Shown: positions 1 to 64,000, numbered from the stretch's first letter. The stretch is 64,000 nucleotides of DNA from Candidatus Marinacidobacterales bacterium (GCA_965219415.1 CBDCNP010000002.1:3712001-3776000), one strand, 5' to 3'. Notes: a model not told the origin generated them from the sequence alone. A program made the numbers and translations.

Positions 1-89
1 AAGACTTCATAAGATTTTCTGCCCATCTCTATAATGAAGCCGAGGATATTCAGAAGGCTTTAGAGGAGATCGACAGAATCTTGAATTGA
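1..89 (+). CDS. 3' end of a class V aminotransferase / cysteine desulfurase-like PLP enzyme (partial)
   Basis: Frame from nt 3 reads DFIRFSAHLYNEAEDIQKALEEIDRILN*, matching the R-x-S-x-H-x-Y-N C-terminal motif of class V aminotransferases. Confidence 0.65.
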   Translation, partial: DFIRFSAHLYNEAEDIQKALEEIDRILN

Positions 90-143
90 ACTCCTGCGTT
101 ACTTCATCGATAGATCGTCTGCAAGCATACAGGGCTAGTCTGA

Positions 144-1550
144 ATGGACCGAAACACGACCCACGACGGCAGCGCCGAGCTGGTACGCGGACTCGGCTTA
201 CTAGACTCCACCTTCCTTGTCATCGGAATCACCATCGGCTCGGGGATCTTCCTCACCACCGGCGTCATGGCCGAGTCTTTGCCATATCCGGGCTGGTTGC
301 TCGTCGCCTGGGCGGTGGGGGGTCTGCTGACGATGGCCGGAGCACTGACCTACGCGGAGCTCGGAGCGGCGATGCCGGAGGCGGGGGGGCAGTACGTCTA
401 CCTGCGGGAGGCCTATGGCCCTCTGTCGGCATTTCTGTTCGGTTGGATCATCTTCCTGGTGTACCAGCCGGGCGCCGTCGCCGCCGTGGCCACGGGCTTT
501 GCCGTGTACATGGGCTATTTCTTGCCCGGTCTCGCCATCGACAACGTGCTCGTCTCGGCCGTGGTGGGGGGGAAGAGCCTAACCCTTTCCGCCGGACAGC
601 TCGTCGCGGTCGCCATCATCATCTTCCTCACCGGGATGAACGTGCTCGGCCTCCGCATCGGAGCGCTGATCCAGAACGTCTCGACGATCCTCAAGGTCGC
701 GGCGATCGCGGTCTTCATCGTCCTGGGTCTCTGGGCCGGTCGCGGTCCGGCGCACGAGCTCCCAACCCTGCTGGGAGGAGGAGAGAGTCTCTCGCTCCTA
801 AGTGGCTTCGGTGTGGCACTGATTGCGGTCCTTTGGTCGTACGATGGCTTCACCAATCTCAACTTCTCCGCCAGCGAAATCAAAGAACCGGCCCGGACTC
901 TGCCACGGGCGCTCATCCTCGGGACTGCGGCGATAACCGCCACCTACCTCCTCGTGAATGTGGTGTACGTCCTGGCGTTACCCATTGCCGAGATGCAGGG
1001 GGTGCTTTCCGTGGCGGAGAAGGCGGCCTCGGCACTCCTGGGCCCCGGGGCGGCCACCTTCATTGCCGCTGCGATCGTGATCTCCACGTTCGGGTCCACG
1101 AACGGGTCGATCCTGGCGGGCGCACGGGTCTACTATGCCATGGCGGAAGACCGGCTCTTCTTTCGGTCGGTCGCCCGCGTTCATCCCCGCTACCGCACGC
1201 CTCATGTCTCCCTCTGGCTTCAGTGTTTCTGGGCGTCTGTCCTGGCGCTCTCAGGGACCTTCGAGCAGCTCTTTACCTACGCCACCTTCGCGGTGATTCT
1301 GCTCTACGTGGCTGCCGCGGCTAGCGTCTTCACTCTCAGGCGCACGCGTCCCGACCTCCCGCGCCCCTATAAGGTGTGGGGATACCCGGCAGTTCCGGCG
1401 TTCTTCCTGACGTCCGTAGTCGCCATCGCGATCACCGGCCTCATCGAGCGGCCTCTGGAGTCGTTCTCCGGACTCGGCGTCCTGGTCCTCGGCGTTCCCG
1501 TGTACTACTTCTGGAGACACAAAGGCCTGAGACGGGATTCCAAGGCTTGA
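144..1550 (+). CDS. APC family amino acid/polyamine permease (paralog 1)
   Basis: 468 aa, about 12 TM; GITIGSGIF, YAELGAAMPEAGGQYVYL and EIKEPARTLPRA motifs. Confidence 0.93.
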   Translation: MDRNTTHDGSAELVRGLGLLDSTFLVIGITIGSGIFLTTGVMAESLPYPGWLLVAWAVGGLLTMAGALTYAELGAAMPEAGGQYVYLREAYGPLSAFLFGWIIFLVYQPGAVAAVATGFAVYMGYFLPGLAIDNVLVSAVVGGKSLTLSAGQLVAVAIIIFLTGMNVLGLRIGALIQNVSTILKVAAIAVFIVLGLWAGRGPAHELPTLLGGGESLSLLSGFGVALIAVLWSYDGFTNLNFSASEIKEPARTLPRALILGTAAITATYLLVNVVYVLALPIAEMQGVLSVAEKAASALLGPGAATFIAAAIVISTFGSTNGSILAGARVYYAMAEDRLFFRSVARVHPRYRTPHVSLWLQCFWASVLALSGTFEQLFTYATFAVILLYVAAAASVFTLRRTRPDLPRPYKVWGYPAVPAFFLTSVVAIAITGLIERPLESFSGLGVLVLGVPVYYFWRHKGLRRDSKA

Positions 1551-1568
1551 TCAAAAGTGGCCTGACTT

Positions 1569-2745
1569 TCAGGAAGCACTACGTGTATCGCCAGTAACAA
1601 GATCGACTATGTAATACGCTAAAGTACTCGGAAGTGTCGAGGAGGCATTGGTGAAAAGGACCATGCCTATGTTGTCATCAGGCAAAAAAAGCACCTGTGT
1701 GCTTGTGCCTGTGGCGCCCCCAGTATGAAAAACTACTTTGTGGCCGTGATATGTTTCAAGAAACCATCCCAAACCATAATTTTGAAACGCATCAACTCTG
1801 CGCGGTCGGCTTATATGCATATGCGGCGTGACTAATTCCTTGAAACCTGCTTCTGAGAGCAGTTCTTTTCCAGCATGTTTCCCCTGATTGAGATTAAGAA
1901 TGACCCATATGAGCATATCGTCGATATTGGAAGCGAGCGTTCCTGCCGGCCTGATAGCCGTGCCCTCGAATTCAAATTCAATTCTTTTGACAGAGCCATC
2001 TTCAATGGCATGAGGGAAGGCGATATTGTGCTGGAAAGGGGAGGTCTTCTTCCGATAAATCTGTGAACTCCGTCCTCGTCATACCCAACGGTTCTAATAT
2101 TCTGTCGTGGATAACTTCTTCATATGTACTGTTTGCAACCTGACCGGCAACATAGCCGCCAGCCATGAACATTACATTGTTATATTGAAATCTCTCCCGG
2201 AACCCCACGTTGAGATCAGCGTTTTGTATGCTGGCAACCATCTCTTTCCGCGTCAGGGTACTCCCCATCCAGCTTACCGCACTCTCCGGAACGCCGGTCC
2301 GGTGAGTGACCAGGTCTTTCACGGTGATATGCGTTGAAACATAGTCATCATTATGAACGGCAAATGTCGGCACATAAGTACGGACGGGAGCGTCCCACTC
2401 GACGAGCCGCTCATCAACAAGCATGGCGAGCGCTGTCGTGGTAAAGGGTTTCGTGGAAGATCCGATAAGAAAAATAGACTGGGAACCAAGCGGAACACCT
2501 GTATTGGTATCTCTGGTTCCAAAACCCTCGGCAAGAATCACGTTGCCGTCTTTCATGATCCCCACCCCAAGCCCCGGGACTTTGGTTTCCTCCATCGTCT
2601 TTTTGATGTGTGCGCGTAGTGTTTCAAGTTGTTGTTCTTCAGTTTGACTTGCTTTCTGCACACTAGCGCGACAGAAAAATAAAGTAAGCAACAACAATGG
2701 GAGCGCAATCACCCCCCGGTAGTTTCCTTCCTTAATAGGCGGCAT
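1569..2745 (-). CDS. Serine hydrolase, beta-lactamase/AmpC-like family, frameshifted near 2035
   Basis: ORF 2002..2745 has a signal peptide, SxxK (GSSTK) and YNN. ORF 1569..1916 has YGLGW and HTG. The intervening frame reads through (..RPAGTLASNIDDMLIWV..). Confidence 0.8.
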
Positions 2746-2762
2746 TTATTGAACCTCGGGTC

Positions 2763-3933
2763 TTACTCGCTTAGCTCCTCCCGAAGGCGCTCGCCAATCG
2801 TCGTTTCCTGCCCGTCGACGATGCAGTCCACGGCGGCGACTAGCGTATCGACCAGAACGACGGTGGCGATGCTTGGATCGCCCACCGCGAGGGCGTCCGA
2901 CACCTGCTGGGCGGACCCGACCGCTCGAAGTAAAGCGAACCGCAGCGCAATTCACGGGTGCTTCGAGCAGGCGCTCATCCATCGTGAAATACTTCGGCCG
3001 AGCCTCGATTCCCGAGAGCCCCTGAAGCTTATCGAGGATCCGGTCTACACGACGCCCGTAGCTGGCCCAGCGCGCCTCGTGATCCATGGCCAACCATTCA
3101 TCGAGCGCGACCACGGTGCCCACGACCATCTGGCGGTCCATTTTGAAGGCCCGGCCGAACGTTCGGTAGAGCCCCGACTCGAACTCAGTGAAATCGACGC
3201 CCGCCACAGCATCCATGAGCTCCCGGCGGCCGCAGACAAACCCGCCCCCGTTCGGCCCGCCAAAGTACTTGGCACTGAAGCAAGCGAGGTCTGCGCCTGC
3301 CGCGGTGAAGCTTCCGAGGAAACTCGTCGGATAGTTCATGTACGCTGCGTCTACGAAGGTCGGGACGCCGTGCTCCCACGTTACCTCGAGCGTTTTCTTC
3401 AGGTCCAGAGTGTTGCCCTTGCCGTCGAGATGCGCCGGGAAGAGCAGCATCGCTGTGCGGGGACCGAGCACCTTCCGAAGCTGGTCGGCATTCGTTCCGT
3501 TCTTGTCTCCGGGCTCCACCAGTCTCGCGCCCGCCATCCGCGCGCAGCGGTCGTACTTGAACCGATGATTGTGTTGGATGACGACCTCGGCCTTGGTAAG
3601 GCCGGTGGTATCAGGCAGGCGCTCCCAGGCAGCGCCGTCCATCCCCGTCATGCAGGCGGCGGTACCCAAGGCGATGGCGGACGAGGCGCTGGGGGTGACC
3701 CGCGCCGACTCCGCGCCCACCAGCTCGGCGAGGTGCCGTCCGGTCGTCTCGAGTAGGTCCACCATGCTCACGTAGGATCGGTTGACCTCTTCCATGGCGG
3801 CCCAGACGGTGGGGGAGAGGATCGACCCACCGAGATCTGTATAAACTCCGCAGGCGTTAATGACGGGTCGGATACCGAGACGGCCAAAGATCGCCGGGGA
3901 TGTCGCCTCTGACGTTCGGGAAAACTTGCTCAT
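2763..3933 (-). CDS. SelA-like PLP-dependent enzyme (DgaE/D-glucosaminate-6-P ammonia-lyase-like), frameshift near 2920
   Basis: RPVINACGVYTDLGGS, VDAAY and ADLACFSAKYFGGPNGGG (PLP Lys). The alternate frame gives a natural C-terminus (..ALAVGDPSIATV..ERLREELSE*) ending at 2763. Confidence 0.8.
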
Positions 3934-3972
3934 TGACTTGTGAAAACCCCTTGAGACACCCTCGGACCCCTC

Positions 3973-4018
3973 TCAACAAAGAGCGGATTCTACTGTCGGT
4001 TTGCTCAACATGTCAACA
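3973..4018 (-). promoter_or_regulatory. sigma70 promoter for the SelA-like gene, with TCAACA repeats (possible GntR-type operator)
   Basis: Minus strand TTGACA (4016-4011), 18-bp spacer, TAGAAT (3992-3987). TCAACA occurs at 3973, 4005 and 4013. Confidence 0.6.
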
Positions 4019-4106
4019 AATTGATACGGTTCGATTCATGGTCTGATAGCGGTGTTGCTGTTCCTATGATTTTCTTCATAAGGGTGTAAACTACGCAAAT
4101 GGAGCA

Positions 4107-5324
4107 ATGACTATGAAAGCTTGGTACGTCGCACTAGCTGGCCTCCTGCTTCTCGGAGGCGCACTCTGGTTCGGCCACGTCGAACCCGATCCATCGGAGA
4201 AGCATCATCAACCGCGCCCTCGGAGCGGCACGTTCAGTTTCGATGTCTACGTCGACGACGGCACGATCCACCTCGTTCTCGCGGACTACGATTCTGGCTC
4301 GAAGACGCCCCGTCTACTGCATCGTCGCTCCGACGACGGGGGCGAAAGCTGGTCCGAACCCGTGCGCATCGACGGGAAAGCGACGCCGGCCTACCTGCCC
4401 TATCGAGGTGTCGATCCCCAAATCGCCGCCTTCGAGGACGAGCTCGTTGTCGTCTGGACGACGGCGGGCGACGACGTCTTCGGGTACGGGACGGGACCTC
4501 TCGCGACGGCAGTATCTTCGGACGGCGGCTCGAGCTGGCATCCGGGGCCGGACCCTTCCGACGACAACCTGACGACGGCGCACGAGTTCATCGATATGGC
4601 GGCCGGCGCCGACGGAGGTTTCCATCTCGTCTGGATCGATGATCGTGACGAGACGAAGGGCATTCGCCGCGGCCTGCGTTACGCACGCTCCTCGGACTCC
4701 GGCACCCACTGGAGCGCGAATACCACGATCGACGAGCACATCTGCGGCTGTTGCTGGACGCACCTCCGCACGGGTGGTGACGACCTGTACCTTCTCTACC
4801 GTGACGAGCATCCGGACCCGAGCGATATGAGGCTCGCCTTCTCTTCCGACAGCGGCAACGACTGGGAAGAACGATCGGTCGTCGGCCAGTTCGATTGGAT
4901 GCAACAGGGATGCCCGCACACGACGGGAGGTCTCGCTCAGACGGAATCGTGGCTTCACGCAGTCGTTCAAACGGGAAAAGAGGGCGAGGCCGGAATCTAC
5001 CACCTTGTCAGCGAGAACCAGGGTCGTGATTGGTCCGACCTGCATCGGCTGGTGGGTGAAGAGGGGCACTACGCGGACTTGGCTGCGTCGTCTGACGACG
5101 TCGCCATCATCTGGCAAGAGCAAAGGGGCACGCGTACGGTCATCGTCGGTGCGCAATCGCACGATGCGGGAAAAAGCTGGAACTCCCCCAGCATCCTTTC
5201 CGACACCGACGGTTCCGCAAGCTACCCGCGCGTCGTGGCGACAGGAGACGGCTTCCGCGCGTTGTGGACGGAATCCGAAGACGGCAGGAAACACACCTGG
5301 ACTAGCGTGGCCTTGAACCAGTGA
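4107..5324 (+). CDS. Exported sialidase-like BNR/Asp-box beta-propeller protein
   Basis: Signal peptide; repeated SxDxGxxW (SDDGGESW, SSDGGSSW, SSDSGTHW, SSDSGNDW, SHDAGKSW); CGCC and GCPH motifs. Confidence 0.85.
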   Translation: MTMKAWYVALAGLLLLGGALWFGHVEPDPSEKHHQPRPRSGTFSFDVYVDDGTIHLVLADYDSGSKTPRLLHRRSDDGGESWSEPVRIDGKATPAYLPYRGVDPQIAAFEDELVVVWTTAGDDVFGYGTGPLATAVSSDGGSSWHPGPDPSDDNLTTAHEFIDMAAGADGGFHLVWIDDRDETKGIRRGLRYARSSDSGTHWSANTTIDEHICGCCWTHLRTGGDDLYLLYRDEHPDPSDMRLAFSSDSGNDWEERSVVGQFDWMQQGCPHTTGGLAQTESWLHAVVQTGKEGEAGIYHLVSENQGRDWSDLHRLVGEEGHYADLAASSDDVAIIWQEQRGTRTVIVGAQSHDAGKSWNSPSILSDTDGSASYPRVVATGDGFRALWTESEDGRKHTWTSVALNQ

Positions 5325-5398
5325 TGGTCGTTAAAACCCCTCCCGAGACCTCCGAGCTCAACCTCCACTAAACGCCTGCCCCTTCAAGGACACACGAT

Positions 5399-6395
5399 TC
5401 ACTCCTCGGGCTTGTATTGCCATTGTTGAACCGTTCTTTTTCCTTGGTCAACAACGAAGATTGAGCCGTCATCTGCAACATCAATGCCTCCCATACCGCC
5501 AAACTCATTCTCATCCTCTGCGCCAAAAGCGGTGACGAAGGACCCGTCCTCCAGAAACACTTGAATGCGTTTGTTGCTTTTATCGCCGACATAGATCTTG
5601 TCTTCTGTATCAATAGCGAGTGATTTGGGATCCGCAAACCATCCGTCGAACGGGAACCAGTCGAAGTATGTGATGAAGGTGTTGTAGGCAAACGGGCCAC
5701 CCCATTTGAATTTATATTCCCCGTCTGCCCCATATACTTTTATCCGCTCGTTCCCGGAATCCAGTACGTAGACGAGGTTGCCATCGCGGCTGGTGACCAC
5801 ATCGAGCGGGTAATTGAATTGGTCGACACCAATACCCACGTCATCGGGAGTCCCCAGGTGGAGATGAAGTCACCTTCGGCCGTGTGACGTACCACCCGGT
5901 GATTATAAAAATCCATAATGACGATATTGCCGTTACCGTCGATGGTCAGGGCGGTCGGCCCTTCCATTTCACCATCACCGGTTCCAAGGCTGCCAAAAGA
6001 CCGTTTGAAGGTACCGTTCGGGTCGAACACGTCAATCCGGTTGTTTTCGTACGCGGCTACGTAAAGCTCACCGCCGCTAAAATATATGTTCCACGGTCTC
6101 TTGAACTCTCCATGAGCCTCGCCTTCCTTACCGAATTCGCGCCGATAATTGCCCTCCAAATCAAAGACTTTGATTTTGTGAATATTGACGTCGACGACGT
6201 AGACTTCGTCCTCATAGACTTTTAGTCCCGCCGGATAGATGAACTTCCCGGGTTCGCTTCCTGGTCCTCCCCAAACGCTAACCAATTTGTAATCACTGTC
6301 CAGTTCCTTGGTCATGAAAGCAGCCGCACTGAGCGCTGCTAGAACACAAATATGGCGAAGATCGTCAAGAGCAGATAAATGATGGTTTTCTTCAT
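5399..6395 (-). CDS. NHL-repeat beta-propeller protein, frameshifted near 5840 and near 6340
   Basis: GxGPGxFxxP..I.V.D..N.RI repeats across ORFs 5740..6315 and 5399..5839. ATG at 6395 begins a signal-like MKKTIIYLLLTIFAIFV in another frame. Confidence 0.75.
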
Positions 6396-6411
6396 AGCCC
6401 GCCGGACTTTT

Positions 6412-7335
6412 TCAGTCTGACCCGCCAAAATACAATCCGTCTTTGATCACACCCTTTTCAATAAGCACGTCAAGCTCAGCGACATCGTGAGCAATGACAA
6501 TGTGTGGGCCGTTTTGTCGCACTTGCTGCAACCATCGGATTACCGATGCTAAAGCCTCTCGATCCTCACCAAGCTTAGAACTAAGAGCGAGTGGTCTTTG
6601 CGAGCCGCTCTCAATAGCGGTCATCACCCAAACTACATCGCCGACAAGCAGCAGTTCTGTTCCACTATCAAGCTTGACATACACAATTTGAGAACCCGGT
6701 GTATGTCCAGGCGCCTTGATCAGGACGACTCCCTTTGCAATTGGCAATAATTCTTCATACCTGACTGACAGAAATTGGTCCGCACGTTCCTGAGAAATCT
6801 GAATACCTGGGTGATCCGGCCCCTCTACAAGAGTTTCCAGCTGCTCGGTAGTTAGCAAAGCTCGCCTCTCTGCGTCGGCAGCCCAGGGGCCGCGTATAAG
6901 TCCTGCGATGTGGTCGGCATGCTCATGGGTCGCAACCATTAGGCTAGCACCTCGAAATGCCTCACCAACAAGCTCGAAGTCTTCGTCGGAAAATTCGACG
7001 TCCCAATCGATCATCTCTTTCTCGGCACCTCCGTCCACCATGATCCAACCGTCGGGAAATCGAATCTGGAAGACTCCAACGGCCCCTGGGGCAAGGTCCG
7101 ACGGCGCGTCTTCGACCCACGCAGACAACGGCTCCGAGTAGTAGGCAAATCCCTGGAAGCGAACCTCGAGCGGCAGGTCCCCTGGGACCATACGCGACGC
7201 TGCACGAACTCGCTCGATTAGCCCGTCGTCGAACTGCTGGGCTTGGACCGGCTGCACTATGGCAAGGATGAGGACAACGACGACGATTTCACTTATCCGG
7301 ATAATGCCGCTATGGCCAAGTTTTTTCATTGCCAT
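6412..7335 (-). CDS. Exported MBL-fold metallo-hydrolase
   Basis: THEHADH, PGHTPGS, GD and AHD motifs; signal peptide. Confidence 0.85.
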   Translation of the reverse strand: MAMKKLGHSGIIRISEIVVVVLILAIVQPVQAQQFDDGLIERVRAASRMVPGDLPLEVRFQGFAYYSEPLSAWVEDAPSDLAPGAVGVFQIRFPDGWIMVDGGAEKEMIDWDVEFSDEDFELVGEAFRGASLMVATHEHADHIAGLIRGPWAADAERRALLTTEQLETLVEGPDHPGIQISQERADQFLSVRYEELLPIAKGVVLIKAPGHTPGSQIVYVKLDSGTELLLVGDVVWVMTAIESGSQRPLALSSKLGEDREALASVIRWLQQVRQNGPHIVIAHDVAELDVLIEKGVIKDGLYFGGSD

Positions 7336-7427
7336 ATTTTGCCGCTCTTAACTTGTACGGTCAACGTTATTTACGTAACTATCGATAGTCAACTCCCTTC
7401 ATTGCCCGGATGCTCGTAACACGGAGC

Positions 7428-7461
7428 TTGACATATCGACCCCTAGACTTGTATAGACAAG
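7428..7461 (+). promoter_or_regulatory. hut promoter with overlapping HutC operator CTTGTATAGACAAG
   Basis: TTGACA at 7428-7433. The near-palindrome at 7448-7461 covers the -10 region and matches the known enteric HutC operator core, directly upstream of hutC. Confidence 0.85.
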
Positions 7462-7481
7462 CATAGGCAACCGCCCTACAG

Positions 7482-8276
7482 GTGACGTTTCATATGCGAG
7501 AGAACACCGGCCTCGAGAATGACCTTCAGCGGATGAGGCACTTCGTCCATTCGACCGCGAGGTCACCCCAGCCCATTTACCAGAAAGTCAAAAAGTTCAT
7601 TGAACAGCAAATGTTGTCGGGTGCTTGGCCGCCTGACATGAAAATTCCTTCGGAAAACCAGTTAGTTAAGATTCTGGGGATTTCCAGGATGACCGTTCAC
7701 CGCGCTCTGCGCGAGCTGACTGTCGATGGACATTTAGTGCGTCTCCACGGCGTCGGCACATTCGTTGCAGCACCCAAAGCACGTTCGGCGCTGCTTGAAA
7801 TAAAGAGCATTGCTGAAGAAATCAAAGATCGGGGTGGGATCCACACCAGTAAGCTCCATCTCTTGGAAGAAGAGCCGGCCTCCCCGCATCTGGCAGCCGC
7901 CATGGGCCTGCCGATGCGAGGCCTCATATACCACTCGATCACCGTACATCGTGACTCCGGTCTCCCCGTTCAGCTCTCCGACCGATATGTCAATCCTGTA
8001 TTCGCGCCCGACTATATCAAGCAGGAGTTTTTGAAAATTACGCCGAGTGAATACTTGCTGAAGGTCGCACGCCCCGACGAAGTGGAACATGTGATCGAGG
8101 CATCCATGCCGAATACGCAAATGCAGTCACTTCTTGAAATCGCCGAGTCCGAGCCGTGTCTCATTCTTCATCGCACGACCTGGGTCAAGGGTCTATTAGC
8201 CACAAACAATCGCATAGTATGGCCCGGTTCTCGTCATAGCATCGGCGGTCGATTCCGGCCGATGTCACAGGCATAA
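7482..8276 (+). CDS. hutC: Histidine utilization repressor (GntR HTH + UTRA); true start may be downstream
   Basis: PIYQKVK..IPSENQL..ISRMTVHRALREL..GVGTFVA..EIKSIAEEI; first gene of the hut operon. Confidence 0.92.
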   Translation: MTFHMRENTGLENDLQRMRHFVHSTARSPQPIYQKVKKFIEQQMLSGAWPPDMKIPSENQLVKILGISRMTVHRALRELTVDGHLVRLHGVGTFVAAPKARSALLEIKSIAEEIKDRGGIHTSKLHLLEEEPASPHLAAAMGLPMRGLIYHSITVHRDSGLPVQLSDRYVNPVFAPDYIKQEFLKITPSEYLLKVARPDEVEHVIEASMPNTQMQSLLEIAESEPCLILHRTTWVKGLLATNNRIVWPGSRHSIGGRFRPMSQA

Positions 8277-8347
8277 CGCATGACCAGGTAGGAGTTTTCT
8301 TGTTTTTTTGCGTCAACGATACCTGTATTTTTTTTAGGAGATGACAG

Positions 8348-9871
8348 GTGACAGTAGAAATAACCGGATCTGAGTTGACCATTGAAAATGTAGTACAGGT
8401 AGCCAGGGAAAATGAAGAAGTCAAGCTACATCCCGATGCTCTTCAACGAATAAAAACGTGTCGAAATATGCTCGAGGAAAAAATCACCGCCGGGGAGATT
8501 GTGTATGGGGTCAATACCGGAATCGGTGAGTTCTCAGAAGTTGTTCTCAGTGACGATCAGGTTCAAGATTTTCAAAAATATCTGGTCTACAACCATGCCG
8601 CTGGAATCGGAGAGCCGGCTCCACTGGAGTTTGTCAGGGGTTCGATGTTGAGCAGAGCGAACGTTCATGCTCATGGCAATTCGGGTGGCCGGCCCGAGGT
8701 CACTCTTACCTTGATCGAAATGCTCAATAAAGGCGTGACTCCCTATGTTTGTCAGAAGGGATCGGTAGCTGCGTGCGGCGATCTCGCCCCCATGGCCCAA
8801 ATAGCCCTGCTTCTCTTGGGAGAAGGCCGGGCTTATTACCGTGGCCGGCTCATGGATGGTAGAAAGGCCATGGATAGTGCCGGGATTCCCATCCCGGGAT
8901 TGCGTGCACGAGACGGGCTCGCAGTCATCAACGGTTCCAACGTAATTACGGCAATGAGTGCTCTGCTGCTCTTTGATACAAACAACTGGCTCAAACAGGC
9001 GGAAATAGCGGCGGCTATGTCCTTGGAAGCTCTAAAGGCGAACATGAAGCCCTACACTCCGCTGATTCACGAGGTTCGGGGCTTCAAAGGTGCTATTCGT
9101 TCCGCGAAAGCAATACGAAAGCTGGTCGACGGCGGCGATCTGGTGGAGGGCGGAATCAAATGTAAAGTGCAGGATGCCTACTCTATGCGCTCGACGCCGC
9201 AGGTGATCGGAGCAGTTCATGATGCGGTCGCTTATGCGCGTTCACAAGTGGAAATAGAATTGAACGGCGTCGGCGATAATCCTCTCTTTTTCCCGGATAA
9301 GAAACTGCATCTGTCGGGTGCAAACTTTCAAGGTACTCCGGTATCTCTCCCCATGGACATGGTCGGCGCCGCTATCACAATGGTCAGCGTCATGTCCGAG
9401 CGCAGAATGAATCGGCTGAACAATCCGGCGTTGAGTGTCGGGTTGCCAGCCTTCTTGACAAAAGGTGCCGGCATGTTCTCGGGTTTGATGCTGAGTCAAT
9501 ATACCGCCGACATGCAGATCGTCGAACAGCGCATACTTTCTGTACCCGCTTCGATTCAATCTATCCCCGCCGCGGCCGATCAGGAAGACTTCGTTTCAAT
9601 GGGGATGAATACCGCAATCAAAAACCAGCAGATCCTCGATAACGCGTACGGGATTTTGGGTATCGAGCTCATGGCAGCCGCCCAGGCCCTGGATTTTCGC
9701 GATTACAAGTTTGGCAAAGGAGTAACGAAAGCCAAGGAAGTGATCCGCAGACATGTTGACTTCCTCGATATCGATAGGCCGCTCTATGTCGATCACACGA
9801 AAATGCAAGAATTGGTCAAATCGTGTGAGATCTTGGACGAGGTGGAGCATACGGTTGGGAGCCTCGAATAG
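8348..9871 (+). CDS. hutH: Histidine ammonia-lyase-family (MIO) enzyme with an Ala-Cys-Gly triad
   Basis: YGVNTGIG, NHAAGIG, GSVAACGDLAP, INGS, VQDAYSMRSTPQV, DNP, NFQG and QEDFVSMG; hut context. Confidence 0.85.
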   Translation: MTVEITGSELTIENVVQVARENEEVKLHPDALQRIKTCRNMLEEKITAGEIVYGVNTGIGEFSEVVLSDDQVQDFQKYLVYNHAAGIGEPAPLEFVRGSMLSRANVHAHGNSGGRPEVTLTLIEMLNKGVTPYVCQKGSVAACGDLAPMAQIALLLLGEGRAYYRGRLMDGRKAMDSAGIPIPGLRARDGLAVINGSNVITAMSALLLFDTNNWLKQAEIAAAMSLEALKANMKPYTPLIHEVRGFKGAIRSAKAIRKLVDGGDLVEGGIKCKVQDAYSMRSTPQVIGAVHDAVAYARSQVEIELNGVGDNPLFFPDKKLHLSGANFQGTPVSLPMDMVGAAITMVSVMSERRMNRLNNPALSVGLPAFLTKGAGMFSGLMLSQYTADMQIVEQRILSVPASIQSIPAAADQEDFVSMGMNTAIKNQQILDNAYGILGIELMAAAQALDFRDYKFGKGVTKAKEVIRRHVDFLDIDRPLYVDHTKMQELVKSCEILDEVEHTVGSLE

Positions 9872-9909
9872 GCGACATTCCGATGCTTCCATGAGAGGAG
9901 CTCAGTTCT

Positions 9910-11595
9910 ATGCCGAGCCAACTGATCGAAGGCGTGCCTAACTTCAGCGAAGGATCGGATATTGCGGTGATCAAGCAGATCACTGACCAGATTGAGACCG
10001 TCGAGGCCGTCCAGCTCTTGGATGTCGATCCAGGGAAGGCCACGAACCGGACGGTGGCCACATTCGTCGGCCCACCCGAAGACGTTATAGAGGCGGCGGT
10101 GAGGGCGGTCAGAAAAGCCTCAGAGCTCATCGACATGAGGAAGCACAAGGGGGAACATCCACGATTCGGCGCCACAGATGTATGTCCTCTCGTTCCGGTC
10201 AGCAACATAACGATGGAAGAGACAGTAGAGTACGCACGCAAGCTGGCAAAAAGAATCGGAGAAGAGCTGGGCATTACCGTCTACTGTTATGAGCATGCTG
10301 CATTGAGCGAGGAGCGCAGGAATCTAGCAACCGTTCGGGCGGGAGAATATGAAGGCCTAAGAGAAAAACTCGCTCAGCCCGAGTGGCGGCCGGATTTTGG
10401 CCCGCGCGAGTTCAATCCCCAGTCAGGGGCCACCGCCGTCGGAGCAAGAGATTTTCTCGTCGCCTACAACGTCAACCTGAACACGACCTCGACCAGGTGG
10501 GCCAATGCGATCGCTTTCGATGTGCGGGAAAAAGGCCGCATCAAAACAGCGGACGGCACGCCAACGGGCAAACCCGTTCTCGACGAAAAGGGGCACAAGG
10601 TCTGGGCGCCGGGATCATTGAAGGCCGTAAAAGCCATCGGCTGGTTCATAGAGGAGTACGGTATCGCTCAGATATCCATGAACCTGACCAACTTGAGCAC
10701 TACCCCCGTCCATGTGGCCTTCGATGAGGTTCGCAAGAGAGCTGATACTCGGGGCGTCCGGGTAACCGGTTCCGAGTTGGTCGGTTTGATTCCGCTGGGA
10801 GCGATGCTGGATGCAGGAAAGTATTTTCTGAAAAAACAAAATCGCTCGACCGGTGTCTCCGATAAGGAGCTCCTCAAGATAGCGGTAAAATCATTGGGCC
10901 TCGATGATCTCTACCCTTTCAAGTCCGAGGAGAAAATCATCGAGTACGCCATCTCGGAAAGGTCGAAGAAACAGCTCGTGGATATGACGCTCGAGGAGTT
11001 CGTCCACACCACGGCCTCGGAATCACCGGCTCCCGGAGGTGGTTCGATTTCCGCAGCCATGGGTGCCATGGGCGCCGCACTGGCGACAATGGTTGCCAAC
11101 CTGTCCTCCCACAAGCGCGGGTGGGACGATCGCTGGGAAGAATTCTCCAATTGGGCGGACAAAGGAAAAACCTACCACGATGAGCTCCTGAGACTGATTG
11201 ATGATGACACGGACGCCTTCAACAAGATCATGGAAGCCTTTGGTTTGCCTAAAGGAACCGAGCGAGAGCGGACCGAACGCGACAGGATTATTCAAGAGGC
11301 GACCCGACGAGCCATCGAGGTACCCTTTCGAGCCATGAAAAAAACTTATGACTCCATGGAGGTCATCAAGGCTATGGCCGAGAGCGGCAATCCTAACTCC
11401 GTGTCCGACGCGGGCGTTGGTGCACTCGCCGCGAGATCTGCGGTCATGGGAGCATTCCTGAACGTTAAGATCAACGCTGACAGCCTCGATGACAAAGCCT
11501 ATATAGATGAGATTCTTGCGAAAGGTAAAGAGATAGAAGAAAAGGCCATTGCGATGGAGAAAGTAATACTCGATATTGTCAACAGCAAGATTTAG
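9910..11595 (+). CDS. ftcD: Bifunctional glutamate formiminotransferase / formiminoTHF cyclodeaminase
   Basis: EGVPNFSEG, HPRFGATDVCPLVP, QISMNL, GSELVGLIP; cyclodeaminase domain PAPGGGS..NSVSDAGV. Confidence 0.95.
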   Translation: MPSQLIEGVPNFSEGSDIAVIKQITDQIETVEAVQLLDVDPGKATNRTVATFVGPPEDVIEAAVRAVRKASELIDMRKHKGEHPRFGATDVCPLVPVSNITMEETVEYARKLAKRIGEELGITVYCYEHAALSEERRNLATVRAGEYEGLREKLAQPEWRPDFGPREFNPQSGATAVGARDFLVAYNVNLNTTSTRWANAIAFDVREKGRIKTADGTPTGKPVLDEKGHKVWAPGSLKAVKAIGWFIEEYGIAQISMNLTNLSTTPVHVAFDEVRKRADTRGVRVTGSELVGLIPLGAMLDAGKYFLKKQNRSTGVSDKELLKIAVKSLGLDDLYPFKSEEKIIEYAISERSKKQLVDMTLEEFVHTTASESPAPGGGSISAAMGAMGAALATMVANLSSHKRGWDDRWEEFSNWADKGKTYHDELLRLIDDDTDAFNKIMEAFGLPKGTERERTERDRIIQEATRRAIEVPFRAMKKTYDSMEVIKAMAESGNPNSVSDAGVGALAARSAVMGAFLNVKINADSLDDKAYIDEILAKGKEIEEKAIAMEKVILDIVNSKI

Positions 11596-11619
11596 TTCCT
11601 CTCTATTGGAGACATAATC

Positions 11620-13278
11620 ATGGAATCAGGCGTCAAAACCTCAATCAAAGCCCCCCGAGGACAAGAACTAACCTGCAAGGGATGGCATCAGGAAGCCGCG
11701 CTGCGGATGCTCATGAACAATTTGGACTCCGAAGTAGCGGAACGCCCCAATGATCTGATCGTTTATGGGGGCAGCGGCAAGGCGGCTCGCAATTGGGAGA
11801 GTTATCATGCCATCGTTTCTTCCCTGCGCCGCCTCGAGAACGATGAAACGCTGCTGGTTCAATCCGGAAAACCAGTGGGCGTGTTCAAAACACACGAGTA
11901 CGCGCCGCGCGTCCTCATCGCCAATTCGAACCTCGTCGGTAACTGGGCCAACTGGAAGGAGTTCAATCGACTGGAAGCTATGGGCCTGATGATGTTCGGA
12001 CAGATGACCGCAGGTAGCTGGATCTACATCGGTAGCCAAGGGATCATTCAAGGTACGTACGAGACATTTGGAGCGGTCGCCCGCAGGCATTTCAAGGGAA
12101 GCCTGAAGGGGAAGATACTGTTCAGCGGAGGATTGGGAGGGATGGGTGGAGCCCAGCCGCTGGCGGCTACTATGTTGGGCGCCGCATTTCTAGGTATAGA
12201 AGTCGACCCTGAGAGAATCCAAAGAAGGCTCGATACCGGGTACTGCCAACATATCAGCTACGACCTGGACGGAGCGCTCGAGCTCGTACGAGACGCAGCC
12301 GGGCGAGGAGAAGCTATCTCGGTTGGGCTGGTCGGCAACTGTGCAGAGGTACTTCCTGAATTGGTACGTCGCGGGTTCACTCCCGATGTGCTCACCGATC
12401 AAACCAGCGCCCATGATCCGCTGAACGGCTACGTGCCTGCCTCGTTGACTCTTGAAGAGGCGGCACGCTTGAGGCGAGACGATCCCGACGAGTATGTACG
12501 CCGCAGCTTTGATTCGATAGCGGCGCATGTTCGAGCCATGCTGGAAATGCAAGCACGAGGTGCCATCACATTCGACTATGGCAACAACATTCGAGGACAC
12601 GCACTCAAAGCAGGAGTAACCAACGCTCTGGACTTCCCAGGATTCGTGCCGTCCTTTATACGTCCTCTGTTCTGCGAAGGGCGAGGCCCTTTCCGATGGG
12701 TCGCCCTCTCCGGGAATCCTGCGGACATCGCTGCCACGGATGACCTGATTCTGGAAATGTTTCCAGAGGACGAAACGCTCTGTCGTTGGATACGACTGGC
12801 CCGAGAGCAGATCCAGTTTCAGGGACTGCCGGCGAGAATCTGCTGGTTGGGATACGGTGAGCGAGCCGCCTTTGGATTGAGGATCAACGATCTCGTGGCT
12901 CGCGGGAAGATTGAGGCTCCTGTGGTCATTGGCCGAGACCATTTGGATTGCGGGTCGGTGGCTTCACCCTATCGGGAAACGGAATCAATGAAAGATGGGT
13001 CAGATGCCGTGGCCGATTGGCCTATCCTGAATGCACTTCTCAACACGGCGAGTGGCGCCTCATGGATCTCTTTTCACCATGGCGGCGGCGTCGGGATTGG
13101 CTATTCACTCCACGCGGGGCAAGTGACGGTTGCCGATGGAACCAAGGAAATGGCGAAGAGGATCGAGCGAGTGCTCACCAATGATCCGGGAATCGGAGTG
13201 GCGCGGCATTCTGATGCCGGCTACCCGGAGGCGCTCGATTTCGCTCACGATAAAGGTATCAAACTGCCCATGGACTGA
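11620..13278 (+). CDS. hutU: Urocanate hydratase
   Basis: [46 protein letters not shown]. Confidence 0.97.
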
Positions 13279-13279
13279 T

Positions 13280-15307
13280 TCAAGGAGAGGGCGACGCGAC
13301 GGCCGCCTTGTTTATTGGACGTTCCCAAGGCTTCCAATCAATGCCCATGACATACTTCTGCATCCAGCGGATCTCTTCGATGTCGCGCGTGCGCTGGTGT
13401 CTGGGCTCACGGAAACCATGAGGCTCGCGTGGGAATCTCACGTAGCGCACCGGCGCCTTGCCGATGTCTTTAAGAGCAGTGAAGAACATCATGGCCTGGT
13501 TGGCGGTACTGACCAGATCGCGATCCCCGTGGAGCAGGATCGTCGGGGTGGTGACGTTCTTGACGTACCAAAGTGAGGAAACCCGGCGCCATTCCTCTGG
13601 GTTCGTCCAATGCTCGCCATCGATATAGTGAATCCTGAGGTCGTAGCTGAGCCCGGGGCCGGACTCCGCGGTCCAACTTCCGACCATGGCTCCCAAGGAC
13701 GCGGCCTTGAAGCGGTCCGTCTGAGTGATGACCCAGCTCCCTAGGATCCCTCCCCAACTCCAACCGCGCAGCGCCAGACGTTCGGGATCGACGTGGCGCT
13801 CTGCGATCACGTAATCGACGCCGGTCATGAGGTCTTCGTACTCACCACCACCCACGTCACCCATGAGCGCGGTCAAAAGCTCGTCACCGTAGCTGTCGCT
13901 ACCGCGGATATTGGATCCGAGCGACGCATATCCCAGGCCTGCATAGATATGGAAGCTGGGCCGGAACCAGTTGCCGTAATGGCCCGGCGGGCCGCCGTGG
14001 ATGTGAAGCATCAAGGGAACCTTCGTTCCTTCCTGGTAATCTCCGGGGAGATAGAACACCCCTTCGATCTCCATCCCATCCTTGCTCTTCCAGCGGACGA
14101 TCTCCGACTTCGCCATGAGGATCTCTTCCTCGATCCACGGATTCGCGTGCGTCAGTCGAACCGGATTGAGCTCATCCACTGAAGAGAAATACAAATCGTT
14201 CGGTGTGTTGAAGTCGTTGAACGAGTAGACCATTCTTGCTCGATCCTTCGAGAAATCGAGGGCGCGGAGCGTACCGCTGACGGCCGTGACGTCAGTGACG
14301 CGTCCCGACGCCACGTCGATGCGATGGAGATTGCTGTTCGTACGCCGCGCCTCATTGAATAGAAGGCTCTTGCTGTCCGCTGACCAGGTAAGGCTCGACA
14401 TCCTGCCCTGGTTCTGTCCTTCGAGCTTGCTCTTCTCACTCGTGTCCGGGTTCATGACCCAGATAAACCCGTTCGTCAGATCGTGATCCTGGTCAGAGGG
14501 CACGTTGTAAGCAATCGTCTTCCCGTCCGGCGCCCAGAGAACGTTGTTCTCGCCGGCGTTGTTGTTGGTGAGACGGACAACCTTCTTCTCGAGTGTGTTG
14601 GCCAGATAGAGCTCGGACAAGTAGAAATAGTTCGAGAGCCGCTGGCGCGCCGCCGCGAAAACCACCCGCTGGCCGTCCGGCGACACGTCGAAGTCCGTGA
14701 TGACGAGCTCTTTGTCGGTGAGGCGAGTCTCGTCCATGGAAGAAAGGTCGAACGTCCAGAGGTTCCGCCAGCTTCCTTCCTCTCGGCCATGCGGACCCTC
14801 ACGGACGTAGTACGCATCCGCCCCCTTATCGTGCTCCTTTTGCCTTTCCTCGCTCAGCGCTTCGTCGGCGGTGAAGACGATGCCACGCCCGTCCGGAGAC
14901 CATTTGTAAGACTCGACTCCGTTCTTGTGATCGGTGAGTTTCGTAGCCTCGCCGCCAGCGGTCCTCATCCAATAGACCTGGTCATTGTCATCGACGGGCC
15001 TAATAAAAGAGAGATACTTGCCGTCCGGAGAGAACCGGAACGATTCGCCGCCTGCGTCGCCAATGAACTGAATGGCCTCCCCGCCTCCGGCGGGAACCAT
15101 GTAATATTTCTTCTTCCTCTTGTTCTCGTCCCAATCGAGCTCCGATTTGGAAAAGAAAACCCATTCGCCGTCCGGGGACATGAGCACGTCCGCGATGCGG
15201 ATCATGTTCAGACCATCGTCCACGGTCATCGGACGTGGCGCCGAGTCTTGTGCGACAAGGCTCGCAGCAACGAGCAGACTGGCTAGAACACTAATGGCTA
15301 CTCGCAT
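13280..15307 (-). CDS. S9 family (prolyl oligopeptidase/acylaminoacyl) peptidase, exported
   Basis: Signal peptide, beta-propeller, HGGP, GWSWGG nucleophile, HGDRD, EPHG. Confidence 0.92.
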   Translation of the reverse strand: MRVAISVLASLLVAASLVAQDSAPRPMTVDDGLNMIRIADVLMSPDGEWVFFSKSELDWDENKRKKKYYMVPAGGGEAIQFIGDAGGESFRFSPDGKYLSFIRPVDDNDQVYWMRTAGGEATKLTDHKNGVESYKWSPDGRGIVFTADEALSEERQKEHDKGADAYYVREGPHGREEGSWRNLWTFDLSSMDETRLTDKELVITDFDVSPDGQRVVFAAARQRLSNYFYLSELYLANTLEKKVVRLTNNNAGENNVLWAPDGKTIAYNVPSDQDHDLTNGFIWVMNPDTSEKSKLEGQNQGRMSSLTWSADSKSLLFNEARRTNSNLHRIDVASGRVTDVTAVSGTLRALDFSKDRARMVYSFNDFNTPNDLYFSSVDELNPVRLTHANPWIEEEILMAKSEIVRWKSKDGMEIEGVFYLPGDYQEGTKVPLMLHIHGGPPGHYGNWFRPSFHIYAGLGYASLGSNIRGSDSYGDELLTALMGDVGGGEYEDLMTGVDYVIAERHVDPERLALRGWSWGGILGSWVITQTDRFKAASLGAMVGSWTAESGPGLSYDLRIHYIDGEHWTNPEEWRRVSSLWYVKNVTTPTILLHGDRDLVSTANQAMMFFTALKDIGKAPVRYVRFPREPHGFREPRHQRTRDIEEIRWMQKYVMGIDWKPWERPINKAAVASPSP

Positions 15308-15316
15308 GGCTGAATG

Positions 15317-16300
15317 CTACCTTTCCTTGCGCGTTGCGACCGCTTCGGCGAGGACACAGAGAATCTCATACATCATCGTGGCGCCGACGAGGGCGGTATT
15401 GCCACTCGGGTCGAAGGGCGGTGCCACTTCCACCACGTCCCCGCCAACGAGATCCAAGCCTCGTAGACCGCGGATCAGTATTTGCGCTTCGACAGTGGTC
15501 AACCCGCCGACCTCGGGAGTGCCGGTGCCGGGCGCGTAGACCGGGTCGAGACCATCTACATCGAAAGAGATGTACGTTGGGCCGTCGCCCACGACCCGTC
15601 GCGCTTCTTTGATGACGGCGTCCACGCCCAACTTGGTGAACTCCTCCATGAAGATGACGCGCATGCCGTTTTCGATCGAGAAGGTCCACCCCTCCTCGGT
15701 GTTCTGGGCGCCGCGTATGCCGATCTGCACCGCTCGCTTGGGATCGAGCAGACCCTCTTCGACCGCCCGTCGGAACGGCGCGCCATGCGTGAATTTGCAG
15801 TTGAGGAACTCATCCCACGTATCGGTATGGGCGTCGACGTGCACCATCCCCACCGGTCGATCCGCGGCGATGGCCTGGAAGATGGGCAGGGTGATGGAGT
15901 GATCGCCTCCCGCGCTCAAGGGAGCAGCACCCGCGGCATGCACCTTTCGGTAAAACTCCGCAATATCTTCGAGCGCTTCCTCCACGTTGTAGCCATGCGT
16001 CAGCAGCACGTCGCCCAGATCGGCAACGCGGCAGAGCTGGTAGGGATTGATCTTGGTCACGTGGTGGATGGCGCGCATCAGACTCGAGCTGTTGCGCATC
16101 TCGCGAGGGCCATGTCGAGCGCCGGTCCTATTCGTAACCGCGAGGTCGAAAGGCACGCCGATGAGGCCGATGTCCACTTCCGACGGATCGCGGACGAGCG
16201 GGGCGCGCATGAAGGTAGCGATGTCCGTATAGCGCGGCGCCGTCATTGGATTGTAGTCGTCGGCCACGAGCCGTGTCCGCTCCTTGACCTTGTTCACCAT
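15317..16300 (-). CDS. Ureohydrolase: agmatinase / guanidino-acid hydrolase family
   Basis: GGDHSIT, DAHTD and SFDVDGLDP..PGTGTP. ATG at 16300 has an AAGGAGG RBS; the ORF-track start at 16513 overlaps the divergent gene. Confidence 0.9.
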   Translation of the reverse strand: MVNKVKERTRLVADDYNPMTAPRYTDIATFMRAPLVRDPSEVDIGLIGVPFDLAVTNRTGARHGPREMRNSSSLMRAIHHVTKINPYQLCRVADLGDVLLTHGYNVEEALEDIAEFYRKVHAAGAAPLSAGGDHSITLPIFQAIAADRPVGMVHVDAHTDTWDEFLNCKFTHGAPFRRAVEEGLLDPKRAVQIGIRGAQNTEEGWTFSIENGMRVIFMEEFTKLGVDAVIKEARRVVGDGPTYISFDVDGLDPVYAPGTGTPEVGGLTTVEAQILIRGLRGLDLVGGDVVEVAPPFDPSGNTALVGATMMYEILCVLAEAVATRKER

Positions 16301-16370
16301 GTCCAGCCCCTCCTTCTGTCCGTTGAAACGCCCTTGGACAGTGCCCGGACCGACGATGATAATGATACCC

Positions 16371-18506
16371 ATGACGACAAAGCAAATCGCTACCGGATCG
16401 GCGGCCGGCATTGCCCTGCTGGTGGCGGGCTTCTTGGCCACATCATGCCGTTGGCTCTCACCGGATGAGCCACCGCCGACGGCGCGGCACGTCGTCCTCG
16501 TCACCATCGACACACTGCGCGCCGATCGTTTGGGGAGCTATGGCAACAAAGACGTGGCCACGCCACACATGGACCGATTGGCAAAAGAAGGAGCCATGGC
16601 TCCCGACGCCACGGTTCATGCTCCTCTGACTCGCCCTTCCCACGTCTCTTTGTTTACTGGCCTTTTACCTTCGCAACACGGCATCCGCGACAATGTCTCA
16701 CCTACGCTTGACGCCGGAATCCCGCTCCTGGCCGAGGTCTTGAAGACCGCCGGTTTCAGCACCGCGGCTTTCGTGTCTTCCGTCGTCCTCGAGACACAGT
16801 CGGGTCTCGACCGGGGCTTTGACCTCTATTCTGCTCAGTTCGAGAAGGCCGACGGTGACGATACGCATTTCCTCCAAACGCTCCAAAAGGGTGGGGACAT
16901 CATTACCGACGAGGCCATCAACTGGCTCGATTTGAATCGCAGCGACGAGCGACTCTTCGCCTGGATCCATCTTTACGATCCGCACGAGCCCTACGAACCT
17001 CCCGAACCCTATGCCTCCGAATACGCCGACCGGCTCTACGACGGCGAGGTGGCGTGGTCCGATGAGCTGATCGGCCGTATCGACACGACCCTCGAAGACC
17101 TTGGCCTACGAGACGACACGCTCCTGATCGTAACGTCCGACCACGGCGAGGGTCTGGGAGATCACGGGGAAACGCTTCACGGATTCTTCGTCTACCAATC
17201 GACTCTTGCCGTGCCGCTACTCTTTCGTGGACCGGGCGTGGTTCCGGGTGCGCGTCTCGGCGTTACCGCTCGGACCGTCGACCTGTTTCCCACCGTCCTC
17301 GACCTGGTAGGCACGAGCCTTCCTGCGGGGATCGAGCTCTCCGGGCGCAGCCTCGCCGGAGCGCTGAGGGGTAGGGAAGAACTGTCCGAGGAACCAACTT
17401 ATGCCGAGACGTTAATCCCGCTTCTCCATTTCGGATGGAGCGATCTCCGCTCTCTACGCGAGGGAAGCTGGAAGTACATCGAGGCGCCGCGGCCGGAGCT
17501 TTACGACCTGGGGCGGGATCCTATGGAGACGCGGAACATGGTGAGGTCGGAGGCGTCGCGAGCCGAGGCCCTCCGCTCCGAGCTGGCCCTTTTTCTCGAG
17601 GCGGACGTGGCGACGTCCGGATCCGCGCCGGGACTCGGTGAGGTGCCTCTCGATCTTCTCGAGAAGCTGGGAGCGTTGGGCTATGTCGGAGGAAAGGCTT
17701 CGACGACAGGATCCGCCGGGGCCGATCCCAAGGACAAGATCGAGGAGTTCCGAGCTGCAAACCTCCTGCTACGCGAGGGCCTCACTCTCTTTCGCAAGGA
17801 GGATCTCACCGGGAGCATCGAGGCCTTTCAGAAGTTGCTCAGCGTCATCGATAGTTTCGAAGTCCACTACTATCTGGGCCGCTCCTTGCTGGCCTCCAAG
17901 CAATACCAGCAAGCCGTAATTCATTTCGAACGCGCACTTGAATATCAGCCGGGCTACGCGGCGGCGTGGGAGGCACTCGCCGAGTGTCGCGCCGGCACCG
18001 ATGATCTTCGAGGAGCGGTGGCTGCTCTCCAAGAAGGGCAGGCGGCCAATCCCGATGACGCCGGTCTTCTCAAACGCGAGGCGCGGGTTTGGCGCCTCCT
18101 CGAGAATCCGCAGGAGACGCGCCGGGCCTACGAGGCGGCGCTTCCCCTGGTGCCCGACGATGCCCTACTTCGTGTTCAGCTTGGTGAGCTTCTCCGCGAT
18201 CTCGGAGAGTTAGAGCAGTCGGTGCGGGTCCTCCGGGAAGCGGTCGCGCTGGAGCCCGAGACAGCGCCCTACTGGAACTCTCTAGGCACTGTGTTGGGAG
18301 GAAAGGGCGATCTCGGTGAAGCCGAGAAGGCCTTTCGCGAAGCCAGGAAACTAGACGAGTCAAACGCACAGTACGCCTACAATCTCGGCCTGGCGCTACT
18401 CCGTCTGGGACGCACCGAGGAAGCTCGCGTCCTCTTCGAAACGTCCCTCCAATTAGACCCGAAGTTCGAGGCGGCCCGCATCCGTCTCGCCCGAATGGGC
18501 TCCTGA
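16371..18506 (+). CDS. Sulfatase-like (alkaline phosphatase superfamily) hydrolase with C-terminal TPRs
   Basis: TIDTLRAD, LTRPSHVSLFTG, HLYDPH, SDHGE, then TPR repeats; start estimated. Confidence 0.88.
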   Translation: MTTKQIATGSAAGIALLVAGFLATSCRWLSPDEPPPTARHVVLVTIDTLRADRLGSYGNKDVATPHMDRLAKEGAMAPDATVHAPLTRPSHVSLFTGLLPSQHGIRDNVSPTLDAGIPLLAEVLKTAGFSTAAFVSSVVLETQSGLDRGFDLYSAQFEKADGDDTHFLQTLQKGGDIITDEAINWLDLNRSDERLFAWIHLYDPHEPYEPPEPYASEYADRLYDGEVAWSDELIGRIDTTLEDLGLRDDTLLIVTSDHGEGLGDHGETLHGFFVYQSTLAVPLLFRGPGVVPGARLGVTARTVDLFPTVLDLVGTSLPAGIELSGRSLAGALRGREELSEEPTYAETLIPLLHFGWSDLRSLREGSWKYIEAPRPELYDLGRDPMETRNMVRSEASRAEALRSELALFLEADVATSGSAPGLGEVPLDLLEKLGALGYVGGKASTTGSAGADPKDKIEEFRAANLLLREGLTLFRKEDLTGSIEAFQKLLSVIDSFEVHYYLGRSLLASKQYQQAVIHFERALEYQPGYAAAWEALAECRAGTDDLRGAVAALQEGQAANPDDAGLLKREARVWRLLENPQETRRAYEAALPLVPDDALLRVQLGELLRDLGELEQSVRVLREAVALEPETAPYWNSLGTVLGGKGDLGEAEKAFREARKLDESNAQYAYNLGLALLRLGRTEEARVLFETSLQLDPKFEAARIRLARMGS

Positions 18507-18521
18507 CGGGGGCGCGACCGC

Positions 18522-18789
18522 TAGCGTAGGCTTCCGTCCAAGGGGGTTGTGCAAGGCCATGTCCGAGCCGAGTCTGCCGGGAGTCCCGGCCGACATTCAG
18601 GTCCCCAGCACTGTAAGTCCTCCCCCATTCTTGGCTCTCGCAAGGCTTGGTCGCCCGAAACGCGAAGACCTCCTAGATTCACAACCAGCCGGTCACGCGA
18701 TTTGGACTGGTTCAGGTGTTCCTCCCTCAATAGGACGAGTTTCTCGACCGGACCCTCCCTCGGATTTCGGATTTTTTCTTTTGACGCTA
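18522..18789 (-). ncRNA. Candidate ~270-nt structured non-coding RNA or mobile-element non-coding end
   Basis: Nested long-range pairings 18522-27/18784-89, 18533-44/18757-71 and 18561-72/18743-53. The mismatches read as G-U on the minus strand. Several internal hairpins; intergenic. Confidence 0.5.
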
Positions 18790-19013
18790 CTGAAAGAGTG
18801 TACCCGCTAAATCGCCTTTTTTTTGAACAGATTTGAATAGATCTCCAGTTACAGCTACGAACCCCAACAGTGCCAATTGCCGTGCTATAACCGCTGGCAC
18901 CCGAGTTTAACTTCCTATGATTCGCCGCAACGAATGAGTGTATGGGTCACTGCTGGCTACGCCCCGGCCCTGTCCGCGAATGCGGCGACGATGGGAGGGG
19001 GAGAGGAGGCGTG

Positions 19014-20427
19014 ATGCGAAAGCTACTGATGCTCTGGTTCTGTCTGCAGACGTCGCCGGCCCGGCCGGCTGGCGTTGAGTTTGCCCCAGGGGCACATACT
19101 GATCGTCCTATCGCACTGGTCGGCGGCATGCTGCTGGACGGCTATGAGGCAGAGCCAATCCATGACGCCGTCGTTGTCATGCACGGCCGGCGCATCGTTG
19201 CCGCAAATAACCGACGTGCGGTCGAAATTCCGGCAGGAGCCCACATCATCGACACCCGTGGCAAAACCATGATGCCCGGGCTGATCGATTTGCACATCCA
19301 TCTCGACCTGATCGGACATGGTGACTACACCCGGTACTACCGCTTTCTCAAGGGCACGGTCCGTTTGCCGGAAGTGATGCCCATTGCTGCCAAACAACTG
19401 ATGCGGGCTGGAGTGACCAGCGCGGTGGACCTCGGTGCTCCGTTCCACATCCTGGAGACTCGGCGACGCATCGAAGCTGGCGATATTCCAGGCCCCCGTC
19501 TCACGATTTCGGGGCCCTGGATCTCCCGGATGCCGGATGCGGTACGCAACGTCGGTGTGTTGGAGGGCATTCCACCGGAGTATGAGCACGTCATCGCAAG
19601 CCCCGCTGAAGCACGCGACAAGACCCGGGAGAACATCGAGAAGGGCGCCGATGTCATCAAGACCTGGGAGGGACTGACGCTCGAGGACCTGACAGCGGTT
19701 GTGGATGAAGCTCACAAGCATGGCGTCAAGGTTCACTCGCACGTCTATCAACCGGACGAAATACGCAATGCTATTAAGGCCGGTGTGGACGTGCTGCAAC
19801 ACGTGGGCTCCGCCCGCAATCCGCCCTACGATGACAATCTGGTCTCGACGATCTCACACCGCCAGATTCCCATTGTTCAAACGGTCTCCCACCGTATCTG
19901 GATCTATCCGGCGACCGTTAGTTTTCCTGAGCGTCTCCAGGATCCGCTGCTCGAGCGAGACATGCCACCTGATATCTATGCCGAAGTCCTGGATTCGTTC
20001 CGAGACCTTCATCGGCTCAGCTATTTCCGGGAGATTGGTACGGAAACACGCAATGCGCGTCGTTCGGCGCATCAGTTCATCGAGGCCGGGGCCTATATGG
20101 GTATAGGCACCGACTCCGGAAGCCCACTAAATTTCAATACAGAGGCAATGTGGCATGAGATGTCGGCGTTGGTGGAGATTGGCATGACACCGATTCAAGC
20201 CATCTCCGCGGCAACCAAGACCGGTGCGGAAATACTTGGTCAGCAACGCGAACTCGGCACCGTCGAGCCTGGCAAACTGGCCGACCTTCTGGTCATCGAC
20301 GGCAATCCACTTGCGGACATCAACATGGATGAATTTCGTCGTTCTGACAATCCGCAACGGAGTGCCATGGTACGACCCGCAGGGGCTGGTCCTGCCCGGC
20401 GTCAAAGAAGTGGGCCGCGAGTACTGA
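19014..20427 (+). CDS. Amidohydrolase family protein (Xaa-Pro dipeptidase/imidazolonepropionase-like fold), frameshift near 20330
   Basis: PGLIDLHIH, carbamylated Lys region (ADVIKTW), HSH, QH, GTDSG and GKLADL. C-terminus continues in ORF 20224..20427. Confidence 0.82.
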
Positions 20428-20583
20428 CGAGGTACCGGGCACGACGTGTATGACTAATTGCCAGCGACGCCATCAACTCAACCCGTATATGGAGCTAGTA
20501 TTAGATTCGGTCGTAGGTTATTTTCTTGCGTGCGGTGAGGCGAACAAATAACCTTTCCCCGTTTTTGACACGGAGGCCTTTCC

Positions 20584-22050
20584 ATGACGCCCAAGTACAG
20601 GTTTCAGTGGTATCAGCACATTTACGAGAGTACCCCCAAGATCCTCGAAGAAGCTAGACAAGCCGCCAAGGAGATCGGCCTGGAACCTTGGAGAGGGAAG
20701 CTCGGACTGTATGCGGGAAGCTCCTCTTGTCCTGGTCCGCTCCCTCCTTATGTTCTAGACGCCATTATCGAAGCGAACCGTGGCCCGATGCTCCCGCTCA
20801 GAAAAGCGGAGGACGAACTGCGAGAGATCGTCAAGGACGTCTACGGAGACGGATACGACGTCGGAGTGACGAACACCTGTGAAATGGCCCTGCGGGCGTC
20901 CTTCGAGACGCTCTTCGCCCCTCCTAACTTGAGAAAAGGCGAGGCGTACCGTGCCCGGTACATCGCGCCGTATGGCGAGGATTTCGACTTCATGGCCGGC
21001 TACGGAAGACCCTTCCCGCCGAGGTACAAGAATCTAATCATCGACCGGTGTGTCACAGCCGGAGAGCTGGGGGTGGAGGCCAAGAGCCTACCCAACCTCG
21101 ATTCGGTCTTTGTGCGACTCGAAGGCGCCAAGTATGAAGTCCACGGAATCCGGTTCAACCCCGTACCCCTTCTCACCACTACGGACGCGGTGATGTCCCA
21201 TAAGAAGATGGCCGAGACGGCGGCGAGACACGCGAGTCAGTTGGTGGGTTTCGAGAGCATCGGGTACGACACCCCCGGATTTGGTTACGGCGACAAGGAT
21301 GAGAACGGCATTCCCAAGCTCAAGAAGCTCATCGGAAAGCTTGCCAAGGATTTCGACGTTCCGTACGTGGTGGATGGCGCCAGCTGTTGTCCGGTCATCG
21401 GCCTAGGTCCAGCAGACTTCGGAGCCGACGTGATGGTGTGGAGCATGGACAAGGCCTGCCGCGCCCCTATCAGCGGTCTCATCATCGGGACCGAGGAAGT
21501 CATGGTCCCCATCCGCAAGGGACTGGGACTCGGCGGGGAGAAGACCGGTGGGGTTTCCTCTCACGGAAAAGCCGTCTTCTCGATGGCCGATCCAGGTAGA
21601 GACTCGGTGGTGGGCCTCATCGCCGTCTTGAAGATGCTGCGCGACAAACCGGAGAAGATCAAGAAGCCCATCGATCAAATGCATCGGATCATCTTGGAGG
21701 AATTCGACTCCTTCCAACCGAGCCGATTCAAGGAAAACTTCATCATCACCAAATCCTATACGATGGGTGGCACCGAACTGAATTACGAGCAAACCTGGAA
21801 GGACGACAAATTTGGCATACCCATTTCCAGCGTCGAGGATCTGTATGGGAACACGAACCCGATCGCGTCCGCTCAAGACGCGATGGGTATCTACGGGGCG
21901 ATGGTCTACAGCGGGAATATGTTCTTGGGCCCGGGAATGGGAACCTTGGACGAGAACGGAGATCTGATGGAAGAGCCCACCCGGCTCGCCGTCCGTGGAC
22001 TGGTGCGAGCTACCGAGATCGTCTGCAAGTATGCGGGACTCGGCGGGTAG
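20584..22050 (+). CDS. Uncharacterised fold-type I PLP-dependent protein, distantly SelA/UPF0425-like
   Basis: PYVVDGASC and GADVMVWSMDKACRAPISGLIIG resemble the Asp and SxDK PLP motifs of SelA-like proteins; GGAGG RBS. Confidence 0.6.
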   Translation: MTPKYRFQWYQHIYESTPKILEEARQAAKEIGLEPWRGKLGLYAGSSSCPGPLPPYVLDAIIEANRGPMLPLRKAEDELREIVKDVYGDGYDVGVTNTCEMALRASFETLFAPPNLRKGEAYRARYIAPYGEDFDFMAGYGRPFPPRYKNLIIDRCVTAGELGVEAKSLPNLDSVFVRLEGAKYEVHGIRFNPVPLLTTTDAVMSHKKMAETAARHASQLVGFESIGYDTPGFGYGDKDENGIPKLKKLIGKLAKDFDVPYVVDGASCCPVIGLGPADFGADVMVWSMDKACRAPISGLIIGTEEVMVPIRKGLGLGGEKTGGVSSHGKAVFSMADPGRDSVVGLIAVLKMLRDKPEKIKKPIDQMHRIILEEFDSFQPSRFKENFIITKSYTMGGTELNYEQTWKDDKFGIPISSVEDLYGNTNPIASAQDAMGIYGAMVYSGNMFLGPGMGTLDENGDLMEEPTRLAVRGLVRATEIVCKYAGLGG

Positions 22051-22065
22051 CTCTTACTCACCCAG

Positions 22066-23484
22066 GTGGTAGAGCAAAACACGGCTCCCGGGCTCGTCCG
22101 AAGTCTCGGTCTCCTCGACTCGACCTTCATCGTGATGGGGGTGACCATCGGCTCCGGGATCTTTCTCACCACCGGGGTCATGGCCCAGTTTCTCCCTTCG
22201 GCGCCGCTCCTGATGCTCGCCTGGGTCGTTGGGGGACTCATTGCCATGACCGGGGCCCTCACCTACGCCGAGCTCGGAGCGGCTATGCCGGAGGCGGGGG
22301 GGCAGTACATTTATCTCCGGGAGGCCTACGGCCCGCTGTCTGCATTTCTCTTCGGCTGGATCATCTTTCTGGTCTATCAGCCCGGGTCCATTGCGAGGCT
22401 GGCGACGGGATTCGCCGTCTACCTCGGCTATTTCGCTCCGAGCCTGGGTACCGAGAACATCATTGCATCGATGCAGCTTGCGGGCAGCACTCTTACGCTT
22501 TCCGCCGGGCAGATCGTAGCGGTGGCAGTGATTGTCTTTCTCACCGCGATGAACGTGATCGGGCTGCGCTCCGGTGCCATCATTCAGAACGTCTCCACCG
22601 TCCTCAAAGTGGCGGCTCTCGCTGCCTTGATTCTGTTCGGACTGTGGTTTGCCCGTGGCTCCGTTTCGGATTTCTCGATGGAGACCCACTCGGGGGAGGG
22701 AGTCTCGCTCTTGAGCGGTTTCGGCCTGGCTCTGATCGCTGTCATCTGGTCCTTCGACGGGTTCAGCAGTCTCAATTTCTCCGCCGGGGAGATCAAGAAT
22801 CCGGGCCGGACTCTGCCTCGGGCGCTGGTCTTGGGAACGGCGGGAGTGACCGTCCTTTATCTTCTCACCAACGCCGTCTACTTCCTGGCGCTACCGATCC
22901 CCGAAATGCAAGGGGTGCTGCGGGTGGCAGACAAGGCGGCTTCCACGCTTTTCGGTCCCACGGCGACTGCTTTCATTGCCGCGGCCGTCCTGGTATCGAC
23001 CTTTGGCTCCACCAACGGAACGATCTTGACCGGGGCCCGGGTCTACTACGCCATGGCCAAGGATCGGCTCTTCTTCAAATCCGTGGCCCGCGTGCATCCG
23101 CAGTACCGTACCCCGCACATTTCTCTTTGGCTCCAGTGCCTATGGGCCTGTGGGCTTGCCCTTTCGGGCACCTTCGAGCAGCTCATCACCTACACGATCT
23201 TCGCCGCGGTCCTCATGTATATGGCGGCCGCTGCCAGTGTCTTTACTTTGAGGCGCACGCAGCCCAATCTCCTCCGGCCCTACCGCGTCTGGGCGTACCC
23301 GTTCGTGCCCGGTTTCTTCCTCGTGTCTTTGGCCGGGGTAGCGATCAACAGCCTGATCGAGCGGCCCCTCGAATCCTTCTCCGGTCTGGGGATTCTCGCT
23401 TTGGGGGTTCCCGTTTACTTTTACTGGAGCCGTCGACACCGTTCAGCGAGAGCTTCAAGCGGACCGACCAATATCACAACATGA
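22066..23484 (+). CDS. APC family amino acid/polyamine permease (paralog 2)
   Basis: Colinear and highly similar to 144..1550 at protein and DNA level. Confidence 0.93.
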   Translation: MVEQNTAPGLVRSLGLLDSTFIVMGVTIGSGIFLTTGVMAQFLPSAPLLMLAWVVGGLIAMTGALTYAELGAAMPEAGGQYIYLREAYGPLSAFLFGWIIFLVYQPGSIARLATGFAVYLGYFAPSLGTENIIASMQLAGSTLTLSAGQIVAVAVIVFLTAMNVIGLRSGAIIQNVSTVLKVAALAALILFGLWFARGSVSDFSMETHSGEGVSLLSGFGLALIAVIWSFDGFSSLNFSAGEIKNPGRTLPRALVLGTAGVTVLYLLTNAVYFLALPIPEMQGVLRVADKAASTLFGPTATAFIAAAVLVSTFGSTNGTILTGARVYYAMAKDRLFFKSVARVHPQYRTPHISLWLQCLWACGLALSGTFEQLITYTIFAAVLMYMAAAASVFTLRRTQPNLLRPYRVWAYPFVPGFFLVSLAGVAINSLIERPLESFSGLGILALGVPVYFYWSRRHRSARASSGPTNITT

Positions 23485-23496
23485 AAGTGGCTAGTT

Positions 23497-23580
23497 AGTT
23501 CCTGTCCAGAAACACCATAACTTGTGGTGTGCGACAGGCCTACCGAAGATGTGGGTATTATACGTTTTCGGTAGGGAACT
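23497..23580 (+). repeat. Compact double-hairpin / three-way-junction palindromic element
   Basis: AGTTC/GAACT closing stem; CTGTC..ACACCA-N7-TGGTGT..GACAG; CCTACCGAAGATGT/ACGTTTTCGGTAGG. Confidence 0.5.
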
Positions 23581-23669
23581 TCGTAGGGTTGAGAGCGAAT
23601 GAAAATCTTGGACGAAACGAGAGGCGAATCGTCAGGAATCCAAGGCTATGGGAGCGGAAGAGTAATAGT

Positions 23670-24496
23670 TATCGTCGGGTTCGAACGGGAGCTCTCGAGC
23701 GACCTCGCCCTCTCGGTGAACTACGCTTACAAGCGGGGACGAGACTATGCTGCATGGAACGACATCCGTGGGGTGTACGAGGAAGCGACCTACATCGACG
23801 ACCAGGGGGCGGACGCTACCGGCGCCACGATACCCGTCCTAAATTTGCTGTCCGGCCCCGGGGATAGGTTCTTCGAAATTACCAACGACGAAAGAATGAA
23901 CACCAGGATCCACGCCTTCACGGTGCAATTTATCAAGAGGATGTCCGACAACTGGCAGACCAACACATCATTCTCCTACACGGATACCTTTGGGATCCTA
24001 CCCTCTGGCAGGGGAAGCACCACCGGAGGCCAGTCTACGGCGTTGGTCTTTTCCTCCTTCGGCCAGAATCCTAACGACTTCGTCAACATGGAAGGCCAGC
24101 TGAACGGCCAACGACCCTGGATGTTCAAGTCGCAGTTCCTCTACCAATTCCCGCAAGATTTCCTCTTGGCCTTGAACTACACCCTTCAGGCCGGCAAGGC
24201 GTATGCGCGCCGGGTCCGGGTCCCTGAGACGGGGTTGTCCACCGAAATCAATGCCGAGACGAGAGACGGGAGCCGTCAAGTGGGACGACTGGAACCTGCT
24301 CGATGTCAGGTTGCAGAAACTCTTCGCTATTGGCCCGCAGGCCAGAGTTGGAGTGTTCTTCGACTTCCTGAACCTCTTCAATGCAGGCACCAACGAGAGC
24401 GTCGAGAGTCGCCTCGGAACGTCGTCCGGCTTCGGAGTCCGCAGCGTTTTCCTTCCCCCGCGACGTCTACAGCTCGGCGTGAAGTTCCAGTTCTAA
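23670..24496 (+). pseudogene. 3' fragment of an Oar-type TonB-dependent receptor, with a frameshift near 24275
   Basis: Beta-barrel strands and the terminal PPRRLQLGVKFQF*; plug domain and N-terminal portion absent. Confidence 0.8.
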
Positions 24497-24519
24497 CTTA
24501 ACCGATCGCGAAATCCCTC

Positions 24520-24549
24520 GCCCCGGGGCTTGGCCCCGGGGCTTTTTTT
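24520..24549 (+). terminator. Rho-independent terminator
   Basis: GCCCCGGGGC-TTG-GCCCCGGGGC followed by T7. Confidence 0.85.
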
Positions 24550-24582
24550 CCTAACTGGAGCAGAGTAAAGACCGATCGGGAT

Positions 24583-25764
24583 TCAGGTTTGAAGCGCCTG
24601 TTCCAAATCGGCGATGAGATCTTCGGTGTCTTCGATCCCCACCGAGTAACGGACGAGCCCCTCGGGAATTCCCAAAGATTCGCGCTCTTGGGGGGTGAGC
24701 TCGACGTGACTCGTCGTCGCGGGAGGACCGGCGATGGTCTCGACCGCTCCGAGGTTCGCGGCAAGGTGTGCGTAGCGGAGCCGCGGTAGGAATTCCCGAA
24801 CCCGTTCGAAGCCTCCCTTCAACTTGAAGCTGAGGATGCCGCCGAATCCCGTCATTTGTCGGCGGGCGATCTCATGGTGCGGATCGGACTCGAGCCCCGG
24901 ATAGTAGACTCGCTCGATAGCGGAATGTCCTTCTAGGAAGCGGGCAATCTCGAGCGCGCTGGCGTTTTGCTGGCGGATGCGGAGATGCAGTGTCTTCACC
25001 CCGCGGAGCAGGAGGTAAGCCGCCATGGGATGAAGCGAGGGTCCGGTGATCTCGCGGTAGTGCGATATCTTCCGTATGAGATCGCGCCTTCCACAGACCA
25101 CCCCTCCCAAAGCGTCCGCATGTCCGCCAAGAAATTTCGTTGCGCTGTGGACAACCAAGTCGGCCCCCAACTCGAGAGGCCTCTGGTTCATCGGTGTCGC
25201 AAAGGTATTGTCGACAACAACGAGAGCTCCTGTTTCGTGCGCCGCTCTCGAAAAATGGGCGATGTCGACCAATTTCATCGTCGGGTTGGTCGGAGTCTCG
25301 AGGTATAGGATCCGGCACCCGCGAGCGATAGCGGCTTCGATCGCTTCGGGATCTGTCGTCTCGCAAAGCGTCGCTTCCATTTTGACGCGCGGAAAAAACT
25401 CGAGGAATAGCTTGCTCGTCCCTCCGTAGGTGTCCTTCGTGGAAACGACACGGTCTCCCGAAGAAAGTAGCCCGTAGAAGGTGCTGGTGATGGCCGCCAT
25501 ACCAGTGGAAAAGCTGGTCGCCGCGTCGGCACCTTCGAGCGCGCGCACTTTTTCTTCGAAAGCTTGGACGGTGGGATTCGACTGCCGGCCATAGATGTGA
25601 CCCGGCTCCTCGGACTTGGCGACTTTCAACCATTCGTCGAGATCCGGATACCCGAACGAAACGCTATGGACAACGGGGACTTGGGTGGCGCGTTGCCAGT
25701 CTCCCTCCTCTCCAGCCCAAACCGAGAGGGTGCCTATCTTGGGTTTTTTCTCCATGCGATCCAT
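24583..25764 (-). CDS. Cys/Met metabolism PLP enzyme (cystathionine gamma-synthase/lyase or methionine gamma-lyase family)
   Basis: YGRQSNPT, STGMAAI, ETPTNP, DNTFATP, HSATKFLGGH, NLG, RYSVGIE. Confidence 0.92.
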   Translation of the reverse strand: MDRMEKKPKIGTLSVWAGEEGDWQRATQVPVVHSVSFGYPDLDEWLKVAKSEEPGHIYGRQSNPTVQAFEEKVRALEGADAATSFSTGMAAITSTFYGLLSSGDRVVSTKDTYGGTSKLFLEFFPRVKMEATLCETTDPEAIEAAIARGCRILYLETPTNPTMKLVDIAHFSRAAHETGALVVVDNTFATPMNQRPLELGADLVVHSATKFLGGHADALGGVVCGRRDLIRKISHYREITGPSLHPMAAYLLLRGVKTLHLRIRQQNASALEIARFLEGHSAIERVYYPGLESDPHHEIARRQMTGFGGILSFKLKGGFERVREFLPRLRYAHLAANLGAVETIAGPPATTSHVELTPQERESLGIPEGLVRYSVGIEDTEDLIADLEQALQT

Positions 25765-25766
25765 TT

Positions 25767-28700
25767 CTACCTCTTTTTATCCCAGTAGTCTGTCGGGCGA
25801 TCGTCCGACAAATAGATTCGCGGGTTCAACCATGGATAGTCTCCAAAAGTCTTGGCCTGTGGCCAGATTTCGTCCAGGGTTTCCCCGTCATACAAGACGC
25901 CACCCTTCATCACCATATCGATATCCGCGGTGGCGCGAATGTCGGCAAGCGGATCGGAGTCTAGCACTAGCACGATGAGGTCGGCGAGTTTTCCGGCCTC
26001 GATGGAGCCCAGAGCCTGATCGACTCCAAGAAAGTATGCGCCGTCTCGGCTTGCCAATTCGAGCGCTCCCATCGGGCCGAGTGCGGACGCCGCCATCCAG
26101 ATCTCCCAGTGGGACGCGATGCCATGTTGTTGGCCATGAGAACCGATGGCTCCGTGACCGCCCTCGGCGATGATGTCGGCCAACCCTTGGGCCAATAGTG
26201 GGAAACTATAGTCGGTCACCGGGCGGAGCACTCGCTGACGCGTGTGAGGGACGAGCTGCCTCCACGGCACAAAGCGACGGAGCTTCTCGTCCTTCCATAC
26301 GTCACGCTCTTGATAAAAGTACTCCTCGTTCCAAGGACCAGGGCCGCCAACGACAAACGTCGGCGAGTAAACCGCCTTGGCCTTGCCGAAAAATTGCGCG
26401 ACGTCGCCATAGATCGGGACCGGGATCAACGGATGCCGTCCTGGTAGGTTTTGATCTCGTTGGATCGGGACCAGTCACTGCGGAAGAGCGGATCTCCGGT
26501 GCTGAACGTCCGTGGGCCGACGACCAACCCCGCCTCGATCAGGTCCGCGATGGGGAACGTGTTCTGAGACCACGCCGAGTTCTCGAGCGTGGTGGTGACC
26601 CCGTAGGCAAGGTAGGAGGCGACCTCATAGTCCTTCATCGGTAGGAAGCCGCGTGGCTCCGAGTGACGGTGCGCATGCATGTCAACGAAACCCGGAATGA
26701 TGAACTTTCCTCTGGCGTCCACGAGGCGATCCGCGATCGACGTATCGCAATCTCCAGCACAACGGATGCGTGTTCCCTCGACGACGACGTCGCCTTCCGC
26801 GATCACCTCGCCTTCATCGAGGGTGATGATGCGAGCATCTGTAAAAGCGAGAGTTCCATTCGGTTGGTAGCGGGGCACCTCGAGGTCGAGCGTCACCGAG
26901 CTCTTTTCCTTTGAATCGATGGCGTAGGTAACGTATTGATCGGCGCTTCCGAACTCGATGGACTTCTCGTTCCGCCAGCGCGGAAAGAGCCCGCCCGTCT
27001 CGCTCAGAATGGTCACCGGCCAAGCGGGGTCTCTTCTGTTCAAGAGTGGTACCTCGGCGCCGACTCCGTTCCAGGCAAACGGCGCGAGATAGAGATTGTC
27101 TCCCTCCTGGAAGGCGATGTGCTTTCCGTCAGGGGAAGGCGCCATCTCGTCGGTAAAGGGAAATCTCAGGTGGACCCGACGATCGGTTCCATCCTCCCGG
27201 ATCGAGACGAGATCGCTTCTAAGACGCTCGTCCTCATCCGAGCCCTGTTTCACTTTTTCGGTGAAGAACACCCGACCTTCCGGTCCAAAGAGTGGCCGCA
27301 CGATCGGTGAACGCTCTAGCGACCAAAACTCCCAAGGCGGGCTACGTACTTCGGCGAGATGCACAACGCTACCACCCGAAGCGTTGATTCTTACGAGCTC
27401 GTACCATGGGTTGTCGAGTATCGCGCGCTCGCGGGCGCTCGCTCCTGCCCCACGTACCATGACGATGAACTGGCTGTCCGGGCTCCAAACCGGATTGAAG
27501 TACTCCCCGGAGGTGGGAGTCAGTCTCTCGAGACCCCCTCCCGTCGCAGCGACTCTCCACAGGTTTCCTCTCTGTGCTTCATCAAATGTCGTGAAGGCGA
27601 GCCATCGACCGTCCGGCGACCAGGCCGGTGAGTACTCGAAGGGAGCGAAGTCATGTGCAGTGAGCCGGCGCGGCGCTCCCCCGGAAACATCTTGAAGCCA
27701 GAGCTTCCCCACTGCTTGGAAAACGACGCGTCCGCCATCCGGAGAAGCGGTTGGCCAGCGCGGGAAACGAACCTTCAAGGGTTCGTCGGTCAGCCGCCAA
27801 GAAGCGTAAGCCTGCTCCGAGATCGTCCGTTTCACGCGCGCCGTGAACGGAATGGTTTCCACGCTACCCGTCGCGACAACGACCCGCCGCAGTTTGCCCC
27901 CTTGAGAGAGAAAGATCGAAGTGCCGTCGGGACTCCACGCATAGCCGGGCAGGATCCTCAACGTGGGATCGCCGTCGGTCAGGTCCCGCTCCATCGGATC
28001 CATGAGAACCCGTTCCGAGCCCGTCTCGAGGTCGCGTAGCCAAAGCGCGGTCCGAGGTCCGAACCGATGTCCCTTGTAAGAGATTGTCCCGTCGGGGACA
28101 CGACGTCCGAATGCAATCGTCTCACCGTCCGGCGAAATCTCCGGCGCGTAGGCGCCACCGCTCGAGCTTCGCACCTGCTGCGCCGATGCCCCTGCGGTTA
28201 GCTCCCGCACTTGGCCGGTGCGGAAATCCCACCGTCGAACTTGCCAGAAGCCGGCCAAGGGATCCCCGTGTCCTCCCGGCTTGTCGCCGCCGGTGAAGAC
28301 GTGGAAATAGAGGTGCCTGCCGTTAGGCGAGACCGATGGCCACCTCGCACCTGGTTGTTTCTTATCGATGAGCTTCACGCCCTGTCCGCCCTCCCGGTGA
28401 TACATCCAGACTTCGTTTTTGGAGGGTCGGAACTGCTGAGAAAGCTCGCGGCGGCGGACAACGATGTACTCCCCGTCCGGCGTCCAAGCCGGCTGGGAGA
28501 TCCGAACTTTGTCATCGACCACTACGGCGCGCGGGTTGGACCCATCGGCCTCCATGATCCAGAGGTTTTGCTGCCCTTGGCGGTCGGAAACGAAAGCAAT
28601 CCAACGTCCGTCGGGAGAAAAACGAGGATGGTAATTGACCGCGATGCCACTCCCTTGGGTGAGACATTGGGCTTCGCCTCCCGCAATGGGGACACGATAA

Positions 28701-28897
28701 ATGTGAGCGAGAAGATCGAACACCAACCAGCGTCCATCGCGAGACACGTCCACCGACATCCACGTTCCTTCGCTGGTTACAAAATCGATCTCCCTCGTTT
28801 CCCCGCGAGGCTGGGTGACATCCCACGATTCATCTTCGGGCGATTTGGGACCGAAGCCGAGCAGGAGCAGCGCCAAGCCGAAAGCTATTCTGGACAT
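25767..28897 (-). pseudogene. TolB/PD40-propeller + amidohydrolase fusion, broken near 26430
   Basis: ORF 26426..28897 has a signal peptide, SPDG repeats and PGFVDMHAH. ORF 25767..26429 has GSHGQ and GKLADL. The junction changes frame and seems to lack a central segment. Confidence 0.75.
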
Positions 28898-28940
28898 GAG
28901 CGTTTTCTGCCTCCTTGTTCGAACGTTAACGACGCCTGAG

Positions 28941-30677
28941 CTATCGGAAGGGAAACCTCGCGACGACTCCTAATCCCTCGACTACCAGGGCCAACTCACC
29001 CGCGCGCAGGGGGCCAAGAGTCTCCTCGCCGGCGCCCGGCCAATGGATACGCACACTCGGAAGCTCGGTCTTGGGACCCAGACCAAGATGAACTACCAGT
29101 TCGTTCTGGGATGCATAGCTCGAGCCAGCGCGGATTTCGGTGACCATGAGTTCTTCACGTTCCCGATCGACGACCAAACGAGCCCCGACTGCGTCGCGGT
29201 TCGACCGACGTCCGATGAGCAGAAGGCGAACTGCATTGCCGGTCGAGGTCTCGTTCATCAGCAAGTCGGGCCGGTCATTCGAATTGGTAAAAAGCAGATC
29301 CAGATCACCGTCTCCTTCAATGTCCGCTACCACCAACCCTCGACCGACCTTCACCAACTCGAATCCCGGGCCGGCTTTTAGGATCTCATCGAAGCGACCA
29401 TCGCCTCGATTCCAAAAGAGTTGATTCCTCTGAGGGTAAGCCGAACCCTCGGTTAATTCGGCGGTGTTGTCCAGAACGTGTCCGTTTGCCACGGCGATGT
29501 CGACGAACCCATCATTGTCCAAGTCGGCAAAGGCGGCGCCGAACCCGAGTGCGCGAATCGAGGGCCGACCGATTCCTGCGTAGGAAGATACATCGGTGAA
29601 GAAGCCGCCCTCGTCGTTCCGGTAAAGGGTGTTGAGCTCACCTTGGAAGTTAGTGACGAAAAGATCGAGATCTCCGTCTCGATCGTAGTCAGCGGTATCG
29701 ACGCCCATACCCGCGAGAGCGCGGCCATCTCCGTCGTAGGCCGCCCCGGATAGTAAAGCCTCTTCGGTGAAGTAGAGATCCCCTTGGTTTCGATAGAGAA
29801 AATTGGGGACGGTATCGTTGGCTACGTAAAGATCGCGCCGGCCATCCCCGTCGTAGTCGAACGCCAGGACACCGAGACCTTTGCCTGTCGGTGTTGCGAT
29901 ACCCGCCTGCAGACTTAGGTCTTCGAACGTTCCGTCGCCCCGATTGCGGTACAAGGCGTCGGTCAGCCCGCGGAAGGCGTCGGGGAGGCAGTAAGAGCGG
30001 AGAACCTTCCCCCCTTTTCGCTGCGAACAATTGGGATTGTTGTCGAAGCCAAAATCCAGGTAGTTCGATACATAGAGGTCCAGGTTGCCGTCGCCATCGA
30101 GATCGGACCAACTCGCCCCCACGCTCCAAAGGGGGTTGACGACTCCGGCCCGCTCTGCCACCTCGCCGAAACTCCCGTCTCCGTTGTTGCGGAAGAGTCG
30201 GTTGGGCCCAAACTCGGTAACGTAGAGATCGAGGTCGCCGTCGTTGTCGTAATCACTCGCCGCGGCGCCCATACCGTAGCCCTCAAAGGTCAGCCCGGAA
30301 AAAGCGGTGACGTCAGAAAAATGTCCTTTACCGTCGTTCCTGTAAAGGGCGCCGTTTATCGGTTCTTGAGGTCCGAATCCAGGAAGCACACCGCCGTTCA
30401 CCAAGTAGAGGTCGGAGTCGAGATCTCCGTCGTAGTCGAAAAACACCGCGCCGGCGCCCATCGTCTCGACCATGTACTTCTCCCCGGAGGCACCGGTGAC
30501 GTGGGTGAAATCAATCCCGGAAGTCACGGTGGTGTCGACGAACCTGAACGCCGCATTTTCTTGCCGAGGGACCGATGATGATAAGGAGACGGCAATGGTG
30601 AATATTGGCAGGCGAGAAAGAAGCCTCACCCGCGCATTATAGTCGCAGTACGGTACGGTGGCCGACGGGTAACCCAC
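28941..30677 (-). CDS. CRTAC1 / ASPIC-UnbV FG-GAP repeat protein; start likely near 30630
   Basis: Repeated DYDxDGDLDL..N..N.LYRN.G; C-terminal GSSYASQ..HLGLG ASPIC motif. Confidence 0.9.
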   Translation of the reverse strand: MGYPSATVPYCDYNARVRLLSRLPIFTIAVSLSSSVPRQENAAFRFVDTTVTSGIDFTHVTGASGEKYMVETMGAGAVFFDYDGDLDSDLYLVNGGVLPGFGPQEPINGALYRNDGKGHFSDVTAFSGLTFEGYGMGAAASDYDNDGDLDLYVTEFGPNRLFRNNGDGSFGEVAERAGVVNPLWSVGASWSDLDGDGNLDLYVSNYLDFGFDNNPNCSQRKGGKVLRSYCLPDAFRGLTDALYRNRGDGTFEDLSLQAGIATPTGKGLGVLAFDYDGDGRRDLYVANDTVPNFLYRNQGDLYFTEEALLSGAAYDGDGRALAGMGVDTADYDRDGDLDLFVTNFQGELNTLYRNDEGGFFTDVSSYAGIGRPSIRALGFGAAFADLDNDGFVDIAVANGHVLDNTAELTEGSAYPQRNQLFWNRGDGRFDEILKAGPGFELVKVGRGLVVADIEGDGDLDLLFTNSNDRPDLLMNETSTGNAVRLLLIGRRSNRDAVGARLVVDREREELMVTEIRAGSSYASQNELVVHLGLGPKTELPSVRIHWPGAGEETLGPLRAGELALVVEGLGVVARFPFR

Positions 30678-30804
30678 GTCCTATAATACCGGCGATTCGT
30701 AACTATCGACACACACTCGGGTGTTAGGCGTTTGCAAAACCGACTCTTCGGTACCATCATGCGGGCCGTCGCGAGCGGAGTTCACGAAAGCAAGGAGAGG
30801 AGAG

Positions 30805-32646
30805 ATGCCATCGAAGCGTTCGGATGACGAACGGCTCGGCATGTTTCGAGCCATCACACGGCGGGATTTTCTCCAAGGGACGGCACTCGCCCTCGCCGCA
30901 CCTGGTTTGGTGCGAGCCCAAGGGCAGGCACATCCCCCTTCTGGCTTCGAGGGCCAGGATGACCCTTCGACCGAGTGCGGCCACCGGGTCCGCGATGGGA
31001 TCTACCAGACGCTCCCCAGCGAAATCGTCGACACCGGCGAGGACTACGATCTCATCGTCGTAGCTGCCAGCCTGGCCGGACTCGCGTCGGCCTACGTGTA
31101 CCAAAAAGAACGTGGAGGTGAGGCGAAGGTTCTCCTGCTCGAGAATAACGACAACTTCGGCGGCCACGCGCGTCGCAACACGTTTCGCTGGAAGAACACT
31201 ACTTTGATCGTCAACGGAGGAACGTATGATCTCGAGGCGCCCGAGAGAGCACCGGCGGAGGCGGCGGAGATTTTCGATGACGTCGGTATCACAGCCGAAA
31301 GGCTAGTCGCTTTTCGGGACCCCGACTACCGGAAGCGCTTCGGCCTCTCTTCCACCGCGTTTTTCGACTCCCGTATTTATCCCGGCATCCGCCCGCAGTT
31401 CGTGCACGGGTTTCACGACATACCGTGGGAGGAGTTCTTCGCCAAGTCTCCCCTGTCCGAAGAAGTCAAACGCGAGCTAGTGACACTCTACACCACACGG
31501 AAGAACTATCTTCCCGGGGTTGAAGAACCCTATCGAGCTCTCGCATCGATGACATGGGAGGAGTACATCCGCGACAAGATGGGACTGGGCGATAACGCCG
31601 TGCGATTCTCGGATATCTACGCAACCGATCTCGGTGGGCTCGGCTGCGATGGGCTGGCCGGGACATACGGCTGGGAGCTCGGCCCGGGTTTTTTCGGTGT
31701 CCATGGAGAAGGCTTTTACGACGACAATGGCTTCATGCGGTACGGCTACCAGCCGATCCACCGATTCCCCGATGGGAATCATAGCGTCGCGCGTCACCTC
31801 CTCAAGAAACTGACCCCGAACGCTATCGATGGACCGGACACCGTCGAAGGTGTGTTCGATGGCCAAATCCATCCCGACCGCTTCGACACGGCGGGCAGCA
31901 ACGTGCGGCTACGGCTGCAGTCCACGGTGATACAGGTCAAGGAGCTCGATGGAGGGAGTCGCGGCGAGATCCTCTCTGCAGCGCCCGACGGTTCCGTTCA
32001 TTCGGTCAAGGCGCGAGGCGCGATCGTCGCAGCCTGGGGGATGGCTGCCAAGCATATCGTCCCCGACATCCCCGACGCGCAGCGCAAGGCGCTCGGCCAG
32101 TATAACTACGCGGCGGCGCTTTACATCAACGTCATGTTGCGCCAGTGGCGGCCGATCGCGGAGGCGGGTGCGTTCGAGATGTATCTTCCCGGCGGATACT
32201 GTATGTGGATGCACCCACTCGATCCGCTACACGTCGGCGACTACCGCCCCGAACATCACCCCGACAAGCCGACCATCCTTTCGATGTTCAAATACCTCCG
32301 CACGCCGGGGCTTCCTCCAGAAGACCAGATGAAGCTTGCCCGGTACGAGCTCGAAAAGAAACCGTTCGAAGACTTCGAGCGCGAAATCCGGAGCGAGCTC
32401 GAGCACATCCTCGGCCCGTGGGGATTCGACCCGGCCAAGGATATCCTGGCGATTACCGTGAACCGTTGGGGACACGGCTACATCGTGTTCCCCCATGCCT
32501 CGGTGGACGCGCCGCCTCAAGAGGCGGGGCGCGAAAGGGTCGGACGCGTCTCGTTTGCGGGTGCAGACGCCGGTGGAGAGCCGTGGACGCAGGCCGCCCT
32601 CCAGCAGGCTCATCGCGCGGCACACGAGCAGCTAGAGCTCGGCTAA
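30805..32646 (+). CDS. Tat-exported FAD oxidoreductase, spermidine dehydrogenase (SpdH)-like (paralog 1)
   Basis: RLGMFRAITRRDFLQG, FGGHARRN, RFPDGN, FDPAKDILAITVNRWGHGY; ATG at 30805 with GGAGAG RBS. Confidence 0.8.
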   Translation: MPSKRSDDERLGMFRAITRRDFLQGTALALAAPGLVRAQGQAHPPSGFEGQDDPSTECGHRVRDGIYQTLPSEIVDTGEDYDLIVVAASLAGLASAYVYQKERGGEAKVLLLENNDNFGGHARRNTFRWKNTTLIVNGGTYDLEAPERAPAEAAEIFDDVGITAERLVAFRDPDYRKRFGLSSTAFFDSRIYPGIRPQFVHGFHDIPWEEFFAKSPLSEEVKRELVTLYTTRKNYLPGVEEPYRALASMTWEEYIRDKMGLGDNAVRFSDIYATDLGGLGCDGLAGTYGWELGPGFFGVHGEGFYDDNGFMRYGYQPIHRFPDGNHSVARHLLKKLTPNAIDGPDTVEGVFDGQIHPDRFDTAGSNVRLRLQSTVIQVKELDGGSRGEILSAAPDGSVHSVKARGAIVAAWGMAAKHIVPDIPDAQRKALGQYNYAAALYINVMLRQWRPIAEAGAFEMYLPGGYCMWMHPLDPLHVGDYRPEHHPDKPTILSMFKYLRTPGLPPEDQMKLARYELEKKPFEDFEREIRSELEHILGPWGFDPAKDILAITVNRWGHGYIVFPHASVDAPPQEAGRERVGRVSFAGADAGGEPWTQAALQQAHRAAHEQLELG

Positions 32647-32672
32647 ACCTGCCACCGGCGTTGGGGCCAGCC

Positions 32673-33182
32673 ATGTCGCGGAAGAAGACCATCCTCCTGA
32701 GCGCTGCCCTGGCGGGACTCGTCGTGCTGGGCTTGGCTGGAGGGATGGTCTGGTTGAGCGAAGCGCGGGCCAGCCCGGAACAGCCCGTTGCCTTCTCTCA
32801 CCGCCAGCATGTCGAGAACAACATTCACTGTTCTTTTTGCCACTCCTACTACGAGAAGCACGACGCGGCCGGGCTTCCGCGCGTCGAGCTTTGTGTGACG
32901 TGTCATGCCTTCATGCCACAGGAGGACCCAGAGAGCCAGAAGCTTCTCGAATACGCCGACAAGGAAAGAGAAATTCCTTGGGTTCACCTGGAGCAGCTAC
33001 CGCAGTACAGCTATTTCAGCCACAAGTGGCACATCCGGGCCGGCCTCGAGTGCTCGGTCTGTCATGGCCCTATCGCCGAGAGCGATCTGGCGGCGCGACA
33101 CGTGGAGTACAAAATGGATTGGTGCGTGACCTGTCACGAAGATAGCGGCGCACCCGTCGACTGCATCCTCTGTCATACATGA
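32673..33182 (+). CDS. Membrane-anchored pentaheme cytochrome c (QrcA/ActA-like)
   Basis: N-terminal TM; PEQPVAFSH; five CxxCH (CSFCH, CVTCH, CSVCH, CVTCH, CILCH); YFSH and MDWC. Confidence 0.9.
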   Translation: MSRKKTILLSAALAGLVVLGLAGGMVWLSEARASPEQPVAFSHRQHVENNIHCSFCHSYYEKHDAAGLPRVELCVTCHAFMPQEDPESQKLLEYADKEREIPWVHLEQLPQYSYFSHKWHIRAGLECSVCHGPIAESDLAARHVEYKMDWCVTCHEDSGAPVDCILCHT

Positions 33183-33189
33183 GTTATTA

Positions 33190-35358
33190 GTGATGAAAAG
33201 ACGGGACTTCCTCAAGAGCACGGTCATTGCCGGGACCGCCGGCTCCTTGCTCGATGCGTGCGCGCCAGGCACCGAAAAAATCATTCCGATTCTGATCGAG
33301 GAAGAGGAGTTCATTCCCGGGGTCGAGGAGTGGTTGGCGACGACCTGTTACCAGTGTCCCGGTGGTTGCGGCCTGCTGGCTCGAAAGATCGACGGGCGGC
33401 TGGTCAAAATAGAAGGCAATCCGGCTCATCCTATTTCTCGAGGAGGCAGTTGTGCGCGGGGGCAGGCTTTACCGCAGGCGCTTTATCACCCCGACCGTGT
33501 GCGCTCGCCTCTCCTGCGCGTCGGTGGGCGAGGCGAGAACCGCTGGAAGACTATTTCCTGGGACGAGGCGCTCGAGCGGCTCGGGTCCGCTCTCAACGAA
33601 GTTCGGGAGAACGACGATGCCGACTCACTCGCCTTCCTGACCGGCGCTCTTCACGGGCACCGCGCGGAGATCGTCAGTCGCTTCTTGATGGCTTTCGGAT
33701 CCCCGCAGCGTCTCATCCACGAGCCGTTCGGAGACCAAGCAGTCCTGCAAGCGCACCGGCTGGCCACGGGCGTGGAGTCTTTCTTCGCAACCGACCTGGA
33801 GAACACCAACTACTTCGTTTCCTTCGGCGCGTCTCTGGTCGATGGCCTGCGATCGCCGGTCCGATTCGGGCGCGGGCTCGGGCATATGCGCCGCGGCCGC
33901 CCCGGGGCGCGCGCCAAGACAGTCGCTGTCGAGCCACGGCTTTCGTTGACCGCGGCGAACGCGGATGAATGGCTTCCGGTACGACCCGGTACCGAAGCGG
34001 CCCTAGCTCTCGGGCTCGCCTTCCTGCTGGTCCACGAGGATTGGATCGACGCCGAGCTCGTTCAAGAAGGAGCGCAGGGCTTCGAGGCGTTTCGAGAAGA
34101 CGTGCTGCCTCGCTTCGAGCCGTCTCGAGTCTCGAACGCGACGGGCATTCCCGAGAAGCAACTGCGGAGAGTCGCAAGAGAGATGGCCGAACACCGACCG
34201 ACCCTGGTCGTGGCAGGAGACGCGGCAGTATCGGGTCCGGCGGGCCTGGCGACGGCTCTCGCGGTCTCGCACTTGAATGCGCTTCTCGGGAGCTACGGAG
34301 CGCCGGGCGGGCTCTATGTGGATCCGAAGCCTCCCTTTACCGCTTGGCCTCCGGTCTCCGCGAAAGAACCGGCGCCCCTTTCTCTGGCCTCCGTCGCCAC
34401 CGAGCTTGCCAGTTCGGCCAGTTCGGCCAGTTCAAAACGTTCCATTGAAGTCCTCCTCGTCTCTGGAACCAACCCCATCCACACGCTCCCCGGGGCGTTC
34501 GAGTTGCGCGAAGCCTTTTCCCGCATCCCGTTCATTGCCGGTTTCACATCCTACCTCGACGAGACGACCGGCTTGGCGGACCTGGTTCTGCCGGAGTCGA
34601 CGCCCTTCGAGCGCTTCGACGACGACGTGCCTTCGCCCGGCGTGAGTATTCCGATGGCTTCTCTTTCCGGTCCACTCTTCGAGCGCCCTCTCTACGACAC
34701 CCGCTCGATGCCCGATGTCCTGATCCAGCTGGCCAATCAGTTAGGTGGTGAGATGGCTTCGGCCTTTCCCTGGCCGTCTTACGAGCAAGCGCTTCGAGAC
34801 GCCTGGTCCGGGTTGGGTGGCGCCGGGTCTTGGGACCGCGCTCTGAAAGAAGGTGGTTGGTGGGACACGACCTATTCACCGCGTGGCCCCGCCGGCCGCT
34901 ACCGGTTCGAGATCGGGCCGTTTCGCGACGCGCGAACCGACGCGCCCACCACCGAGCAAGAGTTCCCTTACTGGCTACACGTTTATCCTTCGGCGTCCTT
35001 GGGTGACGGCAAGAGTGCGAACCTGCCTTTCCTTCAAGAGCTCGCCGATCCCATGACGGGAGTACGCTGGGGGACGGTGATCGAGCTCAACTCCGAGACC
35101 GCCGCCGAGCTCGGTGTCGTGGAAGGCGCAATCGTGGAGCTCGAATCACCTCACGGACGGATTCGAGCCGCTGCGCACCTCACACAGGGACTTCGCCCCG
35201 ATGTCGTTGCGGTGGCCGCCGGACAAGCGCACTCGAGCTACGGTCGCTACGCGAGTGGGCGAGGGGCCAACGTCTTCGAGGTTCTCGCGCCGCACATCGA
35301 GCCCAGCTCGGGCGAAGCGTCGCTATCTTTGACCCGGGTACGGGTACGAAAGATCTGA
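33190..35358 (+). CDS. Molybdopterin-oxidoreductase-fold Tat lipoprotein (QrcB/ActB1-like)
   Basis: MKRRDFLK, lipobox LDAC, CYQCPGGC..C FS0 motif, KIEGNPAHP, DETTGLADLVLP. Confidence 0.88.
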   Translation: MMKRRDFLKSTVIAGTAGSLLDACAPGTEKIIPILIEEEEFIPGVEEWLATTCYQCPGGCGLLARKIDGRLVKIEGNPAHPISRGGSCARGQALPQALYHPDRVRSPLLRVGGRGENRWKTISWDEALERLGSALNEVRENDDADSLAFLTGALHGHRAEIVSRFLMAFGSPQRLIHEPFGDQAVLQAHRLATGVESFFATDLENTNYFVSFGASLVDGLRSPVRFGRGLGHMRRGRPGARAKTVAVEPRLSLTAANADEWLPVRPGTEAALALGLAFLLVHEDWIDAELVQEGAQGFEAFREDVLPRFEPSRVSNATGIPEKQLRRVAREMAEHRPTLVVAGDAAVSGPAGLATALAVSHLNALLGSYGAPGGLYVDPKPPFTAWPPVSAKEPAPLSLASVATELASSASSASSKRSIEVLLVSGTNPIHTLPGAFELREAFSRIPFIAGFTSYLDETTGLADLVLPESTPFERFDDDVPSPGVSIPMASLSGPLFERPLYDTRSMPDVLIQLANQLGGEMASAFPWPSYEQALRDAWSGLGGAGSWDRALKEGGWWDTTYSPRGPAGRYRFEIGPFRDARTDAPTTEQEFPYWLHVYPSASLGDGKSANLPFLQELADPMTGVRWGTVIELNSETAAELGVVEGAIVELESPHGRIRAAAHLTQGLRPDVVAVAAGQAHSSYGRYASGRGANVFEVLAPHIEPSSGEASLSLTRVRVRKI

Positions 35359-35371
35359 GGGAACGATCGAC

Positions 35372-36106
35372 ATGCCGAAATGGGGAATGGTCATCGATCT
35401 AGACCGCTGCACGGGCTGCGAAGCCTGCGTCGTCGGTTGCCGCACCGAGAACAACGTGCCCGTCGCTGGCCCCGAGGAGACCGCGCGCGGTCGGGCCACG
35501 GAGTGGATCCGTGTAGAGAGGTACGTAGAGGGAGACTTCCCGAACGTGAAGGTTCGCTTCAAGCCGGTGCTCTGTGTCCACTGCGACGACGCACCCTGTG
35601 TGAAGGTCTGCCCGGTATCCGCGACCTACGAAACCCCGGACGGGCTCAATGCACAGATCCATCCCCGCTGCATCGGAACGCGCGCCTGCGCCCAGGCTTG
35701 CCCTTACACGGTGCGCTACTTCAATTGGAAGGAGCCCGCTTGGGATGCTCCGCTCGAGCAGACGATCAATCCCGACGTCGCGGTCCGCTGGAAGGGCATC
35801 ATGGAGAAGTGTACCTTTTGTGTTCAGAGGATCCGGCGCTCCAAGGATCAAGCCAAAGAAGAAGACCGTCCCATCGCGGACCGCGAGATCCAGCCCGCTT
35901 GTGCGCAAGCTTGTCCGGCAGATGTGATTACTTTTGGTGACCTCGAGGATCCGGACAGCACGGTGTCCCAACTAGCGGACAGCCCGCGCGCCGAACGGCC
36001 GCTCGAAGAACTGGGCACCGGCCCGCGGGTCATCTACCTCAAGGAAGGAGATTGGCGAGCGAGTGCCAGACCGGACGCCAAATCCAACAATGGCCCAGAC
36101 CATTGA
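35372..36106 (+). CDS. Tetra-[Fe-S] ferredoxin subunit (QrcC/ActB2/NrfC-like)
   Basis: WGMVIDLDRCTGCEACVVGC, CVHCDDAPCVKVCP, CIGTRACAQACP, MEKCTFCVQRI, PACAQACP. Confidence 0.92.
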   Translation: MPKWGMVIDLDRCTGCEACVVGCRTENNVPVAGPEETARGRATEWIRVERYVEGDFPNVKVRFKPVLCVHCDDAPCVKVCPVSATYETPDGLNAQIHPRCIGTRACAQACPYTVRYFNWKEPAWDAPLEQTINPDVAVRWKGIMEKCTFCVQRIRRSKDQAKEEDRPIADREIQPACAQACPADVITFGDLEDPDSTVSQLADSPRAERPLEELGTGPRVIYLKEGDWRASARPDAKSNNGPDH

Positions 36107-37409
36107 AGACCCGCTGATCCGCCCCCTTAGTGAGACCGGCCGCGCATTCTGGATCACGGTCGGGTGCCTCCTGGCGGTCATGGCCTTCGGTGGCTACCAA
36201 TGGTATCGCCAGGTCCGCGACGGCCTCGCGGTGACGGGCATGAACCGTCCCGTCTACTGGGGGCTCTACATTACCAACTACGTCTTCTTCATCGGCATCA
36301 GCCATGCCGGCACGTTGATCTCCGCCATCTTACGACTCACCCATGCCGAGTGGCGGCGACCCATTACGCGTGCCGCCGAGGCCATTACGGTTTTTGCCCT
36401 GGCCATGGGCGCCAGCAACGTTCTTTGGCACCTCGGCCGTCCCGAGCTCATTTATTTACCTCTGCTGCACCCGCAGTTTCTTTCTCCCCTTATCTGGGAC
36501 GTGGTTTGCATCTCCCTATACATGGTGGCGAGCATCGTTTATCTCTACCTTCCACTCATCCCCGACCTGGCGCTGCTACGTGATCGTCTCCCACGACGCC
36601 GTTGGCTATACGCTCCTCTGGCGCTGGGCTGGAATGGGACACCGCGGCAACGTCGGGTTCTACACAAAGCGATCGGTGTCATGGCGGTGGCCATCATTCC
36701 CATCGCCGTCTCCGTGCACACCGTCGTCTCCTGGGTGTTTGCGATGACACTGGTTCCGATGTGGCACTCGGCTATCTTCGGTCCTTACTTCGTGGTGGGA
36801 GCAATTTTCAGCGGCATCGCGGCGATCTTGATCGCCATGGCCATTCTGAGGAAGGTCCTTCGCTTGGAAGCCTATTTTCGCCCGATTCATTTCAACAACC
36901 TCGGGCTCTTGATGCTGACGATGTCTTGCTTGTGGTTCTACTTCACGTTCGCCGAGCACCTCACGACGTGGTACGGGAATCAACCTGAGGAGATGGCGGT
37001 TTTCAACGCGCGGCTCTTCGGTCCCTTCGCGCCTCCCTTCTGGACCATGTTCGCCTGTTGTTTCGTCATCCCGCTCTTCATCCTGGCGTTCAAGCGGACC
37101 CGGACCATCGCCGGTACCGTGATCGCGTCGGTGTCGGTATTGGTCGGCATGTGGCTGGAGCGGTTCATCATCGTGGTCTCCTCGGCCTCGTTCCCGCGGA
37201 TGTCCTTCAACTGGGATCCTGGGATCTACACCCCAAGCCTGGTGGAGATCTCCATGACCGCAGCCCAGTTCGCGTGTTTCGCCTTGATGTACGTCCTGTT
37301 CTCCAAGCTTTTTCCCATCATTTCGATCTGGGAGATCGAAGAGGGCGAAGAAGAGGAAGCGATCCTTCAGGCAACCACACCGGTTTCGCCCACCGAGGTG
37401 TCAATCTAA
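36063..37409 (+). CDS. NrfD/PsrC-family quinone-binding membrane subunit (ActC/QrcD-like); start 36063 or 36090
   Basis: WGLYITNYVFFIGISHAGTLISAIL, HLGRP, SPLIWDV, GMWLERFII; about 10 TM. Confidence 0.9.
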   Translation: MPDRTPNPTMAQTIEDPLIRPLSETGRAFWITVGCLLAVMAFGGYQWYRQVRDGLAVTGMNRPVYWGLYITNYVFFIGISHAGTLISAILRLTHAEWRRPITRAAEAITVFALAMGASNVLWHLGRPELIYLPLLHPQFLSPLIWDVVCISLYMVASIVYLYLPLIPDLALLRDRLPRRRWLYAPLALGWNGTPRQRRVLHKAIGVMAVAIIPIAVSVHTVVSWVFAMTLVPMWHSAIFGPYFVVGAIFSGIAAILIAMAILRKVLRLEAYFRPIHFNNLGLLMLTMSCLWFYFTFAEHLTTWYGNQPEEMAVFNARLFGPFAPPFWTMFACCFVIPLFILAFKRTRTIAGTVIASVSVLVGMWLERFIIVVSSASFPRMSFNWDPGIYTPSLVEISMTAAQFACFALMYVLFSKLFPIISIWEIEEGEEEEAILQATTPVSPTEVSI

Positions 37410-39844
37410 TGTCTTCACGCCAAGCGAGGGTCGTCATCATCGGGGGAGGCGTCGGGGGCTGCAGCGTCCTCTATCACCTAACCAAGCTCGGCTGGACGGA
37501 CGTTCTGCTCCTCGAAAAGAACGAGCTGACCAGCGGCTCGACCTGGCACGCCGCAGGCCTCTGCACGCAGTTCACCGCGAGCTACAACATGATGAAGCTC
37601 CTCAAGTACAGCCTCGATCTGTACGGAACGCTCGAAGCCGGGACCGGACAGCCCGTCGGCTTGCATCGTTGCGGGAGCGTCCGTCTCGCCGTGTCGCAGG
37701 ATCGCCTCGACGAGTTCCACCACCGCGCGGGCATCGCAAAGTGTCTGGGCCTCCCTTTCGAAGTGGTCTCAGCCGAGCGAGCCCGGGAGCTCTTCCCGCT
37801 CGTCGACCTCGACGGAATCGTCGGTGCGGCTCACATCCCGACCGACGGCCACGTCGATCCGAGTGGCGTCTCGCAGGCGCTGGCGAAGGGAGCCCAATCC
37901 GCGGGTGCCGAGATCCTCCGGCACACCGCGGTGACCTCGATCGAGCGAGACGGCGATGCCTGGCTCGTCAAGACCTCGAAGGGCGACATCCGAGCCGAGA
38001 CCGTCGTCAATGCGGCGGGGCAATGGGCAAACCGGATCGGTCAAATGATCGGTGTCAAGCTCCCCATCGTTCCCCTCGAACATCATTACGTCATCACCGA
38101 GGATCTCGAAGCGATACGGGCGACGGACTCCGAGCTACCCGTTCTTCGAGACCCCGATGCTTCCTTCTACGTTCGAGCCGAAGTCGACGCTCTTCTCGTT
38201 GGCCCCTTCGAGCGCCACACGAAACCGTGGGCGCTCGCGGGAGTCCCCGAAGACTTTCACAGCCAACTGCTTCCACCCGATCTCGATCGGCTCGAGGATG
38301 TGCTCGCCGCCGCTGCCAAGCGGGTGCCGGCGTTCGGGGACGCGGGGATCAAGACCATCATCAACGGGCCCGATGCCTACACGCCCGATGGGCTTTGCCT
38401 CATGGGGCCGCTGCCGGGTGTTCCCAACTTCCACGTCCTGGCTGGCTTCAGCATCTTCGGCATCGTCTTCGCGGGCGGCGCCGGTAAGTACGGGGCGGAG
38501 TGGATCGTGAACGGGCAGCCCAGCGACAACATGTGGGAGCTCGATGTGCGCCGGTTCGGAGAATATGCGCGCTCGACGAAGTACGTTGCGGAACGGGCCT
38601 GCGAGGTCTACGGGCTCGAGTACGCCATCCACTACCCGGAAGAAGAGCGCCCCGCGGGTCGCCCTCTGAAGACGGGTCCGCTCTACGATCGCCTACTGTC
38701 GAAAGGAGCGGTGTACGGCGCGCGATTCGGTTGGGAACGCCCACTCTGGTTCGCCGGTGGCGCGAACCATGTCGAACCGGCACGAGACGAATACTCGTTT
38801 CGCCGAGGGAACTGGCATCGTGCTGTCGGCGAGGAGTGCACCGCCGTTCGCTCCCGCATTGGCGTTCTCGATCAGACGAGCTTCGCCAAGTATGAGGTCT
38901 CCGGACCCGGCGCGCGGAGTTTCCTCGACCGCCTCTGCACCAACAAACTGCCGGCCTCCATCGGTCGCATGGTCCTCACCCAGATGTGCACCCCAAGGGG
39001 CGGCATCGAGTGCGATGTCACGGTTACCATGATCGGAGAGGAGCGGTTCTACGTCGTGTCCGCCGCGGGCACCGACTTCCATGATTATTCATGGATCGCA
39101 GGTCACTTGCAGAACCGTGACTCGGTGCGACTCGAGAACGTGACCGCCAGATATGGGGTCCTGACGATTGCCGGTCCTCGCTCACGAGACGTCCTTCAGG
39201 CGATGACCGACGCCGACTGCTCGCGAGAGGCCTTCCGGTTTTTTCGATGCCAGAGGCTTCAGGTAGGGATGGCGCCGGTTCGGACACTTCGGGTCTCCTA
39301 CGTCGGCGAGCTCGGTTACGAGCTCCACCATCCCGTCGAGTACCAGAGGCACATCTACGATCTCTTGATGGAAGCCGGCCGGCGGTTCGAGATCGTCGAC
39401 TTCGGCTACCGGGCGCTCGAGGCGATGCGGCTCGAAAAGGCGTATCGGCTATGGGGCTCGGATATGTCGGCGGACTACACGCCGCTCGAGGCGGGACTCG
39501 ATCGTTTCGTGGACTTCGAAAAAGGCGACTTCATTGGCCGCGATGCCTTGCTCCGACAACGAGAGCAAGGCCCCGAACGCATTTTTGCCTGCCTTGTCAT
39601 CGACGAGACCGACGCCGATCCGCACGGCTTCGAGCCCGTTCTCGCCGACCAGCAGACGATTGGCTATCTCGCCTCGGGGGGCTACGGCTACGTGGTCGGG
39701 AAGGCAATCGGCTTCAGCTATCTTCCGCTGCAGTACGCCGTCCCGAGTACGGAGCTTGTCGTCGAGATCCTCGGCGAACGCCGGCCCGCTAAGGTGGTTG
39801 AACAGCCGCTCTACGATCCGAAGAATGAACGCCTTCTTAGCTGA
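37409..39844 (+). CDS. Dimethylglycine/sarcosine dehydrogenase-like flavoprotein with GcvT (THF-binding) domain
   Basis: TAATG coupling to the upstream gene; GGGVGG, SGSTWHAAG (covalent FAD His), GWERP, SYVGELGYE, RLEKAY. Confidence 0.92.
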   Translation: MSSRQARVVIIGGGVGGCSVLYHLTKLGWTDVLLLEKNELTSGSTWHAAGLCTQFTASYNMMKLLKYSLDLYGTLEAGTGQPVGLHRCGSVRLAVSQDRLDEFHHRAGIAKCLGLPFEVVSAERARELFPLVDLDGIVGAAHIPTDGHVDPSGVSQALAKGAQSAGAEILRHTAVTSIERDGDAWLVKTSKGDIRAETVVNAAGQWANRIGQMIGVKLPIVPLEHHYVITEDLEAIRATDSELPVLRDPDASFYVRAEVDALLVGPFERHTKPWALAGVPEDFHSQLLPPDLDRLEDVLAAAAKRVPAFGDAGIKTIINGPDAYTPDGLCLMGPLPGVPNFHVLAGFSIFGIVFAGGAGKYGAEWIVNGQPSDNMWELDVRRFGEYARSTKYVAERACEVYGLEYAIHYPEEERPAGRPLKTGPLYDRLLSKGAVYGARFGWERPLWFAGGANHVEPARDEYSFRRGNWHRAVGEECTAVRSRIGVLDQTSFAKYEVSGPGARSFLDRLCTNKLPASIGRMVLTQMCTPRGGIECDVTVTMIGEERFYVVSAAGTDFHDYSWIAGHLQNRDSVRLENVTARYGVLTIAGPRSRDVLQAMTDADCSREAFRFFRCQRLQVGMAPVRTLRVSYVGELGYELHHPVEYQRHIYDLLMEAGRRFEIVDFGYRALEAMRLEKAYRLWGSDMSADYTPLEAGLDRFVDFEKGDFIGRDALLRQREQGPERIFACLVIDETDADPHGFEPVLADQQTIGYLASGGYGYVVGKAIGFSYLPLQYAVPSTELVVEILGERRPAKVVEQPLYDPKNERLLS

Positions 39845-39858
39845 CGCTCGTTGCTTCC

Positions 39859-39911
39859 TCACCGGGGATCACCGGGGACCCGTTTGGTGCAAAAAGCGAG
39901 TCGACTCGATG
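39859..39911. repeat. Solo IS terminal repeat preceded by a 10-bp tandem duplication
   Basis: CGTTTGGTGCAAAAAGCGAGTCGACTCGATG (39881-39911) is 30/31 identical to 40264-40294. TCACCGGGGA x2 at 39859-39878. Confidence 0.75.
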
Positions 39912-40225
39912 GTGTTGATCAGTCTGATTTCCTGATGGGTAAGTCGGAGAAATCCGCTCGAGAGTCCGTCATCATTTACATCGGCAACGAGCTTTTTGGT
40001 GTGAAATGGCGCAATTGGAAATTGCTTCTCAAGGAAATCGATGAACACAGTTATGCGATCAGAACAATGGCTTATCCAACAATCTACAATCTGCTCGCAG
40101 ACCCAAAAGAAGAGGTACCCGAACTCAACTATCTCCCTGACACCTGGGTAGACTTTCCCTTGTACCAAGTTTTAGAAGATCACGAAGCATCGATTGAAGA
40201 AGATCCTGGCGCTCCGGATCCGTAA
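39907..40225 (+). pseudogene. Arylsulfatase C-terminal fragment
   Basis: DGVDQSDFL..GVKWRNWK..IYNLLADPKEE; no N-terminal catalytic domain. Confidence 0.7.
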
Positions 40226-40263
40226 GAACCGAATAATGAGTAACCGTCGACGTCCGCTTTGCG

Positions 40264-41154
40264 CGTTTGGTGCAAAAAACGAGTCGACTCGATGTTCGGC
40301 GCTAGGAGCAGACGCAAGCCGTAGTCCCACGTCTATCCCAAGAACTCGCGCGGGTCGCCAGGCCAGCTCGGAAGCGTGGCAAACAAGGGAATCCGCTCGA
40401 GGGACGTGGGGTTTCACCGTCGCGTACGTTCGATCGTTGTAGTCAAGCGGCTGTACGGTAGTAGTAACGAAGTGGCCCGCCGAGTCGCTCACGGCATTCG
40501 AGGCTGGGCCCATCCGCGTCCTGTGGAATCGGTTCGAGCAAACTGTTGCCGAGACCCTGGTGATTCCTCTCTCGAAGATAATGACGACCGTATTCGCGGA
40601 GAGCACGTTCCAGCGTAGTCCGGCCAAACAGAATCACGCGGTCGAGGCACTCCTCCTTGATTGACCGCACGAATCGCTCCGCGTGAGGATTACAGTTCGG
40701 AGATTTTGGAGGTATCAGAACGACGTCCACGTCGTTTTCCTTCAGGATTTCTCGGAACTCCGTCATGATCTCCGACGAGATGGGGGGACGCCCCGTTTGA
40801 CGACGAGGGTATGTCCATTTCCTCGCGATGAGCTGTCGCTGCCATCGAAGGATTGTGTCCGGGGTGACCACAGTCACCACTTCCTCGAGCAGTTTCCGGC
40901 CAAGCTCCTTTCCCTTGGCCGCGAGTCGACGGCGCTGCGCGTCACTAAGCGTAGGGGGCCGCCCAGCTGCTCGCGGAGAACGCGGTTCTCCTCCTGAAGG
41001 TGTTCAAGGATCTTCTGCTGCTCTCGGTTGGCCAACCCGTCAGGAGCGAGACGAGAAAGATCTGCGGCGAGACGAATGTGCTCATCGCAAGCATCGTAGC
41101 GGAAGCCGCTTACGCCTGCACGAGTCGGTCGGCTGAGTTCTTGCACCATACGGG
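40264..41154 (-). mobile_element. Degenerate IS with rve integrase-core transposase remnant (internally deleted, frameshifted)
   Basis: Terminal inverted repeats CGTTTGGTGCAAAAAAC / GAGTTCTTGCACCATACGGG; VTPDTILRW..GRP, PPKSPNCNPHAERFVRSIKEECLD, ERNHQGLGN, RERLGG..YYYR. Confidence 0.8.
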
Positions 41155-41423
41155 CTCTTTCCGCCCTGACGAGGCACAGCTCAAAAAGAGAAGTGTTACC
41201 TTTGGTTACTAGGTCCGGACGGAGTAGCTTCAAGTATTTACTTGAGCTTCGCGACACACTGGGCCCGACGAGGTATATATAATTAAGATGAATTGCAGGT
41301 CGGACCGCTCAACAGTCGTTGCCCCAACTCTTCTCTTGGTCGTCTTCGTTGGCTGCTTGCGGCGGAAGTGGTGACTCCCCTACCGCGCCAAACCGCCGGG
41401 CTACCCTCACGATCACCTACCGG

Positions 41424-42883
41424 GGGGATGTCCCGGCCGCTGTTGAATTTGGTCGGGTAGCGGCGGCACCTGTGAATACTCTTAGGCAGCAAACTCATCG
41501 CTGTCAAGAGATTTCTGTTTGCTTCTAAGCGCGTGAACGAAAGCGCCCATATGGCGATAGCCTTTGATACGCCGGAACTTTTTCTGCGCGGTGACGACGC
41601 CAAGAGCGGTCCATCGGCGAACCATGGAAGGACTCTTCCAACGCTTGAGGTTTCTCGATACTCTGCGAATGGTTCCGTTGAGATTCTCAATGGCGTTCGT
41701 CGTGGCAAGAGACTGGCGAAGTAAGGCGGGCAGCGCGAGCTTCACGACCGTGAGTGTCTCTTCCATCCCTTCACGAAGGCTTCCGGCAGCTTCGTCGTAG
41801 CCGTTTCGCTCGAGCCACGACACCAATGCCTGAAGTCGCTTGCGCGCCTTGTCGGCACTCTTGCACTTGTAGGCTTCCTTCATCGTCTGGAGTACGTAGG
41901 CGTGACGAGACTTGGGAAGGTACGAGCGAAGATTCCGGAGTTTATGGATCTGGCACCTTTGGATGACCGCGAGGTCCCCCAAAACGTCGACGAGTGCCTT
42001 GCGGATGCCTTTGCCTCCGTCCACTACGCAGAGAATCGACTCATCGACGCGCAAGCCCCGCTCGAGAAGGTCCTGCAACATCGCGGTGCACACCCGAGAG
42101 TTCTCCGTCGAGCCCAGCCATATACCCAGGGGCACCTTCGTTCCATCTATTGTGATACCTAGAGTTACGACGACGGTCTGTCCGGCCACCTCAAGGCCAT
42201 CCAGCATCAGTGCCGCAAGCTCGAACTCCTCTAGCCGCCGAGACAGGTATTCCTCGAGCTTCTTAGTCGTCTGGCTCACGAGGTGACGGCTGGCGGCACT
42301 CTTACTCGTGCCACGAGACTTCAACTTGGCCGCGGGTTTGTTCAGACTCCGTTCGTAATTTCGGGTCGATACCCCCACCAAGATCTGATTCAACACTCGC
42401 TCTGGAAGCGGGTCTTCTTCGCGGAAGGCTTCGAAGTGTGGAAGCGACGCCTCCTCGCCCGACTTCGAGCGAACTCGAGGTCGCGACACTTGGATGCGAC
42501 GACCACCGAAGCTCAGCTCTCCGTTCGTGCTCCCCCAGTGGTTATGAGTTCGCTCCTTCTCGTGCTTGCCCTTGAGCCCCGCGATCTCCTCGGCGTCCTC
42601 TCTGAGCAGTAGGTGCAGAGCTGTCAGTCCTTGCTCGTACACCCATTCCGTCAGTTCCGCCTTCGTGGCCGCGATCCCAGCTATCATCGGTAGCAGTATC
42701 TGACCGACTTGGCCAACTACCTTGCCCGTAGGCGAGTGCGTTTGCTTTCTTACTGGCTTCTTTGATTTCCTAGGCATTGGTGGCTCCTTGTCCCCCTCTG
42801 GAGACGGTTGTTTGGCAGACCTATTCTTAGGCCGGCCAAGGAGCCGCCGCTACCCCAAATTCAACATCCGGCGGGACATCCCC
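41424..42883 (-). mobile_element. Complete IS256-family element
   Basis: TIRs GGGGATGTCCCGGCCGCTGTTGAATTTGG / CCAAATTCAACATCCGGCGGGACATCCCC; 8-bp TSD CCTACCGG at 41416-41423 and 42884-42891. Confidence 0.93.
41482..42777 (-). CDS. IS256 family transposase
   Basis: GVSTRNY, LMLDG, VVDGGKG, QRCQIHKLRN, TTNAIENLN. Confidence 0.95.
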   Translation of the reverse strand: MPRKSKKPVRKQTHSPTGKVVGQVGQILLPMIAGIAATKAELTEWVYEQGLTALHLLLREDAEEIAGLKGKHEKERTHNHWGSTNGELSFGGRRIQVSRPRVRSKSGEEASLPHFEAFREEDPLPERVLNQILVGVSTRNYERSLNKPAAKLKSRGTSKSAASRHLVSQTTKKLEEYLSRRLEEFELAALMLDGLEVAGQTVVVTLGITIDGTKVPLGIWLGSTENSRVCTAMLQDLLERGLRVDESILCVVDGGKGIRKALVDVLGDLAVIQRCQIHKLRNLRSYLPKSRHAYVLQTMKEAYKCKSADKARKRLQALVSWLERNGYDEAAGSLREGMEETLTVVKLALPALLRQSLATTNAIENLNGTIRRVSRNLKRWKSPSMVRRWTALGVVTAQKKFRRIKGYRHMGAFVHALRSKQKSLDSDEFAA

Positions 42884-43327
42884 CCTACCGGGCCGCAACG
42901 GCCATAGACCCGGCCGTTCAGGCGCAGTTCCCGAACTGTGTCAACGGGGTCAGACCGACGCACATACATGCTGGTTGGCAGGGATTCGCTCGCGTGGTCC
43001 TCCCGGCATTTCCCCCGGACCGTTTCGAAATCACCTTCACCGACGTCCCGGCGGGAAACCGCCAGAGCCTACGCATCAGCGACCCGAACGCCTGCGCCAT
43101 CGATCCGAACGGCGCCAGTACGCAGAACGTCTTCGCCAACGGTACTCTTCTGACGGACGTCGTCGGCACACCTGGCAACGGTACCGAGCCCGGTTTGGCT
43201 CTTACGGTCGCCACCGACGGCACAGTGACACCGTAGCGCACAGAGCGCCGCGCCGAGTTGCTAAATCGAGCCTCATGTGCCTTGGCCCTCAGTATATTGC
43301 ACCCAAGCCTTGTAGGTCTTAGGAGCA

Positions 43328-43898
43328 TCAATCTTCTTGAGTTGTTCCCAGGCCTTCAACATCTTCTTTCTGTCGGCCTTCTTGTTCGCCTTCATGAAAT
43401 CCGCAACGAAGTTGTTGTAGCGTCCATGCGCGATACGAAGTGGCTTCCTTGGCCCCTGATTGAGCTTTACGAAATGTTTTCACTAGCTCGCCGTATGTTA
43501 TCTTTCTGCCCTTGGCGATTTGTTCCTCTCGCCATCGGCTGAGTGGGTAACGAGTGCCAGATTGGATCTTGAAATCTGGATCCATCTTCTTGGCTTCTCG
43601 GAAAAGGAACTCTTTTGTCTCTTTGTCGTTGCTGTAGTTCACGATGGGGAGGCTGAGTCGGATGCCTTTCTCGGTATCTCTCGGGCCTTGTCTTGAGGGT
43701 GATGGTTTTGGTTGGATTCTTGACCTTCCCAGTGCGCAAAAAGGACTTGATGGCCTTTTCCAGCTGGTCTTTTCGCAACACGCTGGCAGAAGGAATGCCC
43801 AATTTGAGGGCAAAGTCCTTCAACTCGGTAGCGTACCAGTAGCCATTGTCGAACTGGGATAGAGTCATTGTTTTGGATAATTTATTTTTCTTTGGCAT
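43328..43898 (-). CDS. SAP-like domain hypothetical protein, two frameshifts
   Basis: FDNGYWYATELKDFALKLGIP..RKDQLEKAI..FLRTG, continuing across ORFs 43467..43964 and 43328..43813. Confidence 0.55.
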
Positions 43899-44064
43899 CG
43901 GAGTTCTCAGACAGGTCGTAGAACGCTGAAGAGCGATCAAGATCACCCACCGCAAGCGACGCATGATGGAACATATGGGGTGTGTCTGGCATCGGGTGCC
44001 ACTAACTCCACTTTGATCCGATCAGGATCCTCAAAAAAGACGGCGTAATTGTCCTCACCCCAGC

Positions 44065-45399
44065 ATATGGGTTGTCCGCCATCATTATCAATCCGTCGGT
44101 ACCGTAGGCCCGTGCGGCTCGGCGATGACGACGATAGCGGACTCGACGTAGGGCGAACGCTACCAGGATCACGCGACCTGTGGTTTCACGAGCTGGAGAA
44201 CGCAAGTTTCGACGGCTCCCGCCGCGCGAGTTTCGCGACGAAATAACTGCCCTACGCAGCCTCGCTCCACTCGTAGCGGTGGTGCAGTCCACCAACTCTC
44301 GGCAGCGCCACAACTTTCGCCGTGGGGGACGGTCGAGGCGTGATTAGTCTCTCGTTCGGCGTGTCTACGGCCGGCGCGAGAGGCGTCCACTTGGCGACGA
44401 GCTCGTCATAGGCTTTGCGAGCATCGATCCCGTTCTTGGCGTAGACGATCCGGTTGTAGTCACGCCGGAGCTCACGGCGTGCGTGCGCCGGGCAATGTTG
44501 GAGCAAGTTGGCGCGCTTGTGCTCGGTACATCGCTGCAACCGGCACTCCGGCCACTTCTCCAGCGCTTTCGTCAGCCCCTTGTGGCCGTCGCTGATCACT
44601 AGCTTGGGAGCCCGGAGTCCTCGAGCCTGGAGTCCCTCCAGCACGGAGCCCCAATGCGTCGAGGCTTCGCTCACCGCCAGACGCAATGACAACAGACGTT
44701 TGTGCCCGTCTGGCGCGACCCCGAGCGCGGCCAGTACGGGTACGCTGATCACACGTTTCGCCATCCGCACTTTCAGGTGGAAGCCGTCCAGGTAAACGAT
44801 CGCGTAGACCTCCTCGCTGAGAGCACGGTTCTGCCATTCCTCGAAGCGCTCCTTCAGCCGGCTAACCACGCGAGACACCGCGCTCTTCGATAGGTGCTCC
44901 CCACCGAGCAGTGGTTTCAGCGCTTTGCGGATCCGGCGGCTATTCGCGCCCGACAAGTACGTCCCCAAGAGCGCCTCGTCGACCTCACGAGTCCGGCGCG
45001 CGTACCGGGGCAACAGCTCGCTCCTGAACTCTGCCGTTTCTCCCGTTTCCTCGTCTCGCACGCGGGCTCGTGGCACCCGGAGCTCGCGAGTTCCCACCGA
45101 CGTCGTCACGCGACGGGTTTCGGCTCCGTTGCGATATCCACGGCGGTCTTCCGCACGCTCGTAGCTACAACACCCCAGCGCTTGGTCGACTTCTTCCTCA
45201 AGCACAACCTCGATCGCCTCCAGTACCCGCATACGCAGCCGAAGTTGGACGAACTCCCGGTACTCGCTTACAGACTCCTTCGATATGGTGGTAGGCTTCT
45301 TCATGGCGTAATCCTCCTCCTCGCCTTTCCAGGCGCGGTTTGGTTTTGCTTAACCGGAGGTTACGCCATTCTTATTTCCACGGGAAGCGGGACGGATCC
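44065..45399 (-). mobile_element. Truncated IS256 transposase fused to the 3' end of an rve-integrase IS
   Basis: ORF 44252..45304 has IS256 motifs (GYRNG, LPRYARR, VYLDG, ISDGHKG, QRCTEH). It then switches to ..VVALPRVGGLHHRYEW..AA*, the typical integrase-IS tail. Boundaries approximate. Confidence 0.75.
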
Positions 45400-45779
45400 A
45401 AAAAGGTGCTGTACAACAGTGAGCAATCAATGTTGGTTTGTCGACAGGAGAACGGAGGTAATCCTCACAGGGTGTAAGAGTTTGCGCACTTATTGCACTG
45501 ACCACTGAAGCTGAGAGATCTAACCTTCCTTTTGGTGGCTGATCTTAACGGTTGAATGGCTCGGGTCGCCGACCTCGACCTCGGAATCCGCCTGCGGCTC
45601 CGCAGCGGGGTCTTCCACGGTCGATTTACTCTGCGCGGTGACGGCATGCACCACGAGGCACGATGCGAGGATGGCCGACCAGAAACATCGCCAAATCATG
45701 TTACCGGCGATTGTGTTCCCCACTCTTTGGTAGCGTCAAAGAGGCCTATTGAGGTATTAGTGAGGCGCAGGGGACCGAG

Positions 45780-47695
45780 ATGAAGCGAAGCGATCGAGAG
45801 CTAGGCATGGATCGGCCCATCAGCCGACGTGATTTCATCAGCGGCGTCGGCGTGGCGGTCAGCGGTTCGCTCCTCTACCCGTGGGCGGAGACACATGGTG
45901 CTCCTCGCAAGCAGTTCGCCCCTGAGAGGGCGGCCGGATACTACCCGCCAGCACGGACCGGAATGCGCGGCAGTCACGAAGGATCGTACGAGGTAGCTCA
46001 CGAGCTCGTCGAGGGCAAGACGTGGGGATGACGCGGGTGACACCGGCGAGAGTTACGACCTGGTGGTGGTGGGCGGCGGGATCAGCGGTCTGGCCACCGC
46101 CTACTACTTCCAACAACAGGTCGGACCGAAAGCCCGTATCCTCATTCTGGACAACCACGACGACTTCGGAGGCCATGCCAAACGCAACGAATTCCACCAC
46201 GACGGAAGACTGCTACTCATGAACGGGGGGACCATCTACATCGAGGATTTCGCGTACTACGACGAAGCCGGCCGGCGCCTGCTGCGCGAGCTGGGCTTGG
46301 AAGTCGAACGCAATTCGGAGTTCGAGAACCGGGATGTCTACAGGTCGCGAAAGCTCAGCCACGGCGTCTTCTTCGACAAGGAAACCTTCGGTACCGATCA
46401 CCTCGCGGTCGGACAGGGCGAGTTGCCCTGGGCAAAGTTTCTTGCGAAGGCGCCGCTCACCGAAGCGGCTCGTAAAGACATCGCTCGATTATACGAGGAG
46501 CGCATCGACTACCTCCCGGACCTGTCGCTCGAGCAGAAGAAGGCCCGCCTGCAGAAGATGAGCTACCAAGACTACCTCGTCGAGGTGGCCAAGGCGGATC
46601 CGAACGTGCTCCCCTACCTTCAGTCACGCTCAGGATATTGGGCGATCGGTAATGACGCGCTCCCGGCATGGGTCGCGCTCGAGACCGCGGCCTCGACCGA
46701 TTGGTTCAGCGACTTATCCCGGCTTTCAAGGGTTGGGGTTTCCCGGTCGAGCGGAAATCCGTCAATACTTCCGCTTCCCCGACGGCAACGCATCGATCGC
46801 TCGCCTGCTGGCCCGCGCCCTGATCCCGCAAGCGGCGCCGGGAAGTGGCATGGAGGATATCGTCACCGCGCGTTTCGACTATTCCAAGCTCGACCGAGAC
46901 GAGGCCCCCGTCCGGATCCGGCTCAACTCCACCGTGGTTCGCGTCCGCCACCGCGGCGATCCGCAAACGTCCAAGGAAGTCGAGATCACTTACGTACGTG
47001 GGGGAAAGGCGCACCGCCTGCGCGCGGATCACACCATTCTCGCTTGCTACAACGCGATCATCCCTCATTTATGTCCCGGGCTTCCCGAGCGCCAGAGGGA
47101 GGCGTTGTCGTATGCCCTGAAAGCACCGCTCGTATACTCACGGGCGTTGATCCGCCATTGGAAATCGTTCGCGAACCTGCGACTTCGAGCGGTAAGCTGC
47201 CCAGGCTCCTATCACCAAATGGTTCTTCTGAGTGAGCCCGTTAGCATGGGAACGTACCATTGCTCAGGCTCGCCTGAGGAACCGATGGTCCTCGACCTCA
47301 GGCGCACCCCGATAAGTCCCGGCCTGCCGGCCGCCCAGCAGTTCAAGTTGGGTAAGTACGATCTGTTGATGACTACCTTCGAGACGTTCGAGCGCAAGAT
47401 CCGCGACCAACTCGGTCGCATGCTGGCGGACGGAGGCTTCGACCCCGCCCGCGATATCGAGGCCATCACTGTGAATCGTTGGCCGCACGGCTACGCCTAC
47501 GGATACGACCCGATGGAGGACGAGATCGCCTGGCTTCCCGACGAGTGGCCGGAGGAGAAGAGAACGTGGGTGATTGGACGGCAGCGCTTCGGGCGTATCT
47601 CCATCGCCAACTCCGACGCCAACGCCAACGCTATGACCGAGGGCGCCTTGGGCGCGGCCCACCGCGCCGCCCAGGAGGTCCTTGGGCAGACGTAA
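45780..47695 (+). CDS. Tat-exported SpdH-like FAD oxidoreductase (paralog 2), frameshifts near 46025 and 46715
   Basis: LGMDRPISRRDFISG, YYPPARTGMRGSH, GGGISG, DNHDDFGGHAKRNEF, RFPDGNASIARLL, FDPARDIEAITVNRWPHGY. Confidence 0.85.
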
Positions 47696-47729
47696 CTGAA
47701 GCGCCGCGCAGCAGAGAAAGACTAAATTG

Positions 47730-47855
47730 ATGATCGTCGGACTTCCTTGGACGGCTTGGCTGCTATGGATCGTTGCCATCGGATTAGGCCCGACAATCCA
47801 ACTTCCCTTCTACTTCCGCTACCGACGCCGCGCCGCCGAGGACCGATCGAACTAA
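47730..47855 (+). CDS. 41-aa single-TM protein upstream of an SSS transporter
   Basis: MIVGLPWTAWLLWIVAIGLGPTIQLPFYFRYRRRAAEDRSN*; stops 4 nt before the SSS ATG; below the ORF-track cutoff. Confidence 0.6.
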   Translation: MIVGLPWTAWLLWIVAIGLGPTIQLPFYFRYRRRAAEDRSN

Positions 47856-47859
47856 TTCC

Positions 47860-49338
47860 ATGGCCTCCGCCACTATCATCGCCGTTCTTGTCGTCTACCT
47901 CGTCATTCTCCTAGCCATCGGCGCGTGGGGCAGCCGAGCTTCGAAAAGCGTGGCCGGCTACTACCTCGCGGAAAAGAAACTTCCCTCCTGGGTCATCGCG
48001 TTCAGCACCAACTCCACCGGTGAAAGCGCGTGGCTACTCCTGGGGCTCACGGGGATGGGCTACATGGTCGGGATCCATGCGGTCTGGGTCGTTCTCGGCG
48101 AGGTCTTGGGCGTGGCGTTGGCGTGGGTCTTGGTCGCACTGCCGTTCAAGGAATACACCGATCGCTATGACTCGATCACCGTGCCCGACTATCTGGAAAG
48201 CCGCTTCCGGGACACGCATCACATCATTCGACTCGTAAGCTTCGTCATTATCTTCAGTATGGTCACCGCCTATACCGCCGCGCAGCTCACGGCACTGGGC
48301 AAGGGGTTCAGCTCCTTCCCTTTGGGCTTGGATTACACTGAGGGCGTACTGATCGGCGCCGCGGTGGTCTTCTTCTACACCACCGTGGGAGGGTTCAAGG
48401 CCGTCGCCTATAGCGATCTCCTTCAGGGTGTCTTGATGTTTGCCGGACTACTGGTGTTGCCGATCGTCGGTATCGCCGCGGCGGGTGGATGGACCCAAAC
48501 GATGGCCACACTCCAATCGGCCGATCCCAATTTGCTTTTGCCGATGGGTGAGCTCGGCCTTTCCACCGCTGGATTGGTAAGTGCCCTGAGCTTCGTGGGG
48601 ATCGGCTTCGCGTTTCTGGGCGCCCCGCAACTCCTGACGCGTTTCATGGCGGCCCGGGACAAGGGTGAGATCGTCCAAGGGAGCCTCATCGCCATCATCT
48701 GCATTATTGTCTACGACGTTGGTGCGGTCCTGACGGGCATGGCGGGCCGCGCCGTTTTTCCCGGTCTTGCCGATTCAGAGACCATTCTTCCAACCATGAG
48801 CGCCGAGCTCCTTCCCGCCGTCTTCACCGGGATTTTCTTGGTCATCGTCTTGGCCGCCGCTATGTCCACGGTCGATTCCCTCTTGATCCTTGCCTCGTCT
48901 GCTGTCGTGCGAGACGTGGTCCAAAAGATCTTCCATCCGAAGCTCTCTGAGCGGCGTCTCTCGCTCTTGGGGAAGCTCACCACGGTGGTCATCGGCGTCA
49001 CCGCGCTCTTCTTCGCGTTGGAGGAGGTACGGCTCATTTTCTGGTTCGTACTTTTCGCGTGGTCCGGCCTCGGCTCCGCTTTCACGCCTGTCGTCCTTTG
49101 CTCGCTCTTCTGGAAAAGAACCACCAAGGCCGGCGCCATCGCCGGGATGCTGGCTGGATTTCTCACCGCCGTGATCTGGGTGATAGCCTTAAAGCCTTAC
49201 TTTTACGACCTTTATGAGATGATCCCAGGGTTTGCGGCGGGATTCCTGGCGACGATTGTGGTCAGTCTCCTCACCGAGCCACCGGAGGGGGCGGACGAAG
49301 AGTTCGATGCGGTGTGGAAAGTGATAGGTAAGAACTAG
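47860..49338 (+). CDS. Sodium:solute symporter (PutP-like)
   Basis: GESAWLLLG, YTTVGGFKAVAYSD, GAPQLLTRFMA, AAAMSTVDS. Confidence 0.92.
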   Translation: MASATIIAVLVVYLVILLAIGAWGSRASKSVAGYYLAEKKLPSWVIAFSTNSTGESAWLLLGLTGMGYMVGIHAVWVVLGEVLGVALAWVLVALPFKEYTDRYDSITVPDYLESRFRDTHHIIRLVSFVIIFSMVTAYTAAQLTALGKGFSSFPLGLDYTEGVLIGAAVVFFYTTVGGFKAVAYSDLLQGVLMFAGLLVLPIVGIAAAGGWTQTMATLQSADPNLLLPMGELGLSTAGLVSALSFVGIGFAFLGAPQLLTRFMAARDKGEIVQGSLIAIICIIVYDVGAVLTGMAGRAVFPGLADSETILPTMSAELLPAVFTGIFLVIVLAAAMSTVDSLLILASSAVVRDVVQKIFHPKLSERRLSLLGKLTTVVIGVTALFFALEEVRLIFWFVLFAWSGLGSAFTPVVLCSLFWKRTTKAGAIAGMLAGFLTAVIWVIALKPYFYDLYEMIPGFAAGFLATIVVSLLTEPPEGADEEFDAVWKVIGKN

Positions 49339-49450
49339 CGGCCCGTTAGGGCCGCGATGCAAGACTTGCGCTAGTTATGTTTGTGCTCGTTGTTCTCTTT
49401 GTTACTTCCATCGCTACCTTGGCGGTCGGGCCTCCAGAGGACGCTCCACC

Positions 49451-50238
49451 ATGAGCCACAAGAAACCGCCACCCGGTACTCAGGCCGTCTTACGCGCCAT
49501 CGCGTTGCTCAAAGCCTTTACCGGCGACAAACCTGAGATGGATCTTCCCGATCTCGCCGACCAAGTGGGCCTCACCAGGACGACAACGCACCGGCTGTTG
49601 TCCGCTCTCGAAAGTGAAGACCTGGTTGCCAAGGATCCCTTGACCCATGATTATCGATTGGGGCCGGCCGCCATCGCTCTGGGGTCTCGAGCTTTGCGCA
49701 CCAACGACTTGCGCAACATTGCCCGGCCGTACCTGGAATCGCTAGCCGCTCGCACTCGGGAAACGGCAACACTCGAAGTCTTGGTAGATGGCCGGATGTT
49801 GATCCTCGATGAAGTGTTGGGAGCGCATTTGGTCGGTACGACTCCGTCGGTCGGAACGGCCTGGGCGATCCATGCCACGTCCACTGGGAAAGTGCTGCTC
49901 GCTCACCTTACGGAAACGGATAGGAAGAAACTCCTGAAGAAGCCTCTTACTCGCTACACCCCGCGCACCATCACCGACTTCGGGAAACTACGGAAGGAAT
50001 TCGAACAAGCTCGCCAACGCGGCTACGCCATCGCCGCGGAAGAGCTCGAGGAGGGTTACGTGGCGGTCGGCGCGGCAGTCACCGGTCCACTCGGGAATCC
50101 CGCGTCGGAAGTCTGAGCGTCGGAGGTCCCAGCGTTCGCCTCAAGCGTGACCAGCTTTCCGAGCTGGGAAAGCTCGTCACCGCTGCTGCCCGCAAGGTCT
50201 CGATACGTCTAGGCTACGAGACCACCGACTTCAAGTGA
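49451..50238 (+). CDS. IclR family transcriptional regulator, frameshift near 50105
   Basis: HTH, HATSTGKVLLA, RGYAIAAEELEEG; alternate frame gives SLSVGGPSVRL..RLGY and ends in a GTGA overlap with metF. Confidence 0.88.
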
Positions 50239-51095
50239 GACCACAACTCGATACGAGGAGCAGACAGGTCCTCGCTGCTCTCCTCAGGAGCCCTCGCATG
50301 GAGGTGTTTCCGCGTTCGAGTATTTCCGAGCAGCTACGGCAGCTTCCCTCTGGCACCACCGTACCGGTCACGAGCTCTCCGAAGAAAGGTATCGAGCCTA
50401 CTTTGGATCTCTGTGAGGGTGTCGCGGGGTTGGGGCTGCGCCCCGTCCCCCATATCGCGGCCCGGCTCGTCACCGACGAAGCACACCTCAATATCATCCT
50501 CGAGCGTCTAGCCGCCCTCGACGACCGGGACATCTTCGTGGTTGGTGGCGATTCGAAGGAACCGCGTGGCCCCTTTCCCTCCGCCGGTTCTCTTCTCACT
50601 GCAATCAAAAACTCGACGCACAGGTTCGACGAGGTCGGCATTGCCGCTTATCCGGAAGGCCACCCTTTCATCAGCGATGCCGAACTTTTGGAAACACTTC
50701 ACCAAAAGCAGCCCTTTGCTTCCTATATGGTGACGCAAATGTGTTTCGATGCAGAGGTTATCACCAGGTGGATCGTCGCGGTTCGGAAAAATGGAGTTCG
50801 GCTCCCGGTTTACATTGGGATTCCCGGTGACGTCGACGCAGCAAAGTTGCTAAGAATTGCGACGCGAATAGGTGTCGGCGACTCCACCCGGTTCCTGAGG
50901 AAGCACTTCGGTCTCGTCCGCCGCCTCTTAAGACCTGATTACCGACCGGATCGCCTCGTCGCAGCCTCGGCACCTTACCTCTTCAAGGAAAGTTACGGTG
51001 TTCGTGGGCTTCACGTCTACACCTTCGATCAAATCGCGGAGACCGAGCGGTGGCGGAAGAAACTGCTCGCGGGGCTCGAAACCACGCCGGCTTGA
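50235..51095 (+). CDS. metF: Methylenetetrahydrofolate reductase
   Basis: VPHIAAR, FVVGGD, AAYPEGHP, VTQMCFD, IGVGDS, LHVYTF. Confidence 0.85.
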   Translation: MRPQLDTRSRQVLAALLRSPRMEVFPRSSISEQLRQLPSGTTVPVTSSPKKGIEPTLDLCEGVAGLGLRPVPHIAARLVTDEAHLNIILERLAALDDRDIFVVGGDSKEPRGPFPSAGSLLTAIKNSTHRFDEVGIAAYPEGHPFISDAELLETLHQKQPFASYMVTQMCFDAEVITRWIVAVRKNGVRLPVYIGIPGDVDAAKLLRIATRIGVGDSTRFLRKHFGLVRRLLRPDYRPDRLVAASAPYLFKESYGVRGLHVYTFDQIAETERWRKKLLAGLETTPA

Positions 51096-51143
51096 GGGTA
51101 GGATAGGCAAGTCCGGAAGGGAAACAAACGAGGAGAACACTAC

Positions 51144-52376
51144 ATGGAGCTCTATGACTTAGGAGATCGCCCACCGCTGGGAGACGTTCCACCGAAGATG
51201 CACGCATTCACCGTACGGCAGGACCGTTTCGGAGAACCGCGCGATGCCTGGAAGCAGGAGGTCATCTCGACGCCCACGATCGGTGATCAAGAAGTTCTCA
51301 TCTACGTCATGGCGACCGGCATCAATTACAACAACGTCTGGGCCGCTCTCGGGAAACCGCTGGACGTGATCGCCGAGCGGCAGAAGAAAGGTGAGGCGGA
51401 AGACTTTCACGCCGGTGGGAGCGACTGTTCGGGGATCGTTTGGAAAGTGGGTGAGAAGGTCACCAACGTCAAACCGGGGGACGAAGTCGTCGCTCATAGC
51501 GGTTGGTGGGAGCCCGACGATCCCTGGGTCTTATCAGGTAAGGACCCGATGCTCGCGGAGAGCACGAGGATCTGGGGCTATCAGACTAACTACGGTAGTT
51601 ACTGCCAATTCGCGCGGGCGCAATCGCATCAATGCCAACCCAAGCCGAAACATCTGACCTGGGAGGCGGCGGGTTGCTACATGCTCTGCGCCTCCACCGC
51701 TTATCGCATGCTGATGGGTTGGCCTCCCAATGTAGTGGAGTCGGGAGACGTGGTGCTGGTTTGGGGTGGCGCGGGTGGACTCGGTAGCCTGGCCCTTCAG
51801 ATTGTCAAAGCGTTGGGTGGCCGGGCCGTCGCGGTGGTATCCGACGATGCGAAGAAACAGTTCTGTCTCGATCACGGAGCGGTCGGGGTCATCAATCGCA
51901 AGAGCTTCGACCACTGGGGGGCGATGCCTGGAACGGCGAGCCCCGACTACGGGGCGTGGGCGAAGGGCGCGCGGTCCTTCGGCAAAGCCATATGGGAGGC
52001 GCTCGGCGAGAGGGCGAATCCACGGATCGTTTTCGAGCACCCGGGTGAGGCAACCCTCCCGACTTCGATCTTCCTCGCCGCTACCGGCGGCATGGTCGTC
52101 ATTTGCGCCGGCACCACCGGGTACACTGCGACCATGGATCTTCGTTATCACTGGATGCGCCAGAAGCGTTTCCAGGGGAGCCACCTGTCCAATGATCAAC
52201 AGGCGGCGGCCATCAATCAGCTCATCATCGACCGCAAAGTGGATCCCTGCCTTTCGAAGACTTTTTCCTTCGACGAGATCGGTGCGGCTCATCAATTGAT
52301 GCATGAGAACCGTCATCCGTACGGAAACATGGCTTGCCTCGTGAATGCGACGGAACTCGGGCAAGGCGCATCGTAG
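51144..52376 (+). CDS. ccr: Crotonyl-CoA carboxylase/reductase family enoyl-CoA reductase
   Basis: [60 protein letters not shown]. Confidence 0.9.
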
Positions 52377-52398
52377 ATCCCCCCCCCTTTGTGAAGAT

Positions 52399-52914
52399 TT
52401 GAAGCTCGATAAGGCTCTCTTCGCACTCGTGCTGGCCCTTTGTGCGGTAGTCGGCGCGCTGATGTTCGTTCCCGACCGGCCGGATTACCACGGCATCACC
52501 CACCCGGATTTCCCGAGCATGTTGCAAGGCGGTCCCGGCGCGGAGCGGCACGCGCGCGTCCTAGGGCTCGGATGGGCCTTCGGTGTGGTGCAACTCGTAT
52601 TCTTCGCCTGCCTCATCGCCTTCGGCGCGCGAAAGCAACAAAGTCTCCGCGGACTCGGGAAGCCGCTTCTCTTCGGCCTAGCGGCGCACACGATCGTCTG
52701 GACACTTTGTGTTCTTACCTATCGTATGTACTTGACCGAGCCCACGCACGCGCTCGTACTCGGGCTTCCGATATCGACCGCGATCATGGCGTACGGAATG
52801 TGGCTCACCCCGGTCATCTACACGTTTCTCTTCGTGTTCGGCTTCAAGCGTTGGTACCTCACTGAACAAGACCTCGCTGCTTTCGATCGTTTGATGGAAA
52901 GCAAAAGGCGGTGA
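52399..52914 (+). CDS. Hypothetical 4-TM membrane protein coupled to an SSS transporter
   Basis: Four hydrophobic segments; GTGA overlap with the next gene; start estimated. Confidence 0.7.
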   Translation: MKLDKALFALVLALCAVVGALMFVPDRPDYHGITHPDFPSMLQGGPGAERHARVLGLGWAFGVVQLVFFACLIAFGARKQQSLRGLGKPLLFGLAAHTIVWTLCVLTYRMYLTEPTHALVLGLPISTAIMAYGMWLTPVIYTFLFVFGFKRWYLTEQDLAAFDRLMESKRR

Positions 52915-54404
52915 TGGAAGCGCTGCGAAACCCCATCATTTTAGGGAGCGTGGCTCTCTATATGGCCATGTGCATAGGCGTGGGGATCTGGGCGCTCCGA
53001 CGCACCAAATCATCACGCGACTTTTTCATGGCCGGCCGCAACCTCGGCATGCTCGTAACCGGCGTGGCTCTCTTCTCGAGCATGATGAGTGGCTTCGGTT
53101 TCGTCGGTGGGCCGGGTCTCGTGTACCTCATGGGGATGAGCTCGGTGTGGATGATCACGACGATTGCCATCGGATGGGCGGTCACCGATTTTTTGGTCGC
53201 AAAACGTCTACGGGTCTTTGCGGGCGTCTTCGACACCATCTCCCTCCCCGATGCGGTGGCGGCCCGATACGGTAGCGAGACCAGCCGCCTTCTCACTTCG
53301 GTTGCCCTCCTCTTGGGGGTCATGGGCTACCTAGCTACACAGATACTCGCCATGGCGATCGTCCTCCAAACGATCCTCCAAAACGCGATCGGCGAGATCG
53401 GACTCGTGACCTGCGCGGCGATCGGCTGTGCGGTCCTCGTTTTCTACAGTGTCACCGGGGGGATCATCGCGTCCGTCTACACCGATATCGTGCAGGGCAC
53501 GGTGATGGTCGTGGCGGGCGTCCTCATTTTCTTCACCGCCCTCTCCGTCTTCGAAGGCGGAGGGAGCGCGGCAACGACGGCGATCATGAACGATGATCCT
53601 GAGGCGATCGGCACCTGGGGAACACTGGGCATGATGGGTTGTCTCTCGTGGTTCTTCATGTTCACCGTGGGCAGCGCCGGACAACCACATATCGTCACCA
53701 AAGGTATGATGATCCGGCGCCTCCAAGACTATCAGTTCATTCCACTCATTTCGGTTTTCGGATATACAATGACCGCATTGCTCTGGGTCGGCATCGGGCT
53801 CGTGATGCGGGCACTGGTACTCCAGGGAGCTCACCCCGAGCTCGCGACCGCCGACGCCGCGGCGCCGGAGTTTCTCCAGCACTACGCCCATCCAATTCTC
53901 GCCGGTTTGGTTTTCGCGGCGCTCTTCGCCGCCATCATGTCGACGGCAGACGCTTTCCTCAATATCGGGGCCGCCGCCGTCGTCCACGATATCCCGCGAG
54001 CGATCCTCCGCCGCCCCCTCGCGAACGAGCTCTTCTGGGCCCGCGTCGGTACCGTGGTCATCGCGGTCGTGGCCCTACTCTTCGCGATGTACTCCTACTA
54101 TGAGAATGCTCGCTTCGTCGCTTTGCTAGGTGCTTTCGGATGGGGCACTTTCGGAGCCGCCCTCGTGCCCACCGTCGCCATAGGGTTCAATTGGAAACGG
54201 GCTACCTCCTTCGCCGCCAACATTGCGATCGTATCGAGCCTGCTCGTGAACTTCGGTATCGAAGTCTTCGATGTTAGAATCCCTCACAACATTCATGGCG
54301 GAACGCTCTCCCTACTTGTTTCACTGCTTCTTTTCTTCGGAATCTCTTTTGCTTCGACCCCACCAAAGTTGGATCCAGACGTCGAAGCGGCAATGGATAT
54401 CTGA
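52911..54404 (+). CDS. Sodium:solute symporter family protein
   Basis: DFFMAGR, SGFGFVGGPG, GGIIASVYTD, GQPH, AAIMSTAD. Confidence 0.9.
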   Translation: MMEALRNPIILGSVALYMAMCIGVGIWALRRTKSSRDFFMAGRNLGMLVTGVALFSSMMSGFGFVGGPGLVYLMGMSSVWMITTIAIGWAVTDFLVAKRLRVFAGVFDTISLPDAVAARYGSETSRLLTSVALLLGVMGYLATQILAMAIVLQTILQNAIGEIGLVTCAAIGCAVLVFYSVTGGIIASVYTDIVQGTVMVVAGVLIFFTALSVFEGGGSAATTAIMNDDPEAIGTWGTLGMMGCLSWFFMFTVGSAGQPHIVTKGMMIRRLQDYQFIPLISVFGYTMTALLWVGIGLVMRALVLQGAHPELATADAAAPEFLQHYAHPILAGLVFAALFAAIMSTADAFLNIGAAAVVHDIPRAILRRPLANELFWARVGTVVIAVVALLFAMYSYYENARFVALLGAFGWGTFGAALVPTVAIGFNWKRATSFAANIAIVSSLLVNFGIEVFDVRIPHNIHGGTLSLLVSLLLFFGISFASTPPKLDPDVEAAMDI

Positions 54405-54603
54405 TGCAACGGAAACTCATGAACCTCTCATTGATTCCTATCTCCATCCTCGTGTCCACCCTCTTCGCAAAGCCGTCATTTCGAAAGTGTGCCAATCTTA
54501 GTTGGGAATTGAAACGGCTCCAAACCCCGTGGTTTGATGGCGTTGGACAAAACAAAATCAAGCCGCGAAGAAAGGAGCCGAGATCCGGAATCCGAATCTG
54601 GTA

Positions 54604-55029
54604 CCTTACGGCGGTTCCGGCCTCGTCTGCACCGTCGGCGACTTCTTGCGTTTCGCGCAGATGCTCGCCAACGGTGGGGTGCTGGACGGGGTGCGGATTC
54701 TTGGGCGGAAGACCGTGGACTTCATGATGCTCGACCATTTGGGACCCGAGCTCGGGCCCGCACCGCTCGGCGAGGCGGCGGGTTGGTACGGGATGAGCCC
54801 CGAAGGCTTGGGCTTCGGGCTTGGTGGCTCCGTCGTCCGCAGCGTCGCTCAGAACTCCTTGATCGGCTCGACCGGCGACTTTTCCTGGGGCGGGGCGGCC
54901 AGTACTTACTTTTGGATCGATCGGAGCGAAGAGCTCATCGCCGTGCAGTTCACCCAACTCATGCCGTCTGACAAGTATCCGATTCGTGCCGAGATGAAGA
55001 TCCTCACGAATCAAGCCATCATCGACTGA
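54604..55029 (+). pseudogene. Serine hydrolase (EstB-like) C-terminal fragment
   Basis: GGSGLVCTVGDFLRFAQMLANGG, GFGLG, FSWGGAASTYFWID; N-terminus absent. Confidence 0.75.
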
Positions 55030-55089
55030 ACGCAAGAGGCGCAGAATATGGCGCGAGACGTTTTCGCCCCCCGACTGAGCATCGGATGC

Positions 55090-56107
55090 GTTTGAGCTTG
55101 CTTAACGTCCCAAGGGGTGTCGTCTCGGTCATCCCCCACGCCTGGATGATCTCGATACCGTGACGATCGAATGCCCGGATCAATGTTTCGGGAACGGCGG
55201 CTCCTCCCACCAGAGCGCGCATTCCCGGACTAAGGGTCCAGCGTTCCGGTGTCTTGTCCAACTCTTGCACCATCCCGAGCCAGATGGTGGGAACGCCCGC
55301 CGTGAGAGTGACCTTCTCTTTTTCGTATAGATCCAGGAGACTGGGTGGGTCCAAGTGCGGACCGGGGAACACCAGCTTGCCACCCACCAGAGTCACGGTG
55401 AAGGGAAGGCCCCAACAGTTGACGTGGAACATCGGCACCACCGGTAAGACGACATCCCGCTGGGAAAGTCCCATCATGTCTTCGAGGGCACAGGCGAACG
55501 AGTGCAGCACGAGGGCGCGATGCGAGTACAGGACGCCCTTGGGACGGCCCGTGGTGCCCGACGTGTAACAGAGGCCCGCCGCATCGTTCTCGTCGAGCTC
55601 TGGCTCCTCCAAGTCTCCGGTGACACGATCCAGTAGCTCTTCGTAGCTCTCATAGCCTTCGGGGATCGCGTTCTCCGTATGAGAAACAACGAAGACACGT
55701 TCGAACTTCACGCGGCCAGAGAACCTCTCGAACAATGGCAGCAAGACGTCATCGACGATCAGAAACCGATCTTCGGCGTGCTCGACGATGTAGACCAGAT
55801 CGTCCGGGTGGAAGCGAAGGTTCAGCGTGTGGAAGACGCCACCCGCAGCTGGAATGCCGAAGTAGGTCTCCAGGTGGGCGTGGTGGTTCCACATGAACGT
55901 CGCCACGCGATCACCGCGGTTGAGGCCCGCCGCGAGAAGTCCCTCGCTCAGGGCCCGGGACCGACGCTCAATGTCCGCGTAGGTGTGCCGCCGGAGAGAC
56001 TTGTCGGGTTCTTGGGAAACGACCTCGACCCGGGCGAAGAGCTTAGCGGCGCGTCTGAGGAGGTGTGTCAAGGTCAGAGGGTAGTTCATCATGGCGCCTT
56101 GCATTCG
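55090..56107 (-). pseudogene. Acyl-CoA synthetase (AlkK/DmdB-like), C-terminally truncated
   Basis: MQGAMMNYPLT, YTSGTTGRPKGV, PMFHVNCWG, QAWGMTETTP, then homology ends; the GD/DRxKD/GK motifs are missing. Confidence 0.8.
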
Positions 56108-56134
56108 ATCCTTCATTTGTGCCCCAATGCGCGC

Positions 56135-56221
56135 TCACTCCTCGTTCGCGCGCTTGGCGCCTCGCTCCTCGCTCGGCTTCCCGTCGTCGGCCCACTCGGG
56201 CCGGGCTCGCTCCGCTCGCGC
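56135..56221. repeat. REP-like low-complexity CTCGCT-rich intergenic element
   Basis: CTCACTCCTCGTTCGC / CTCGCTCCTCGCTCGG / CTCGCTCCGCTCGC units with the hairpin GGCCC-actc-GGGCC. Confidence 0.35.
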
Positions 56222-56431
56222 AGGGTGCAGTGAAACTATTGGCACCCTGCTAGTTGGAATCGGATTCTATAACTCATGTGACTTCCTCGGCAATCTGACT
56301 TTCATCCGCTGCAGATAACTGACGAAGCTGACTCCGACCGGAAGGGCTAAGATCTTCCACCGAACTCTGGAAGCTCTAGGAAGGGACATGGTGGAGGGGA
56401 TAGGCGGCAGAAAGAGGGTCGATCCGTCTTA

Positions 56432-57055
56432 CTACGGACCCACCCATTCGACGTAGGCGTACTCGCCGCTCTTGCCCGAAAGATCCCAATTACGGCCCCA
56501 GTCCCGAAAGCGGCTCTTGGTCCCGGTACAGACGACGACGTCGGGCGACATCCAGTAATTGGTGTTGCTGATCTCGGTAACTCCCAGCCCCCCGGCGCCG
56601 ACGATGGGCTCGATGAAGCCGTCGATCGTCTTTGGAATGGCTACACGCCATCCTCTGCCTTTCTTCTCGAAGGTGATGGGCACTTGCTTGGTGCCGAGAA
56701 AGTTGGCGATCATGATCCGGAACCAACTGACCGGACCACCCGCCTGGCCGGAAAGGATGTCGGTCATTGCCTTGGCGGCGGCGGGACTCGCCTGATCGTC
56801 GATGTAGAGAGCGAAGGTCCAACCACCTTCGGCGAGAGGCCCTGGTACATCCATCAAGACCGCGGCCTTTAGGCCGTCCAGCTTCTCGTCACCGGCATGC
56901 CCCTTGTGTACGTTGAGTGCCCACCAAGTCTGACAAACACCCTGGCTGGGCTTCGCCTTGCCGAGGGAAATCACACAAGGACAAAACACATCACAGTTGC
57001 AACTAAGTGCAAGCTCTCCTTTGATTTTCCAGGGTGCCACTTCTTTCTTCTTCAC
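56432..57055 (-). CDS. DUF1326 family protein
   Basis: W.IKGE..SCNCDVFCPC..P..G.C; YIDDQAS; DWGRNWD.SGK. Confidence 0.88.
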   Translation of the reverse strand: MKKKEVAPWKIKGELALSCNCDVFCPCVISLGKAKPSQGVCQTWWALNVHKGHAGDEKLDGLKAAVLMDVPGPLAEGGWTFALYIDDQASPAAAKAMTDILSGQAGGPVSWFRIMIANFLGTKQVPITFEKKGRGWRVAIPKTIDGFIEPIVGAGGLGVTEISNTNYWMSPDVVVCTGTKSRFRDWGRNWDLSGKSGEYAYVEWVGP

Positions 57056-57082
57056 TCCGTTCCTTTCGTCGCTACGCTGACG

Positions 57083-57883
57083 TTACTTCACTAGACCCAA
57101 CTGCAACAAGTACACGCCCCAACCTACGAACACCAACCCCGCCAATCGCCCGATCTTGTCCCCCGATGGAGCCAACTTTTCGACGAGAACGAAGGCCGCG
57201 ATCGCCGCCAGCCATAGAAGATTCATGACCCCGGCGACGAACATCAGGGCCATCAACGCCCAGCAGCAACCCACGCAGAACGCCCCGTGCTCGAGCCCCA
57301 TCCTTAGGGCCCCCGATCTTCCGGACCGCCACGAGGTCATGAAAAAAGCTAGAGGAGATCGGCAGTGGGTCAAGCACGCATACTTGAGTCGACTCCATTG
57401 AAACGCACCCGCCACGATCAACACGACCCCGCCGAAGATCGCGTTGGCGCTCACTCCCGCGGCGGAAAGAAGCGCCGCCTGGTGGAGGCCCCACTGCGCC
57501 AACGTGCCAACCGCGCTGAAACCGGTCCACGCGACGAGGTAGCCCGTCAAGAACGCCGCGGTGGGAGAGAAGGGTTCGCGTTCCGTTTGTTGCTTTCGAT
57601 TTATCTTTGCGAAGGCCAGAATCATCTGCGAGGCTGACGGCACCATCATCGCGACCATCATGACCGTCCACATCACGAACAGAAACAGGAGGTCCTCGAA
57701 ACTCCACGCTTTCATGTGCGGAAGGGCGTTGCTCTCGCCGACGACGGTGTGAGCGGGGCTCGAGGCCAGGTGGGCGGTGTAAGCCCAAGCAAGCAGCGAC
57801 AAGCCGACGAGGCCACCCATCACGACCGCGCGGTCGCGACTCAATACCGATTCAACGGCCGTAACCCGCTGCTCCGTAACCAT
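57083..57883 (-). CDS. DUF2182 family metal-binding integral membrane protein
   Basis: MWTVMMVAMMVPS, FQWSRLKYACLTHCRSP, CVGCCWALM, GVMN, EK. Confidence 0.9.
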   Translation of the reverse strand: MVTEQRVTAVESVLSRDRAVVMGGLVGLSLLAWAYTAHLASSPAHTVVGESNALPHMKAWSFEDLLFLFVMWTVMMVAMMVPSASQMILAFAKINRKQQTEREPFSPTAAFLTGYLVAWTGFSAVGTLAQWGLHQAALLSAAGVSANAIFGGVVLIVAGAFQWSRLKYACLTHCRSPLAFFMTSWRSGRSGALRMGLEHGAFCVGCCWALMALMFVAGVMNLLWLAAIAAFVLVEKLAPSGDKIGRLAGLVFVGWGVYLLQLGLVK

Positions 57884-57945
57884 TTTGCTTCCGATGAGTA
57901 CTCTTTCCCTGCGGGTGTGTCAACTTGAAGGCGCGGAGTTAACCA

Positions 57946-59217
57946 CTAATCACTATCCTTCTCGAACCGAGACAACGAGAAAAACGGATCGGGCGATCGT
58001 TTCCCGAGCACGAGATCGGCGAGCTGCTCGCCCACCGCGGGGCCGTGCTTGAAACCATGCCCTGAGCCACCTCCTACCAGCCATACGTTCTCCAACTGTG
58101 GATGGCGATCGAGTATGAAGCGTGTGTCCGGACTGTTCTCGTACTGACACACCCGTGCCTCGAGAAGGGGCGCTCCCTTGAGCCCTGGGAATCGGAACTC
58201 GATGTAGTCGCGCGCCGCCGCCAGCGACGCAGGCGAGTAGGTTCTTTCACCTTCCGTGGGATCGAATGGCTGGCCACGACTATCGTCTGCGATCTTGAAC
58301 CCCCGCCACTCGCTTCCCGGAATGCCGTAGAAGATTCGCTCGCCGTTGTCGATCCATACCGGAAGGTTCGCCGCGGAGTAGCGATCGTCTCCGGGCGGCG
58401 TGCCGAAGTAGAAGACTTCCTGTCGCGTCGGCCGGATGCGATCTCCTAGGACATCGGGGAAAAGCTTGCCGAGCCAAGGGCCACAGGCGAAGACATATTG
58501 GTCCGCGACGAGGGACGAACCGTCCGCGAGCACGACCCCTGCCAACTTTCCGTTCGCACCGGCTTTCGGTTGGGCGGCACTCTGGCGGTACTCTCCTCCC
58601 TCGGCGAGGAAACCTTCGAGCACCGCGGCGCAAGCCCGACGTGCCAGCAGGTAGCCCGCGTCTTCCTCTGTGATCGCCCAGCGGACGCCCTCGAAATTGA
58701 CTTGAGGGAACCGTCGTCGCGCCTCGGCCACGTCGAGCTCCTCGAATCGAAGACCGGCGTCGCGCAGTAGCGGCAACGATGCCTTTTCGTAGGCGTCGTC
58801 GTCACCCACCATCCAGAGCATACCGTTCGGTCGATAGAGCCGACGGTTCCATAGTTTCTCGTTCTCTCTCCAGAGCGCGAGCGAACGAGCCACCATCTCC
58901 ACATAGATCCGATCCGGACCATAGGTCCCTCGAATGACCCGCGTCTCGCCCCCCGAGCTCGCCCGGGCGTTTCCCGGTCCCCAGGTGTCAAGCAGAGTGA
59001 CCTTGGCACCGCTCCTCAAGAGATGAAGCGCGGTCCAACCCCCAAACGATCCCGCGCCCACCACAACGACGCGAGGACCTTGGCGCTTCACAAGCTTAGC
59101 CGGCCCACCCAGCGCTCGGAATCCTGGAATCATCCCCACCGCGGCGCTTGCCTTCAGTACCGACCGGCGGGACACCCCGCGCCCCTTTCGCCTAGAACCA
59201 CTACCTTTGTTCGCCAT
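57946..59217 (-). CDS. Monomeric sarcosine oxidase/SolA-like FAD oxidase with twin-arginine leader
   Basis: SRRSVLKASAAVG; GAGSFG; SSGGETRVIR; VCQYENSPD; GGGSGHGFKHGPAVG. Confidence 0.85.
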   Translation of the reverse strand: MANKGSGSRRKGRGVSRRSVLKASAAVGMIPGFRALGGPAKLVKRQGPRVVVVGAGSFGGWTALHLLRSGAKVTLLDTWGPGNARASSGGETRVIRGTYGPDRIYVEMVARSLALWRENEKLWNRRLYRPNGMLWMVGDDDAYEKASLPLLRDAGLRFEELDVAEARRRFPQVNFEGVRWAITEEDAGYLLARRACAAVLEGFLAEGGEYRQSAAQPKAGANGKLAGVVLADGSSLVADQYVFACGPWLGKLFPDVLGDRIRPTRQEVFYFGTPPGDDRYSAANLPVWIDNGERIFYGIPGSEWRGFKIADDSRGQPFDPTEGERTYSPASLAAARDYIEFRFPGLKGAPLLEARVCQYENSPDTRFILDRHPQLENVWLVGGGSGHGFKHGPAVGEQLADLVLGKRSPDPFFSLSRFEKDSD

Positions 59218-59292
59218 CGGCCCTCCTCGTTCCCCGAAAGCCTATGCTCGGTTATACCTGCCGTCCACCCTCCCACCGCCACGTATTAAGGT

Positions 59293-59330
59293 TTGTCCAT
59301 AATATGTAAAATTTTTCACAATATGGACAG
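59293..59330. promoter_or_regulatory. AT-rich tandem palindromic operator between divergent genes
   Basis: TTGTCCATAATATGTAAA-ATTTTTCACAATATGGACAG; outer TGTCCATA/TATGGACA is a perfect inverted repeat. Confidence 0.55.
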
Positions 59331-60463
59331 GAACTACACAACGGTCGTGAGCTCACCCGCCGTGGAGACGCGCCGGCCATTCGAACAATCCTCGACCCTT
59401 CCAGGCGAGTTCTACCATTCTTCGGAGATCCTTTCCGCAGAGCTCGACCGGATCTTTCGCGAGAACGTGGATCGCCGTCGGCCGCGAGGAAGACATTTCC
59501 GAGCCGGGGAGCTACTTCACTCGCGAAATCGGTAGGGAATCCATCGTTTTGCTACGTGATGACGGCGGTGAACCAAGAGCGTTCTTCAACGTCTGCCGGC
59601 ACCGGGGTGCCAACCTCTTGGAAAGCTGTGACGGAGCCAGGCTCACGAAAATCCAGTGCCCTTACCACGCCTGGACCTACGGTCTCGATGGGCGTCTCGC
59701 CGCCGCTCCCCTCATGGAGTCGACACCCGGTTTCTCGAAGGACGACTACCCGCCGGTTCCGGCAAAGGTCGAGACATGGGAAGGCTTTCTCTTCGTGAAC
59801 TTAGATGTCGGTGCGGGGCCTCTCGAGCGACAACTCGCTGGCTTTCCCGACATCTCGCGCTTTCAGCTTCCACGGCTGCGCCGGGGAGGCCGCATCGCCT
59901 ACGATGTCGCCGCCAACTGGAAGCTCATTGGCGAGAACTACAACGAGTGCTACCACTGTGCTCTCGCGCATCCCCAACCTCATCGTATCAGCCACTATCA
60001 GAGTGGGGGCAGAACACACACCGGCTTGAACTTCACCGGCGGCCCGATGACCCTCAACGAGGGGTTTAAGACCATGACCATGAGCGGGAAGAGCACCCGC
60101 CCTCCCATTCCGGATCTCGATCCGGAGGATCATCGGACCGTTCACTACTTCCACCTCTACCCAGGCCTTCTTCTCAGTCTCCATCCTGACTACGTCTTGA
60201 CGCACACCGTCTGGCCGGTCGATACATCCCGGAGCCGCGTAATCTGTGAATGGCTCTTCACGCAGGACGCCATGGGTCGAGAAGACTTCGACGGAGGCGA
60301 CGCCATCGAGTTCTGGGACGTCACCAATCGACAAGACTGGGAACTCTGCGGGATCGCTCAAAAAGGAGTCCAGTCCCGAGGCTACCGGCCCGGCCGCTAT
60401 CAAGCGGGCGAGAGCTCGGTCCACGCCTTCGACAACTGGTACCTCGGCCAACTGGAGCGCTAA
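59323..60463 (+). CDS. Rieske oxygenase alpha subunit (glycine betaine/choline/stachydrine N-demethylase-like), frameshift near 59468
   Basis: TLPGEFYHS; CRHRG..CPYHAWTY; NWKLIGENYNECYHC..HP; FWDVTNRQDW..Q.G. Confidence 0.88.
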
Positions 60464-60552
60464 CGAGCCGAGCCCTCTCGGCGCTGGCATCGAAGCCCGT
60501 ACTTGTGGTACTGAAACCAGCCGCAGGTGATGATCCTTCAAAGGAGACGGAA

Positions 60553-61701
60553 ATGGGCGCTCTAGACATGGCGACGGTTCAGAGAGGGGCGAGGGTTCGC
60601 CGCTCACCATTCTTCGATGCGACGCAGCGTTACGGCTGCTGGGGCTACACGGTCTACAACCACATGTTTCTCCCCATCGGCTACGACGACCTCGAAAAGG
60701 AGTATTGGAAGCTCCTCACCGACGTATCGATATGGGATGTGAGCGTCGAGCGTCAGGTGGAGATAAAAGGCCCGGACGGTTTCGCCTTTACAAACCTTCT
60801 GACCCCGCGCGACCTCACCAAATGTGAAGTCGGCCAGGGCAAATACGTGCTGATCACCGCGGAAGACGGTGGCATCATCAACGATCCCGTGCTGCTTCGC
60901 CTCGGTGAGAACCATTTCTGGCTCGCCCTGGCGGATAGCGACGTGCTGCTTTGGGCCAAAGGAGTCGCCTACAAATCCGGTATGGACGTCGAGATCGGAG
61001 AGCCGGATGTCTCTCCCATGCAAGTCCAGGGACCGAAGTCGAAGGAGCTCGTCAAGGCCCTCTTCGGCGACAAGGTGCTCGATCTCAAGTACTACTATTT
61101 CCTCGAGACCGAGCTCGATGGCATCCCGGTGATTGTCACTCGCACCGGCTGGACCGGCGAAGTTGGCTACGAGCTCTATTTGCGTGATGGTAGTCGCGGC
61201 GATGAGCTCTGGGACAGGGTGATGGCCGCGGGAAAGCCATTCAATATCGCCCCTACCGGCCCGTCGGATATCCGTCGCGTGGAAGCGGGGATTCTCAACC
61301 ACGGCATCGACATCAACATCGACACCAACCCCTATGAAGTCGATCTCGACCGCTTGGTGAACCTGGATCAGGAAGCCGACTTCATCGGCAAAGAAGCCTT
61401 GAAGAAGATTCAAGCCGAAGGCGTCAAGCGCAAGTTGGTGGGTGTGGAGATTGCCGGGGATCGCCTGGCTCTCAACATGACCCGCTGGCCGGTGAGCCTC
61501 AACGGAAGTCGACTCGGTAACATCACGTCGGCCGTCTATTCGCCTCGCCTGAAGAAGAACGTAGGTTACGCTTGGGTGCCCGTCGAGCACGCCGATCTAG
61601 GAACGGAGCTGTCGATCGCCCTTCCGGACGGCGACCAGAGGTCGGCCACGATCGTGCCCAAGCCCTTCGTCGATCCAAAAAAGGACATCCCGAAATCGTA
61701 A
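60553..61701 (+). CDS. GcvT-family THF-dependent demethylase, DmdA-like
   Basis: AAGGAG RBS; YTVYNHMFLP, WDVSVERQVEI.GPD, INDPVLLRL, ADSDVLLWAKG, RTGWTGEVGYE. Confidence 0.85.
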   Translation: MGALDMATVQRGARVRRSPFFDATQRYGCWGYTVYNHMFLPIGYDDLEKEYWKLLTDVSIWDVSVERQVEIKGPDGFAFTNLLTPRDLTKCEVGQGKYVLITAEDGGIINDPVLLRLGENHFWLALADSDVLLWAKGVAYKSGMDVEIGEPDVSPMQVQGPKSKELVKALFGDKVLDLKYYYFLETELDGIPVIVTRTGWTGEVGYELYLRDGSRGDELWDRVMAAGKPFNIAPTGPSDIRRVEAGILNHGIDINIDTNPYEVDLDRLVNLDQEADFIGKEALKKIQAEGVKRKLVGVEIAGDRLALNMTRWPVSLNGSRLGNITSAVYSPRLKKNVGYAWVPVEHADLGTELSIALPDGDQRSATIVPKPFVDPKKDIPKS

Positions 61702-61744
61702 TCAGCCAATCCCACTGTACTACTAGCCGAGGAGCTCCAAACCC

Positions 61745-63421
61745 ATGACGAAGTCTGCAATCCCTCCCGACATCGAGATTGCACAATCGGCCAAGATCCG
61801 ACCCATCCTCGAGGTGGCCTCCGACCTAGGCCTGGCGCCCGAAGACATCGAACCGTACGGCCATTACAAGGCCAAGGTGCGTCTTGAGGTGTTGGAGCGA
61901 GCCAAGAAGAAGGCTCCCTTGGTCTTGGTGACCGCTACCAGCCCCACCGCAGCGGGGGAGGGGAAAACCACCATGACCGTCGGGCTGGCTCAAGCGCTCA
62001 AGCGACTGGGTCACAAAGCGGCGCCGTGCATCCGAGAGCCGAGTCTCGGTCCGCTCTTTGGTGTGAAGGGCGGGGCGGCAGGAGGCGGCTACTCGCAAGT
62101 CATCCCGATGGAAGACATCAATCTGCATTTCACCGGTGACTTTCACGCCATTACTTCCGCGCACATGCTCCTTTCTGCCTCCATCGATAACCATCTTCAC
62201 CAGGGGAACCCGCTGGGACTGGACCCCCGTCGGATCACATGGACTCGATGCCTGGACATGAACGACCGAGCCCTGAGACAGATCGTGGTGGGGTTGGGCG
62301 GTCCGACCGGAGGTGTTCCGCGGCAAGAAGAGTATGTCATCACCGCCGCGAGCGAGATCATGGCGATCCTCTGCCTCTCGACGGACGTGGCCGATCTGGA
62401 AAAAAGACTCGGGAGCATTCTCGTCGGCTATACCCGCGAACGAAAGCCGGTCCGGGCGCGGGAGCTCGAGGTTGCGGGCGCGATGACGATCGTCCTCAAA
62501 GACGCGCTCAAGCCGAATCTTGTGCAGACGCTCGAAGGCGGCCCCGCCTTTATTCACGGTGGACCCTTCGGAAATATCGCGCATGGATGTAACTCCATCC
62601 TGGGAACCCGAATGGCTATGGCTTTGTCCGACATCGTCGTCACCGAGGCCGGTTTCGGAAGCGACCTAGGCGCCGAAAAGTTTTGCGATATCAAGTGTCG
62701 CGCGGCGGGTCTCGCTCCCGACGCCGCCGTCATCGTGACCACCGTAAGAGCACTCAGGCACAACGGCGGTCAACCGAAGGGCGAGACCGGAGAGGATCCA
62801 AAAGCGCTCGAGGCTGGCCTCGCCAACTTGGATAAGCACATCGAGAACGTCGCCACCTTCGGCTTGCCCGCCATCGTCGCGGTAAACCGCTTCCCCACCG
62901 ACACCGACGCCGAAGTAGAACAGGTGATCGCCCACTGTGTTAAAGTCGGCGCGGCCGCCGCCGATGCGGACATTTTCTCGCGGGGCGGCGAAGGGGGAGA
63001 AACCTTGGCCAAAGCGGTGCTCGAAGTACTGGACACCAAGAAGTCCGCGTTTCGGTTCGCCTACGAAGTCGACGAGTCGATCAAAGACAAGGTCCACGCG
63101 GTGGCAACTAAGATGTACGGTGCCGACGGTGTCGAGTACACCCTCAAAGCGGAAAAAGCGATCGAAGCTCTAGAGCGCAACGGCTTTTCCAATCTACCCG
63201 TCTGTATCGCCAAGACTCAGTATTCACTCAGCGACGAGCCGACCAAGCTCGGACGCCCCCGCGGTTTCCGGATCCACGTGCAAGACGTGCTCGCCTCCGC
63301 CGGAGCGGGGTTCCTCGTCGTTATTGCAGGGTCGGTAATGAGAATGCCGGGGCTTCCTCGCGTTCCTGCCGCTACTCAAATGCATATCGGCCCTGACGGA
63401 AAGACGGTGGGACTCTCTTAG
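61745..63421 (+). CDS. fhs: Formate--tetrahydrofolate ligase
   Basis: PTAAGEGKTT, REPSLGP, KGGAAGGGYSQV, HGGPFGNIAHG, TEAGFG, AKTQYSLS, MPGLP. Confidence 0.97.
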   Translation: MTKSAIPPDIEIAQSAKIRPILEVASDLGLAPEDIEPYGHYKAKVRLEVLERAKKKAPLVLVTATSPTAAGEGKTTMTVGLAQALKRLGHKAAPCIREPSLGPLFGVKGGAAGGGYSQVIPMEDINLHFTGDFHAITSAHMLLSASIDNHLHQGNPLGLDPRRITWTRCLDMNDRALRQIVVGLGGPTGGVPRQEEYVITAASEIMAILCLSTDVADLEKRLGSILVGYTRERKPVRARELEVAGAMTIVLKDALKPNLVQTLEGGPAFIHGGPFGNIAHGCNSILGTRMAMALSDIVVTEAGFGSDLGAEKFCDIKCRAAGLAPDAAVIVTTVRALRHNGGQPKGETGEDPKALEAGLANLDKHIENVATFGLPAIVAVNRFPTDTDAEVEQVIAHCVKVGAAAADADIFSRGGEGGETLAKAVLEVLDTKKSAFRFAYEVDESIKDKVHAVATKMYGADGVEYTLKAEKAIEALERNGFSNLPVCIAKTQYSLSDEPTKLGRPRGFRIHVQDVLASAGAGFLVVIAGSVMRMPGLPRVPAATQMHIGPDGKTVGLS

Positions 63422-63434
63422 ATGTGAGCGTTGC

Positions 63435-64000
63435 TTAGCTTTTCTTCAGAACACTCCGCTTTCTTTCTGGATCGAAGAAAGGAAGCGGCACGATTTTCGC
63501 ACTCGCACGCTTGCGCGCGTACTCAATCGTCATCTCAAGCTCGAGGCGCGTGCCCGGCTTGGCGTGCTCGGACCTGATGGTCGCGATCGCGATGAATCTC
63601 TTCAAAAGCTTCGACCAACAGCTGCTGGTTGCACGGCCGATCTGCCGATCGTCGGCGTAGACGGGGACGGGGTCTCTCGAAGCGACGCTCGAGAGCTGTG
63701 GGATGAGATCCACTTCCTCGTAGAGCCCCTGTAGCTCCTCCCACTGGATCTCGAGTCCCACCAAGGCGTAGGGCGAGCCCCTCTCTTTCTCCTTCTCCAG
63801 CGCCTCACGGCCGACGAAACCGGGCTTGTTGAAATTCACCGCCCATCCCAGTCCTATTTCGTAAGGAGAGGACTTTTGCGACTCGATGAGAGCCTTCTCG
63901 GCGCTAATGAAATCCACCTCAATGAGCGGATACCCGGCTTCGATGCGCGCCAGGTCCAAGGCGAGCATGCCGGAAGGAGTGATCCCCCGACCCTTCCCGG
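63435..64000 (-). CDS. GcvT-family aminomethyltransferase/demethylase, C-terminal part (gene begins beyond the window)
   Basis: ALDLARIEAG, SPYEIGLGW, FVGREAL, TSSCWS, PFFDPERK. Confidence 0.85.
   Translation of the reverse strand, partial: GKGRGITPSGMLALDLARIEAGYPLIEVDFISAEKALIESQKSSPYEIGLGWAVNFNKPGFVGREALEKEKERGSPYALVGLEIQWEELQGLYEEVDLIPQLSSVASRDPVPVYADDRQIGRATSSCWSKLLKRFIAIATIRSEHAKPGTRLELEMTIEYARKRASAKIVPLPFFDPERKRSVLKKS

Follow-up and report, generated by a model that had tools for sequence, protein, structure and literature searches.

The window (the whole stretch of DNA analysed, 64,000 nucleotides) carries at positions 30805-39844 six intact ORFs, all co-directional and on the + strand, in which a four-gene redox cassette lies between the genes for an SpdH-like and a DMGDH-like flavoprotein. 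A preliminary description of this DNA had reported gaps of 26, 7 and 13 nt between the genes, followed by an overlap and a TAATG junction. Direct reading of the sequence confirms this layout, sets the overlap at 17 nt and places the TAATG junction, a 1-nt overlap, between the NrfD subunit gene and the DMGDH-like gene (37409); the domain contents likewise match those described.

Integrity and surroundings of the cluster

A single contig of 9872 nt from run X7 covers window positions 30225-40096 with 38 differences, and both critical junctions (32646/32673 and 37409) are also bridged by contigs of runs X1, X3 and X10. These four runs represent four studies, one of which may itself be the source of the window. 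Contigs bridge both critical junctions, which rules out an assembly artefact. The two strain variants have the full set of six genes intact, with zero indels over 30225-40096. No intergenic terminator-like sites were found in the cluster, the scan yielding no more sites than shuffled controls. The tight spacing suggests that the six genes are probably co-transcribed, and therefore that the cassette may be co-regulated with amine catabolism. We note that the tight junctions, the lack of a terminator-like site and the six intact genes fit a functional operon better than an accidental neighbourhood.

On its downstream side the cluster is bounded by two Mutator-family transposase genes on the - strand, at 41482-42777 (Pfam Transposase_mut, E 4e-42) and 44252-45304 (E 2e-67). 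A broken second SpdH-like gene, a type B paralogue, follows on the + strand at 45783..47683, where tblastn recovers three pieces, each in a different reading frame (45783-46016, 46039-46578 and 46718-47683). This remnant is closest (45-47% identity) to SpdH-like genes located immediately 5' of DMGDH in loci L103, L160, L164 and L111.

The two flavoproteins

The first gene (30805..32646) has an ATG start with GGAGAGGAGAG just 5' of it, and encodes a predicted SpdH-like periplasmic FAD/heme b amine dehydrogenase, a type A paralogue. The protein carries a twin-arginine (Tat) export motif and gives weak Pfam matches to Amino_oxidase and NAD_binding_8, together with a full-length match to the structure of Pseudomonas aeruginosa SpdH (PDB 7d9f, E 1e-79, residues 16-608). 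Its H60 and H557 align with the SpdH heme b axial ligands His54 and His562, and both are invariant in 17/17 aligned SpdH-like homologues, which bears out the SpdH-like identity proposed earlier. It thus resembles SpdH (7D9F/7D9G) along its full length, in its Tat-type N-terminus, in the FAD-binding fold and in both axial histidines, although the similarity is moderate in the HMMER alignment. Unlike SpdH, it is a member of an extensive acidobacterial family of paralogues, found in 37 of 301 genomes and often in several copies each, and its association with a DMGDH-type gene recurs at other loci: type A orthologues (67% identity) stand in convergent orientation to DMGDH genes in L109, L113 and L114.

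The last gene (37409..39844) encodes a predicted cytoplasmic DMGDH-type FAD/THF N-demethylase with Pfam DAO, FAO_M, GCV_T and GCV_T_C domains; no signal peptide is visible at its N-terminus (MSSRQARVVIIGGG). It matches mammalian DMGDH (4pab_A) with 675 bits (E 1e-201) and DMG oxidase (1pj5) with a lower 426 bits, in agreement with the DMGDH-like identity given in the preliminary description. The four-domain architecture and the very strong full-length similarity are shared with rat and human DMGDH (4PAB/5L46). Unlike these enzymes, the putative N-demethylase is bacterial, and its gene translationally abuts a membrane-protein gene. ETF and ETF-QO genes are present in the genome.

The four-gene redox cassette

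The cassette (32673-37409) opens with a predicted membrane-anchored pentaheme cytochrome c of ActA/QrcA type (32673..33182), with CxxCH motifs at residues 53, 74, 127, 151 and 164. Its best PDB matches are the alternative complex III (ACIII) ActA chains 8k9e_A (101 bits) and 6f0k_A (94 bits), and it reaches 90 bits against the NCBIfam QrcA model (cut-off 180). The heme Cys and His residues are all invariant across 18 orthologues, and five CxxCH motifs occur in 20 of the 21 orthologues examined.

The second gene (33190..35358) encodes a predicted Tat-exported, ActB1/QrcB-like molybdopterin-fold subunit (Molybdop_Fe4S4, Molybdopterin and Molydop_binding domains; N-terminus MMKRRDFLK...LLDAC) that scores 350 bits against NCBIfam QrcB (cut-off 440). 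The FS0 motif CxxCxxxC...C is retained in 32/32 orthologues. The Mo ligand Cys173 of Thermus thermophilus PsrA (2vpw_A) is replaced by Pro in the motif IHEPFGDQ, and by Gly in the ArrA alignment, and none of the 32 orthologues has Cys at this site; the subunit is probably non-catalytic, judging from these residues. The catalytic subunit of PsrABC/PhsABC, by comparison, has a Cys ligand to Mo.

The Fe-S subunit (ActB2/QrcC-like, 35372..36106) finds its best PDB match in the ActB C-terminal domain (6f0k_B, 250 bits) and scores 260 bits against NCBIfam QrcC (cut-off 400); its 15 Cys, grouped 4+4+3+2+2, would fit one [3Fe-4S] and three [4Fe-4S] clusters, types read from the cysteine pattern. The fourth gene (36090..37409) encodes a predicted ActC-like, quinone-interacting membrane subunit of the NrfD family (Pfam NrfD, 123 bits), which matches ActC (6f0k_C) with 259 bits over residues 16-417 (402 residues) and reaches 44 bits against NCBIfam QrcD (cut-off 570). 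Across orthologues the molybdopterin-fold subunit shows 30-57% identity, versus 51-81% for the fesC and nrfD products.

Comparison with ACIII, Qrc and related complexes

The ACIII complexes (ActABCDEF) of Rhodothermus marinus (6F0K), Flavobacterium johnsoniae (6BTM) and Roseiflexus castenholzii (6LOD) share with the cassette a pentaheme ActA-like cytochrome, a molybdopterin-fold B1 part that lacks the Mo ligand, a B2-type Fe-S part with 15 Cys and an ActC-like NrfD protein, and three of the four cassette subunits find their best PDB match in an ACIII chain. Several differences separate the two. ActB is a single B1-B2 polypeptide in ACIII, whereas here B1 and B2 are two genes, 13 nt apart, and the cassette B1 keeps four FS0 cysteines, whereas R. 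marinus ACIII B1 is described as having no prosthetic group (PMC5928083). The monoheme cytochrome c is encoded away from the cluster, its family resembling ActE weakly (34 bits), and the cluster does not adjoin oxidase genes; elsewhere in the genome a cytochrome b gene adjoins a COX1 gene. No match to ActD (PF11821) was found anywhere in the 96%-complete genome, and no ActF or second NrfD-family gene is present, the cassette nrfD being the single NrfD-family match. This agrees with the earlier remark that the ACIII partners and an adjoining oxidase are lacking, and it argues against the possibility, raised at the same time, that a standard ACIII is completed from elsewhere in the genome. In the phylum, an ActD gene lies 3' of the cassette in 5 of 15 annotated loci; across many phyla, tblastn detects an ActD homologue at 6 of 80 loci.

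With QrcABCD of sulfate-reducing Desulfobacterota the cassette shares four unfused subunits, the same gene order and an Fe-S subunit that fits one [3Fe-4S] and three [4Fe-4S] clusters. In NCBIfam, three of the four proteins score highest against Qrc models, yet all four subunits miss the equivalog cut-offs given above. The cytochrome has five hemes versus the six hemes c reported for QrcA (PMC8076601), QrcB is described as having no cofactors (PMC13059093) whereas the cassette subunit keeps its FS0 motif without the Mo-ligand Cys, and for the membrane subunit either ActC or DsrP gives a higher score than QrcD. In sulfate reducers Qrc operates alongside periplasmic hydrogenase/formate dehydrogenase and cytochrome c3; DsrP was not found in the genome studied here, which has one NrfD-family gene only. 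The label 'Qrc/ACIII hybrid' used in the preliminary description is therefore a fair one, since PDB favours ACIII chains and NCBIfam, with every score under its cut-off, favours Qrc models.

Reduced and split act clusters have been described elsewhere. Neutrophilic iron oxidisers are reported to carry an ACIII-like actAB1B2CDEF with a split actB1, bearing a CX2CX3CX27C motif, and actB2 (PMC4643136), and MBNT15 to carry ActABCD(E) variants away from oxidase genes (PMC9386147). As described there, these clusters share with the cassette the actB1/actB2 split and a reduced form distant from oxidase genes, but they retain ActD and, in most cases, also ActE and ActF, whereas the cassette has no ActD. 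The passages on these clusters in both papers report no SpdH-like or DMGDH-like neighbours.

Distribution of the cassette and of the flavoprotein pair

The conserved synteny that the preliminary interpretation called for is not what other genomes display. We identified 80 cassette loci from many phyla, with all four genes detected in 60, and none has an SpdH-like or DMGDH-like gene within 8 kb. Neither flavoprotein gene lies near the cassette in the 16 fetched stretches of same-order relatives, or in 16 loci from the phylum, except that 3 of the loci, all from one genus, have an SpdH paralogue convergent to the cassette. That convergent paralogue, present in three genomes, is a second, independent adjacency, which counts against the juxtaposition favoured below. 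The order cytc-moB-fesC-nrfD is kept in 15/16 phylum loci and 13/16 same-order stretches. In relatives, the cassette forms part of a ccdA-cassette-monoheme cytochrome c-redoxin operon, with a monoheme cytochrome c 3' of nrfD in 8 of 10 loci, a redoxin next in 7 of 10 and ccdA immediately 5' of the cassette in 3 of 10.

The host genome retains ccdA, the monoheme cytochrome c and the redoxin at C1:899776-902343, with the four cassette genes missing; its monoheme cytochrome c (C1:900546-901040) is 48-59% identical to cassette-linked ones. Both congeners (L182 and L183) have the same locus, again with the four genes missing, and are devoid of both cassette and DMGDH gene. In a fesC+nrfD tree the host (G000) falls outside the f91+G157 clade, a placement that fits vertical descent with relocation and is also compatible with horizontal re-acquisition.

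Conversely, DMGDH homologues (40-76% identity) were found at 79 loci in several phyla, of which 15 have an SpdH-like gene within 10 kb, directly adjacent in 10, and none has cassette genes nearby. Three genomes (G341, G343 and G344) each contain the SpdH-like/DMGDH pair plus an nrfD orthologue (71-77% identity) that lies outside the 10-kb flanks of the pair. The SpdH-like and DMGDH-like genes are thus a conserved pair of their own, without the cassette, in other Acidobacteriota and Gemmatimonadota. Finally, none of 80 metagenome SpdH loci shows the flavoprotein-cassette-DMGDH arrangement.

Discussion

Because the cassette and the flavoprotein pair are each conserved without the other, we consider it reasonably likely that two separately conserved units have been juxtaposed in this species alone. 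The first would be the four-subunit ACIII/Qrc-type module, predicted to connect periplasmic c-type cytochromes with the quinone pool by electron transfer, in a direction that we infer. The monoheme cytochrome c that usually accompanies it is still encoded in this genome, on contig C1, where the cassette would formerly have stood. The second would pair a periplasmic SpdH-like amine dehydrogenase with a cytoplasmic DMGDH-type N-demethylase that could draw on the ETF and ETF-QO encoded in the genome. The cassette of this lineage now lies between the two flavoprotein genes, presumably by relocation as opposed to re-acquisition, and the IS elements and the broken SpdH-like paralogue just downstream may be set beside that event.

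The preliminary description had instead proposed a dedicated amine-oxidising respiratory module, which is not supported, since cassette and flavoproteins occur separately elsewhere. Its adaptive version, in which relocation produced a dedicated amine:quinone module of six genes, is in our judgement unlikely. The SpdH-like enzyme would oxidise a polyamine or other amine in the periplasm, and its surface heme b would reduce the pentaheme cytochrome; electrons would then pass along the Fe-S wire to the NrfD quinone site, running the same way as in Qrc and perhaps electrogenically, and DMGDH would treat the N-methyl groups of imported products. The operon-like spacing, the intact and contiguous genes in strains from four studies and the invariant heme b ligands speak for such a module, as do the reported cytochrome c reduction by SpdH in vitro with FAD-to-heme b transfer (PMC12564564) and the precedent of Qrc, described as an architecture able to run from cytochrome to menaquinone (PMC13059093). 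Furthermore, the cassette is here separated from its neighbouring monoheme cytochrome c, and in this genome lacking ActD and ActF a cytochrome b complex is available for ordinary quinol oxidation. Against this, the arrangement occurs in no other genome covered here (0/80, 0/16 and 0/79 loci, and 0/80 metagenome SpdH loci), each unit being found elsewhere without the other nearby, and the DMGDH is predicted to be cytoplasmic, with ETF/ETF-QO at hand. In addition, the onset potential reported for SpdH heme b, -0.14 V vs Ag/AgCl (PMC12564564), would by our own conversion lie above menaquinone, making quinone reduction uphill.

With both heme b ligands conserved in the SpdH-like protein, it is still plausible that electrons pass to the pentaheme cytochrome. 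The cassette has lost its adjoining monoheme cytochrome c and stands next to a protein with a conserved surface-exposed heme b, so that such a transfer would make chemical sense. That the SpdH-like flavocytochrome b captured a relocated minimal ACIII/Qrc-type module as a private acceptor, giving an amine:quinone (or amine:cytochrome c/oxidase) oxidoreductase, is a speculative step that we think rather improbable. If true, periplasmic amine oxidation would be fed straight into an energy-conserving membrane complex, a respiratory Qrc/ACIII-type module would have been recruited into a catabolic operon, and SpdH-type amine dehydrogenases would gain a first candidate physiological acceptor, the passages of the SpdH literature consulted here naming none.

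The molybdopterin-fold subunit is highly unlikely to be a genuine Mo/W-bisPGD enzyme, the four genes then encoding a periplasm-facing terminal reductase of the polysulfide, thiosulfate or arsenate type with an extra cytochrome: although its N-terminal half best matches T. thermophilus PsrA (209 bits) and then ArrA (187 bits), the FS0 cysteines are kept and an FdhD gene lies ~5 kb 3' of the cassette in locus L051, the Mo ligand is missing in all orthologues, the subunit is the least conserved large one, its partners are ActC/ActB2-like and not PsrC/PsrB-like, and its 278 bits against NCBIfam PhsA fall far under the cut-off of 694.

The cluster is a caution that function is not to be inferred from a single genome's gene order in an IS-rich region. 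The two units matter in their own right. The reduced ActA/B1/B2/C cassette occurs in many phyla with its FS0 motif kept, its usual links being to ccdA, a monoheme cytochrome c and a redoxin, and the pairing of SpdH-like with DMGDH-like genes across Acidobacteriota and Gemmatimonadota suggests an amine pathway not yet characterised.

An intact six-gene cluster present in at least two strains

Six intact plus-strand ORFs lie within 30805-39844, as the preliminary description had it. The intergenic gaps measure 26, 7 and 13 nt; after them come an overlap of 17 nt (36090-36106) and, between the NrfD and DMGDH-like genes, a TAATG stop/start overlap (37407-37411). The first (30805-32646) encodes a flavoprotein with a Tat signal and weak Amino_oxidase and NAD_binding_8 matches (Pfam/NCBIfam). 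The next four (32673-37409), here called the cassette, encode a 169-aa cytochrome with five CxxCH motifs (cytc), a 722-aa protein with a Tat signal and three domains of molybdopterin oxidoreductases (moB), a 244-aa multi-cluster ferredoxin subunit (fesC) and a 439-aa NrfD protein (nrfD). The last gene (37409-39844) encodes an 811-aa protein with DAO, FAO_M, GCV_T and GCV_T_C domains and forms, with the first, what we call the pair.

A divergent FG-GAP/ASPIC gene borders the cluster upstream, and on its downstream side are a 124-aa ORF, two transposase genes of the Mutator family and a second, broken SpdH (spermidine dehydrogenase)-like gene. The 124-aa ORF (39851-40225, plus strand), directly 3' of the DMGDH gene, has neither a Pfam family nor a CxxCH motif and may be what is left of a gene that the adjacent transposase insertions disrupted. 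At 25767-28897 on the minus strand, two ORFs overlapping by 4 nt jointly encode a PD40 beta-propeller followed by N-terminal and then C-terminal amidohydrolase parts, possibly a single gene split in two.

The cluster is covered by contigs of public runs from four studies, one of which runs may itself be the source of the window. A 9872-nt contig from run X7 covers 30225-40096 with 38 differences and zero indels, and contigs from X1, X3 and X10 bridge both the flavoprotein/cytochrome and the NrfD/DMGDH junctions. Since the variant in X7 and X10 is about 0.4% divergent, the arrangement is common to at least two strains. Of the X7 differences, 37 were classed (21 nonsynonymous, 14 synonymous, 2 intergenic), too few for per-gene selection. 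Counts from a promoter/terminator scan were not above shuffled controls and are uninformative, and the C-terminal tails of NrfD, variable and of similar length in all orthologues, do not inform on an origin of the TAATG junction by recombination read-through. The GC content of the cassette (0.63, against about 0.59-0.60 in the flanks) is too weak an argument for transfer.

The four redox subunits resemble ACIII and Qrc

Qrc equivalog models gave the best NCBIfam matches for three of the four redox proteins, with all Qrc scores under their cut-offs (90/180, 350/440, 260/400 and 44/570 bits), and chains of alternative complex III (ACIII) gave the best PDB matches for three of the four (ActC, 259 bits; ActB C-terminal domain, 250 bits; ActA, 101 bits). 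The N-terminal half of the molybdopterin-fold subunit is nearest to Thermus thermophilus PsrA (209 bits), whose Mo ligand Cys173 aligns to the Pro in the motif IHEPFGDQ. Of 32 aligned sequences, comprising 26 orthologues of unfused type and, from the phylum, 6 fused ActB forms, none has Cys at the Mo-ligand site and all retain the motif CxxCxxxC...C, designated FS0. Rhodothermus marinus ActB1 is described as having no prosthetic group (PMC5928083), QrcB likewise (PMC13059093), and a split ActB1 carrying an FS0-type motif is described in iron oxidisers (PMC4643136). The 15 Cys residues of the ferredoxin subunit form a pattern that fits one [3Fe-4S] and three [4Fe-4S] clusters, the composition tabulated for QrcC in PMC8076601 and also that of ActB2. 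The cassette would work like ACIII or Qrc but, by the defining features of the two, is a member of neither. Among the publications consulted, the closest descriptions are of clusters with split actB1 and actB2 in iron oxidisers and of reduced act-like clusters in MBNT15.

ActD (PF11821) was not found in the 96%-complete, 8.05-Mb genome, extending what had been noted locally, and the NrfD gene in the window is the genome's sole member of its family. A standard ACIII is thus not completed elsewhere; the preliminary description had named such a completion as counting against its reading. COX1 gave three to four matches, the strongest about 5 kb from a cytochrome b gene, so a bc-type complex would be available for quinol oxidation. 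The genome also encodes ETF and an ETF-QO-like protein, giving the DMGDH its customary acceptor system.

The flanking genes encode SpdH-like and DMGDH-type proteins

The assignment of the flavoprotein as SpdH-like is borne out by a full-length match to the structure of Pseudomonas aeruginosa spermidine dehydrogenase (7d9f, E 1e-79). The axial heme b ligands of SpdH, His54 and His562, align to H60 (ECGHRV) and H557 (NRWGHGY), both conserved without exception in the 17 aligned homologues; the source for these ligands (PMC12564564) also reports that the SpdH heme is surface-exposed and reduced by FAD, and that SpdH enzymes accept cytochrome c in vitro. A complex prediction pairing residues 45-613 of the flavoprotein and one heme with residues 33-169 of the cytochrome scored zero in both runs, which is evidence neither way. 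The last gene is indeed of DMGDH type (675 bits to mammalian DMGDH versus 426 bits to Arthrobacter DMG oxidase), and its product lacks a signal peptide.

The cassette and the flavoprotein pair are conserved independently

We then compared the cassette and the pair across other genomes. Among 301 genomes of the phylum, SpdH-like matches occur in 37 and matches to the molybdopterin-fold subunit at 1e-60 in 65, including fused ActB frames of about 1000 aa. Sixteen of the 71 matched places were fetched, chosen for unfused-size frames; the order cytc-moB-fesC-nrfD is present in 15 of these, a DMGDH gene in none and a SpdH-like gene in three, all from one genus. In those three loci (L059, L061 and L062) the cassette and an ActD gene are followed by a convergent SpdH-like paralogue, and because each of these genomes has four or more SpdH-like matches, the adjacency could be due to chance. 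In a closer sample of 41 relatives, one of them an unpublished genome that supports none of the claims, the cassette was matched in 15 of the 17 genomes of the related family f91 and in neither of the two congeners; the full cassette was present in 13 of 16 fetched stretches (NrfD identity 62-72%), and neither flavoprotein gene in any of the 16.

An NrfD query against a collection of 185,579 species returned 490 confirmed relatives. The best 80 of these loci (57-76% identity) come from Acidobacteriota, Myxococcota, Thermodesulfobacteriota, Planctomycetota, Binatia, Rokubacteria, Zixibacteria and others, and contain fesC (77 loci), moB (71) and cytc (60), a large share of the contigs being short; a monoheme cytochrome c gene occurs in 17, ActD in 6, and a SpdH-like or DMGDH gene in none. 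The conserved synteny of SpdH-like and qrcABCD-like genes put forward for checking was not found in these 80 loci or in the 16 stretches from relatives, and in the 16 phylum loci it was limited to the convergent paralogue in three. Recurring across phyla without the flavoprotein genes, the cassette is a common, autonomous module.

The pair shows the reciprocal pattern. A DMGDH query yielded 79 loci with homologues 40-76% identical, from Acidobacteriota, Gemmatimonadota, Myxococcota, Gaiellales and others; none contains cassette genes, and 15 have a SpdH-like gene within 10 kb. Adjacency of the two genes is conserved in Acidobacteriota and Gemmatimonadota (L103, L108, L109, L111, L112, L113, L114, L160, L164 and L166). 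Orthologues of the window copy (67% identity) lie convergently, 15-27 nt downstream of DMGDH, in L109, L113 and L114; in L103, L111, L112, L160, L164 and L166 a second SpdH-like subtype sits immediately 5' of DMGDH in the same orientation. Two subtypes and two orientations of this adjacency occur, and the proteins would be a SpdH-like flavocytochrome of the periplasm and a DMGDH-type enzyme of the cytoplasm. Eight pair neighbourhoods gave no substrate clue, the only recurrent genes being formate-THF ligase (3 of 8) and an SSF transporter (1 of 8). The DMGDH gene of L108 has a homocysteine S-methyltransferase gene immediately 5' of it. Three genomes (G341, G343 and G344) have the pair together with an NrfD orthologue (71-77% identity) outside its 10-kb flanks. 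In L156 (10001-14856) only fragments are seen of both DMGDH and its convergent SpdH-like neighbour, an orthologue of the window copy, and the pair seems to be decaying there.

Single-sequence searches of genome and metagenome contigs with the flavoprotein were empty, and an alignment (A1) was needed as query; the 80 metagenome SpdH-like loci that it found, many on short contigs, contain neither cassette genes (0/80) nor DMGDH (0/80). SpdH-like genes are generally unlinked to the cassette or to DMGDH.

A probable relocation of the cassette and a possible older, disrupted operon

At ten cassette loci of close relatives, a monoheme cytochrome c gene lies 3' of nrfD in eight, followed in seven by a thioredoxin-like redoxin, and ccdA lies immediately 5' of the cassette in three. 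L090 has no ccdA, monoheme cytochrome c or redoxin. Elsewhere in the present genome, C1:899776-902343 contains ccdA, a monoheme cytochrome c gene (C1:900546-901040; 48-59% identity to cassette-linked ones), a 264-aa ORF and a redoxin but none of the four cassette genes; ccdA and the cytochrome gene are 32 nt apart, and the flanking genes are those found in relatives. Both congeners (L182 and L183) have the same cassette-less locus, which corresponds to the flanks of the related families' cassette operon minus the cassette. In L087 (G314; 9053-18204), another of the ten loci, the cassette is likewise detached, with ccdA-cytochrome c-redoxin about 3 kb off in opposite orientation, so in more than one lineage the four genes seem to travel together.

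A midpoint-rooted tree of fesC and nrfD (31 rows, the partial L100 and L066 left out) places this genome as sister to a clade of G157 and twelve f91 genomes (SH-aLRT 100 and 95). This position fits an old resident gene set that was relocated within the lineage and disappeared from the congeners; the genes could also have been re-acquired from a relative outside the sample.

The second SpdH-like gene (45783-47683, plus strand) is broken into three reading frames; after it come an SSF transporter and an IclR regulator (47860-49338). Its closest relative is the second subtype, found directly 5' of DMGDH in other genomes, and L160 has the order SpdH-like, DMGDH, SSF transporter; together these suggest an older flavoprotein-DMGDH-transporter operon in the window, disrupted by IS elements. 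Beyond it, 50235-63968 is a C1/methyl-amine neighbourhood with an MTHFR-like gene (50235-51095), a zinc alcohol dehydrogenase, a second SSF transporter, a DAO-family oxidoreductase (57946-59217, minus strand), a Rieske ring-hydroxylating oxygenase alpha subunit (59549-60463), a GcvT-like protein (60250-61701), formate-THF ligase (61745-63421) and a further GcvT C-terminal piece at the window's end.

Two units, probably brought together in one species

The best-supported reading is that the cluster consists of two independently conserved units joined in this species, amid IS elements and a decayed paralogue. The preliminary description had instead proposed a candidate amine-oxidising respiratory module, in which the SpdH-like protein passes electrons through the pentaheme cytochrome to the quinone pool. 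We retain this as a minority reading. In its favour are the tight junctions, the integrity of the genes in two strains, the loss of the monoheme cytochrome next to the cassette and the exposed heme b of the SpdH family, which reduces cytochrome c in vitro; against it, the arrangement recurs in none of the other loci examined, and by our own conversion of a published electrode potential heme b lies above menaquinone, which favours delivery to cytochromes and an oxidase over the quinone pool.

Among the matches listed by a literature search (15 of 38 papers), none combines spermidine dehydrogenase with DMGDH, ACIII or Qrc. What is new here is the gene order, and it is confined to one species. 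Within the two-unit reading, the cassette most likely functions as its relatives do, connecting the quinone pool and periplasmic c-type cytochromes, in one direction or the other, by way of a heme/Fe-S wire and a quinone site of ActC type. The pair, in turn, would most likely serve the catabolism of an N-methyl-bearing amine within the wider C1/THF neighbourhood of MTHFR-like, GcvT-like, formate-THF ligase, Rieske oxygenase and SSF transporter genes.
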